A DNA stretch of 64,000 bases, taken from contig JAUCBJ010004579.1 in NCBI GenBank assembly GCA_032718475.1, forward strand, positions 21,527 through 85,526, given 5' to 3'. Numbering within the stretch: position 1 is the first letter of the stretch; each line of letters starts with the position of its first letter. This DNA is from Nemertoderma westbladi (Eukaryota; Animalia; Xenacoelomorpha). Positions 1 through 64,000 of this stretch are shown here, one piece after another. The notes under the pieces were generated by a model. It did not search any database. It was not told the DNA's origin and saw nothing but the letters and a program-made list of their open reading frames with translations. The position numbers and the translations under genes are program-made.

Positions 1-384
1 ATATTCTACTAATGTTCTACTAATTACCTACTAATGTTCTAGAACTTTCACCAATACCAAAAAAATTAAAAAAACTCTAAAAAAGGATTGGTGAAAAATG
101 GCTGGGGTGTCGACAGGGCGAAGTAGGGACCGTGTTGCTTAACCCCTTAGAGCCTATGACCTCCAGTGCATGTCACCATGGACAACACTAAGACGTGCAG
201 TGGACGTCATGCTGCAATACATGTTTTATTGGAAGGCTCTTGGTCTAGGTATACTGGTGGACAGTATTAAAGACATTTAGTGCTCTTCATGGGAAAAAAT
301 CCATTCTGTACTGTAGATAGGCTGTATTGTAGACTGTATTATCAATGTTAGGTATATGGCGTAATGCCAACCACAGTACAGTAG

Positions 385-920
385 TACAGACTGACAGTAA
401 GACCGACAGACAGACAGACTAGATTTATGTAAACGTGTAAACTGACATCAGAAATGAAATCAGCAACCCTTAAAACCCCCATAGCGGGAATGTTGGTTAG
501 TTAGTATACTTTCTTAAGTTTTGACAGACTGACTGACAGAAAGACCGACAGCCAGACAGACTAGATTTATGTAAACATGAAAACTGACATCTGAAATGAA
601 ATCAGCACCCATTAAAACCCCCATAACGAGAATGTTAGTTAGTTTGTATTCTTTTTTAAGTTTTGACAGACTAACTGACTGACAGAAAGACAGACAGACC
701 GACAAACAGACAGACTAGATTTATGTAAACCTGAAAACTGACATCAGAAATGAAATCAGCACCCCTTAAAACCCCCATAGCGAGAATGTTAGTTAATTTG
801 AATTATTTTTTATGTTTTGACAGACTGACTAACAGAATGACCGACAGACAGACAGACTAGATTTATGTAAACGTGAAAACTGACATCAGAAATGTAATCA
901 GCACCCCCATAGCGAGAATG
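385..920. repeat. ~140-150 bp tandem repeat (4 copies) with GACA microsatellite; resembles a non-autonomous Helentron/DINE-like element core
   Basis: Unit CAGACAGACTAGATTTATGTAAAC...TGACATCAGAAATGAAATCAGCACCCC...CCCCATAGCGAGAATG recurs at about 410, 555, 705 and 845. The family assignment is inference. Confidence 0.75.
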
Positions 921-951
921 TAAAGCGACAAGTTCTAATTATTAACTGTAT

Positions 952-1087
952 TTATTACCCTAGTTTTGAGTTATTTTCCCGGTTATTTTGCCCGCGGAGC
1001 AGGATACAACCCAAGGGCCGCAGGCCCGAGGGTATCCTGCTCCAAGGGCAAAATAACCGGGAAAATAACTCAAAACTAGGGTAATAA
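952..1087. repeat. 136-bp near-perfect palindrome (hairpin) at the Crypton end
   Basis: TTATTACCCTAGTTTTGAGTTATTTTCCCGGTTATTTTGCCC..GGAGCAGGATAC pairs with GTATCCTGCTCC..GGGCAAAATAACCGGGAAAATAACTCAAAACTAGGGTAATAA, with an inner GGGCC-GCA-GGCCC stem-loop. Confidence 0.95.
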
Positions 1088-1397
1088 GTGAGTTATTACC
1101 CAACCAGCAGTTATTTTCCCGCGTAACTACTCCACACCGACATGGTTAATTAACAAATCTAAGAGGGATTTGTTGGTGGGGCAGGTCATAAAAAAGGGGC
1201 TTGGTTTTTTGGGGGAAGAATAATTATCTATATTTTTAAAATAACTATCTGTTTAACGGCAATGAATATGTTTCTGTATAATATTTTAAGTAGGCCCTAT
1301 AATATTCGAAGTGTAATATAAATAATTTTAGCAATTTGTTGAACAATTTACTTCAGAGTTTCTGATACGTTGTTGGTTGTTACGAGGTGTCTACTGT

Positions 1398-3149
1398 TTA
1401 TTTTGTAAAAGTTATGTGTATGTCTCCTGCAATCACGTTATTGGTAAACAGCGATTTGAAGTCGAGTGCATTGAACCGATTCGCTTCCACCTGCACTGAA
1501 TTCAATGACTTGGTTGCAGCTGCATCAACCTCGTGATGTGCGACTTTCTCCGCTCGTACGTTATCCCCACCTGACATCACCGAGGAAAGAATGTTGCTAA
1601 TTTTCTGGTTTGAAGCATCCGAAGGACGGATATAACTAGACGTCGTGGACAGGCTTTTATGGCCAAGTTTCATCTGTGCGTAGTTCACAGGCACGTCATT
1701 GTCTACGAGTGATTGTGCTGTAGTCTTGCGGCAGCTGTTAGGCGTTATTTTACGTCCATCACTCTTTAAATCGGCGGTCTCGACAATAGATTTAAATATT
1801 ATTGCAAAGTGGTTCTTCCCTGTTGGCTGGTCGCAGAACCAAAGGGATTTGCCTGACTTTGGATTGCCTGGTTTAGGACGGACCCAATAAGGTGCTTCGG
1901 ACACTACCTTTCCATTAGGAAATCGTTTAGCAATATAGAGTTCATGCAAGGACACTGGACAGACAGACCTATCCTCCGGGTATTCCCACGCTTTATTTTT
2001 ATATTGTCGAGGTTGGGTTAGGCCATTCCGTGTCTTTGTTCTTCTTTCTGTCATTACTAAAAAGTTTCTCTTTGTCTCGGGGCAACACTTTTTGATGACG
2101 TCACCGACTTCCATGTTCCTCATTTCCAAACCTGGCCGCATCCCGAACTGGGTAAGTAGAACCATGTATAAGGTGTTTCGTAGCTGCGTTGGTGTTTCAA
2201 CACCCAGAACTCCCTTATTCTTCATTAATTTGAAATCATACCTCTGTAGGGCACTGCTGGCATTCGCAAGATTTCCCTTACCTTGTGCCTTTAGTTCACC
2301 CATTCGCGTAGCAAATATTTTTTTTGTTTTCTCAAATTCTACCTGTTTTAACACATCTCCAAATCCAGCATCCTTAAAGTGTCTGATAATTCCATAATAG
2401 TAAGTCTTCAGAGTAGTTGTTTCAAAAACGTCATCTTCACTCTTATTGTACCGCATTATAAACTCATTGAGGTAACATGCCATTTCCTTAACATTTAGGT
2501 CTTTGATATCTTTATTAACTGGTGGATTTCGTAAACGCAAGAACTTCGTGAAGGCTGAGATTGACTGCTTCGTAGACTCGACTGTATTGGGATTTTGATT
2601 TTCACGTAAGTACTCATCCTCTGCAATGATAGGTCCTAAACGACTCTTCTTACCTGTGGTCCCATCATTGACCTTTGTTGTTAAGACCTCTTCCATTGCT
2701 ACCTGTCTTATGTCGACTTCTGTAGAGACATCGAAATTGTCGGTATTGTTATCTTCGACCTTTGATACCTGACTGAGGTTATTATCTTCTTCGGCCATTG
2801 ATATCTGACTCAGCATTTCGTCAGTTGCAATATCGAAATTGTCGCTAATAACCTCTTCCATCATTGATAACTGACTCAGCATTGCGTCTGTAGCACCATC
2901 GAAACTATCGGTATTGTCCTCCTCAACCATTGTAGCCTGCGTTAAAAATTCTCCATTGTCATAACCATCCAGACAGATGGCGTCATTGTACTCAACCGCC
3001 TCTGTCTTATAAGTGTCCATCTCATTGAACAATCTGTCTATGAAATTTGTATCCATTTTGTAAACCTTATCTAAGAATTTACAATTTTTAAAAAATATTC
3101 TAGAACGAATAAAAATTTGTTCTAGAACATAATTAAAATATATATACAT
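1398..3149 (-). CDS. Crypton/DUF3504-like tyrosine recombinase (likely start at MDTNF, ~3056)
   Basis: Catalytic motifs in order: QFGMRPGLE (R), ERRTKTRNG (K), CPV..Y, TGKNH, ITPNSCRKT (HxxR with H->N), LGHKS (H), TTSSY (Y). Intronless, uninterrupted ORF; the acidic N-terminus has DxFD.ATDxMLSQ.SM.EE repeats. Confidence 0.88.
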   Translation of the reverse strand: MYIYFNYVLEQIFIRSRIFFKNCKFLDKVYKMDTNFIDRLFNEMDTYKTEAVEYNDAICLDGYDNGEFLTQATMVEEDNTDSFDGATDAMLSQLSMMEEVISDNFDIATDEMLSQISMAEEDNNLSQVSKVEDNNTDNFDVSTEVDIRQVAMEEVLTTKVNDGTTGKKSRLGPIIAEDEYLRENQNPNTVESTKQSISAFTKFLRLRNPPVNKDIKDLNVKEMACYLNEFIMRYNKSEDDVFETTTLKTYYYGIIRHFKDAGFGDVLKQVEFEKTKKIFATRMGELKAQGKGNLANASSALQRYDFKLMKNKGVLGVETPTQLRNTLYMVLLTQFGMRPGLEMRNMEVGDVIKKCCPETKRNFLVMTERRTKTRNGLTQPRQYKNKAWEYPEDRSVCPVSLHELYIAKRFPNGKVVSEAPYWVRPKPGNPKSGKSLWFCDQPTGKNHFAIIFKSIVETADLKSDGRKITPNSCRKTTAQSLVDNDVPVNYAQMKLGHKSLSTTSSYIRPSDASNQKISNILSSVMSGGDNVRAEKVAHHEVDAAATKSLNSVQVEANRFNALDFKSLFTNNVIAGDIHITFTK

Positions 3150-3535
3150 ATATATTACGAAATGTTCTAGAACATAATTAAAAAATATATATATTTCGAA
3201 ATGTTCTAGAGAACTTTACACAAACATTAAAACTAGTAAACTAGATACATTTTGGAATAAAATGAAAATGCTGACACGGGCACCGAACTCTAGCCTAAAA
3301 ACTAGCTAGTATAAAAATGCAATGCGTACACACTTTTTGACCAATTATTTGACAGTTTTTTATTTTAGTACAATTGTCAATTTACATTTCTGAATAGTAA
3401 AAAGTATTTTGACATCCGCCAATATTTTGTTTAAAAACTAGTAGCTACAGTAGAAAGCTCATTAGTAGTTAGCTCATAATTTCATCCAGAGAAATATATA
3501 GTTGAAAATTAAATATTATTTTTGTTATTTTTTTT

Positions 3536-3785
3536 ACTAGCTAATAAAGAGTCTTAGTTAACACAAAATCAAAAGTACTAGCTACCATCTTACTGTCAGA
3601 AGGTCAAATATTTGTTCTAGAATCAGAAACCTCACAATAAAAGCCCTTTTTACAAGAAAAAAGACTGTTAAATTTTTAAATTATAATTCTTTTCACTAGC
3701 TAATAAAAAGTAGTAGCTAACACAAAATCAAAATTACTAGCTACGTATCTTTCTGGCAAAATGTCAAATATTAGTTCTAGAATAA
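3536..3785. repeat. Diverged ~90-bp direct duplication in the Crypton 5' non-coding region
   Basis: ACTAGCTAATAAA...AACACAAAATCAAAA.TACTAGCTAC...GTCAAATAT..GTTCTAGAAT at about 3536-3623 and 3695-3783. Confidence 0.7.
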
Positions 3786-5662
3786 AAATGAAGACTGAAT
3801 ACACATACACATACAGTACATCCAGCACATACAGTACAATCGCAATGTTAACTGTATTGTGAATACAATACAGTAAACTGTATTGTATTATTATGGAATG
3901 TACTTGTTTATCCATAGCAACTGTTTTGAACATGCGAAAAGCGGGTTCCGGGAAAATAACCGAGTTGAAAACCCGCTTCTTACTATTAAAAAGCGGGCAA
4001 ATAACTTCTGGGTGGGTAATAACCATATTTCGTAAGATATATTTTAAAACATATATTTATTAATAACTGAATACTTAATACTGAATAACCAGATAACGGA
4101 AAGACAAACCGAATTGAAACTTTTAATTACTAATAATAATTGTGGTGAGAGGTGATTGGAAATCAAGGATTATGTATGTTATGGTAGGCACAGGCAAATG
4201 AATTGATGTCTGTTGAGATGTATTGAAGGAGCACTATTCCTTCTACAAGACTACTACAGTTATGCCCTTGTGTAATAGCCTAGGGACTAGCTTGGTCAAT
4301 GACTTTAGCTTGCCTTGTTAGTAATGTACAGTACAACTTCAAGAAATATTATTGGGCACGGCTGCCCTTGCCATGCCTTAGGCTCTATGGGGGAGAATGA
4401 ATCAGGGTATGAATTTACAATGTTAATTATGTTTAAATCAATTAAAAATACATTTATTAACGCAAATCACTTGAAAAAATAAAAAACTATAATGGAATGG
4501 GGTACATGGATTCCAGATATCTAATTTCTGTGCAAAATAACTTTAATCGTGCTAAATAATTAATTTCCATGGAGAGACCGTTCAAAATGACTCAACCATA
4601 CAATTTAGCTGAAGATATTAATTTAGATTATGGCTTCCGACATTTATGGCTTCCGACACACACACAGACTTTTGAAAAACGGCCATAGTATAATTATATC
4701 AGTTCGCTGATGACTCGCCCCACATACCTGAGTCGGAAACGCCTGTAAACTCATTATTAATCTTTTCTGTGTCGGTCATCATAAGTGGTTTGCCATATTA
4801 GTTAAAATTAGTTTCTATATAATTATTCCCTATATATTTTGTGTGATCCTGATTTGCTGAAGCCACGTAGAAATTATGAATTGCGAGTTCCATTCAGAAA
4901 TCGAAGTTTGCCTGTTACCAACAGGCATTTTATTTTTATTTTATCTGTACAGTATCATACATTCATTCATTCATAATTAACGGTTCCCTAATTCGTAGGA
5001 ATTAGAGATCCAGATATAATAAGAAGACCGTTAGGACTGTAAAAGTATTCACTATCTATGTATCTCTATGTATATCGGGTGAACTCCTCCGAAGCTATAG
5101 CTCGTCCGACAATGAAAGTTATATCAATCGACGCAGCTCAACCCCAGTCGTGGAAAAAAAAGTTTCGAAAAAAATTATCAAAGTTTTTTTTTATTTTGAA
5201 AAATAGCCCGAAAACACGAATCAATGATAGAAACACCAGCTGCTGGTGCTCATGAGGGCCCAGTAAGCTACTACTATTTATTTAATGGATAGGCCCAAAC
5301 TGCAGATGTACCAAAATATTGCCAATGTGACCAAAATATTAGTAGGCCTAAGGTGTTTACTCAGTCACTCTATCCCAGAAAATAAGCAAATATAAATTGC
5401 TAATGTATTACACCGCCAGCTTAACAGGTCTTCCCAGTGAATCCTATGGGAATATCTATAAGGTTACTCGCTGCTATGTTAGGTGGGAGGTCAGCGGATT
5501 GAATTATAAACACTGGGCCGTTCAAATGTTTTATAGGTTAATAATAATGACATGTAGAGTCTGGTATTACTTTCTCTCAGACGGTAAGCAAATGGGGCGG
5601 GGAAGGACACACTAGCCAGCTTACTGGCGTTTCTAGTTATTATATTATAAAGCCATACCCAT

Positions 5663-6123
5663 TGTATCGAGTTTGATAAAACTCATTTTATTAATGAAAG
5701 TAAAATCCAAGAAAAGTCATACTTGTCAACCATTCAGTCTATAATCAGTTATATTTAATTGTTACATCTGTACATTCAGACATTTGACCATGAATCTACC
5801 GTTTGATGATGCGATGCTGATGCTAATGTTCACAAGTATTGACACATTTACATATTAACTATAAACCGGTAACTATTGCAGTTTGCAAAAATATATATGC
5901 CTGTAGGAATTATTTCCCGTTAGCGGTAACATTATAGTGCTGCACAGTACAGCAGTTTGTAGGCTACGGTAGTGCAGTAAGTAGGCCTAAAACCAATAAC
6001 AGTTAATAACCCTACAACATCAGATACAAGATCATTATACTGCATAGCTAATAATAATAATCGGGTTTTTTAATAGTCCGCCCAGATGAAGTTTTAATCG
6101 GTCCACTATCAGACTCTGCTACA
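5663..6123 (-). repeat. BEL/Pao 3' LTR (461 bp)
   Basis: Direct repeat of 13405-13865; AATAAA near the U5 end; the pol ORF stops inside it at 6048. Confidence 0.97.
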
Positions 6124-9100
6124 TCCTCCCGGCTCGAAACTATATCAGGAGTTTCATCAATCCGTTTCTTCCTATAATTAATCCGATCACCCAAATCATC
6201 CGAATCCTTGGGAGAATCTTGTAAGCGCGTTTCATAATATCTCTCAAATAGATGGAGACGCTGAACTGGGCGCGAAAATTTGCCCTTTTTAGTTTCAACA
6301 GTCACTGTGCGAATTATACCATCTTTACTGGGATGAGTTTCTGTCACACGACCCATAGGCCAGGAATTACGTCGAGTTCTATCTTCTGAAATAAGTACAA
6401 TGTCATTGATCTTTATTGGTTCCTTCTCAAGTTGCCACTTTTGTCTTGGTTGCAACTGGTGGAGATACTCTGTCTGCCAACGTCGCCAAAAGTTATCTAA
6501 TAATCCCTGTAAATACACATATCTCTTTGTCAATGAAACTTCTTTACCACCAAGATCATGCAAAGGACGCAATGGTCTTCCAAGTTTTTTTTTTTTTTTA
6601 CTCAAAAGCCTCCATATATTATAATATTAACAAACAATAATTCGAATATAAAAACGCACCAAAATAAGTACAAATATAACCCACCACCAGCTGACTCAAA
6701 CTGTTACCTAGCAACAATACAAACAATACAAATTGGTTCAGTACCCATCACCAGTCTGCCACTCAGCCACTGCCAGTACCCAACAAACCCGCCAGACCTC
6801 TAACTTCTAAGCCGTCCCAGGGTCCGAGTCCGCGTTCGCCCACACAATGGACGCGTCCGCCACCGCTGCCCGCACCGGTCTTCTAGCGGCCGACCGAAAC
6901 CCACGGAGGCACATCAGGGACGACCGGAGTAAGGCGAAGTTGATGCGTCGCCGCACCCACGCTACCGACTCCGGGTAGGGAACCTGTTGTTTCTCCGACA
7001 GCCTCAATGCCAGCCTCAATGGTCTTCCAAGTGCTAAATGAGCAGGTGTAATAGGTAGTATGTCCTTCGTATCTGGACTATGATAGGTCAATGGCCGTGA
7101 GTTTATCATCGCTTCTACATCAGTGAGAACAGTGTACATCTCAGTATAAGTCAATAATGACTTTGACAATATCTTCCGTAGGGGTTCCTTGAGACTACGA
7201 TTAATTCTTTCCCAGTAACCTCCTCGGAAAGGACTTCGTTCCACAATAAAATTCCATGATATCTTACGCTCATTCATAAATGATGCAATAGCTTCTTTGT
7301 CTAAATGTTTCCAGATATTGTCTGAAAAATTTAGTTTGAAAACTTTGGAGGCTTTCTTAAACGTTTTCTGGTTATCAGAAGTCACTGTTTTACAAAGACC
7401 TCTACGATTTACCATTCTACGAAAGCATTGTAGAAATTCAGAAGTCTCCATATTTAAAGCTAATTCAAAGTGACACATACGGCTAGCTGCACAAGTGAAA
7501 ACACAAATGTAAGCTTTATGTGTAGAAGATCCTTCTTTGATAAGTAGTGCACCAGTAAAATCAATTCCAATATTCCAAAATGCTGGTGATATCTGTAAGC
7601 GTTCAGGTGGCAAGTTGCCCATAATTTGTTCCATTGGGACAGTCTTATGATGGTTACAAACATTGCAGAGATGAACTGCTTTTCTTATCTCATGACGTGA
7701 ATTAATAATCCAATACTTTTGTTTGAGGAGTGATAATAAAACCTCCTGTGGTGCATGTTGATTTGAAATATGCACCTGTAGTATAAGTTTTTGAACCAAA
7801 CCTTCACCTTTAGGAAGAAGAATTTGATGTTTAGCAGACAAGGGTAGATCGGAAAATTCAAGTCGCCCACCAACTACCAACAATTGTCGATCAATATCAT
7901 ATTGAGGATTCAAAGGCAACAAATGATGTTTATTAGGCAATGGTTTATTCTGCGATAATAAATTATAAGCCTCCATGAAATAGTGCTTCTGCAGAATTTT
8001 CCACCAATGCATTTCTGTGGCTTCCATCTCCTCCAGAGTAACCAAATAAGGATGTAATGATGTCAGTGTTGTCGGCTGTTTATCCAGAGCCACTTCATCA
8101 CTGTTCTCAACCCCCTGGGACAATTTCTTCCTAGCTCTAGCTAGCCAACGAAAGCATCTCACAGTAAATCGAATAAGATTACTAAACCTCCCATAATATT
8201 CAGTAATATAGTTACTAAATTGAGTAACATTTGCTGATTTGTGGTTAGATACAAGGCATATAGATTCTGATGCCTCATCATCCTGAACCAAATGTTCAGA
8301 GCTATTTATGGTAGGTGTTGACAAACCTTGAATAATTCTTTTCACATATTTATGTTGTTTAATAGGTCTCTTCTCTGGTAGTTCAATTTCAACATTCAAT
8401 GAAGATTTCGGCCAATCATCATTATTCTTAATAAGCCAGTCTGGACCTTGCCAATAAAATGCACTGTCTTTCATCTCCATTAGACTGGTACCTCTAGAGA
8501 GGAGATCTGCTGGGTTTTGATCTCCGGGCACAAATCGCCATACTTCGATAGGACTTAGGTCATGTATCTCTTGTACACGATTTTGAACGAATGTGTTCCA
8601 TGTGTAGCTCTCTTTCGCTATCCAACCCAATGCAATTTCAGAATCTGACCATAAATAATAGGAGTTTATATCGACACGTTGATGAAGAGCATCTAAAATA
8701 TACTTAACAAGACGCGCTGCCAGGACAGCACCAAGAAGTTCCAATCGTGCTAACCTGAGTCGTTTAAGTGGAGCTACTCTTGATCTCGCCATGACGAAAT
8801 GAGAAGAGGTATTGCTATCACAGAATTCAGTTCGCATATATACCACTGCTCCATACGCAACTTCTGAAGCATCAGAAAAAGCGTGTAATTGTACTATAGT
8901 TGGGTTTCCTTTATAGAAGAGTCTAGGAACCTTAATCGTTTGAAGTAGATAAAGTTCACGTTCCCATTCTCGAAATGAGTTAATTATGCCATCTGTTAAT
9001 TCGTCATCCCAACCACATTTGTTAAGCCACATATTTTGCAAAATAATCTTGCCTCGAATTACAAAAGGGCTAACAAATCCAAAAACATCATAGATCTGAG

Positions 9101-10845
9101 ATATCTTACTGAGCATCAATCTTTTTGTTCGAGAATAGGTGCTCAAATCAGTTAATCTGTCAGTGACAACCAAACTGAAAGTATCATCAGTCTCATAATT
9201 CCAACCAAGACCCAGTGCCTTAGTATTTCCTAAATCAGATTGATCAGTAAAGCTCACAAAGTTTCCTACTAAACGATCTTTCTCTGGTATAAGTGATAAT
9301 AGTTTAGCCGAATTCGAACCAAATTTTGTTAGCTCATAACCAGCCATTTTACACATATCTACTAACTCTATATATAATTGCTCAGCTTGAATCTCATTGT
9401 TGGCTCCACCTAACAGATCATCAACATAGAAACTGTCAGATGCTTCTTTTGCAGCCACTGGAAACTTAGCTATCATGTCTGGTCTTTCACAATGATGAAT
9501 TTGTATTCTTTGTGCTAAATAAGGACAAGGACTAACTCCAAAATCAACACAGTCATACAATATTTTTCAATGGGTTCATCTTTATTATTTCGCCACAAAT
9601 ACTGCTGATAACAATGCTGATCTGATACCAGTTTAGTTTGTAAAAACATCTTGCGTATATCTGCTACAAGAGCTATAGGTTTTGTCCTGAAACAAAGTAA
9701 AATTTGAGCAATATCAGGTTGCAGAATAGGCCCAGGTAGTAGACAATCATTCAGTGAGTTTCCATTCTTGTCTTTGGTGCTTGCATTATAAACTATTCTA
9801 ACTTTGGTAGAAGAGCTGCCTGGTTTATAAACTGGATGATGTGGAAGAAAGAACTGTTCACCATTCATGAATTGTTCTTCTTCTTCAGCTGAAACTTTAT
9901 GGGCAAATCCCTTTTCAACATAATCATTAATAGTCTCCCTATAAATCTGCTTCTCAACTTGAGATTTCTCCAGTGATCAAGTGATTCTAATAGTTTCTTA
10001 GCTCGATGGTAATTAGATACAAGAGTTGGTGCTTGAGGCTTGAAAGGTAGAGCAACAGAATAATGGCAGTTCTGGTCATCATAATTAAGTGAGATTTTGA
10101 ACTGCTCCTCTGCCTCTCTTTCATCTTTGGTAAGCACCTTGGAAGAATTAACAATGCCAATTGTTTCTATATCCCAAAACCGTTCCATTGAATTCAACAG
10201 TTTTTCATTAATCCTGGTTTGGGTAATATAACATGACTTTGGTCTTGGTTTAATTCGCTTATTGCTAGTATCTGGGCCACAAACAACATATCCAAAGACT
10301 GTGGCCATAGCGCAAGGAAGTTTATTGTTAGAAGGGTGACGAATAATATCGCCAGTAATAAATTGAAAGAAATAATCCATTCCAATTAAAATGTCCAGTT
10401 GTTCATAGCCATGTGGAAATTCGTCAGCAAAAAGTAGACCTTGCAGATGTGTACACTTTTCTAAATTAATAGCCAAGGGTTGAATTTCCTTACAGAAATC
10501 GGGAAATGACGCTGCCGTCATTTTAAAGTATAAACTTGAATCGGTTTTGGAACATAATCCAAACTCAACTATATCTGCATATTCAACAATAGTTGATTTA
10601 CCAAAACCTGTTACTTCCATTTCTTCAGTTGACACAATGTTCAGATCTAAAGATTGGGCAATACATTTTCGAATAAAAGAAACTTGGGAAAAACTATCAA
10701 ATCCCACACGCACTTCACAGGGAGTTCCATTATCTAATGGCATAAGCATTACCTTAGCTGTTGGAGTGATAAATTGAGTTTTAAGGTCAGCCTTAACTCC
10801 AAGTGATATAGCTTGTGTTGTTACTTTATGACTACCAGAATTCAT
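6048..10845 (-). pseudogene. BEL/Pao pol (protease, RT, RNase H, integrase), frameshifted and interrupted
   Basis: FDSFSQVSFI/DILIGMD protease; FLPHHPV..TKVRIVYNAS; ADIRKMFLQ; FYVDD; LHAFSDASEVAYGA..RLELLGA; WSDSEIAL; NPADLLSRG; IDFTG..SDN..GYWER; FWRRWQTEYL..WPMGRV. Frameshifts near 9960 and 9555; insert at 6586-7016. Confidence 0.93.
6586..7016 (-). mobile_element. 5'-truncated RLE-type (CRE-like) non-LTR retrotransposon with poly(A) tail, inserted in the BEL integrase
   Basis: 16-bp TSD CAATGGTCTTCCAAGT at 6570-6585 and 7017-7032; T14 tract at 6586-6599; GC-rich coding end WVRRRINFALLRSSLMCLRG, typical of animal CRE-like C-termini. Confidence 0.88.
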
Positions 10846-13202
10846 TATAGCCTTCTTATCAACATGCAGTAAGGGATGGCTGGTCTACGACAGTCCTTCT
10901 TGATATGGTTCAAACCAGTACATAAAAAACATGCTCCCTTATCAGCAACTATTTGCCTTTTTTCAGCTGTGGTAGCTTGAATAAATTTATAACAAGATGA
11001 TAAAAACCGACATTTTTTCTCACAAAGTGGACACTTGTATTCAACTTTAGCAGTACCTCTATCAGTATCCACTTTTGACTTGTCCCAGTTCTTAGAGTAT
11101 GAACCAGATCCCTTAAATCCTTTTGGCTTAGTCCCACTATCAGACCCTACTGCTAATGTTTGAGAAGAAAACTTTCTATCCTTTTCTTTCAAAGGTTTTT
11201 TATCATCTTTATTATTATTATGAGTGTCTTTCTTATTGTATTCATCTCTCGTAACATCTTTCCGTGCTACCAGAGTTTGCAACCAAGAAATAAATTCCTC
11301 ATATGTGGGCATTGCACCATCTATATGCTTGTCATCAACTTCCTTTTCCCATTCTTCCCGAATTTTTTCAGGGAATAATGTTTCCATGGAAGATAGCAGA
11401 AAGTTGTCAACAGTTAAATGGTATTTAGATAGATCCAACATGACATTTTGTATTGAATCACATAACTTTCGCAATGCAGAAATATTATCTTCATCAGTAA
11501 CTTTTGAAAAGTTCTGAAGTTTTTTGATTAAATGTTTTACAACAATTCTTTCCTTGCCATAAAACTTTTTAACACTTTCAAGAGCCAGTTTATAATTGTT
11601 CGCAGATATTTCCATATCAATAATACAGGTAGCAGCTTTTCCTACTAATGCCTTCTTTAAGTATGTCATTTTGTAGAAATTACTTACCTTGTCATTATTG
11701 CCTACTATAGCCTCGAATTTTGAAAACCAGCATGGAAATTCTGAATAGGAACCATCGAATTTTGGTATGTCTACACCACTAGGTAGACCACCTCGCATTC
11801 GTTCCACTTTATCGGCATCACGCTTCACTTGGGTAAATGTTTTATAGCGACCTATTGCTTGACGAAGACTATTTATGTCCTCCAGCAGTTCTGAATGACG
11901 TTGATCAATTTTTGTTATTGCAGATTTACACATTTTATGTGTAATAAATCCTTCACACTGTTCGAGACGTTTTTCTATAGAACGTAGATCGAAATCTAGT
12001 GCATTTGGATCCTTTTCATCTTCAGAGAGTTCATTTACTCTCCTAACAGCTAACCAACAGGGTTTAGCTAGACGAATATATTCATCAATTTGATTTGATT
12101 CCTCAATATCTTGTTTCCTCTGAAACATCACTGAGTTTATTCTGTGCTTCAATTGTCTAAACCGGTGTTTAAACTGCTGAAAATCTACAAATAAATCATT
12201 TTTAAGTTCCTCATTTTCCAATGAAAACAGACGCTTGTTTACAAATTTATCAGCATCCTGTAGTTCCTCAGTAGCATCATCAATACGATGCTGCCAAACA
12301 TGCACATCCATTTCATAAGGATCAATATCAAAATCCATTTCTGCATATAATTCTTGAAGATGGGACATTATTGACCTAAATTTATTCTCAATTGATTCAG
12401 CTGAATTGGATACAGAGGATAAACCACCAGAATCATTTAAAGGAGATCCCCCTTGCCCATTAATTGGAGAGGATGTACGTTGGGGTTGGGGTTTTCTGTT
12501 AATTGTTTGAAACAACAACAGTAAATCTCTGCGATCCTGTTCCCTCCGATCTCGTTTGAACAACAACAGTAAATCTCTGCGATCCTGTTCCCTCCGATCT
12601 CGTTCTCGACGTTCTCTTTGTTCATCCAGCTGCATTTGCATATTGAAGAATTGGGTCATCATAGCTGATTCCAGCGGCCCGGTACCGGTAGCAGGTCCGG
12701 TACCGGTAGCAGGTCCGGTACCGGTAGCAGGTCCGGCACCGGTGGCAGGTCCGGCACCGGTGGCAGGTCCGGCACCGGTGGCAGGTCCGGCACCGGTGGC
12801 AGGTCCGGCACCGGCAGCAATCGCATCGAATTCAGTTGTAGGCCCACCCGTTGCAATAGATAGTGGATTTGCTGCAATAGATGGTGGATGCGCTAAGGGA
12901 TCAATAATATTATATGGACTACGTTGGATTGGTGAGAAAACCTGGCTCAAATTGTAACCAGGTCGCTCAGTGGATTGCGAATCTGCAAATCCAAAATTAA
13001 AGTTGTCAATATCGTCATTACTTTGGTCTGAGGCGAGGAAGACTCTCAAGCGATTCCGTTTTTCTCCAGTAGTTCCGGAACACAAGAGACCTCTCTCTTC
13101 CAAACAACGATCCAACTCCAATGGCGTCAGATTGCCAATGTCTTCCAGAGCGGGTAAATCAGCCCGTCTGTCTGACTTCAGATAATATGGTGACTGCGCC
13201 AT
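10845..13202 (-). pseudogene. BEL/Pao gag (SAP-like N-terminus, DUF1759-like capsid, Cys/His knuckles), frameshifted at its end
   Basis: LTPLELDRCLEERGLLCSGT..RL; IPKFDGSYSEFPCWFSKFE..KMTYLKKAL; CPLC..C and CFLC...NHIKKDC. The HPLLH motif of the third knuckle is in the next frame, implying a deletion. Confidence 0.88.
12679..12815. repeat. 18-bp in-frame minisatellite in BEL gag encoding (GPATG[AT])n
   Basis: CCGGTRGCAGGTCCGGYA, about 7 copies. A separate 48-bp duplication (RDRREQDRRDLLLLF x2) lies at ~12510-12605. Confidence 0.9.
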
Positions 13203-13404
13203 ATTATTACCAGTTTAGTACCGGTACCGTACCGTTAAGAAGTAGGCCTAACGGAAACGGCCCACAATAAAAATAAACTGCAGGTCCAGATACTTCAATT
13301 AAAAAGAAACCGGTATCCGTATCATTAGGAAGTAGGCTTGACGGAAGCGGATTGCAGCAAAATAAACTGACTAGTTAATATCAATAACATTAGTTACTTG
13401 TGAA

Positions 13405-13865
13405 TGTATCGAGTTTGATAAAACTCATTTTATTAATGAAAGTAAAATCCAAGAAAAGTCATACTTGTCAACCATTCAGTCTATAATCAGTTATATTTAA
13501 TTGTTACATCTGTACATTCAGACATTTGACCATGAATCTACCGTTTGATGATGCGATGCTGATGCTAATGTTCACAAGTATTGACACATTTACATATTAA
13601 CTATAAACCGGTAACTATTGCAGTTTGCAAAAATATATATGCCTGTAGGAATTATTTCCCGCTAGCGGTAACATTATAGTGCTGCACAGTACAGCAGTTT
13701 GTAGGCTACGGTAGTGCAGTAAGTAGGCCTAAAACCAATAACAGTTAATAACCCTACAACATCAGATACAAGATCATTATACTGCATAGCTAATAATAAT
13801 AATCGGGTTTTTTAATAGTCCGCCCAGATGAAGTTTTAATCGGTCCACTATCAGACTCTGCTACA
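13405..13865 (-). repeat. BEL/Pao 5' LTR (461 bp)
   Basis: Direct repeat of 5663-6123, followed on + by TSD CCCAT. Confidence 0.97.
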
Positions 13866-15014
13866 CCCATACAAGTGTAAGAATTAAGCTCTCTCTGGCC
13901 TGTACATTTCCTTACAATCTAAAACAATAATTTATTGTTGAATTTATTATAATTAGATGCCCTTTAGGGCTTCTTGCTGTCAAAAAACATCTGTTTGTTT
14001 GTTTGTCTGTGTGTGTGCGTGCACGCACATTGATATTGGCTTGGTAGAGAACGTGTTTTACATGTTGGGATGTCAAGTATATGTGCATCTTCTTTCAATC
14101 CAATATTCCACTAATAAAGCAGTCAGCTGTAATCACAACAGCTGTCGGGCAGACTTATATTGATAAATATTTTATTAATGAAACCATTATTGAGAGAAAG
14201 CGCCCATTGTTCTGGTTTCGTAGAATATTATTATTAGGATACATGCATATTATATGCTTATATTAAATTGGTTGCTTCATAGTGATGCCGGATTTGGATA
14301 TGGTTAAATATTTGTTTATCTTTTCGCTTCAGAAACCGAATTAAGACTTAGTTTTTTCGGTTTTTTGTCTTATAGACGGTCTTCTTATAGTCTTCTTTTT
14401 AGTCTTATCTGGGAGGATAAGTCATTCCAGAATCCGACAAGGTTGCACACAGTTGACCGAGTCCTGTCATTTTGTTTGTGAAAGTTATAAAGATAATATT
14501 ATGATTGGCCAGAATGGCCAAGAAATCATATCATATGTTTTCATAAGTTGTTGCATTACTTGGTTTCCTGTTAAAAAATTAAATATAGCATTAGTGGGAG
14601 CAAGGACTTTGGTGGGGGGGGGGGGGGGGGGGGGGGGGTCTGAATAACTATGGTTTAATAATACTATAAGTTCAGTGTTATAAAGGATGACTATTAGGAC
14701 GTAGTGGTCTGGCTAAGTGTTTGTAGTGCCATAATAAGGTTTTATTAACATTAAGTAAGTTATCTCACATTTTATCACAGGGTCTATCTGAGATTTATAG
14801 GGTAGGCCTATGCTTACTAAATGGGATTCTGTCCACTACATGTATATTGGATTTTTAAGGTTACTGGTTTGCTTTGCCTCCGGGATGACTTGGTGATGGG
14901 GTTATTGACTATTGTAGCTCGGGCTTATAAGGTATGTTCTATAAGAGTCTTCAATAAATATATTTTTAATGTAAATAGGACAATATGATAATGCTCTCCA
15001 TAGCGTAAAATATA

Positions 15015-15259
15015 TTACAGTGTTATAGAAACCACTATAACCCCGTATGCCTGGCCCAGGCTGTTATTTAATAATAAAAAGTGAATTGTTGTGGGGTGAG
15101 TGACGCGTTAAATTAAATATATAATGTAAATAGGACAATGTGATAATGATCTCCATAGCGAAAAATATAAACCGGCCCTATTGGGGCTCGAACCCGGTAC
15201 CTAGGTTTAAAACTTCTGGTTATCATCAGCCGGGTGAGTGTACTGAGCTACCAGGCCGG
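15015..15259 (-). mobile_element. tRNA-derived SINE-like element, copy 1
   Basis: Minus-strand head CCGGCCTGGTAGCTCAGT (A box)...GGTTCGAGCCC (B box)...AGGGCCGG at 15172-15259, followed by a body shared with copy 2. Confidence 0.7.
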
Positions 15260-15381
15260 ATGAATATTTCGCTATGGAGTAGGAGATCATATTTAGGCTA
15301 ACTAATGACTCAAAGGAAAGTACAACTTCGTTATTCCCGTGCTCTGCCAGAAATGGCAACCATGTCTCAAAGAATAACTAT

Positions 15382-15633
15382 TATACAGTGTTGTAGAAAC
15401 CACTGTAACCCCGTATGCCTGGCCCTGGCCCAGGCTGTTAATTAATAATAATAAGTGAATTGTCGTGGGGTGAGTGACACGGTGAATTAAATATATAATG
15501 TAAATAGGACAATATGATAATGCTCACCATAGTGAAATATATCAACCAGCCCTATTGGGGCTCGAACCCGGTACCTAGGTTTCAAACTTCTGGTTATCAG
15601 CAGCTGGGTGAGTGTACTGTGCTACCAGGCCGG
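15382..15633 (-). mobile_element. tRNA-derived SINE-like element, copy 2
   Basis: Diverged direct repeat of 15015-15259 with the same A/B-box head at 15546-15633. Confidence 0.7.
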
Positions 15634-15639
15634 ATGAAC

Positions 15640-16430
15640 CTGATGATCCGAGATGCGAAGAGACCGCAAACAAATTTTGAATTTTTGCAAGGAAAACCTG
15701 AGGGTTCCATTCGTACTCAACCGATTAGTTTTGGAAGGGGGTCCACTGTCATCTGTATTTTATGGTTCCGAATCATGGTTCATAAAAGATCTTAAATCTA
15801 TTAACCGGCTCTACTTGAGTATGGTAAAGTGTCTGCTGGGCGTGTGCATCCAAACGGGCAACGACTTGTGTCTGATAGAACTTGGAATGCGAAGTGCTGA
15901 AGCGAGAGTAAGCGAGAAAGCGAGCTTCCTAGCTAGAATGAAAAAAACATCTGATAAGAAAACACCATATTTTGAGGTTTCGGATATTTGTAGTGAGGCG
16001 AACACTGCGGGGTACAGGTTCTTGCAAAATTCAGAGAGCCGCTGCTGTGAACTCCAAGGTGGCTGATCTTTTGAGATCCAAACCTCAATCTACTAAGTAC
16101 CAGACGTACTACTGGTTACTGAACCCAACGGGAGCGGTTCACCCAGTCTATAGGACTCGTAATTATATTTCAGATAATCTCCGCATATCGTTCACTCGTT
16201 TACGCTTAATCTCCCACAGCCTCCGCATAGAAAAAGGGCGATGGGGCCGACCTAGGGTCTACCTAGAGAAGACCATGTGTGTTCTTGCTACTTATCGCTA
16301 CAGGACGAGGCTCATGCTGTTCTAGAATGCCCTATCACTAACGGGTTATGATAACCTCAACGCGTTTTTCGAGTTGAGTGATTTACTTAAAATGTGTAAA
16401 GTTATAAACGAGGTAGTTGATCTATCAAGT
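15640..16430 (+). mobile_element. Decayed 3' end of an L2/CR1-group LINE ORF2
   Basis: FYGSESW..LLGV..NDLCLIELG and FTRLRLISHSLRIEKGRW motifs spread over shifted frames. Confidence 0.75.
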
Positions 16431-16699
16431 AATTAGCGAAATTAGTAGTGAGGGATTATAATGAGGTGTGGTATTGAGGTTTCCAGTTTAGTTAATTCTG
16501 TTAGAGTAGTTTTTAGGTTATAATGTTAGTGCGTTTTATCAGTTCTTTTCAGGTTTTGTTATACTCTATGTCGATATTACCAGGGACAATTAATTATTAA
16601 TGTGCAGTTTAATATCTTGGTGTCCAATATCTAATTGTCAATAAAATATATATAGAGCTTTCGCTTATCAGTATCGGTAATGGTAGCCCCAATTCCACA

Positions 16700-17130
16700 A
16701 TGGCAGATCCATTTTGTCTTACTATGTTCAACATAAAGATTCAAATTATTTAGTTCATCAGTAAGGAGATGTCTTAAACAAGTGTCTTAAGTTTTTCCGA
16801 GGTCTCGGCGCAGAGAAGAAAATCGTCGGCATAAGACACAATACCGAGCCACATCGGAGTTATATTGAACCCAGTACCATCATCATTCATATTGTACATC
16901 ATTTGTGTACAAGAAAAATAATAAGGGCGATGATAAGGATCCTTATGTAACTGCTTTGATAAGGTGTGTCCCATCCCTATCAATATAGTGGCTGAATTTC
17001 AGAAATGCCATTGTACATGTGTAATAAGTGTATAGAGTAAAGTATATGCGGATTAAAACGTGTTTTAACAACTTGTGGAACAACAATATATGGCCAACAT
17101 TATCAAAAGCTCCTATGTCGATCTGGCATT
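16700..17130 (-). mobile_element. Decayed LINE reverse transcriptase fragment
   Basis: GIVSYADDFLLCAETSEKLKTLV in ORF 16774-16983; bounds approximate. Confidence 0.6.
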
Positions 17131-17249
17131 GTCTTAGTTATTGACAGTCTTAGCTTTGAAAAAATTCAAAAATTACATGGATTGGTCTTCGTATTCCCCA
17201 CCCTCCTCTTAATATTATCAGTGATAATTGACTTTTAAAGCCTGCAGGC

Positions 17250-17336
17250 TGGTGTCCTCAGCAGTTAGAGCCCAGCAGTGACTCCCATAAAGGAGTACTG
17301 GAACTACTATGCACTAAATAAGCGGACCTAAGTTTC
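17250..17336 (-). mobile_element. ~90-bp fragment of the RTE-like family found at 34540-36185
   Basis: Reverse complement aligns to ~35697-35784 (KVRLF..VVPVLLYGS.CWALTAE). Confidence 0.75.
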
Positions 17337-17429
17337 ATATGAATTCTGTGTGATTTCAAAATCATGTCTATCCAGGTGAATGTGAAAATAACAGAACCCC
17401 TAAAGGGACATGGGTTTTCCCTTTTTTTA

Positions 17430-17715
17430 TAAGTCCAGCCCGGAGATATTATCTCCGGCCCAGAGATACAAAGTCCGGCACAGAAATACTATCTCAAGCC
17501 CTGAGATACTATCTCAGACCCGGAGATACTATCTCAACCTCAGGCCCTGAGATACTATATCAGGCTGGAGATACTACTAAGTCAAGCCTGGTGATATGGC
17601 CCGGAGACACTAAGTCCGGCACGGAGATACTATCTCAAGCCCGGAGTTACTATCTCAGGCTGGAGATACTATCTCAGGCCTGGAGATACTACTATGCCGA
17701 GCCTGGAGATGCTAA
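17430..17715. repeat. ~20-bp degenerate minisatellite (CCCGGAGATACTATCTCARG)
   Basis: About 13 units, each with the internal inverted repeat GAGATA-C-TATCTC. Confidence 0.8.
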
Positions 17716-19282
17716 TATTTTAAATCCTCATTAAATTCCGCTCTATTGTAGACGTAATAAAAAAAATTCTGACCCCTGAAATTGATGACCTGAAATTCAG
17801 GTCATCGATAATGAGGTGGCCAAGTCATCGATTGGGTGGCCAGGGATAGTGACACATTGATTTAGCAGACCCCAAAAAATGATGCCTTTCACATTGCCAT
17901 CCTCGATATTTTTGTCACTGCTGCTGCTGATCCTTATGGATTGTGTTTTTGGGTGTTGTGGTTGTTGCGTTTGCACCTGCCTCTGTTCTTGGTAGGAAGA
18001 AATGCAGAACTAGAAGTCGAGAGGGAAACCTATTCACAATCCGATGCAGGTGGGATCTTTGGTAATCTTGGTGAGATTTTTGGTGTGGTGATCTGAGTGG
18101 AGATGGAAATTTGCACAATTATTAATTTTTATTGTTTAATTTAGTTAATTATTAGTTATCTTTAATTAATTATTAGTTATTTAGGTAAGTTATATTATAT
18201 ATATGCCTCGTTTCTTATAAGAATTAAGAATTGTTGCGGTCACAATGCATCCATTCAGCGTATTTATGACTGTAATTTGTTGTGTTGGAATTGTTAACAA
18301 TATCATCATTTTATACACTGTTGCAAGTTCATCCTTGTTGCGCTCCAAAAGTTTTGCTGTATTTTTACTGCTGTTGGCATTCGCTGATGGACAACATGTG
18401 ATTTCTTTGATAATCTACAACGAATCTTACGGCAATAGTTTAATCATAACTGATGTTCCTGAAACATTTAGCTTTTGGGTAATATTTTTATGTTATATAT
18501 TAAATACTTGGAAATGGAGTAGCAGCTACATATCTATTGGAATGACGGCGGCGATAACAGTGGAGCGTTTCATTGCTACATATTGGCCTATCTTATATCA
18601 CAATAAATGGCGTTTAGCACACACAGTTGTTTTGTGTGTATTAGCTTATGGGCTTGGTTTTGGTATTATAATGGGTTCTCATTTTGATGGCTATGAAGCA
18701 AAATATGATCTTGTTTACCACCCAGTTCTAAATGTTACAAATATTTTTTACACCTGTATTTTACACTATCAACGTATCCTCAATTGGGGCATATCTTGGG
18801 TGCTCTGGGAAGCAGTTATACCGCCAATAAGTGGTAAGAGGTAATACTCCAATATGCAATAGGTGAAAACACAACAGGTAAGACAGTAAGGCCTGAAGGT
18901 ATATTGGTAATGCAATGCAGCAGTAGTGTTGCTCAAGCGTCAACTGACAGACGTACCGGTAAGATGAAGAAACCAAAACCGTAAGGCCAGATAAGTCCAT
19001 GCCAAAACTAAACTACATGTAGTAATACATAAACAGACATGAGGCCAAAGGCCCATGGCGCAACTAGTTTTTTTTCCTGTTCTTAGGTTTCAGTTCGTAA
19101 ATCTATAATACGGTTACACTAAGAACTACAAAGTTTGGATTAATACATGTTTATACATGCTACAGTTAGCACGATTATTTATACGCATAAAATTATCTAC
19201 TAATTGTTCAATAATACTTATAATTGTATAATACGTATTGTTCTATTTGATACTGGATGCTTCAGAACATGAGAGTGATAAG

Positions 19283-20740
19283 CTAATCATCAGAGTCAAA
19301 GTCGCATACATATTCCCTCAAGTAGGCTGGCGGTAGGTGTCGACGTTTGGAGCGCCGGAGTGGGGGATCCGCTTCAGCTGTCTGGTGAGGTTCAACATTG
19401 GTGAGATTTGTAGGATCGCCATCCATGCCAGGACCAATGAATGAGTAGGAACCATCATCAGAAGAGTCAAAGACATCAGTGGGTTTGGTAGGTATATGAT
19501 CATGAGAACAGTGTCCACCAGGAACCTTGTAGCATTCAGAAGTTAAAACGCGATACGAATGTTCTCGGAACTGGTTCCTAGTGAATTTTCTTAGAAAACA
19601 CCATTTCCCATTGATTGAACAAACGATATAACGAGGTCGGCTGTGTAACTTAGATCCATCTGCGTATACGTAAACAATATCGCCAACACAAATTGTTGAT
19701 GTAGGGTTGGACCTGGAACCATGGCTCTTTGAACCAACACTGGATGGATGGTTTAACTGGCGAGAAGCATGTTGGTTATGGACGATGGATTCATCATCAA
19801 CAGGGATAGCACTGGAATTAAATTGGTCTCTTTGAAAGAGAATTTCGCGTGATGAGAGACCTTGATGCCGAATTCTGGAATTTACATTGGCAATGACAAT
19901 AGCTAGGAATGTTGGGGAGATGGGACCACCTGAAGGGTTTACTTTCAACATCTCTCCTATGACCTCCTGAATAGCACGTTCGGCGATAGGGTTTTTGTTA
20001 GGATTTTTGGCATCACCAAGTTCCAGTGTGATATTATATTGCGAAAGTTTGGTATCTTTTACAAGGGAACGGAATCCTGTAGCAGGGTCTACGCGAACTA
20101 CAGCAGGGGGACCATTACATGGGCAAAAGTGAATACATAGGCGGATTAGGCCATCACGTAGACTAGTGGCAGTTTCATCAGATAAGAGACATGCGGAGGT
20201 ATATGATGTGATTGATTCACGGATGACTAATATATACTGCTTTTCACGCCGAATGACATCAGCAGCAAATGATGATCCCATATGAAGAGGGGATTTGGTG
20301 GTAGATTGTGGAATTTCACGTCTAGGGGCAGTCGCAAGCGATGCACATTGGTGGCAATTGGTAACAACAGAAGAAATAGCTGGATCAATATCAAGTGCAT
20401 AGAATGATCTAGAAAAAATTTTCTGGAGTTGGAATGAAGATGGGTGATTAAGTTGGAGATGGAGTGCAGTTAATAAGCCAATGAGAGATGGCCTTGGGAC
20501 AACAATTTGTTCTTGAGCTCCGATGAAGGGCCGTTCCCTTCTAACGACAACTAGTCCATCATGGGATAGTGAAGCTACCCCTAAGTACCGTTTTGTATCT
20601 CGAATGTTGGTCAACTTCTTTGAGGGACGGGTGCCTTGGAGTAGGTGAGCCTTAACACGATTTAGATCTGGACATTCAGACTGTGTGGTTAGCCAAGTTG
20701 AGCGAGTTGTATATAATGGATGGTCAAGATCATCATCCAT
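19283..20740 (-). pseudogene. Integrase of the Troyka-like element (frameshifted from RNase H)
   Basis: H..HP..CHQC zinc site; FAADV / RVDPATG / NPIAERAIQE DDE core; C-terminal RRSKR..PAYLREY. Confidence 0.88.
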
Positions 20741-20779
20741 CTCACAACTAGCCGTCGAGCGAATAACTGGAGATATAGA

Positions 20780-22713
20780 GGATTCATGAAGAAATGTGCA
20801 TATCTGGCGAATCGAAGGAGAGGTGCAAAATCTGGGATATTGCGACTTTGAAAGTCAGCTACCAAATTTTTTTGTCCAGGTAAATGGAGCAAAGACACTT
20901 GGTATCTAGATACGGCTGAGAGAAATGTTGTTACTCTGGGGCTGGATGAGAAATTACCACGACAAAGCTTGCCAAAGGCTTGTATGCAAGGTTTACTATC
21001 AGATAGTACCCGAGTACGGTGATGTGATTGAATGATGAAGGAGGAGAAGTGGTTCAGTGCTGAGGAGATGGCTAGTGCCTCTAACTCACATGGTAATCAT
21101 GTGACTTGGTGTACCTTTAACTTAGCAGAAAAACATCCAGCTAATAGTAGTTTATTATTACGACGTATGAAAAGCACTGCGCCTAATCCATCGATAGCAG
21201 AGGCAGCATCTGTGACAAGCCAAAGTTCATCATCAGCACTGGGCAATGTAATGGATTTGCAACTCTTTAATGCAGCTTGAGCTTTACGGAAGACAGCAAT
21301 AGAATCCTCACACCAATTAACCTTATCTTTAGACAAATGTCCAGCAGCCAGTGAATCAAGTGGAGCAACCAAAGACGCACAATGGGGGAGTACACGTGAC
21401 AAAACCTTATAGGCACCAATGAAGGAGCGTACACTAGTGACAGTTTCAGGTAAAGGGCAAGTGGCCAGGGCAGTGATAACATGTGGTGAAGCGGAGAGTG
21501 AACCAGCTGACCAGACCCATCCAAGAACACTGGTGGTCTTGGGGCAAATAACTGTTTTTGATGGTGAGAGTCTGAGGCCACATCGATGTAGAGCATCTAA
21601 GACTGCAGACCAAGTGTTGAGAACATCTGAGATGGAATTCCCACCACAATAAAGGTCATCGGCAAGTTTCACCACATTTCCAGTAATCAGTAAATCTCCG
21701 AGGATGCGGCTTGTCAGCTCTTCAAGGGCAGTTTCAGAGCCTGGCATGCCCATAGCACATCGTCGATAAACACGAACACCTCGATAAGGTGTTACAACAC
21801 CACAGAATTTCATGGAGCCTTTGCTTAATGGAATCTGGAAAAAGGCACTTGATAAGTCTGTTTTAATTAAGAATTTGAATCTTGAGATAGCTAGTAATGT
21901 GGAGTTCACATCAGGAAGTTTTGCAGGTTGGGGCTTACAATACCGCCCAACATCGGCAAATGCTGTAACTAAGCGGAAGCCTCCTCGGGGCTTCTTGACT
22001 AAAAACGATGGATTTAAATATTCAACAGTAATACCTGCATCTTCTGGAGTTGAGAAAACACCTAGTTTCTCATATCGGTCAAACTCATCCTGGAGGGTTT
22101 GCAGATTTTCACGCCCATATAAAGGGAGCCGACCTTTCCTTTGAGGAGGGGGTACCGGCCCCATGTTTACAACTGCCTCATATGGTCCAGCAGCACCATT
22201 ATAACCAGGTAATGACCCATCAAATACATCGACATAGCGGTAAAGAATGTCCTGAAATTTACTACGATCTGATGGGGATAGTAAGTTATCAGGGTCAAGT
22301 TGTAGTGAGCTGAGAATATTTTGAGTGGTGACACTGTGGTTGTCAGATAGGGAATGTGGTACCTGAGTTGGACGCAACTGACTCTCGGGAACATCTGCAG
22401 AAGGAGTAGCAACACACACATGGCTGTTGCGTTGGATACGGATTGGGTAGTTTGTTTCATTTGGGATATGAATCACATTTGAAGTGCTGGATAAACACAT
22501 TGGTGAGAACCATGGTTCGTTATTACCACTATTGGGATCAATATGAGGAGAAATATATATGTTGGGAGTATCACGTAACGAATCAGGGACTTCTAACTCT
22601 AAGGAGCTCTGGGGCCATACAATTGATAAATGAGATGGAGCCCTTAGCAGCGGTGAAGAAATTGATGTTTGACGAACAGATGTTCTATGGTGGGATGTAG
22701 GCAGGTCAGCTGA
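20780..22713 (-). pseudogene. RT and RNase H of the Troyka-like element
   Basis: [55 protein letters not shown] (W->TGA at 21097), [16 protein letters not shown]. Confidence 0.88.
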
Positions 22714-24099
22714 CTACTTAAACTGGCTACCATCTTGAAAAGTGATGAGTTGGAGTGAAGTGCGTAAGCTTATATCGTTCCGGCAAAGAAATGGTGCCCC
22801 ACCAAGCACATCACACCCTAAGTTACTAACTACAAGGGCATCAAAGGAAAAGGATAAGTTACCACGGGTAAATGTGGTGAAAATCTCGCCAACAACTCCG
22901 AGCCTGGATACACCATCAGCTTGACTAGGGATCTGTTGGGAATTTGGATATATGGGTATGTCCAAATTCTTTAGAAAGGTGGAGTTAATTAGGTTAGATT
23001 CTGCACCAGAATCAAGTATCATGCGTAGTGGTGTAGACTGAAAGTGTAAGTCAACATAAGGGGATCTGACAACACTGACACGGGATATGGCTGGGGGGTC
23101 ATCCACTGTACATTCAAACATATCTTGGTGAATGTCAGTATCCTCATCAATAACCTCAATGGTTCGAGTGCGGACCAAAAATCGTTTATCCTGGTCTGGA
23201 AGGAAGTGGCATTGGCTGAGAAAATGTGTAAAATCACTGCGACCAGCCTGTTTGCATAGTGGGCAAATTTTTTGCATGCGAGGTTGTTCATGTGTTTGTG
23301 GCCGAAAGGGCTTGGGGGCAGTAGGTCTATGTGAATATTGTTGTGGGCGACTAGAAGTGGATCGCATAGTACGTACTTCATCGCTAGCTTGGAGCTCGTC
23401 TAATAAGGATGGGAGAGCCTGAGAAATCTCAGGTTTTATGGAAGACAGAGTCTGATGTCGCAATTCTGTACCATAACGCTGTTTAACTAGCTTTGGTAAA
23501 TCGTTGTTGATTAATCGTAACCAAGTAAGAACAACAAGGTTTTCAACAGTAGGACATAATTCCTCATCTTCAGGAATGGGGACCCCATGGTGAGAAATGC
23601 CACCATCCTTTTTAAGCAAATTGTCATCTACAAAGGCTACCAATCTTTGGTATAGATCCTCTGGTTTTTCATCATATTCAAGCTTAATGGATGCTAGGTC
23701 CAAAAAATGTGCACCAGAGATTTGAAATCCAAAGTGCAAACGTATGGTATTCCAGATAGATTGGAGAGAAGTGGACGTTTTAACTATTGAATTTCTAGAT
23801 ACAATGGGGCAATAATTTGCTATTTGCCCTAGCATAAGTTCTAGGGTTACTACCTTTTGTGCTGCAGTGCGGCGCGATGTAGCAGGAATATCAGTCCCAT
23901 CATCCACAAAGCCACGGGTAGGAGAAAGGCGAGATTTCTTTTCCCAGTGGGCAGAATCAAGGGTGAATGGGGCAAAGGCTGGGTCTAAAGCTAAAGTGTA
24001 TAAAAGATTCTGTCTCCATGTTTCAAAGGTATTAATGGTTTCAACTTTAGAGAGAGGTATAATTTTTGGAGTACGTAGGGAACCTGTCGCTGTGGACAT
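22714..24099 (-). CDS. Gag + aspartic protease of the Troyka-like element
   Basis: CPLCKQAGRSDFTHFLSQC knuckle; ILDSGAESN..DVLGGAPFL protease. Ends at an in-frame TAG. Confidence 0.85.
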   Translation of the reverse strand: MSTATGSLRTPKIIPLSKVETINTFETWRQNLLYTLALDPAFAPFTLDSAHWEKKSRLSPTRGFVDDGTDIPATSRRTAAQKVVTLELMLGQIANYCPIVSRNSIVKTSTSLQSIWNTIRLHFGFQISGAHFLDLASIKLEYDEKPEDLYQRLVAFVDDNLLKKDGGISHHGVPIPEDEELCPTVENLVVLTWLRLINNDLPKLVKQRYGTELRHQTLSSIKPEISQALPSLLDELQASDEVRTMRSTSSRPQQYSHRPTAPKPFRPQTHEQPRMQKICPLCKQAGRSDFTHFLSQCHFLPDQDKRFLVRTRTIEVIDEDTDIHQDMFECTVDDPPAISRVSVVRSPYVDLHFQSTPLRMILDSGAESNLINSTFLKNLDIPIYPNSQQIPSQADGVSRLGVVGEIFTTFTRGNLSFSFDALVVSNLGCDVLGGAPFLCRNDISLRTSLQLITFQDGSQFK

Positions 24100-24611
24100 A
24101 TCGGTGTTCTATACGGATACTGGATATTGGCTGACCAGTATACCAGGAGCTTTTTTTTGTGGTAGGTACTGGGGTACCGGTATATGTAGTAATAATGCTA
24201 AGTAGAGTCGGATTGGCAGACTGAGCTGTACGACGTATATCAGTCAGTATATCGATGTTTACATAGACAGGCAACTGTGACCTGATAAGATAGGTATGGT
24301 TATCCAGCAGTCCGGTAAGGACGGTAATTATTGTCTGTGAATCCGAATCTGGTTATGGCTAGGCCCTATAGGCTAGGTAATATTCACAGTTTGGTTGTTG
24401 GTTGTCAGTTGGCTCAACCAGCAACCGGTAGTGGTAAGTAGTACAGTTCTGGGTTAGTTCTGCAGTTGAGACGCGGTATTAGGTAGGCCTATATCACAGC
24501 CTATGATTTAGGCTACGACGGTAAGAAGATATACCTGCTGACCTGTATGCCATATGCTGACGCACTTGTCGTGTTGAGATGAAGGAGCAAGGCGAGGCAA
24601 AGGTAAGATAT

Positions 24612-24622
24612 CGCTGCCACCA
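24612..24622 (-). promoter_or_regulatory. Primer-binding site complementary to a tRNA 3' end (tRNA-Leu-like)
   Basis: TGGTGGCAGCG directly abuts the 5' LTR. Confidence 0.85.
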
Positions 24623-25437
24623 CGCCAATAAGTGGTAAGAGGTAATACTCCAATATGCAATAGGTGAAAACACAACAGGTAAGACAGTAAGGCCTGAAGG
24701 TATATTGGTAATGCAATACAGCAGTAGTGTTGCTCAAGCGTCAACTGACAGACGTACCGGTAAGATGAAGAAACCAAAACCGTAAGGCCAGATAAGTCCA
24801 TGCCAAAACTAAACTACATGTAGTAATACATAAACAGACATGAGGCCAAAGGCCCATGGCGTACCAATTTTGGTAGTTGGATCCTTAAACGTGATGATTT
24901 TATTGCGAATAAGATTGAGAGGTATAAAAGCTGACCAAGCGACTAAAACGCTATTAACAACTACAATACTATTCAATATTTTGTTGTTACCCCGAGTCAT
25001 TCAAAATATTGTCACATATATAACAAATGAATTCTATTTCGACAGTTATTCAGCATTGAATAATGGAGCAGAAATTTTTAATGGGCCAAACATCATTCAA
25101 ACAGTATTTTGGGCCATATTGGCGGATTTAGCTCGCATTCTCAATTCCACAATAAATCTGTATATATTACTCATGAACCCAATGTTTAAAAGTGAATTTT
25201 TAAAAATGTTGCATTGCAAAAAAATACACACAAATAAATGGTGTACTTCATTAACGAAAGATATAATATTTATTAGATTATAATGAAGCCCTGAAAATAT
25301 GTAACGAAATAATATAATTAGTATTGGTATTTTTGGTAAATAATATATAGAAGCTGACAACATCGAGCATAAAATATACAAAATATATTACGTCATTATA
25401 AATATATGCGATTAATAAGTAAAACAATGTCAATGTT

Positions 25438-25572
25438 ATATCTGTTGTGTTTATTTACCTTTTTTATATCTGTTGTGTTTATTTACCTTTTTTATATCTG
25501 TTGTGTTTATTTACCTTTTTTTATATCTGTTGTGTTTATTTACCTTTTTTATATCTGTTGTGTTTATTTAAC
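25438..25572. repeat. ~28-bp minisatellite (ATATCTGTTGTGTTTATTTACCTTTTTT), about 5 copies
   Basis: Directly visible tandem copies. Confidence 0.9.
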
Positions 25573-27649
25573 CTTTGTTATTCCTTGTAGAAAACTATGA
25601 CATTAAGCAGAGTATGTTCTTCTATCATAAATGTCACGGTATCTGGCTGGGTCTTGGAGTGTTACTAAGGCCGGATACCGAGCGAGGGGGGGGGGGTTAA
25701 TACAGTGTCTCCGAGTTTAGGGGGCCTGTATTTACTGCTGTAGGAAACAGATGGCGTTCCTTACCTAGACTTTGGGGAAAACTAACTTTTTTCTGACTTC
25801 CATGTATAATAATAACAACAATATACCACAAGTAACAGAAAATTAATCAGTAATAGCTCAAGGTCTGAGCCCAATGTGATGCACAAAGAACTCCGGTCGT
25901 CAATCGGTACCAATCATATGGCTACACCAAGGTGCAACCTACACGTAAGTACTCTACACCTGGTTCGTCCTACATCATAACAACTATGGGCCTAATATCT
26001 CACTAGAAGATATTAGTAACACTGACTATAATTCAAGGTGAACATTGAGTATAACCTACTTTCGGAAGGAGAGAAAGATTGCTCTCTCCTGATTGGTCAC
26101 GGTAAGTGGTCTGCTATTGGTGCTGCTGGCAATAAGTTTGCCTAGAAGTCAGCAGAGCGGATGTGTTTGTTTGCTCTGAACTATTAGGGGATTCTCTAGG
26201 GGACAATTGTGGGGCGGCTTAATGCTTCCCCGTAGGTGGTATGTACACTCATCCAACAATATAATGATAAATACAATGGATCTAATGTGCTAAATTGGTA
26301 GAATGCGCAGTCACGTGCTACTAGTTTAGTTAGAGCCGCAAGGCTTTCTGTTTGTTAGCTTGACCTTTGGGGCTGACAAACAGTGGTGTTAATTCATTTC
26401 TGGCTTTCTTCTGGATTTTTGGCAGTCATTTTTGGCTATCGGCTGATAAAGGAGACATATTGGTTTTTGGGTGAACAATATATTATATTATATTATACAT
26501 TCTATTCCACCCATACGCATAGAAATCCCCCCTCCCCTCCCTCTCGTTCATAAATACGAAGATAAATCTAAAAACGGTTCTACAAGATCTTTTTTAGTTC
26601 TTGATTTACAGCTGAATGCCTCTTTATCCGTCTGAATATTAATCTAAAGCAGTTAAAAGCACACCATACAGCTAAACTTTTCGTATGGTTGGATTTCCTG
26701 GTCGGTAAATTCATTTCCAGTGTCAGTTATCAAACATGACATAACATGAAAATAAAAAATGTCAAATTTTATGTTTTTTATATCTGTCTGTCTGTTCGCC
26801 AAAAAATAGCCGCCAACCGAACATAATCAGCAGAGATTGAAATGTTAAAAATGACATCACCGAAAAGAAAACGACTATTAAAATAATTTAGCTGGGTGGT
26901 ATGCATTTTGAAAGACAGACGGACGGATAACACACATACTGGGGGGGGGGGGGGGGGGGGGGATTTAATGGGTCGGATTTTTTCAAATTGATATTAAACT
27001 ACATTATTTTATTTTAAGCAATATACCCTTATGCCTATCACAGCATAATAATGCTCTAGGTTACGAATATGGCAACGAAATTCTTGAGAACATGCTCAAA
27101 CGATCACAATTTGAATAAAAGTGGATGGGTCTAGTGTGGATCAAATGGGTCTACCTGAGAATACCGAGAAATTTCCAATCGAACTTACAACTAATTCATT
27201 ACTTAACTAATTCGATAATAAGTCCAACTCTATTGGAAACAAACTATAATTTTATAACAAATTTATAAATTATAATTTTCTATTATAAAATAGAAAAAAT
27301 AAATATAAATCTCAATAAGTTGTCAATAAATATACATTTTTAAGTCATTACTGTATTAATAATAATGTTGTTGTCCCTTAGCGTTGGTAGGAAATCCAAT
27401 AATTTGTGTAGTAGTGAAACCACGGTGCGATTTTGTTAACGTTGGACTGGCGCAGAGACCGTCCGTAGTTCCTCAGTAACCATGGATACAATGACAATCC
27501 TCTTTCTATTTTATTCGTTTCTCGAATTCCTCGTATCCAACGGGTTCGCCACAGAAACAGTTTGGGTTACCATAGTTACATTCAACGATAGGGACTTCAA
27601 GCGTTGCTGGTGTTAAGGCATCAGGGGAGAGTTTACTGGAAACATATAC

Positions 27650-30600
27650 ACTGAGTGCATTTCCAATCTGCACAAGTATTCCGAGACGTTGGCGAAGGAA
27701 TGACGTTGCTCGTGGGTCACCAGAGGATAGTGTGATCCTATTCCCAATTGTTTTAATGAAATTCGGAGTTGCTTCACCCATTCCGCCAGTTGTCTCGAAA
27801 GAGACGGGGTAAAAGTGTGCAGAATTGGATGATGTGAGCTCGGAATACGTGCTGTTCTTCAGGGTTTCCTTGTGGTTGGCGACAGAGGGTCCTTCATTGA
27901 TTGCAATTGCCAAGGAAGAATAGGCCATTCGGTGCGCACAAGTGAAGTCCCACATGGCAGGCTTTTCAGTAGTCCATGGGATGAGATTAATGCCATCAGG
28001 TCTTTTATTGTCAGAAAGTGAAAAAAAATCCTATTGGTTCAAGGGTTGATGGTGTTTCAGCCGCTTATTGCCTCGTTACATAGGCGGTGTCTGGCCTGTC
28101 GCCCAGGCAGTTTTTTTACATACCAAAGAGTGTAGGCCAAGATGGTCTGAAACTTCACCACACAAGCATGTATGTTCAATGTGTACATCAGCTCCAAGTC
28201 TGATTGAGGCATAGATTCTTAGCTGATCATCAGAAAGGCGTATACCCAGGTTTCCAGATGGGAGGGCTTGTAGCCAATCACCAGCACCAGGGGTGGAGAC
28301 TAGTGGTTGTAGTTGCTAGTAGTAGTTGTTGTCACACGAGTTCACTAGTTGAGAAAACTTCTGTTCATTAAGAGGTTTACACCAGTCCCTTTGGCTGATA
28401 GATGAAGGATGATCAATGGAATTTACTTGACCTGACCATATCTGGACATTGATCTTCATTGTCTGACTATAATTTTCACTACTACTACTACTAGGATCGG
28501 CATGCAGCATTGCAGCTGCAGTTTTAATACTGTTGTGCCGGCTTGTCGATAAAATTGCGCTGCCACAACTCCCTATCACCCATGACATTTGCTAGATCAT
28601 CAGCATCTTCAAGGCCAATGTCCTTTAAGATGCGTCTCAAGAAAGTCATGGGCTGTCCAACATGCTTATTCACTCCATGAGGCTGCCAAAGTACAAGATT
28701 ATGCACTGGCTGGTCCTCACGGCGAAAGCAATGTCCTGCAAAGCGGAGGCGATTTTGTTCTACTGTCAAGCTTGGGGGAACCAATGATACACCTCCAATG
28801 TTATATAGTGTCTGGTTAGAGATGTGTGCATTGTACTTGACACAATGAACCCGGCGTAGCATTCTTGTGAATGTGCCATCCAGAGATTTGGTGTCCTCCA
28901 GCATGGACTCCCATAGAGGAGTACTGGAATTACTGCTGCTCTAAATAATCGGACCTTAAGTTTCCGATTAATTCTCGGTGACTTCCAAATCCTGGAAAGC
29001 CTATTCAAGGCTGCCCATGCCTTTCCCTTACGTATTCGAAGGTCCTCACCTGACTTCCGGATCCATGATCCCAGGTAACAGAAGTCGTCCACATGCTCAA
29101 GCATACCATCCTTTGAGCTTATGCTCATCCGATCAGAGACTTGCTGAGGACTTTCAAAGTTAACTGTCAAAATTTTGGTCTTTCTGGAGTTAATAAAAAG
29201 ACCAACACTAGAAACAGCATGTTCTAATGAGCTGAGGAGCCGTTGGGCTCCCTCTAGTGATTCTGGGAGTACTCCTACGTCATCAGCAAAGTCTAGATCA
29301 GTTAGGTACTTGGCAGGATTTCCTCGACTTCTGGAGCCAGTAGGTGGAGTTATCATCACCCCATCATCATTATGATGATCTAAGGACATGCGTAGAACAT
29401 AGTCAACCACAATTATGAACAAGAATGGTGCAAGTGTGTCTCCCTGGAGGACGCCCCATAACAATTCAAATGGTTCTGTGTCACCGTCAACAGTAGACAC
29501 AAATGTTGACGAACCATCGTATACTGATCTGATTGCTGCAATAATTTCATCAGGAATCCCATATAATGAAATTATGCTGAACATACGTGACCGAGAGACT
29601 GAATCAAAGGCCTTGATTTTCACATTGCCAATTTGAACCATTGAGAAGGCAAAGGACGAGGTTAGAAGTGCTAGCAATAGATGCACAATGGGCAGATTGA
29701 GCCATATCACAGAAACTAGGTATTCCTAGGCCTCCCATCCTAGCAGGGAATGTTGACTGGTTCCATTGAACGTCGGTTAGAGAAATGTTAAGGATGGAGA
29801 CAAGGGCCTTCTTCTTCTTCTTCTTCTAAGAGATCGGATCTTTCTGATCAAGGCGAACATCTCAGAACATTCAGCAGCGTTGGCATATGGAAACAGTTCT
29901 TCAGGAGAAAGATCGCGTTGTGACTCCCAACAGTTGATAGCCTTTCAGTCATGTGGGTCATTGCCTCTAGCTTTTTGTTCAAGCTAGATGCAAGGGATAC
30001 AGGCCTAGGGGTGCCCCTAGAAGGTCAAGGTTATCTCATTGTACAATCCTGATTCCAGGGCATATGCGGTCGAATTACAAAGCAATGTGATGTTGGTTGG
30101 GCCGAAAATCGAAAGTTCACCTTTGGTTGGATTTAACATAAGGCCAATGCTGGAGCATTGATTCTTGAACATATCTATATCAGAGAGGACAGTTTTCCAG
30201 TGATCATATGCAGAGATTTCATCCATATATCCGAGTTTGAACTTTGATTTCAATGAAGTCAAGTTCTTGTGGATCCCTAGGCAGAAGCCCAATCCGGCGT
30301 CTGGGGCACCTTGCTGAATGCCTTCTTCAGATGAGAGGTTGTATTCGCCATATATTAAACTGCTTGGCTGCTCATAGCAAAGTTTATAAGCAAACTCATT
30401 GATACATTCTGCAATGTGTGTGCGGCTGATGGTGTTGTAAGCATTTGCAAAATCCAACTTGATGAAGACATTGTCATCTTCAGCAGTGTTAAGTATGGTC
30501 CTGGCAGCATGTACAGCTGCTTCCAGGCCTCCTTTGACCCCACATGACATGTGGGATGCTGTTCGATTGTTGAGTATAGAGATTGCTGCCTTTGCTGCGA

Positions 30601-32330
30601 GTCTGCGGTAGACTTCACCAATGGCTATTGTTTGAACCCCATTGTCTTTCTTTCTGAGGGAAAGGAGTTTGGCACCGACCATTATAGGTCGGATCTCGTC
30701 AGGTAGGGAGTAGATGGTTTATGAGATTGGTAATAGATCTGACAAGACGAGTCCTTGCATCCCCAGATTTACGTTCAATGCAGTCCTTGAGATGTTGTGG
30801 TCGAAGTCCGGAAATTCCACTAGCTGAACCAATAGGAAAACGTTTTATCTGCTTAGTTACGACTTCAGGTGACAGGTGAAGTGGGGGGACTGAAAAGTCC
30901 TGATTTGGGTGAAATGATTTCCACCATCTGGACAGGTGGGGAGTTTAGATGTTAATACTTCCCAAGTCTCCTTATCAGGGGGGATGAAAGAGCAGTCAGT
31001 AGAGGCCAAACAGACATCACCCTTAACATCGCCAATGTCTAGCTTTTCAGAGATACGTTTGTGTAGAATGTCATTGTCTCTATTTAATTTGTTTACCCTC
31101 GTTCTTCGACTATTGGGCCTTGGGAAAGACTCGATAAAAGCGATGGTGTCTGTAGCTGATAGAAAGCTACTGATTTGGTTGTTCACAATAAAGCTGAGAG
31201 ACTGTTGTGATTGAGACTGTGTGATTTTCCAGCCCTACTGGGTGTCCTCAAGCATGTAAGGGGCAGTATTAAAAGTATGAGCCAAGATATAGCAGCATCC
31301 TTAAGAAGGGCAGTATCAATGGTAGATAACATGGCTTGAGCAAGTTGGACCCTAGACACCTTAGGAACGTGAGTGAGAATTCTCCCCTGCAGATGTTTCA
31401 AAAAGCCAATAATGCGCTCAGAGCTTAGCGCGCTCAGAATTAAAGCTAGGAGGAGGTGGACACTCCGTGTTCTTTGGTGACTTCTCGCCATTTATAATGG
31501 GCAAGGGCATACCAGCGCAGTTGGATTGATTGAGAGATGTTTTGGGTAATATTATATTATTTTGGTTCGCATTTTCTGCAGGTTCTGGCATATGATTGTG
31601 GGCTGGGTTGAAGTCCTGTTCTTGGATGATGGAGGTTGGTGTTTGGAGAGACAGGACAGGCATGACAAGGGTAGCTGACGTTTTGACCATTGTATATAGC
31701 TGTGCCTGAAACATACTAACAGACTCATCATTAATATCTTCCAGTGATCCACCATCCAGACACATTTTGGCAAACTTACAAACATATACACCGCACTCAT
31801 AGCTGTTAAATTGTAGCTTCTTTGGGAGCTGGTGAACTACTAGTTGAGGAGACGAAACATTGCATCTAGATGCTTCAAAGGATGTCCATTGTTGTAGAGC
31901 ATCTATTACACCTGGGTTAGGCCAACATAGAGAGTTGAAGTAGTGTATTACCCCGGCTTTGGGACACACTACTTCTAGAGCCCAGTGGTAACCTCTGACA
32001 TTGACAGGAAAAAAAGAAAAAATCATACTGAAGTATGCTGATGTCAGTCTGCCGTTGTGTGACATGGGAGCCACGGTTTACAAAAATGTTCAGAAAGTGA
32101 GGAATGAGAAATTTTGCATGACCAGGGTACTGGACACACATATGGTTAATGATGGCATCAATCAAGTTGACAGTAAGCCAACCTTTAGGGTTACTAAGCA
32201 AGTCTATGTGGCGTTCGGAGAGAGGAATACCAGCCAACAAGTAGGTTTGCTCAGAGACAGAGGGTGGGTCATGCCGCAGCTCGCTGTCTGATATGTCAAT
32301 GACACTGACACTGCTTGTATTCATAGCAAA
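27650..32330 (-). mobile_element. Decayed CRE-like (RLE-type) non-LTR retrotransposon with an N-terminal Ulp1/C48 protease domain
   Basis: RT: LRKKDNGVQTIAIGEVYRRL, GVKGGLEAAVH, KLDFANAYN, EEGIQQG, GYMDE, ARMGGLGI. CCHC: CLCG..GLHSLVC. Endonuclease: RPDG..PW, WDFTC, K..Y, FYPVSFETTG, RQRLGILVQIGNA. Ulp1: WLT..ID, FPVN..YHW, YFNSL, QFNSYECG. Many frameshifts. Confidence 0.85.
28480..29615 (-). mobile_element. 5'-truncated RTE-like LINE copy nested in the CRE-like element
   Basis: Near-identical to ~35045-36185; (TAG)n tail at 28480-28494; 8-bp TSD ATTTTCAC at 28472-28479 and 29616-29623; small internal deletion causes a frameshift. Confidence 0.92.
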
Positions 32331-33659
32331 GGCCGGAAGGATAGTACAACAAAAGAGTTGGGTTCACTGTTTTCTTTTTCACCATCACTGTTACTACTAA
32401 CAAGCTAACTATTCAAAATGTTCATTGCTTTATCATAATTTACACAGCTGATAAGTGCTCCACACTCATTGGCTGGATTCTGACTTTCATCTCCATCTTC
32501 ATAATCCGTAAATTCGACAATAACATTACCTGTCATTGCATCATCATCATCATCCATGGTATCAAGAATTTCCAGTGCTTGGGAGGTAGTATAGCGGCGA
32601 TTTCCAGATTTCCAACTATTAATCATTGCATAAATTCAGAAATTATTTAGCTAGCTGTGTAATTTATTGTTTATAATATTGAGCCAATCTCTCTCACCTT
32701 ATTTTTGTATTTTTTTAATTAGATTTTACTATAAATTCTTAAATACTAAATAAATGCTTGATAAATAACATCTTACAAATAATTTTGTATAATTTTACAA
32801 AAGTAGGATGTCTACTTTATCAAATAGACAACCAGGCATAATATTATATTAGTAGACAGTAACTTGGCTGCAGTCGCATATATAATACTTGTAGATTAGT
32901 CAATTTACCATGGAGACACGTTCGTGGGGCCTTCGCGCAGCACGAGGCCCAGTTATGAGATACAAATTAATATCGAGCGACTGTATCACAAAATCAGTAT
33001 TTAAATTTATAAATTAGTAAAATTTAGAAATTTAACCACACCGCCAATCAATCAAAAAAAGAGGGACAGTAGGTGTTCAGCCCTTTAAATCTGCACCCCC
33101 ACCCCACCCCACCCCCCCCCCCCCCCCCCCACCCTTCCCACCCACCAATACATAACCGCGACATCTACCACCCACGGAAGGTAGCACGAACTTATTTCCA
33201 ATCGCACGTTCGATATGCGAAGCCAGGTGGTTTATAGGAATATAATCTACGCAGTACTAAATACAGTCGATGCAGTAATGAATGATATTCAAATAATTTA
33301 TTTAATATACTGTTAATGCCTCTGAAAACTTAGACAATTAAAATACACAGAAATCCCATCAAAAAATAATAAGCATAATATTTTGAGAAATAAACAATTT
33401 TGGATATAAGCCTTCTGCAGTGGTAATCTTATTGACTGACAATCATTAAATGAGATCTGTCCATTACCTGAGACTAAAGAACACAGACTCTATAGTGTAA
33501 TAGGAGGTAGGGAATGCAGGTTTCAATCTCGTTAGGACTAGCTGGCAGCCGTGTGGCTAGTTACATACAACCCCCCTCCACTGGCATTCCCAGCAACTGG
33601 CTCCCTTACACACACATCCCCCATCTATGTACCAGCCAACTTGCAAGTTGGCCAATAAA

Positions 33660-34140
33660 TGATCAGTATTTAATGAGAATCAATTTTTTATGCCGTTTTA
33701 ATTACTTTAGATCAATTAAAGACACAATTATTAAAGCAAATCACTTGAACTAATTAAAAACTATAATAGAATGGCGTATGTGGATTACATCTGTATAATT
33801 TTTAAGTTTAATTATTTAAATCTTATACTGTAAAACAATTAATCTCCTTTAAAAGGCAGGTTGAAAATGGTGTTTTCACCGTAATCAACTTAATTAACTA
33901 ATTAACTGCTATTATCTTAGCTTCTCGAAGGCCACACGGAAATTCTACTTGGAAAATTTCTAAACTTTTGCCAAACAACATGTGTACCAAGTTTGGATAG
34001 ATTTCATCAAAGATTGGCCGAGTTATTAACGTTTAAAATTGAACACGACAGAACGACAGAACGACAGAACGACAGAACGACAGGTTGATTAATGGTACCA
34101 CTACGCTAAGGCTCACTCACTTCGTGGCTCGCCCCACAAT
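33660..34140. mobile_element. Non-autonomous Helentron/DINE-like interspersed repeat
   Basis: Shares AAATCACTTGAA..AAAAACTATAAT.GAATGG with ~4463-4510, and CATGTGTACCAAGTTTGG...TTTCATCAAAGATTG.CCGA with ~38461-38505 and ~44379-44422; (GACAGAAC)n microsatellite; short terminal stem-loop. Family is inference. Confidence 0.55.
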
Positions 34141-34399
34141 TAACTTAAATAATGTTGCTCTATAGTAGGAGTCATTGTGTACTTTAGTCGATTTGCCTAC
34201 ATTTTATAACACTTTAGCTAGTTTGCCATGTTCCAGTGTGGTTGGTTCCGTACTTTAGCTTGTCTGCCATACTTGAATAAATACAAAACAGATAATGATT
34301 GGTGGTGGTGACTTTGTCAGATGAAAGCGGGATATTTGAATTACCTAATTCGTTCAAAACCTGAAAAATGAAAAATTTACACTTTAGTCGATTTGCCAT

Positions 34400-34539
34400 G
34401 TGAGTGACGAATGTATGGGGTTCTTCTGCTACGCAGATGACATTATACTGCTGTCAACGACACCCAACAACATTCAGGACGCAGTAAGTGCAGTCAATGA
34501 TAGTTCTACAGATCTCGATCTGAAACTTGATAGAGAAAA
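34400..34539 (+). mobile_element. Old LINE RT remnant that is the target of the RTE insertion
   Basis: GFFCYADDIILLSTTPNNIQ..LKL motif directly upstream of the TSD. Confidence 0.6.
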
Positions 34540-36185
34540 TGACAGGGTATTGCCTGATAACTTTATAGAAGTAAAAGTCCCTCCCAGATATTCCCATTGG
34601 CGATATCTCCTTTGCAGAAGTGAAGGCTGCTGCAAAGAGCATTAAGACCAATCGTGCCAGTGGAGTAGATGGTGTTCCCCCTGAGGTCTTTAAAATACCT
34701 GAGTGTTTAAAGCTCATCTATCCCATCATAGTAGACATGTACCGAACAACAAGAGTCCCACAAGAAATGAAAACAAATAAGTTGGTGCCAGTTCCCAAGA
34801 AGGGCAACCTAACACTCTATGGTTCTTTTCGGGGAATCTCATTGATCTCGATTGCTGCAAAGCTATACAATAGGATTCTATTAAATCGCATCAGGGATCC
34901 CATTGAGAGACTGCTCCGTGGAAATCAGAATGGGTTCCGTAAAGGTCGTGGGACCATGGAGCCCATTTTGGCACTTAGAAGGATAATTGAAGAGTTATCA
35001 AAAAAGAAAGACAGGCATCTGGCTGTTATCTTTGTTGACTTCTTCAAGGCCTTTGATTCAGTCTCTCGCTCACGTATGTTCAGCATACTTTCATTATATG
35101 GGATTCCAGATGAAATTATTGCAGCAATCAGATCAGTATACGATGGTTCGACAACATTTGTGTCTACTGTTGATGGTGACACAGAACCATTTGAAGTGTT
35201 ATGGGGCGTCCTCCAAGGAGACACACTTGCACCATTCTTGTTCATTATTGTGGTTGACTATGCTCTACGCATGTCCTTAGATCATTACAATGATGATGGG
35301 GTGATGATAACTCCACCTACTGGCTCCAGAAGTCGAGGAAATCCTGCCAAGTACCTAACTGATCTAGACTTTGCTGATGACTTAGGAGTACTCTCAGAAT
35401 CATTAGAGGGAGCCCAACGGCTCCTCAGCTCATTAGAACATGCTGCTTCTAGTGTTGGTCTTTTTATTAACTCCAGAAAGACCAAAATTCTGACAGTTAA
35501 CTTTGAAAGTCCTCAGCAAGTCTCTGATCGGATGAGCATAAGCTCAAAGGATGGTATGCTTGAGCATGTGGACGACTTCTGTTACCTGGGATCATGGATC
35601 CGGAAGTCAGGTGAGGACCTTCGAATACGTAAGGGAAAGGCATGGGCAGCCTTGAATAGGCTTTCCAGGATTTGGAAGTCACCGAGAATTAATCGGAAAC
35701 TTAAGGTCCGATTATTTAGAGCAGCAGTAGTTCCAGTACTCCTCTACGGGAGTCCATGCTGGGCTCTAACTGCTGAGGTCACCAAATCTCTGGATGGCAC
35801 ATTCACAAGAATGCTACGCCGGGTTCATTGTGTCAAGTACAATGCACACATCTCCAACCAGACACTATATAACATTGGAGGTGTCTCATTGGTTCCCCCA
35901 AGCTTGACACTAGAACAAAATCGCCTCCGCTTTGCAGGACATTGCTTTCGCCGTGAGGACCAGCCAGTGCATAATCTTGTACTTTGGCAGCCTCATGGAG
36001 TGAATAAGCATGGTGGACAGCCCATGACTTTCTTGAGACGCATCTTAAAGGACACTGGCCTTAAAGATGCGGATGATCTAGCAAATGTCATGGGTGATAG
36101 GGAGTTGTGGCGGTGCAATTTTGTTGACAAGCCGGCACAGCATTCTTAAAAATGCAGCTGCAATGCAGCATGCCGATCCTAGTAG
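34540..36185 (+). mobile_element. 5'-truncated RTE-like LINE with an open RT frame (34620-36149)
   Basis: ASGVDG, PVPKKG..FRGISL, QNGFRKGRGT, FVDFFKAFDSV, GVLQGDTLAPFLF, LDFADD, FCYLGS, LLYG, RLRFAGH; TAGTAG tail; 12-bp TSD TGATAGAGAAAA at 34528-34539 and 36186-36197. Confidence 0.93.
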
Positions 36186-37346
36186 TGATAGAGAAAAAAA
36201 TATTTTGGGTATTCTTCCCCGCTACCAGCAATACCAATGACAAAGCCCCCTTTTATCAATATAAATAATCAATTGTACCAAGAATCCAAAGTAATAACAT
36301 TGTAGTAACCACCGAAAGGGTTCTCTCTGAATGTGTTAGAAGTCCTGTTGAATGTGTCATGTGTTGTGAAAACGTCCCTAGTAGTCCGGCAGATATATGC
36401 CGTTTTTTCACTAAACCTTGTATGGGAGTATAAATGTTTGGGTGATTTTGGTAGGAAATTTTATTGCGATCAATAACCCGACTAATGATACCCAACTTGC
36501 ATCATTGATGTTTTTCTGTAATTAGCAATTTAAAAAATTGTCCCCAGGAACGGTTAAGACAATTCATCTGATTGCTTCCATATATTTTAGTGAAAATGTT
36601 ACTGTTGAAAATTAACACATGTTAAGGCTTACATATTTCGAATACAATTAAACTTATATCACGGGAATCACTCTCTTATGTCGCCTATATGTCACTGCTA
36701 GCCATAGCTTATTCCTTGCGAATTGTTTTTGAACAAACTCTAAGTAAAAATAACACATTGTTTGAATGTTTACCCAAGTAATTGAAGCATCATTAATTTT
36801 TTAAAGTAATTTACATTAAAATAATATAAAAACAACAACATCACCATTGTAAAGACCATTGTAAAAAATCACCACTGTATAGTAAAGAATGGATAATAGA
36901 GGTGTTATCATATTATTGAGAAGCCACTTATGGTGTTTTATTCCGCTCTTTATCAGTTATATGTGTTTAGATTCCACAACACACATTACATTTATGTGAA
37001 AACAATTTGGGAATGGACAATATTATTGTTTTTTATACTTGCCATTATTCTTAAGTATAAAGCATTAACGGACATCTGCACCATTCTTATTACGCCTCTT
37101 AGAGAAGTGGTGTTGTGTTTACTGTTTACTATTATTAAAGTTGAAGCTGCTTTAATTAATTGATACTTAATTAATACTAAAGTTATTTGAATAAACAGTC
37201 GAGTGTAAAAAAATAACACTTGGAAAAAAACGCTTTTCGACAGAGGATAGTAACGAACAGTTACAAAACAGTATGATGTATAAGGGTACTAGGCCTACAA
37301 TACGATATAAACTAAATGTGACGCTAAATGCTAAGGCATAAACTGA

Positions 37347-38032
37347 ACTTGTCGTGCAGCAACTCCACCCATCCCTCTATACTTGTCGTGCAGCAACTCC
37401 ACCCATCCCTCTATACTTGTCGTGCAGCAACTCCACCCATCCCTCTATACTTGTCGTGCAGCAACTCCACCCATCCCTCTATACTTGTCGTGCAGCAACT
37501 CCACCCATCCCTCTATACTTGTCGTGCAGCAACTCTACCCATCCCTCTATACTTGTCGTGCAGCAACTCCACCCATCCCTCTATACTTGTCGTGCAGCAA
37601 CTCCACCTATCCCTCTATACTTGTCGTGCAGCAACACCACCCATCCCTCTATACTTGTCGTGCAGCAACTCCACCCATCCCTCTATACTTGTCGTGCAGC
37701 AACTCCACCCATCCCTCTATACTTGTCGTGCAGCAACTCCACCCATCCCTCTATACTTGTCGTGCGCAACTCCACCCATCCCTCTATACTTGTCGTGCAG
37801 CAACTCCACCCATCCCTCTATACTTGTCGTGCAGCAACTCCACCCATCCCTTTATACTTGTCGTGCAGCAACTCCACCCATCCCTCTATACTTGTCGTGC
37901 AGCAACTCCACCCATCCCTCTATACTTGTCAAGCAGCAACTCCACCCATCCCTCTATACTTGTCAAGCAGCAACTCCACCCATCCCTCTATACTTGTCGT
38001 GCAGCAACTCCACCCATCCCTCTATACTTGTC
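37347..38032. repeat. 34-bp minisatellite array 1 (~20 units)
   Basis: Unit ACTTGTCGTGCAGCAACTCCACCCATCCCTCTAT. Confidence 0.97.
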
Positions 38033-38033
38033 T

Positions 38034-39494
38034 ACCAAAACAATAAACTAGAGTCAATACGCAGGTCCCCCCCCCCCCCCCCACCCCCGTACCCACACAT
38101 AACAGTAATATAATTATCTTCACTGGCAAACAATAACTAACCGAAACAATAAATTATGTTGTTAACAATTGAGGGAAAGGAGCAGATTACATAGACGTCT
38201 TTTTCTAACCAAACCAATAAACGATGTTGAGGGTTGGTGTAATAATAAAATAACAAATATGGGATGGGGGGTGTAACAGGAATGTACGGGGTTAATTGGA
38301 AATTCTGTGAGTGTAACAGGAAAACACGAAAAATGCGTATATTAAACCGTGCTAAGCGCGATCAACTGGAGCTCTGACAATTCGCCCTCTCGCGGCAGAC
38401 AGAGCAACAACTATAGAAGTCTGTCTGTGTGTAGAATTTCTAAACTTTTGATAGACTATACATGTGTACCAAGTTTGGTTCCATTTCATCAAAGATTGAC
38501 CGACTTATTAGCGTTCAAACATTCTAGCCACAGACCCAGCCACAAACAAACTAATAATAGCCGCAGGAACCCGGTAAAATTGGAATACTACACAACTGTA
38601 TTCTACAGTATTCAGAGTATTCATGTGCAATTGCAATGGTATTGCACGAATTAGAGGCACGGCGAATTAAATACATAATAAATAATGTATAATTATATTA
38701 GCCTATTATTATTAAAATAAGAGCAACTTTAAGACATATAATATAACAAATTATAAAATAATATAGTACATGTACCTTCGGCAATACTGTATGCCACGAC
38801 CCACCTGAACTAAAACCCGACGGCAAATCTTGGATTTAACGAGACTGAGTGCGACATGTCTGGCTGCGTAGGCTGCGCTGCGGTCTACCTTGGTGGGATC
38901 CTTACCGGAGAAAGCGCCGCCCCCGTGCGCTCCCCAGCCGCCGTACTAAAACAGGGAAATTCAGCCAATAGCATGGCATTACACAAACAGAGAAGTGAAA
39001 ACCGAAAAAATACCAAAATGGGCCATGTAACAAAGAATAATGTTATAACCATTATTGTTATCATCGGTAATGTTATAACCATTTACGAAACCTTAACCAA
39101 ATTTTAATTTAAATTTCAAAATTGTCAAAACGACAAAACGATAAAAGCCTTTATTTATTACAAACTAAAAGTTAAAAATTAAATTGCATTACTCGATTGG
39201 TTGTTAGAGAAACCTGATGATCTACCTGTACCGAATGATTAACACCCGCTGTATAAAGCATTCCACCCGACGTATAAAGTCACCCGTCTCATAAAGTTAA
39301 CGTACAAAGTAATATATATTTCAACTTTTATGTAAATATTATGAAGTTCAGATACCTGGCTGTCTCTATAAATGATATATATTTATATATCAGTACAACA
39401 GTTGTTAGACTACTTACTGTGTCCACGATTATCTTTCTGCCAGTGAGTCCGGCGTCACCCATTGGTCCGCCGATAGTAAATGCACCGGATGGAT
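38034..39494 (-). pseudogene. Duplicated 1.46-kb MAT gene segment (copy of ~43942-45412) with one full exon (38805-38945) and one partial exon (39418-39494)
   Basis: Near-identical to 43942-45412 with scattered substitutions and indels; encodes [33 protein letters not shown]. Confidence 0.92.
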
Positions 39495-39501
39495 AAACTG
39501 A

Positions 39502-40869
39502 ACTTGTCGTGCAGCAACTCCACCCATCCCTCTATACTTGTCGTGCAGCAACTCCACCCATCCCTCTATACTTGTCGTGCAGCAACTCCACCCATCCCTC
39601 TATACTTGTCGTGCAGCAACTCCACCCATCCCTCTATACTTGTCGTGCAGCAACTCCACCCATCCCTCTATACTTGTCGTGCAGCAACTCTACCCATCCC
39701 TCTATACTTGTCGTGCAGCAACTCCACCCATCCCTCTATACTTGTCGTGCAGCAACTCCACCTATCCCTCTATACTTGTCGTGCAGCAACACCACCCATC
39801 CCTCTATACTTGTCGTGCAGCAACTCCACCCATCCCTCTATACTTGTCGTGCAGCAACTCCACCCATCCCTCTATACTTGTCGTGCAGCAACTCCACCCA
39901 TCCCTCTATACTTGTCGTGCGCAACTCCACCCATCCCTCTATACTTGTCGTGCAGCAACTCCACCCATCCCTCTATACTTGTCGTGCAGCAACTCCACCC
40001 ATCCCTTTATACTTGTCGTGCAGCAACTCCACCCATCCCTCTATACTTGTCGTGCAGCAACTCCACCCATCCCTCTATACTTGTCAAGCAGCAACTCCAC
40101 CCATCCCTCTATACTTGTCAAGCAGCAACTCCACCCATCCCTCTATACTTGTCGTGCAGCAACTCCACCCATCCCTCTATACTTGTCGTGCAGCAACTCC
40201 ACCCATCCCTCTATACTTGTCGTGCAGCAACTCCACCCATCCCTCTATACTTGTCGTGCAGCAACTCCACACCCATCCCTCTATACTTGTCGTGCAGCAA
40301 CTCCACCCATCCCTCTATACTTGTCGTGCAGCAACTCCACCCATCCCTCTATACTTGTCGTGCAGCAACTCCACCCATCCCTCTATACTTGTCGTGCAGC
40401 AACTCCACCCATCCCTCTATACTTGTCGTGCAGCAACTCCACCCATCCATCTATACTTGTCGTGCAGCAACTCCACCCATCCCTCTATACTTGTTGTGCA
40501 GCAACTCCACCCATCCCTCTATACTTGTCGTGCAGCAACTCCACCCATCCCTCTATACTTGTCGTGCAGCAACTCCACCCATCCCTCTATACTTGTCAAG
40601 CAGCAACTCCGCCAACCCCTCTATACTTGTCGTGCAGCAACTCCACCCATCCCTCTATACTTGTCGTGCAGCAACTCCACCCATCCCTCTTTACTTGTCG
40701 TGCAGCAACTCCACCCATCCCTCTATACTTGTCGTGCAGCAACTCCACCCATCCCTCTTTACTTGTCGTGCAGCAACTCCACCCATCCCTCTATACTTGT
40801 CGTGCAGCAACTCCACCCATCCCTCTATACTTATCGTGCAGCAACTCCACCCATCCCTCTATACTTGTC
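39502..40869. repeat. 34-bp minisatellite array 2 (~40 units)
   Basis: Same unit as array 1; the first ~20 units carry the same ordered variants as array 1. Confidence 0.97.
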
Positions 40870-41581
40870 TATATTTCAGAACACTTAGAAAATCTTCGTT
40901 TATGACAGTTTCAAAAATAATTTTTAGAGAATTTTATATTCCGTACAATATGGAAAACAAATGTAATTCTTGTTGTATAAATCCTTCTCCTGTGTATATT
41001 GTGACACCAGCACCTTAAACCGATAAAGAGTTGGTCAAGGTGCCACTGATAACACGTTATCGAGTTCTTTAAACCAAGTTGAGGAAATTATTTGGGTTAG
41101 CCTATCGGAACTAAAGCTAGTAGTGGCCGATAATATAAAAGATACCGATGATTCATGAAAGCAATATTGGAATCAAATGGGAATGTTATATTGATGATGG
41201 TTGTTTACTAAAACGGGGCGGAATAAAGTAAAAGTCTATACTATCGTAAATGACACAGTACCATGAACCGGTACAGTCTGATAGTTGGCGTTAGCTAGAG
41301 TTTACTCATGATTTCGCGACAACCATAGAGACAAGTTCAATTAATCGTTAAATTACTCGTCCAGAACTAAATCACTTAGCAATGAGTATTGAATATGTTG
41401 AAATTTTTAAATAAATTTAAAAAAATATATTATAAAAACGTGAACCATATTTATTACATCGTTTTTCATTATTATTATTCTCAGGAAAACAAGTAATTTA
41501 CAATGGAATTCAACAAGTAGAATAGAAATCGGTCTAATTGCGAGTCAATTACTACCGACACACGATGTTGTCATGGATACA

Positions 41582-41865
41582 GGGGCGTTCGTTCATAAAG
41601 TATGTTACGCAATGTCACAACCACATCCTTTTCACAAAGAGCAACGGGATGATTTGATAAATATTTCATCCCCGGTGGCAATAAAGACTTTATTTAGTTA
41701 GTTGACATGGCTCGACTTGTGGTTAGGTAATTTATCAAAGAATTTCGAACAAAATACAAGAATGAAAAAAACATGAAAAGATGACATAATTTGATTTACG
41801 GGACGAGAAAATAAACTTCAGTTTTACCATCGATGGTGAGCATGACATACTTTATGAAGACCCCC
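41582..41865. mobile_element. MITE-like element with imperfect TIRs (possibly PIF/Harbinger-type)
   Basis: GGGGCGTTCGTTCATAAAGTATGT ... ACATACTTTATGAAGACCCCC inverted ends; TSD not clear. Confidence 0.5.
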
Positions 41866-42048
41866 TAGAACAATTACGGTAAACAATGATTATAAAAATA
41901 GCCCATAATCCCATGGTGTGTCGACCAAAGCTAACAACGATGCATTACCGGCAACAGCACCAGTTTAATGACAACAACATCTGAATCTATTGTGGTAAGG
42001 ACAGACACTTAGTGGTTGCAGGTCCAGACAGACACGTATTTAGTTAAC

Positions 42049-42169
42049 TCAGTGATGAATGAGTTTAGGCATAACAATTGGTTTGGGTTTTTCCCATGTG
42101 AATTCGCTCCTTCCGAAATGTCCGTACGACGCGGTTCTTTGGTAAATCGGACGCGTTAATTCCAACTTT
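42049..42169 (-). CDS. MAT: S-adenosylmethionine synthetase, last coding exon
   Basis: ttttag acceptor; [31 protein letters not shown]; phase matches the upstream exon. Confidence 0.93.
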
Positions 42170-42245
42170 CTAAAATTACAAAATCGTTTATGAAAATGAA
42201 AAAATAATACTATCATTTGAATAACAAAAAAAATATAAATATAAA

Positions 42246-42732
42246 TTTTATTCCAAAATTGTAACATTACTCAATCCCGTTAGTATTAACAGCGAGTTGT
42301 TATTTAGCACTTTACAACTTTAGAGGACATTACATCATTGTATTGGCCTTACATTTAGTATTGTATTAGGTGTTATTGTTTACGTGGTAACCCATGACGG
42401 CGTTAAGTAATGTCCACTAAGGGCACATTACTTAACGCCGTCATTGGATACCACGTAAACAATAGGTGGAAATTTGCCTGACAGCCAGATAGATAGGCCT
42501 ACTGCATTACCTACCGGTAGGCGGGGTATAGCTATTAATAACCATATGGTCCTAGCTATATTATTATAACATGGCTCCAACCAAACGTCACCATAAATAT
42601 AAGCTAATTTATTTATAACATAATTATGTCATTTTTACAATTATTTATACAGCAACTAATATAATTTGTGCAGTTTCTATCACTTATAATGTATAAACAA
42701 TCAGTTCGTAATGTTACAATTTTGGAATAAAA
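42246..42732. repeat. Perfect 25-bp inverted repeat enclosing a 91-bp hairpin (42374-42464) in the last MAT intron
   Basis: TTTTATTCCAAAATTGTAACATTAC (42246-42270) / GTAATGTTACAATTTTGGAATAAAA (42708-42732); inner TATTGTTTACGTGGTA..ATGACGGCGTTAAGTAATGT / ACATTACTTAACGCCGTCAT..TACCACGTAAACAATA. Confidence 0.85.
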
Positions 42733-42734
42733 CT

Positions 42735-42880
42735 ACATACATACTTGTTGCAAAGTACTTTACAGTGTTCTGATTCTCGTGGCTTTATTTTCACTCACTC
42801 ACTAACGTTCGTTCGTGTAACAAAGCCACTCGGATCATCACACTGTAAAGTTCTACTTTACACACAAGTATGTAAATAGT
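42735..42880. repeat. ~145-bp imperfect palindrome (hairpin MITE-like)
   Basis: ACATACTTGT..ACTTTACAGTG..GTGGCTTT arms pair with AAAGCCAC..CACTGTAAAGT..ACAAGTATGT. Confidence 0.7.
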
Positions 42881-42991
42881 TATTACTGAGAAAGTTAAAA
42901 CTCAAAAAACGACCGGCTTGAATATCTGAATTTCGGCCAAACTGAAATTAATAGTGAACATTAAGTTATTTTCAAATTTTCTCTTTCTGAA

Positions 42992-43112
42992 TACCTTTGG
43001 GGGAAACCAAAATACTAACTTCGTACGAATACGGTACCTTTGGGGGAAACCAAAATACTAACTTCGTACGAATACGGTACCTTTGGGGGAAACCAAAATA
43101 CTAACTTCGTAC
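42992..43112. repeat. 43-bp tandem repeat, about 3 copies
   Basis: CTTTGGGGGAAACCAAAATACTAACTTCGTACGAATACGGTAC. Confidence 0.9.
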
Positions 43113-43370
43113 AAAAATGTCCTAATGATGTGACTAAGTGAACCGAACTGCTATGAAAAGTAGTGAGAAAAAGTCTTTCCTCACAAATAAATATATATAT
43201 AAAGATAACCGAAGAAAAATTGAGAAAATATTATCTCATTTCACAATTTTTTTTAATTAAATTAAATAATTATCCATACAGATAAAACTTTTATAATTAT
43301 TGTGTCTTCTGTCTTATCTTATGTTGTTAAACTTTCAGTTTGTGAAACAGTTTTATATGCGATAACTTAC

Positions 43371-43504
43371 TTCCTAATGACTCCGGGTCTCAAATCGAAG
43401 TTGGCATTAACGATATCAACCAGTTGGTGGGGATTATATTTAGATGTACCGTAATCGAAGACGGATACTGAGAGTGGCTCAGCTATACCGATAGAGTAGG
43501 CGAC
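43371..43504 (-). CDS. MAT: S-adenosylmethionine synthetase exon (134 nt)
   Basis: ag|VAYSIGIAEPLSVSVFDYGTSKYNPHQLVDIVNANFDLRPGVIR|gtaagt. Confidence 0.93.
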
Positions 43505-44722
43505 CTAAATATCAAAGTTCAATAAATAATTACATAATACTTTAGTGGCTAAAAAGTCTAATTAAATAAATTGCAGATGAGCAAAACCATTTACATTACA
43601 TCATTAAGAAGTCTAACAAAAAAATATAAATGCTAGGCTATAGAGCTATTACTTATATATCATACCCATATTCATTACCACATAAAATTTATCCCTCACA
43701 AAATGACAACCTATTTTCGCGAACAACATTATACCACCTTCTTTACTCCATTAACCTTATTAATTGCGAAGAACACCTAAATTTAGCTACAGTACAACCC
43801 TACATACTTAATGACGGGTGCCCAGTGGGCACCAGTGGGCACTGCCCACTAAACACGTTTGCGATACCTTTCAATACCAAATGTTTCCTTCGCAGAATAT
43901 CTTCCTAATGACCATGCTACAGTGGAATGTACTTCTATCTAACCAAAACAATAAACTGGAGTCAATGCGCAGTCCCCCCCCCCCCCCCCCACCCCCGTAC
44001 CCACACATTACAGTAATATAATTATCTTCACTGGCAAACAATAACTAACCGAAACAATCAATTATGTTGTTAACAATTGAGGGAAAGGAGCAGATTACAT
44101 AGACGTCTTTTTCTAACCAAACCAATAAACGATGTTGAGGGTTGGTGTAATAATAATATAACAAAGATGGGGGGGGGGGGGGGGGGGGGGGGGGTGTAAC
44201 AGGAATGTACGGGGTTAATTGGAAATTCTGTGAGTGTAACAGGAAAACACGAAAAATGCGTATATTAAACCGTGCTAAGCGCGATCAACTGGAGCTCTGA
44301 CAATCCGCCCTCTCGCGGCAGACAGAGCAACTATAGAAGTCTGTCTGTGCGTAGAATTTCTAAACTTTTGATAGACTACATGTGTACCAAGTTTGGTTCC
44401 ATTTCATCAAAGATTGACCGACTTACTAGCGTTCAAACATTCTAGCCACAGACCCAGCCACAAACAAACTAATAATAGCCGCAGGAACCCGGTAAAATTT
44501 TAATACTACACAACTGTATTCTACAGTATTCAGAGTATTCATGTGCAATTGCAATGGTATTGCACGAATTAGAGGCACGGCGAATTAAATACATAATAAA
44601 TAATGTATAATTATATTAGCCTATTATTATTAAAATAAGAGCAACTTTAAGACATATAATATAACAATTTATAAAATAATATAGTACATGTACCTTCGGC
44701 AATACTGTATGCCACGACCCAC

Positions 44723-44863
44723 CTGAACTAAAACCCGACGGCAAATCTTGGATTTAACGAGACTGAGTGCGACATGTCTGGCTGCGTAGGCTGCGCTGCG
44801 GTCTACCTTGGTGGGATCCTTACCGGAGAAAGCGCCGCCCCCGTGCGCCCCCCAGCCGCCGTA
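44723..44863 (-). CDS. MAT: S-adenosylmethionine synthetase exon (141 nt) with the GGGAFSGKD signature
   Basis: ag|[47 protein letters not shown]|gtgggt. Confidence 0.95.
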
Positions 44864-45335
44864 CTAAAACAGGGAAATTCAGCCAATAGCATGGCATTAC
44901 ACAAACAGAGAAGTGAAAACTGAAAAAATACCAAAATGGGCCATGTAACAAAGAATAATGTTATAACCATTATTGTTATCATCGGTAATGTTATAACCAT
45001 TTACGAAACCTTAACCAAATTTTAATTTAAATTTCAAAATTGTCAAAACGACAAAACGACAAAAGCCTTTATTTATTACAAACTAAAAGTTAAAAATTAA
45101 ATTGCATTACTCGATTGGTTGTTAGAGAAACCTGATGATCTACCTGTACCGAATGATTAACACCCGCTGTATAAAGCATTCCATCCGACGTATAAAGTCA
45201 CCCGTCTCATAAAGTTAACGTACAAAGTTATATATATTTCAACTTTTATGTAAATATTATGAAGTTCAGATACCTGGCTGTTTCTATAAATTATATATAT
45301 TTATATATCAGTACAACAGTTGTTAGACTACTTAC

Positions 45336-45470
45336 TGTGTCCACGATTATCTTTCTGCCAGTGAGTCCGGCGTCACCCATTGGTCCGCCGATAGTAAATG
45401 CACCGGATGGATTTAAATGATATATTGTGTCATCGTCGAGATATTTGGCGGGAATAACTTCATTAATTAC
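45336..45470 (-). CDS. MAT: S-adenosylmethionine synthetase exon (135 nt)
   Basis: ag|[45 protein letters not shown]|gtaagt. Confidence 0.95.
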
Positions 45471-45839
45471 CTAAAAAATATACCGGCTAAATTTAGATAA
45501 TGGGTAACTTATAGTTAAAGCGAATATAATATATAGAGAAATATTGAAGAATTATTCAAATTATGAAATGAAAGACCTCAGGCTGCTGTCTATCGGAAAT
45601 GGCGTGGAAAAACATAGAATTTGCTGGTGAATTTTTCGAATATTGTGATACTGGGATTCCAGTGTTAGGTAGTTTTTCCGCTTGACTTGTGCCCACTGAG
45701 ACATACTGTCGATTAAATTCATTTAGCTATTTTGGTTACATCGTTTTCAAGGCGTTTATTAACGATAAAAGATTTCGGATATTTTTCTGACTTTCTCCTG
45801 GTGACGAGGGATTCATGATAAATGAACAGTCGAAAAGTC

Positions 45840-48800
45840 ATTAGTGAGAATGTTATCGATAGCTGTAGCAGTTGTGTCAGTGATACGAGTAGGAATATTA
45901 GTGAGAATGTTATCGATAGCTGTAGCAGTGGTGTCAGTGATACGAGTAGGATTATTAGTGAGAATGTTATCGATAGCTGTAGCAGTGGTGTCAGTGATAC
46001 GAGTAGGATTATTAGTGAGAATGTTATCGATAGCTGTAGCAGTGGTGTCAGTGATACGAGTAGGATTATTAGTGAGAATGTTATCGATAGCTGTAGCAGT
46101 GGTGTCAGTGATACGAGTAGGATTATTAGTGAGAATGTTATCGATAGCTGTAGCAGTGGTGTCAGTGATACGAGTAGGATTATTAGTGAGAATGTTATCG
46201 ATAGCTGTAGCAGTGGTGTCAGTGATACGAGTAGGATTATTAGTGAGAATGTTATCGATAGCTGTAGCAGTGGTGTCAGTGATACGAGTAGGATTATTAG
46301 TGAGAATGTTATCGATAGCTGTAGCAGTGGTGTCAGTGATACGAGTAGGATTATTAGTGAGAATACTGTCGATTATTCTTTAGCTATTTTGGTTCATCGT
46401 TTTCGAGGCGTTTATTACGTGATTCGGATATTTTTCTGACTTTAGCCTGGTGACGCAGTGGTGTCAGTGATACGAGTAGGATTCATTAGTGAGAATGTTA
46501 TCGATAGCTGTAGCAGTGGTGTCAGTGATACGAGTAGGATTATTAGTGAGAATGTTATCGATAGCTGTAGCAGTGGTGTCAGTGATACGAGTAGGATTAT
46601 TAGTGAGAATGTTATCGATAGCTGTAGCAGTGGTGTCAGTGATACGAGTAGGATTATTAGTGAGAATGTTATCGATAGCTGTAGCAGTGGTGTCAGTGAT
46701 ACGAGTAGGATTATTAGTGAGAATGTTATCGATAGCTGTAGCAGTGGTGTCAGTGATACGAGTAGGATTATTAGTGAGAATGTTATCGATAGCTGTAGCA
46801 GTGGTGTCAGTGATACGAGTAGGATTATTAGTGAGAATGTTATCGATAGCTGTAGCAGTGGTGTCAGTGATACGAGTAGGATTATTAGTGAGAATGTTAT
46901 CGATAGCTGTAGCACTGGTGTCAGTGATACGAGTAGGATTATTAGTGAGAATGTTATCGATAGCTGTAGCAGTGGTGTCAGTGATACGAGTAGGATTATT
47001 AGTGAGAATGTTATCGATAGCTGTAGCAGTTGTGTCAGTGATACGAGTAGGATTATTAGTGAGAATGTTATCGATAGCTGTAGCAGTGGTGTCAGTGATA
47101 CGAGTAGGATTATTAGTGAGAATGTTATCGATAGCTGTAGCAGTTGTGTCAGTGATACGAGTACTGTAGCAGTGTTGTGTCAGTGATACGAGTAGGATTA
47201 TTAGTGAGAATGTTATCGATAGCTGTAGCAGTGGTGTCAGAGTCAGTGATACGAGTAGGATTATTAGTGAGAATGTTATCGATAGCTGTAGCAGTGGTGT
47301 CAGTGATACGAGTAGGATTATTAGTGAGAATGTTATCGATAGCTGTAGCAGTTGTGTCAGAGATACGAGTAGGATTATTAGTGAGAATTTTATCGATAGC
47401 TGTAGCAGTGGTGTCAGTGATACGAGTAGATTATTAGTGAGAATGTTATCGATAGCTGTAGCAGCACTGGTGTCAGTGATACGAGTAGGATTATTAGTGA
47501 GAATGTTATCGATAGCTGTAGCAGTTGTGTCAGTGATACGAGTAGGATTATTAGTGAGAATGTTATCGATAGCTGTAGCAGTGGTGTCAGTGATACGAGT
47601 AGGATTATTAGTGAGAATGTTATCGATAGCTGTAGCAGTTGTGTCAGTGATACGAGTAGGATTATTAGTGAGAATGTTATCGATAGCTGTAGCAGTTGTG
47701 TCAGTGATACGAGTAGGATTATTAGTGAGAATGTTATCGATAGCTGTAGCAGTGGTGTCAGTGATACGAGTAGGATTATTAGTGAGAATGTTATCGATAG
47801 CTGTAGCACTGGTGTCAGTGATACGAGTAGGATTATTAGTGAGAATGTTATCGATAGCTGTAGCAGTGGTGTCAGTGATACGAGTAGGATTATTAGTGAG
47901 AATGTTATCGATAGCTGTAGCAGTGGTGTCAGTGATACGAGTAGGATTATTAGTGAGAATGTTATCGATAGCTGTAGACATGTTATCGATAGCTGTAGCA
48001 GTGGTGTCAGTGATACGAGTAGGATTATTAGTGAGAATGTTATCGATAGCTGTAGCAGTGGTGTCAGTGATACGAGTAGGATTATTAGTGAGAATGTTAT
48101 CGATAGCTGTAGCAGTGGTGTCAGTGATACGAGTAGGATTATTAGTGAGAATGTTATCGATAGCTGTAGCAGTGGTGTCAGTGATACGAGTAGGATTATT
48201 AGTGAGAATGTTATCGATAGCTGTAGCAGTGGTGTCAGTGATACGAGTAGGATTATTAGTGAGAATGTTATCGATAGCTGTAGCAGTTGTGTCAGTGATA
48301 CGAGTAGGATTATTAGTGAGAATGTTATCGATAGCTGTAGCAGTTGTGTCAGTGATACGAGTAGGATTATTAGTGAGAATGTTATCGATAGCTGTAGCAG
48401 TGGTGTCAGTGATACGAGTAGGATTATTAGTGAGAATGTTATCGATAGCTGTAGCAGTTGTGTCAGTGATACGAGTAGGATTATTAGTGAGAATTTTATC
48501 GATAGCTGTAGCAGTGGTGTCAGTGATACGAGTAGGATTATTAGTGAGAATGTTATCGATAGCTGTAGCAGTGGTGTCAGTGATACGAGTAGGATTATTA
48601 GTGAGAATGTTATCGATAGCTGTAGCAGTGGTGTCAGTGATACGAGTAGGATTATTAGTGATAATGTTATCGATAGCTGTAGCAGTTGTGTCAGTGATAC
48701 GAATAGGATTATTAGTGAGAATGTTATCGATAGCTGTAGCAGTGGTGTCAGTGATACGAGTAGGATTATTAGTGAGAATGTTATCGATATCTGTAGCAGT

Positions 48801-49830
48801 TGTGTCAGTGATACGAGTACTGTAGCAGTTGTGTCAGTGATACGAGTAGGATTATTAGTGAGAATGTTATCGATAGCTGTAGCAGTGGTGTCAGTGATAC
48901 GAGTAGGATTATTAGTGAGAATGTTATCGATAGCTGTAGCAGTTGTGTCAGTGATACGAGTAGGATTATTAGTGAGAATGTTATCGATAGCTGTAGCAGT
49001 GGTGTCAGTGATACGAGTAGGATTATTAGTGAGAATGTTATCGATAGCTGTAGCAGTTGTGTCAGTGATACGAGTAGGATTATTAGTGAGAATGTTATCG
49101 ATAGCTGTAGCAGTTTTGTCAGTGATACGAGTAGGATTATTAGTGAGAATTTTATCGATAGCTGTAGCAGTGGTGTCAGTGATACGAGTAGGATTATTAG
49201 TGAGAATGTTATCGATAGCTGTAGCAGTGGTGTCAGTGATACGAGTAGGATTATTAGTGAGAATGTTATCGATAGCTGTAGCAGTTGTGTCAGTGATACG
49301 AGTAGGATTATTAGTGATAATGTTATCGATAGCTGTAGCAGTTGTGTCAGTGATACGAGTAGGATTATTAGTGAGAATGTTATCGATAGCTGTAGCAGTG
49401 GTGTCAGTGATACGAGTAGGATTATTAGTGAGAATGTTATCGATAGCTGAAGCAGTTGTGTCAGTGATACGAGTAGGATTATTAGTGAGAATGTTATCGA
49501 TAGCTGTTAGTAGCACTGGTGTCAGTGATACGAGTAGGATTATTAGTGAGAATGTTATCGATAGCTGTAGCAGTGGTGTCAGTGATACGAGTAGGATTAT
49601 TAGTGAGAATGTTATCGATAGCTGTAGCAGTTGTGTCAGTGATACGAGTAGGATTATTAGTGAGAATGTTATCGATAGCTGTAGCAGTTGTGTGAGTGAT
49701 ACGAGTAGGATTATTAGTGAGAATGTTATCGATAGCTGTAGCAGTTGTGTCAGTGATACGAGTAGGATTATTAGTGAGAATGTTATCGATAGCTGTAGCA
49801 GTTGTGTCAGTGATACGAGTAGGATTATTA
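45840..49830. repeat. 57-bp satellite (~68 units) in a MAT intron, derived from a LINE AP-endonuclease coding segment
   Basis: Unit GAGAATGTTATCGATAGCTGTAGCAGTKGTGTCAGTGATACGAGTAGGATTATTAGT; the minus strand translates as NPTRITDTTATAIDNILTN. Confidence 0.95.
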
Positions 49831-49925
49831 ATTAAAGGAGTGAAACAGTTCGCCGATATAGTTTCCATAAATTTGGTTGTGGTGCGATTTCAGTATGAAG
49901 TCGATCTTTATTAAAATCGCTGATC
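49831..49925 (-). mobile_element. CR1/L2-type LINE endonuclease remnant flanking the satellite
   Basis: SDFNKD (GDFN-like), then after a frameshift FMETISANCFTPLINNPTRIT, which runs straight into the array. Confidence 0.75.
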
Positions 49926-49954
49926 GCGAAACGAATCATTGAAAATGGTTCTAT

Positions 49955-50994
49955 ATAGGATTAGGCCTCAGAAACTACTGCGTAAGAGCCAAAACGGATT
50001 TCGACCAAGTAGATCAACAATAGCTCAGATAATTGCACTACGGAGACTGATTGAAGGAATTAAGTCAAAGAATCTCCCCGCAGTCATGACTTTTGTATAC
50101 TTCAAGAAGGCACTCGACTCCATCCATAGAGGTAAAATGCTTGAAATCCTAAGAGCTTATGGAATACCAGAAGTAATTGTTGCTGGCATTGGATTGTTAT
50201 ATTGTGACACAGAAGCACAGGTACTCTCACCAGATGGTGAAACTGAGTTTTTCTCAATCCTGGCTGGCGTACTGCAAGGTGACACATTAGCACCATTACT
50301 ATTTGTAATTGTGCTGGATTACGCAATGAGGACGGCCACAAAGGGTGAAGATCTGGAATTCTCACTTCAAGAACGCAGAAGTAGTAGATATCCGGCAACT
50401 ACAGTTACAGACACCGACCGACTTTGCGGATGACATCGCCCTGCTCTCTAATACGCTAGCAGATGCACAGCTTCTACTAAATAAAGTGGAGAGGGCTGCT
50501 AAGAAGGTTGGATTGCATATAAATGCTACTAAGACGAATTCATGACGTTGAATGTTGATGGAAACTTGACAACCATTGATAATAATCAACTAAGGAAGGC
50601 CGACGACTTCCAGTACCTTGGATCATGGATAGAGATCTATCCAGGCACCTGAAGACTAAGTTCTTTCGCGCCACAGTGGAAAGTGTATTTTTATACGGGG
50701 GTGAGACCTATGGACACTGACTAAATTAAATCACTTGAACAACGAATTGATGGTTGCTACACAAGACTACTAAGGGCAGCCCTAAACATCAGCTGGAGAC
50801 AACACATGACAAACGCCGAGCTTTATGGTACAATACGACCTGTATCAACCACCCTCCGTGAACGCAGATTAAGATTCAGTGGGCACTGCTGGCGAAGTAA
50901 AGACAAGGTCATACCAGATCTACTTCTCTGGCAACCAACTCATGGAAAGCGTAGTCGTGGACGACCTGCCATAACATATATCGATCAACTTTAA
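49955..50994 (+). mobile_element. Decayed RTE-like LINE (second family)
   Basis: LRKSQNGFRPSRST, GVLQGDTLAPLLF, DFADDIALL, FQYLGSW, RRLRFSGHCWR..GKRSRGRP; frameshifts and deletions. Confidence 0.88.
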
Positions 50995-51828
50995 AGGGAG
51001 AAACGAAATTTATCAGAGTTGAATCGAGTTGTTCAATGTTTATAATAGAAAGGAGTCGGTAATCATGTATAAGAAGATATTGAGTATTATCAACAATTAC
51101 TCTGAAATTGAATATTGGATTCTATGCAAGGGATACATATCAAATTTGGTAAATACTTGAGGTAGGAAATATATTTTTGGATTGTTGATATTATACATTT
51201 TGCATGGTATGTTACAGAACAGGTTGTACAAGTAAAGGTACACTTAGTTGGAGTGAATAATTTTTAATATAATAAATTTAATGTTGAAATAGTAAATTAA
51301 TCGTGTGTGAACATTTTGATCAAATTGAAAAAATATATTTTGAACAATCTGCACCAAAAAATAAAATAAGAAATATACAAAAATACAAAATGTAATCTGT
51401 AGAATATTTTTCAAGCTGCGTGCTGTAAAGACCTAAAGCTTGCTATTCCTTTAAAATTTAAAAACAAAATACTTAGCAATACATAATACATGGTCGTAAA
51501 ACTTAGAGCTACACACTTCATGTTTGAATATAATATAAAAATAATGAGAATAAATTATTACAGCACCCCCCCCCCCCCCCCCATCCATGAATTTTATTAA
51601 ACTGCCGAGTATAAACTTAGTAAGAATTCTGTGAAATCCAAAACTCAAAGAAAACTTCAACATTTGTAATTTTAATCGCACTCTAATTCAATGGGACACT
51701 TTACATACGTGATTATCACTTGAAAGGGAAACACGACACCATAATGTCAGAAAATAAATTATTTTAAATCACAAGAACTACGTAATACAATAGAGTAGCA
51801 GCGACATTAGTGTATATAGATTACAAAC

Positions 51829-51954
51829 TTTTTCCTTTAATGTCCTCCGTATTTCTTCGTTTGTAACTTCCTCGTCGTGCTGTGTAGATATAACTACAGT
51901 ATGGACTCGAATAGGAATAGCGGCGCCTTTATCGAAACGGTAATCCGCTGTTAC
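51829..51954 (-). CDS. MAT: S-adenosylmethionine synthetase exon (126 nt), the most 5' exon visible
   Basis: ag|[42 protein letters not shown]|gtttgt; joins in frame to VINEVIP. Exons for the N-terminal ~180 aa were not found in the window. Confidence 0.92.
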
Positions 51955-52059
51955 CTAGGTTACAATGACAATAGTGTTTATATAAGTATCATTGACATAC
52001 CAGATTTAATGGAAGTCTTCCCATCAGTTACCTAGGCTATAAATGAAATCGGCCGGTAC

Positions 52060-52460
52060 CTCAACCTAGCAAACCTAAAAGATCTGGATAAAACAAAAAC
52101 CATGTTTATAAAACGCATGCTTGGACTACAGCAATCGGCAGCATCAACTCTAGCACTGAAATTAGTTGGTGAAAATACACTCGTTGACAGAGAGAATATT
52201 CAACCGAAGGGTAAAACAACAGTACCGAGCCCACCGTCTGGACCGCGAAACAAACCGCGAGCAATTCATCCAAGGGCCAGAGCTTACATCGGCAACGTGG
52301 AAACGGCCTGGGCAGAAGAACCTCCACTTAGTTACCCGACTTACTGCACTCGGTTTCCATCATAAGTTGCGTGGAATGGAAACATGACCCCCTTCCACTC
52401 ACTCACACCGGAATGAATGTGCACATTCTGTGGCCAATCGTGTATTATCGATACCTCTTT
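52060..52460 (+). mobile_element. Probable LINE 3' remnant
   Basis: FIKRMLGL.. and GFHHKL..CTFCG-like residues; weak support. Confidence 0.35.
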
Positions 52461-52621
52461 TACCCCACAAGGGTTGTATCTTGAAATATTCGATTTATTG
52501 AATAATAAACTAGGGTTTTTTGACCGCCAACCTCGAAAATCTTGCTCGTTGCGCTCGCTCGGCCATAAAGGGGGAAAATAATATATTTCATATAAGCAAT
52601 ATTATTTCACAAAATTGCTAT

Positions 52622-55600
52622 TTAACCTCCCTTATTTCCCTTTCACCTCCCTTATTTCCTTTTCACCTCCCTTATTTCCTTTTCACCTCCCTTATTTCCT
52701 TTTCACCTCCCTTATTTCCCTTTCACCTCCCTTATTTCCTTTTCACCTCCCTTATTTCCTTTTCACCTCCCTTATTTCCTTTTCACATCTCTTATTTCCT
52801 TTTCACCTCCCTTATTTCCCTTTCACCTCCTTTATTTCCCTTTCACCTCCCTTATTTCCTTTTCACCTCCCTTACTTCCCTTTCACGTCCCTTAATTCCC
52901 TTTCACCTCCCTTACTTCCCTTTCACGTCCCTTATTTCCCTTTCACCTCCCTTATTTCCCTTTCACCTCCCTTATTTCCTTTTCACCTCCCGTATTTCCC
53001 TTTCTCCTCCCTTATTTCCCTTTCACCTCCCTTATTTCCCTTTCACGTCCCTTATTTCCCTTTCTCCTCCCTTATTTCCCTTTCACCTCTCTTATTTCCC
53101 TTTCACCTCCCTTATTTCCCTTTCACTTCCCTCATTTCCTTTTCACCTCTCTTATTTCCCTTTCACCTCCCTTATTTCCCTTTCTCCTCCCTTATTTCCC
53201 TTTCACCTCCCTTATTTCCTTTTCACATCTCTTATTTCCCTTTCACCTCCCGTAATTCCTTTTCACCTCCCTTATTTCCTTTTCACCTCTCTTATTTCCC
53301 TTTCACCTCCCTTATTTCCCTTTCACCTCCCTTATTTCCCTTTCTCCTCCCTTATTTCCCTTTCACCTCCCTTATTTCCTTTTCACCTCCCTTATTTCCC
53401 TTTCACCTCCCTTATTTCCCTTTCACTTCCCTCATTTCCTTTTCACCTCTCTTATTTCCCTTTCACCTCCCTTATTTCCTTTTCACCTCCCTTATTTCCC
53501 TTTCACCTCCCTTATTTCCTTTTCACCTCTCTTATTTCCCTTTCACCTCCCTTATTTCCCTTTCACCTCCCTTATTTCCCTTTATCCTCCCTTATTTCCC
53601 TTTCACCTCCCTTATTTCCTTTTCACCTCCCTTATTTCCCTTTCACCTCCCTTATTGCCCTTTCACTTCCCTTATTTCCTTTTCACCTCCCTTATTTCCC
53701 TTTCACCTCCCTTATTTCCCTTTCACTTCCCTCATTTCCTTTTCACCTCTCTTATTTCCCTTTCACCTCCCTTATTTCCCTTTCACTTCCCTCATTTCCT
53801 TTTCACCTCTCTTATTTCCCTTTCACCTCCCTTATTTCCCTTTCACTTCCCTCATTTCCTTTTCACCTCTCTTATTTCCCTTTCACCTCCCTTATTTCCT
53901 TTTCACCCCCCTTATTTCCCTTTCACCTCCCTTATTTCCCTTTCACCTCCCTTATTTCCTTTTCACCTCCCTTATTTCCTTTTCACCTCCCTTATTTCCC
54001 TTTCACCTCCCTTATTTCCCTTTCACTTCCCTCATTTCCTTTTCACCTCTCTTATTTCCCTTTCACCTCCCTTATTTCCTTTTCACCTCCCTTATTTCCC
54101 TTTCTCCTCCCTTATTTCCCTTTCACCTCCCTTATTTCCTTTTCACCTCCCTTATTTCCCTTTCACCTCCCTTATTTCCCTTTCACTTCCCTCATTTCCT
54201 TTTCACCTCTCTTATTTCCCTTTCACCTCCCTTATTTCCTTTTCACCTCCCTTATTTCCCTTTCACCTCCCTTATTTCCTTTTCACCTCTCTTATTTCCC
54301 TTTCACCTCCCTTATTTCCTTTTCACCTCCCTTATTTCCCTTTCACCTCCATTATTTCCCTTTCACTTCCCTCATTTCCTTTTCACCTCTCTTATTTCCT
54401 TTTCACCTCCCTTATTTCCTTTTCACCTCCCTTATTTCCCTTTCTCCTCCCTTATTTCCCTTTCACCTCCCTTATTTCCTTTTCACCTCCCTTATTTCCC
54501 TTTCACCTCCCTTATTTCCCTTTCACCTCCCTTATTTCCCTTTCACTTCCCTCATTTCCTTTTTACCTCTCTTATTTCCCTTTCACCTCCCTTATTTCCC
54601 TTTCACCTCCCTTATTTCCTTTTCACCTCCCTTATTTCCCTTTCACTTCCCTCATTTCCTTTTCACCTCTCTTATTTCCCTTTCACCTCCCTTATTTCCT
54701 TTTCACCTCCCTTATTTCCCTTTCACCTCCCTTATTTCCTTTTCACCTCTCTTATTTTCCTTTCACCTCCCTTATTTCCTTTTCACCTCCCTTATTTCCC
54801 TTTCACCTCCATTATTTCCCTTTCACTTCCCTCATTTCCCTTTCACCTCTCTTATTTCCTTTTCACCTCCCTTATTTCCTTTTCACCTCCCTTATTTCCT
54901 TTTCACCTCTCTTATTTCCCTTTCACCTCTCTTATTTCCTTTTCACCTCCCTTATTTCCTTTTCACCTCTCTTATTTCCCTTTCACTTCCCTTATTTCCT
55001 TTTCACCTCCCTTATTTCCCTTTCTCCTCCCTTATTTCCCTTTCACCTCCCTTATTTCCTTTTCACATCTCTTATTTCCCTTTCACCTCCCTTATTTCCC
55101 TTTCACCCCCCTTATTTCCCTTTCACCTCCCTAATTTCCTTTTCACCACCCTTATTTCCCTTTATCCTCCCTTATTTCCCTTTCACCTCCCTTATTTCCT
55201 TTCCACCTCTCTTATTTCCCTTTCACCTCCCCTCATTTCCTTTTCACCTCCCCTTATTTCCCTTTCACCTCCCTTATTTCCCTTTCTCCTCCCTTATTTC
55301 CTTTTCACCTCTCTTATTTCCCTTTCACCTCCCTTATTTCCTTTTCACATCCCTATTTCCTTTTCACCTCTCTTATTTCCCTTTCACCTTCCTTATTTCC
55401 CTTTCACCTCCCTGATTTCCCTTTCACCTCCCTGATTTCCCTTCCACTTCTCTTATTTCCTTTTCACCTCCCTTATTTCCTTTTCACCTCTCTTATTTCC
55501 CTTTCACCTCCCCTCATTTCCTTTTCACCTCCCCTTATTTCCCTTTCACCTCCCTTATTTCCCTTTCTCCTCCCTTATTTCCTTTTCACCTCTCTTATTT

Positions 55601-58600
55601 CCCTTTCACCTCCCTTATTTCCTTTTCACATCCCTATTTCCTTTCCCCCCCCCCCTTATTTCCCTTTCACCTCCCTTATTTCCCTTTCACCTCCCTAATT
55701 TCCTTTTCACCACCCTTATTTCCTTTTATCCTCCCTTATTTCCCTTTCACCTCCCTTATTTCCTTTTCACCTCTCTTATTTCCCTTTCACCTCCCTTATT
55801 TCCTTTTCACCTCCCTTATTTCCCTTTCACCTCCCTTATTTCCCTTTCACTTCCCTCATTTCCTTTTCACCTCTCTTATTTCCCTTTCACCTCCCTTATT
55901 TCCTTTTCACCTCCCTTATTTCCCTTTCACCTCCCTTATTTCCCTTTATCCTCCCTTATTTCCCTTTCACCTCCCTTATTTCCTTTTCACCTCTCTTATT
56001 TCCCTTTCACCTCCCTTATTTCCTTTTCACCTCCCTTATTTCCCTTTCACCTCCCTTATTTCCCTTTCACTTCCCTCATTTCCTTTTCACCTCTCTTATT
56101 TCCCTTTCACCTCCCTTATTTCCTTTTCACCTCCCTTATTTCCCTTTCACCTCCCTTATTTCCCTTTCACCTCCCTTATTTCCTTTTCACCTCCCTTATT
56201 TCCCTTTCCCCCCCCCCTTATTTCCCTTTCACCTCCCTTATTTCCCTTTATCCTCCGGCCTCCCTTATTTCCCTTTCACCTCCCTTATTTCCTTTTCACA
56301 TCCCTTATTTCCCTTTCACCTCCCTTATTTCCCTTTCACTTCCCTCATTTCCTTTTCACCTCTCTTATTTCCCTTTCACCTCCCTTATTTCCCTTTCACT
56401 TCCCTCATTTCCTTTTCACCTCTCTCATTTCCCTTTCACCTCCCTTATTTCCCTTTCACTTCCCTCATTTCCTTTTCACCTCTCTTATTTCCCTTTCACC
56501 TCCCTTATTTCCCTTTAACTTCCCTCATTTCCTTTTCACCTCCCTTATTTCCTTTTCACCTCCCTTATTTCCTTTTCACCTCCCTTATTTCCCTTTCTCC
56601 CCCCTTATTTCCCTTTCACCTCCCTTATTTCCTTTTCACCTTCCTTATTTCCCTTTCACCTCCCTTATTTCCCTTTCACCTCCCTTATTTCCCTTTCCCC
56701 CCCTTATTTCCCTTTCTCCCCCCTTATTTCCCTTTCACCTCCCTTATTTCCCTTTCAATTCCCTCATTTCCTTTTCACCTCCCTTATTTCCTTTTCACCT
56801 CCCATATTTCCCTTTCACCTCCCTTATTTCCTTTTCACCTCCCTTATTTCCCTTTCACCTCCCTTATTTCCCTTTCACCTCCCTTATTTCCCTTTCACCT
56901 CCCTTATTTCCTTTTCACCTCCCTTATTTCCCTTTCTCCCCCCTTATTTCCCTTTCTCCCCCCTTATTTCCCTTTCACCTCCCTTATTTCCTTTTCACCT
57001 CCCTTATTTCCTTTTCACCTCCCATATTTCCCTTTCACCTCCCTTATTTCCTTTTCACCTCCCTTATTTCCCTTTATCCTCCGGCCTCCCTTATTTCCCT
57101 TTCACCTCCCTTATTTCCTTTTCACAACCCTTATTTCCCTTTCACCTCCCTTATTTCCCTTTCACCTCCCTTATTTCCCTTTCACCTCCCTTATTTCCTT
57201 TTCACAACCCTTATTTCCCTTTCACCTCCCTTATTTCCCTTTCACCTCCCTTATTTCCGTTTCTCCCCCCTTATTTCCCTTTCACCTCCCTTATTTCCCT
57301 TTCACTTCCCTCATTTCCTTTTCACCTCCCTTATTTCCTTTTCACCTCCCATATTTCCCTTTCACCTCCCTTATTTCCTTTTCACCTCCCTTATTTCCCT
57401 TTCACCTCCCTTATTTCCCTTTCACCTCCCTTATTTCCCTTTCACCTCCCTTATTTCATTTTCACCTCCCTTATTTCCCTTTCTCCCCCCTTATTTCCCT
57501 TTCACCTCCCTTATTTCCCTTTCACTTCCCTCATTTCCTTTTCACCTCCCTTATTTCCCTTTCACTTCCCTCATTTCCTTTTCACCTCTCTTATTTCCCT
57601 TTCACCTCCCTTATTTCCTTTTCACCTCCCTTATTTCCCTTTCACCTCCCTTATTTCCTTTTCACCTCTCTTATTTTCCTTTCACCTCCCTTATTTCCTT
57701 TTCACCTCCCTTATTTCCCTTTCACCTCCATTATTTCCCTTTCACTTCCCTCATTTCCCTTTCACCTCTCTTATTTCCTTTTCACCTCCCTTATTTCCTT
57801 TTCACCTCCCTTATTTCCTTTTCACCTCTCTTATTTCCCTTTCACCTCTCTTATTTCCTTTTCACCTCCCTTATTTCCTTTTCACCTCTCTTATTTCCCT
57901 TTCACTTCCCTTATTTCCTTTTCACCTCCCTTATTTCCCTTTCTCCTCCCTTATTTCCCTTTCACCTCCCTTATTTCCTTTTCACATCTCTTATTTCCCT
58001 TTCACCTCCCTTATTTCCCTTTCACCCCCCTTATTTCCCTTTCACCTCCCTAATTTCCTTTTCACCACCCTTATTTCCCTTTATCCTCCCTTATTTCCCT
58101 TTCACCTCCCTTATTTCCTTTCCACCTCTCTTATTTCCCTTTCACCTCCCCTCATTTCCTTTTCACCTCCCCTTATTTCCCTTTCACCTCCCTTATTTCC
58201 CTTTCTCCTCCCTTATTTCCTTGTCACCTCTCTTATTTCCCTTTCACCTCCCTTATTTCCTTTTCACATCCCTATTTCCTTTTCACCTCTCTTATTTCCC
58301 TTTCACCTTCCTTATTTCCCTTTCACCTCCCTGATTTCCCTTTCACCTCCCTGATTTCCCTTCCACTTCTCTTATTTCCTTTTCACCTCCCTTATTTCCT
58401 TTTCACCTCTCTTATTTCCCTTTCACCTCCCCTCATTTCCTTTTCACCTCCCCTTATTTCCCTTTCACCTCCCTTATTTCCCTTTCTCCTCCCTTATTTC
58501 CTTTTCACCTCTCTTATTTCCCTTTCACCTCCCTTATTTCCTTTTCACATCCCTATTTCCTTTCCCCCCCCCCTTATTTCCCTTTCACCTCCCTTATTTC

Positions 58601-61600
58601 CCTTTCACCTCCCTAATTTCCTTTTCACCACCCTTATTTCCTTTTATCCTCCCTTATTTCCCTTTCACCTCCCTTATTTCCTTTTCACCTCTCTTATTTC
58701 CCTTTCACCTCCCTTATTTCCTTTTCACCTCCCTTATTTCCCTTTCACCTCCCTTATTTCCCTTTCACTTCCCTCATTTCCTTTTCACCTCTCTTATTTC
58801 CCTTTCACCTCCCTTATTTCCTTTTCACCTCCCTTATTTCCCTTTCACCTCCCTTATTTCCCTTTATCCTCCCTTATTTCCCTTTCACCTCCCTTATTTC
58901 CTTTTCACCTCTCTTATTTCCCTTTCACCTCCCTTATTTCCTTTTCACCTCCCTTATTTCCCTTTCACCTCCCTTATTTCCCTTTCACTTCCCTCATTTC
59001 CTTTTCACCTCTCTTATTTCCCTTTCACCTCCCTTATTTCCTTTTCACCTCCCTTATTTCCCTTTCACCTCCCTTATTTCCCTTTCACCTCCCTTATTTC
59101 CTTTTCACCTCCCTTATTTCCCTTTCCCCCCCCCCTTATTTCCCTTTCACCTCCCTTATTTCCCTTTATCCTCCGGCCTCCCTTATTTCCCTTTCACCTC
59201 CCTTATTTCCTTTTCACATCCCTTATTTCCCTTTCACCTCCCTTATTTCCCTTTCACTTCCCTCATTTCCTTTTCACCTCTCTTATTTCCCTTTCACCTC
59301 CCTTATTTCCCTTTCACTTCCCTCATTTCCTTTTCACCTCTCTCATTTCCCTTTCACCTCCCTTATTTCCCTTTCACCTCCCTTATTTCCTTTTCACCTC
59401 TCCTTATTTCCCTTTCACCTCCCTTATTTCCCTTTCACCTCCCTTATTTCCCTTTCCCCCCCTTATTTCCCTTTCTCCCCCCTTATTTCCCTTTCACCTC
59501 CCTTATTTCCCTTTCACTTCCCTCATTTCCTTTTCACCTCCCTTATTTCCCTTTCACCTCCCTTATTTCCTTTTCACCACCCTTATTTCCCTTTCTCCTC
59601 CCTTATTTCCCTTTCACCTCCCTTATTTCCTTTTCACCTCTCTTATTTCCCTTTCACCTCCCTTATTTCCTTTTCACCTCCCTTATTTCCCTTTCACCTC
59701 CCTTATTTCCCTTTCACTTCCCTCATTTCCTTTTCACCTCTCTTATTTCCCTTTCACCTCCCTTATTTCCTTTTCACCTCCCTTATTTCCCTTTCACCTC
59801 CCTTATTTCCCTTTATCCTCCCTTATTTCCCTTTCACCTCCCTTATTTCCTTTTCACCTCTCTTATTTCCCTTTCACCTCCCTTATTTCCTTTTCACCTC
59901 CCTTATTTCCCTTTCACCTCCCTTATTTCCCTTTCACTTCCCTCATTTCCTTTTCACCTCTCTTATTTCCCTTTCACCTCCCTTATTTCCTTTTCACCTC
60001 CCTTATTTCCCTTTCACCTCCCTTATTTCCCTTTCACCTCCCTTATTTCCTTTTCACCTCCCTTATTTCCCTTTCCCCCCCCCCTTATTTCCCTTTCACC
60101 TCCCTTATTTCCCTTTATCCTCCGGCCTCCCTTATTTCCCTTTCACCTCCCTTATTTCCTTTTCACATCCCTTATTTCCCTTTCACCTCCCTTATTTCCC
60201 TTTCACTTCCCTCATTTCCTTTTCACCTCTCTTATTTCCCTTTCACCTCCCTTATTTCCCTTTCACCTCCCTTATTTCCTTTTCACCTCCCTTATTTCCT
60301 TTTCACCTCCCTTATTTCCCTTTCACCTCCCTTATTTCCCTTTCACCTCCCTTATTTCCCTTTTCACCTCCCTTATTTCCCTTTCACCTCCCTTATTTCC
60401 CTTTCACTTCCCTCATTTCCTTTTCACCTCCCTTATTTCCTTTTCACCTCCCTTATTTCCCTTTCACCTCCCTTATTTCCCTTTTCACCTCCCTTATTTC
60501 CCTTTCACCTCCCTTATTTCCTTTTCACCTCCCTTATTTCCCTTTCACCTCCCTTATTTCCCTTTCACCTCCCTTATTTCCCTTTCCCCTCCCTTATTTC
60601 CCTTTCTCCCCCCTTATTTCCCTTTCACCTCCCTTATTTCCCTTTCACCTCCCTTATTTCCTTTCACCTCCCTATTTCCCTTTCACCTCCCTTATTTCCT
60701 TTTCACCTCCCATATTTCCCTTTCACCTCCCTTATTTCCTTTTCACCTCCCTTATTTCCCTTTCACCTCCCTTATTTCCCTTTCACCTCCCTTATTTCCC
60801 TTTCACCTCCCTTATTTCCCTTTCACCTCCCTTATTTCCCTTTTCACCTCCCTTATTTCCCTTTCCCCCCTTATTTCCCTTTCACCTCCCTTATTTCCCT
60901 TTCACCTCCCTTATTTCCTTTTCACCTCCCTTATTTCCTTTTCACCTCCCTTATTTCCCTTTCACCTCCCTTATTTCCTTTTCACCTCCCTTATTTCCCT
61001 TTATCCTCCGGCCTCCCTTATTTCCCTTTCACCTCCCTTATTTCCTTTTCACATCCCTTATTTCCCTTTCACCTCCCTTATTTCCCTTTCACCTCCCTTA
61101 TTTCCCTTTCACCTCCCTTATTTCCTTTTCACCACCCTTATTTCCCTTTCACCTCCCTTATTTCCCTTTCACCTCCCTTATTTCCGTTTCTCCCCCCTTA
61201 TTTCCCTTTCACCTCCCTTATTTCCCTTTCACTTCCCTCATTTCCTTTTCACCTCCCTTATTTCCTTTTCACCTCCCTTATTTCCCTTTCACCTCCCTTA
61301 TTTCCTTTTCACCTCCCTTATTTCCCTTTCACCTCCCTTATTTCCCTTTCACCTCCCTTATTTCCCTTTCACCTCCCTTATTTCCTTTTCACCTCCCTTA
61401 TTTCCCTTTCTCCTCCCTTATTTCCCTTTCACCTCCCTTATTTCCCTTTCACTTCCCTCATTTCCTTTTCACCTCCCTTATTTCCTTTTCACCTCCCTTA
61501 TTTCCCTTTCACCTCCCTTATTTCCTTTTCACATCCCTTATTTCCCTTTCCTCCCCTCCCTTATTTCCCTTTCACCTCCCTTATTTCCTTTTCACCTCCC

Positions 61601-64000
61601 TTATTTCCCTTTCACCTCCCTTATTTCCCTTTCACCTCCCTTATTTCCCTTTCACCTCCCTTATTTCCCTTTCACCTCCCTTATTTCCCTTTCACCTCCC
61701 TTATTTCCCTTTCACCTCCCTCATTTCCTTTTCACCTCCCTTATTTCCTTTTCACCTCCCTTATTTCCCTTTCACCTCCCTTATTTCCTTTTCACCTCCC
61801 TTATTTCCCTTTCACCTCCCTTATTTCCCTTTCACCTCCCTTATTTCCCTTTCACCTCCCTTATTTCCCTTTCACCTCCCTTATTTCCCTTTCACCTCCC
61901 TTATTTCCCTTTCTCCTCCCTTATTTCCCTTTCACCTCCCTTATTTCCCTTTCACCTCCCTTATTTCCCTTTCACCTCCCTTATTTCCTTTTCACCTCCC
62001 TTATTTCCTTTTCACCTCCCTTATTTCCCTTTCACCTCCCTTATTTCCTTTTCACCTCCCTTATTTCCCTTTCACCTCCCTTATTTCCCTTTCACCTCCC
62101 TTATTTCCTTTTCACCTCCCTTATTTCCCTTTCACCTCCCTTATTTCCCTTTCACCTCCCTTATTTCCCTTTCACCTCCCTTATTTCCCTTTCACCTCCC
62201 TTATTTCCCTTTCACCTCCCTTATTTCCCTTTCACCTCCCTTATTTCCCTTTCACCTCCCTTATTTCCCTTTCACCTCCCTTATTTCCCTTTCACCTCCC
62301 TTATTTCCCTTTCACCTCCCTTATTTCCCTTTCACCTCCCTTATTTCCCTTTCACCTCCCTTATTTCCCTTTCACCTCCCTTATTTCCTTTTCACCTCCC
62401 TTATTTCCCTTTCACCTCCCTTATTTCCCTTTTCACCTCCCTTATTTCCCTTTCACCTCCCTTATTTCCTTTTCACCTCCCTTATTTCCCTTTCACCTCC
62501 CTTATTTCCTTTTCACCTCCCTTATTTCCCTTTCACCTCCCTTATTTCCCTTTCACCTCCCTTATTTCCCTTTCACCTCCCTTATTTCCTTTTCACCTCC
62601 CTTATTTCCCTTTCACCTCCCTTATTTCCTTTTCACCTCCCTTATTTCCCTTTCACCTCCCTTATTTCCCTTTCACTTCCCTCATTTCCTTTTCACCTCT
62701 CTTATTTCCCTTTCACCTCCCTTATTTCCTTTTCACCTCCCTTATTTCCCTTTCACCTCCCTTATTTCCTTTTCACCTCCCTTATTTCCCTTTCACCTCC
62801 CTTATTTCCTTTTCACCTCCCTTATTTCCCTTTCACCTCCCTTATTTCCCTTTCACCTCCCTTATTTCCCTTTCACCTCCCTTATTTCCCTTTCACCTCC
62901 CTTATTTCCCTTTCACCTCCCTTATTTCCTTTTCACCTCCCTTATTTCCCTTTCACCTCCCTTATTTCCCTTTCACCTCCCTTATTTCCTTTTCACCTCC
63001 CTTATTTCCCTTTCACCTCCCTTATTTCCCTTTCACCTCCCTTATTTCCTTTTCACCTCCCTTATTTCCCTTTCACCTCCCTTATTTCCCTTTCACCTCC
63101 CTTATTTCCTTTTCACCTCCCTTATTTCCCTTTCACCTCCCTTATTTCCTTTTCACCTCCCTTATTTCCCTTTCACCTCCCTTATTTCCTTTTCACCTCC
63201 CTTATTTCCTTTTCACCTCCCTTATTTCCCTTTCACCTCCCTTATTTCCCTTTCACCTCCCTTATTTCCCTTTCACCTCCCTTATTTCCTTTTCACCTCC
63301 CTTATTTCCCTTTCACCTCCCTTATTTCCTTTTCACCTCCCTTATTTCCCTTTCACCTCCCTTATTTCCCTTTCACCTCCCTTATTTCCTTTTCACCTCC
63401 CTTATTTCCCTTTCACCTCCCTTATTTCCCTTTCACCTCCCTTATTTCCTTTTCACCTCCCTTATTTCCCTTTCACCTCCCTTATTTCCTTTTCACCTCC
63501 CTTATTTCCCTTTCACCTCCCTTATTTCCTTTTCACCTCCCTTATTTCCCTTTCACCTCCCTTATTTCCCTTTCACCTCCCTTATTTCCCTTTTCACCTC
63601 CCTTATTTCCCTTTCACCTCCCTTATTTCCCTTTCACCTCCCTTATTTCCCTTTCACCTCCCTTATTTCCTTTTCACCTCCCTTATTTCCCTTTCACCTC
63701 CCTTATTTCCCTTTCACCTCCCTTATTTCCTTTTCACCTCCCTTATTTCCCTTTCACCTCCCTTATTTCCCTTTCACCTCCCTTATTTCCCTTTCACCTC
63801 CCTTATTTCCTTTTCACCTCCCTTATTTCCCTTTCACCTCCCTTATTTCCCTTTCACCTCCCTTATTTCCTTTTCACCTCCCTTATTTCCCTTTCACCTC
63901 CCTTATTTCCTTTTCACCTCCCTTATTTCCCTTTCACCTCCCTTATTTCCTTTTCACCTCCCTTATTTCCCTTTCACCTCCCTTATTTCCTTTTCACCTC
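52622..64000. repeat. 20-bp polypyrimidine satellite (TTTCACCTCCCTTATTTCCY)n, >11.3 kb, running off the window
   Basis: Roughly 570 units; almost no G on the + strand; internal ~2.9-kb block duplication. Confidence 0.98.

Follow-up and report, generated by a model that had tools for sequence, protein, structure and literature searches.

How does an LTR retrotransposon begin reverse transcription when the bases behind its 5′ LTR offer no place for a tRNA primer? The question is raised by an element on the minus strand of the window, by which we mean the whole stretch of Nemertoderma westbladi DNA analysed here (64,000 nucleotides). The original prediction, made from the letters of the sequence, was that this is a BEL/Pao element that lacks a tRNA-type primer-binding position (PBS) and primes itself in the manner of Tf1.

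The element is a full-length LTR retrotransposon that runs from 13865 to 5663 (8.2 kb) on the minus strand, with the proposed primer site at its 5′ end; its features are collected in Table 1. The two LTRs, aligned as a BLAST pair, differ at 1 of 461 bases (position 13662), and the place of the AATAAA signal suggests that U5 is short. Pfam matches along the polyprotein follow the order DUF1759 (gag), DUF1758 (protease), RT, Peptidase_A17 (E 7e-46), Integrase_H2C2, rve and DUF5641, and the RT carries YVDD. Frame changes near 10.85-10.88, 9.87-9.98 and 9.52-9.57 kb interrupt the coding region, as does a nested insertion, at the joint of which 16 letters fit either side. BEL/Pao elements (Belpaoviridae) are defined by a target-site duplication and by LTRs 0.2-1.2 kb long whose ends are TG...CA; here we found LTRs of 461 bp with TG...CA ends, a 5-bp duplication and an empty site, together with the BEL/Pao gene order (Gag, protease, RT, RNase H region and integrase) and Pao-type domains. 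Membership in the Tf1/sushi group was rejected, as it needs a Ty3/gypsy chromovirus-type polyprotein and that of the element is Pao-type. What the window contains is therefore a full-length BEL/Pao insertion of young age.

A homologue search with the element protein gave 1,125 matches at E ≤ 0.001. Among the matches listed, PF05380 was present in 120 of 120 homologues, the nearest proteins were 39-43% identical to the element, and the nearest named relative was a protein of the soft coral Dendronephthya gigantea. In a tree of 68 sequences (drawn from 226 full-length matches as the 12 best plus every fourth one after them, with locus L001 and the window added), the element clusters with 11 other sequences (support 0.996) and has the Dendronephthya gigantea protein as its sister (0.969). 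One published supplement contained none of four motifs looked for in it. A SAP domain was found at the Gag N-terminus of three of the five closest long relatives (P0002, P0003 and P0004), and the sole domain match in the Gag start of the window (12801-13202) was a weak SDE2_2C (E 0.004).

Elsewhere in the window, a 605-aa frame on the minus strand (1398-3215) with DUF3504 and Phage_integrase matches, which we take to be a Crypton-like tyrosine recombinase, lies near 56-nt inverted arms at 952-1087. An inverted pair of RT/DUF6451 sequences (28469-29616 and 35044-36203; 1.16 kb, 95%) flanks a Ulp1-type protease frame at 31418-32077. A satellite made of about 570 units, each 20 bp, occupies ~52500-64000 and is extremely skewed between the strands, and more skewed tandem arrays are seen at about 37-41 and 45-50 kb.

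Table 1. Positions of the element's features and of the LTR/leader helices in the window.
Feature	Position	Strand	Remarks
5′ LTR	13405..13865	-	461 bp, TG...CA; BLAST pair with 5663-6123
3′ LTR	5663..6123	-	BLAST pair with 13405-13865
5-bp target-site duplication	left copy 13866..13870, right copy 5658-5662	-	
Purine-rich tract, PPT-like	6124..6134	-	adjoins 3′ LTR
AATAAA poly(A) signal	13429..13434	-	24 nt ahead of LTR end
gag-pol region, five open pieces	6048..13214	-	
447-bp nested repeat, integrase region	6570..7016		absent from contigs of runs X1-X3, which skip over it
Primer-binding position, 10 nt, H1 3′ arm	13395..13404	-	no TGG; TTCACAAGTA
Exact PBS complement, H1 5′ arm, predicted self-primer 3′ end	13571..13580	-	
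H2 LTR arm, 10 nt	13594..13603	-	exact register with H1
H2 leader partner (leader nt 24-33)	13372..13381	-	
H3 LTR arm, 8 nt, alternative to H1	13565..13572	-	complementary to leader 13393-13386
H3 leader partner	13386..13393	-	
TATA-like motif of the original prediction	13598..13607	-	6/8 at best; overlaps H2 arm
TATA-like box	13632..13639	-	7/8 consensus positions; +30 = 13609
LTR-internal PBS near-copy, rivals PBS for primer core	13458..13476	-	within 42-nt block 13455-13496

Other copies of the family were read in contigs from sequencing runs, X1 belonging to one study (P1) and X2 and X3 to one sample of another (P2). Contigs of all three runs bridge the same LTR/leader junction, and all three runs also contain the empty site with a single copy of the target sequence; since the same runs carry both the junction and the empty site, the insertion is polymorphic. 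The X1 contig shows 0 differences from the window over 13150-13434, and the X2 and X3 contigs show 2 differences each over their pieces, of which one apiece is listed (13640, 13338), lying outside the three helices H1, H2 and H3 that are described below. The contigs of runs X4 and X5 stop short of the junction. One sample among X1-X3 may be where the window itself came from, and contigs drop rare variants, so that a small share of the copies may carry a different PBS. A PBS deletion in this copy alone was rejected, since contigs from both studies show the junction unchanged. Together, the single difference between the LTRs, the empty site in X1-X3 and the junction unchanged in the contigs of two studies demonstrate that the family has been mobile recently with this junction.

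An 18-nt PBS matching the 3′ end of a host tRNA is a typical trait of BEL/Pao in the ICTV description, in which membership rests on the polyprotein, and it is not found here. No TGG occurs in the first 116 nt downstream of the 5′ LTR, the earliest being at 13288, and a tRNA ending in CCA therefore cannot pair or prime there. As the original prediction held, the 5′ LTR (13865-13405) is followed directly on the minus strand by TTCACAAGTA (13404-13395) without TGG, the exact 10-nt complement of these bases lies within the LTR at 13580-13571, and the 3′ end of the 10-mer is flush with the LTR end. We refer to this pairing as H1.

To place the flush match against a background, 20,000 dinucleotide shuffles of the LTR were used; a flush 10-mer at offset 0 was obtained in 39 of them and a 10-mer complement at offsets 0-3 in 106. 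The self-primer rule of Neumann et al. 2019 requires a match of 10 bp or more placed 0-5 nt beyond the LTR (excerpts of PMC6317226), and the element passes it with 10 nt at offset 0, as do 141 of the 20,000 shuffled LTRs. Within the element, the LTR contains complements to 8 of the 7,269 internal 10-mers, and two of the eight are the PBS and its in-register partner. These results support a non-random origin of the flush LTR complement, and one flush 10-mer match alone could be a coincidence in a large scan.

Three tRNA-type junctions served as controls, all with TGG at offsets 0-3, and in the two with a readable LTR pair the self-complements were only 2-4 nt long. The Gypsy neighbour in the window (LTRs 24623-24861 and 18822-19060) has TGG at offset 0, and its self-complements do not exceed 4 nt. 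A distant BEL element from host-like contigs of the record G015 (L006; about 28-34% identical to P0001, with an LTR end uncertain by 5 nt and no clean target duplication seen) has TGG at offset 3 and self-complements of at most 4 nt, and a second BEL-type gag in G015, which has no LTR pair, shows TGG two bases after a CA. With these controls the test proves able to distinguish tRNA-type sites; they do not amount to evidence of covariation. As a separate observation, the Gypsy-type element (18822-24861, minus strand) has 239-bp repeats that are 99.6% identical with aligned ends that are not TG...CA, and a Rhodopsin-family GPCR fragment on the plus strand (18221-18844) runs into its LTR at 18822.

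A same-clade relative with an LTR was sought in metagenome, genome, two viral and archaeal PF05380 scans, and none came from these. One same-clade locus was obtained from the metagenome scan (L001, pol only) and one distant BEL element without an LTR pair from the genome scan (L002), and the two viral scans held no relatives. PF05380 was matched in 3 of 401 archaeal genomes in each of two overlapping draws, the same three both times, and these matches gave L006, a BEL element with an LTR pair, and fragments, all for control use only. Two archaeal genome records hold BEL/Pao contigs (G015 C3, 778 kb, and C4; L002), which are probably host contamination.

Comparison of the LTR with the leader gave 19 complementary runs of at least 6 bp. 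The two longest, of 10 bp each, share one diagonal, these being H1 and a second perfect complement (H2) that had escaped the original prediction, and between them lies a 13-by-13 stretch with 3 pairs. The third-longest run is H3 (8 bp), and the three together sit within 39 nt of the 461-nt LTR. Two 10-bp runs on one diagonal were seen in 0 of 20,000 shuffles, by a statistic picked after the pattern had been seen, and in only 4 of 14,780 control windows (the LTRs' own opposite strand excluded), all four overlapping the real junction. By a looser measure (23 or more pairs in 33), 45 of 20,000 shuffles and 6 unrelated control windows did as well. In another arrangement, leader nt 12-33 could form 22 of 22 pairs with LTR bases on either side of the primer core, with two gaps and the core bulged out (28 of 5,000 shuffles), at a predicted -13.0 kcal/mol vs -20.3 kcal/mol for H1 and H2 combined.

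H3 includes the pairing of CATTAG with CTAATG, which the original prediction had also pointed out. The two segments are indeed complementary, over 8 bp (13572-13565 with 13393-13386), but they lie on the wrong side and would cross H1 with linkers of 0-1 nt, and on this geometry a role as an extension of the primer helix was rejected. H3 would be an alternative pairing to H1 that cannot coexist with it as an extension, and the accessory CATTAG helix is doubtful.

The length of a self-primer would depend on the transcription start, for which 13580-13582 had been proposed from a TATA-like TTTATAG. The motif is present at 13607-13601, 21-27 nt ahead of 13580, but as a TATA box it is weak, agreeing with 6 of 8 consensus positions at best; in a consensus scan the best register of this region (13605) would place transcription initiation at about 13575, within the proposed primer, and the start at 13580-13582 is doubtful. 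The spacing from TATA to start is usually about 30 nt. The match at 13639 would thus predict a start at ~13609, just ahead of H2, although the AT-rich LTR has several further 7/8 matches, which makes this weak evidence for the box. As the TATA match at 13639 is the better of the two and H2 is in register with H1, we lean slightly and tentatively to a start near 13603-13611, with a primer of about 33-41 nt; the alternative, a Tf1-like primer of 10-12 nt from a start at 13580-13582, seems possible and rather doubtful. What counts against the start near 13603-13611 is the mismatched middle: if a 33-nt primer were fully copied in plus-strand synthesis, these 13 nt (3 of 13 pairs) should, under the standard scheme, homogenise, and they have not. 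Tf2 uses alternative starts that include or omit the self-primer (excerpts of PMC5341516), and by this precedent both starts may be used. Among the runs listed as containing element sequence there is no RNA run.

We also considered whether H1 forms in predicted folds, and these do not favour it. For starts at 13602-13640 (28 folds) the mean pair probability was 0.00 for H1 and 0.80-0.95 for H2, and for starts at 13580/13582 (8 folds) that of H1 was 0.01-0.31. The core pairs of H1 were high (about 0.6-0.97) only for starts at 13580-13584 with the RNA ended at 13380, and forcing H1 cost 2.4-5.3 kcal/mol above the minimum. With the primer core, the competitor inside the LTR (13476-13458) gave a predicted duplex of -12.0 kcal/mol vs -11.2 kcal/mol for H1. 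The 42-nt block 13455-13496 is common to another repeat family in runs X1-X3, with 3 differences, and this sharing hints at a function; in that family a similar poly(A)-signal context comes after the block. The energy of the leader duplex is unusual relative to shuffles (26 of 2,000 as low) but not relative to windows from inside the element, of which 117 of 722 reach as low a value. The computations therefore do not show H1 forming; a chaperoned switch onto the PBS is conceivable.

The proposal of a self-priming BEL/Pao element is thus borne out in its Pao identity, in the lack of a TGG-type PBS, in the non-random flush complement and in the junction seen in two studies, but not in the folds. 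Weighing these results, we consider it likely, from the sequence, that the element uses its own RNA, by the 5′ end, as the primer of reverse transcription. The LTR bases ending at 13571 would pair with the ten bases that follow the LTR. Cleavage after 13571, for which the element's RNase H is the likely enzyme as in Tf1, would then release a 3′ end, and reverse transcriptase would extend this freed end of the LTR-derived RNA. With a start near 13603-13611, H2 would clamp the RNA 5′ end to the leader, and the competitor inside the LTR might hold the primer core until it switches to the PBS. We infer the in vivo pairing, the cut, the enzyme and the start site in this scheme. A primer built by splicing was rejected: of 428 candidate GT/GC-AG introns, none on removal created a complement of 8 nt or more across the junction, and the primer arm is contiguous in the DNA. 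A broader conjecture, which we regard as unlikely, is that many elements of the clade have a Gag SAP and that an animal BEL/Pao clade evolved tRNA-independent priming apart from Tf1/sushi and plant TAR, with a ~33-41-nt primer docked by a distal 10-bp clamp and switched from an LTR decoy to the PBS, thereby gating reverse transcription.

Of the competing explanations, the one that survives best holds that the LTR/leader complements are structural, clamping the RNA ends for strand transfer, packaging or translation control, or else are a relic of inverted copying, and that something else is the primer. An end-to-end clamp is conceivable since the LTR segment also lies at the RNA 3′ end; H2 folds best (0.80-0.95) while H1 does not form, and the match of leader nt 12-33 to the LTR (22 of 22, two gaps) resembles a switch or a copy that has been rearranged. 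A structural role leaves unexplained, however, that H1 ends flush at the LTR boundary, where the 3′ end of a primer must sit, and it leaves an active family without an identified primer; we judge it improbable.

Still less probable to us is priming in trans by a small RNA of the host, for which the best candidate would be a tRNA 5′ half with its end in the anticodon loop, the LTR match being secondary. The first 7 PBS bases fit the loop of tRNA-His(GUG), and in an archaeal tRNA-His loop, positions 32-38 of the tRNA pair with PBS nt 1-7 with one G:U. Anticodon-loop priming exists in Copia elements, but in excerpts of the same sources half-tRNA priming is reported for Copia lineages only (PMC10886601, PMC6317226). 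None of 35 distinct tRNAs called by ARAGORN, mostly archaeal and not the host's (taken at 30 loci, which account for some of the 63 matches in G015), paired with the PBS over more than 8 nt with G:U allowed, ARAGORN called 0 tRNAs in the whole window, and Rfam gave 0 matches on 13100-14000. A primer in trans would, moreover, make the two in-register 10-bp LTR matches a matter of chance. Chance complementarity in AT-rich sequence, in a family that lost or degraded its PBS, is very improbable: a single 10-mer match is expected at 0.2-0.7% per element in a scan covering many elements, and the LTR has complements to eight internal 10-mers, but the PBS and the partner in register with it account for two of those eight, none of the shuffles puts two runs on one diagonal, and the junction is common to other copies of a recently mobile family.

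That BEL/Pao elements are normally tRNA-primed, as the original prediction assumed, agrees with the ICTV profile of Belpaoviridae, which gives an 18-nt tRNA-Arg/Gly PBS and tRNA priming and describes replication as poorly understood (PMC8742986), with Achilles, a BEL/Pao element with a tRNA-Tyr PBS (excerpts of PMC4580426), and with the two BEL-type junctions read here. In the openly accessible text that it covered, our search found no paper on a self-primed BEL/Pao element. Excerpts of PMC554778 and PMC3118150 held no PBS discussion, the word 'primer' had 0 matches in PMC6238403 and PMC8556966, and excerpts of PMC8220671, PMC5443660, PMC5408687 and PMC3601003 stated nothing on BEL/Pao priming. 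The element is likely an instance of a known self-priming mechanism that would be new to a superfamily described as tRNA-primed. If this holds, self-priming would reach a third LTR-retrotransposon superfamily, suggesting repeated origin, and the case would bear on whether hairpin priming is ancestral or derived; such elements might escape control exerted via host tRNAs and tRNA fragments, and annotation based on the PBS would misread intact families as defective.

Self-priming has been described for Tf1 and Tf2 of Schizosaccharomyces pombe, Tj1 of S. japonicus, sushi and Tcn1 (excerpts of PMC7175516, PMC4600332 and PMC6317226), and in Tf1 the PBS is paired by the first 11 nt, after which RNase H cleaves, separating nt 11 from nt 12 (excerpts of PMC7175516 and PMC4600332). 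As in Tf1/Tf2/Tj1, Tf1/sushi and Tcn1 (Ty3/gypsy, Metaviridae), the PBS of the present element comes directly after the 5′ LTR and matches its own LTR, with no tRNA match. Unlike the Tf1 group, the element is BEL/Pao, its perfect match is 10 nt, and a second in-register helix suggests a longer primer. For the plant Ty1/copia TAR lineage, including Houba and Osr-1, self-priming is predicted by the sequence rule (excerpts of PMC6317226), and the TAR lineage and the element pass this same rule while differing in superfamily and kingdom. With Belpaoviridae the element shares the TG...CA LTRs, the 5-bp duplication, the PPT-like tract, the gag-protease-RT-RNase H-integrase order and the Pao-specific Pfam families, and it differs from the ICTV Belpaoviridae and from Achilles in having no TGG-type PBS.
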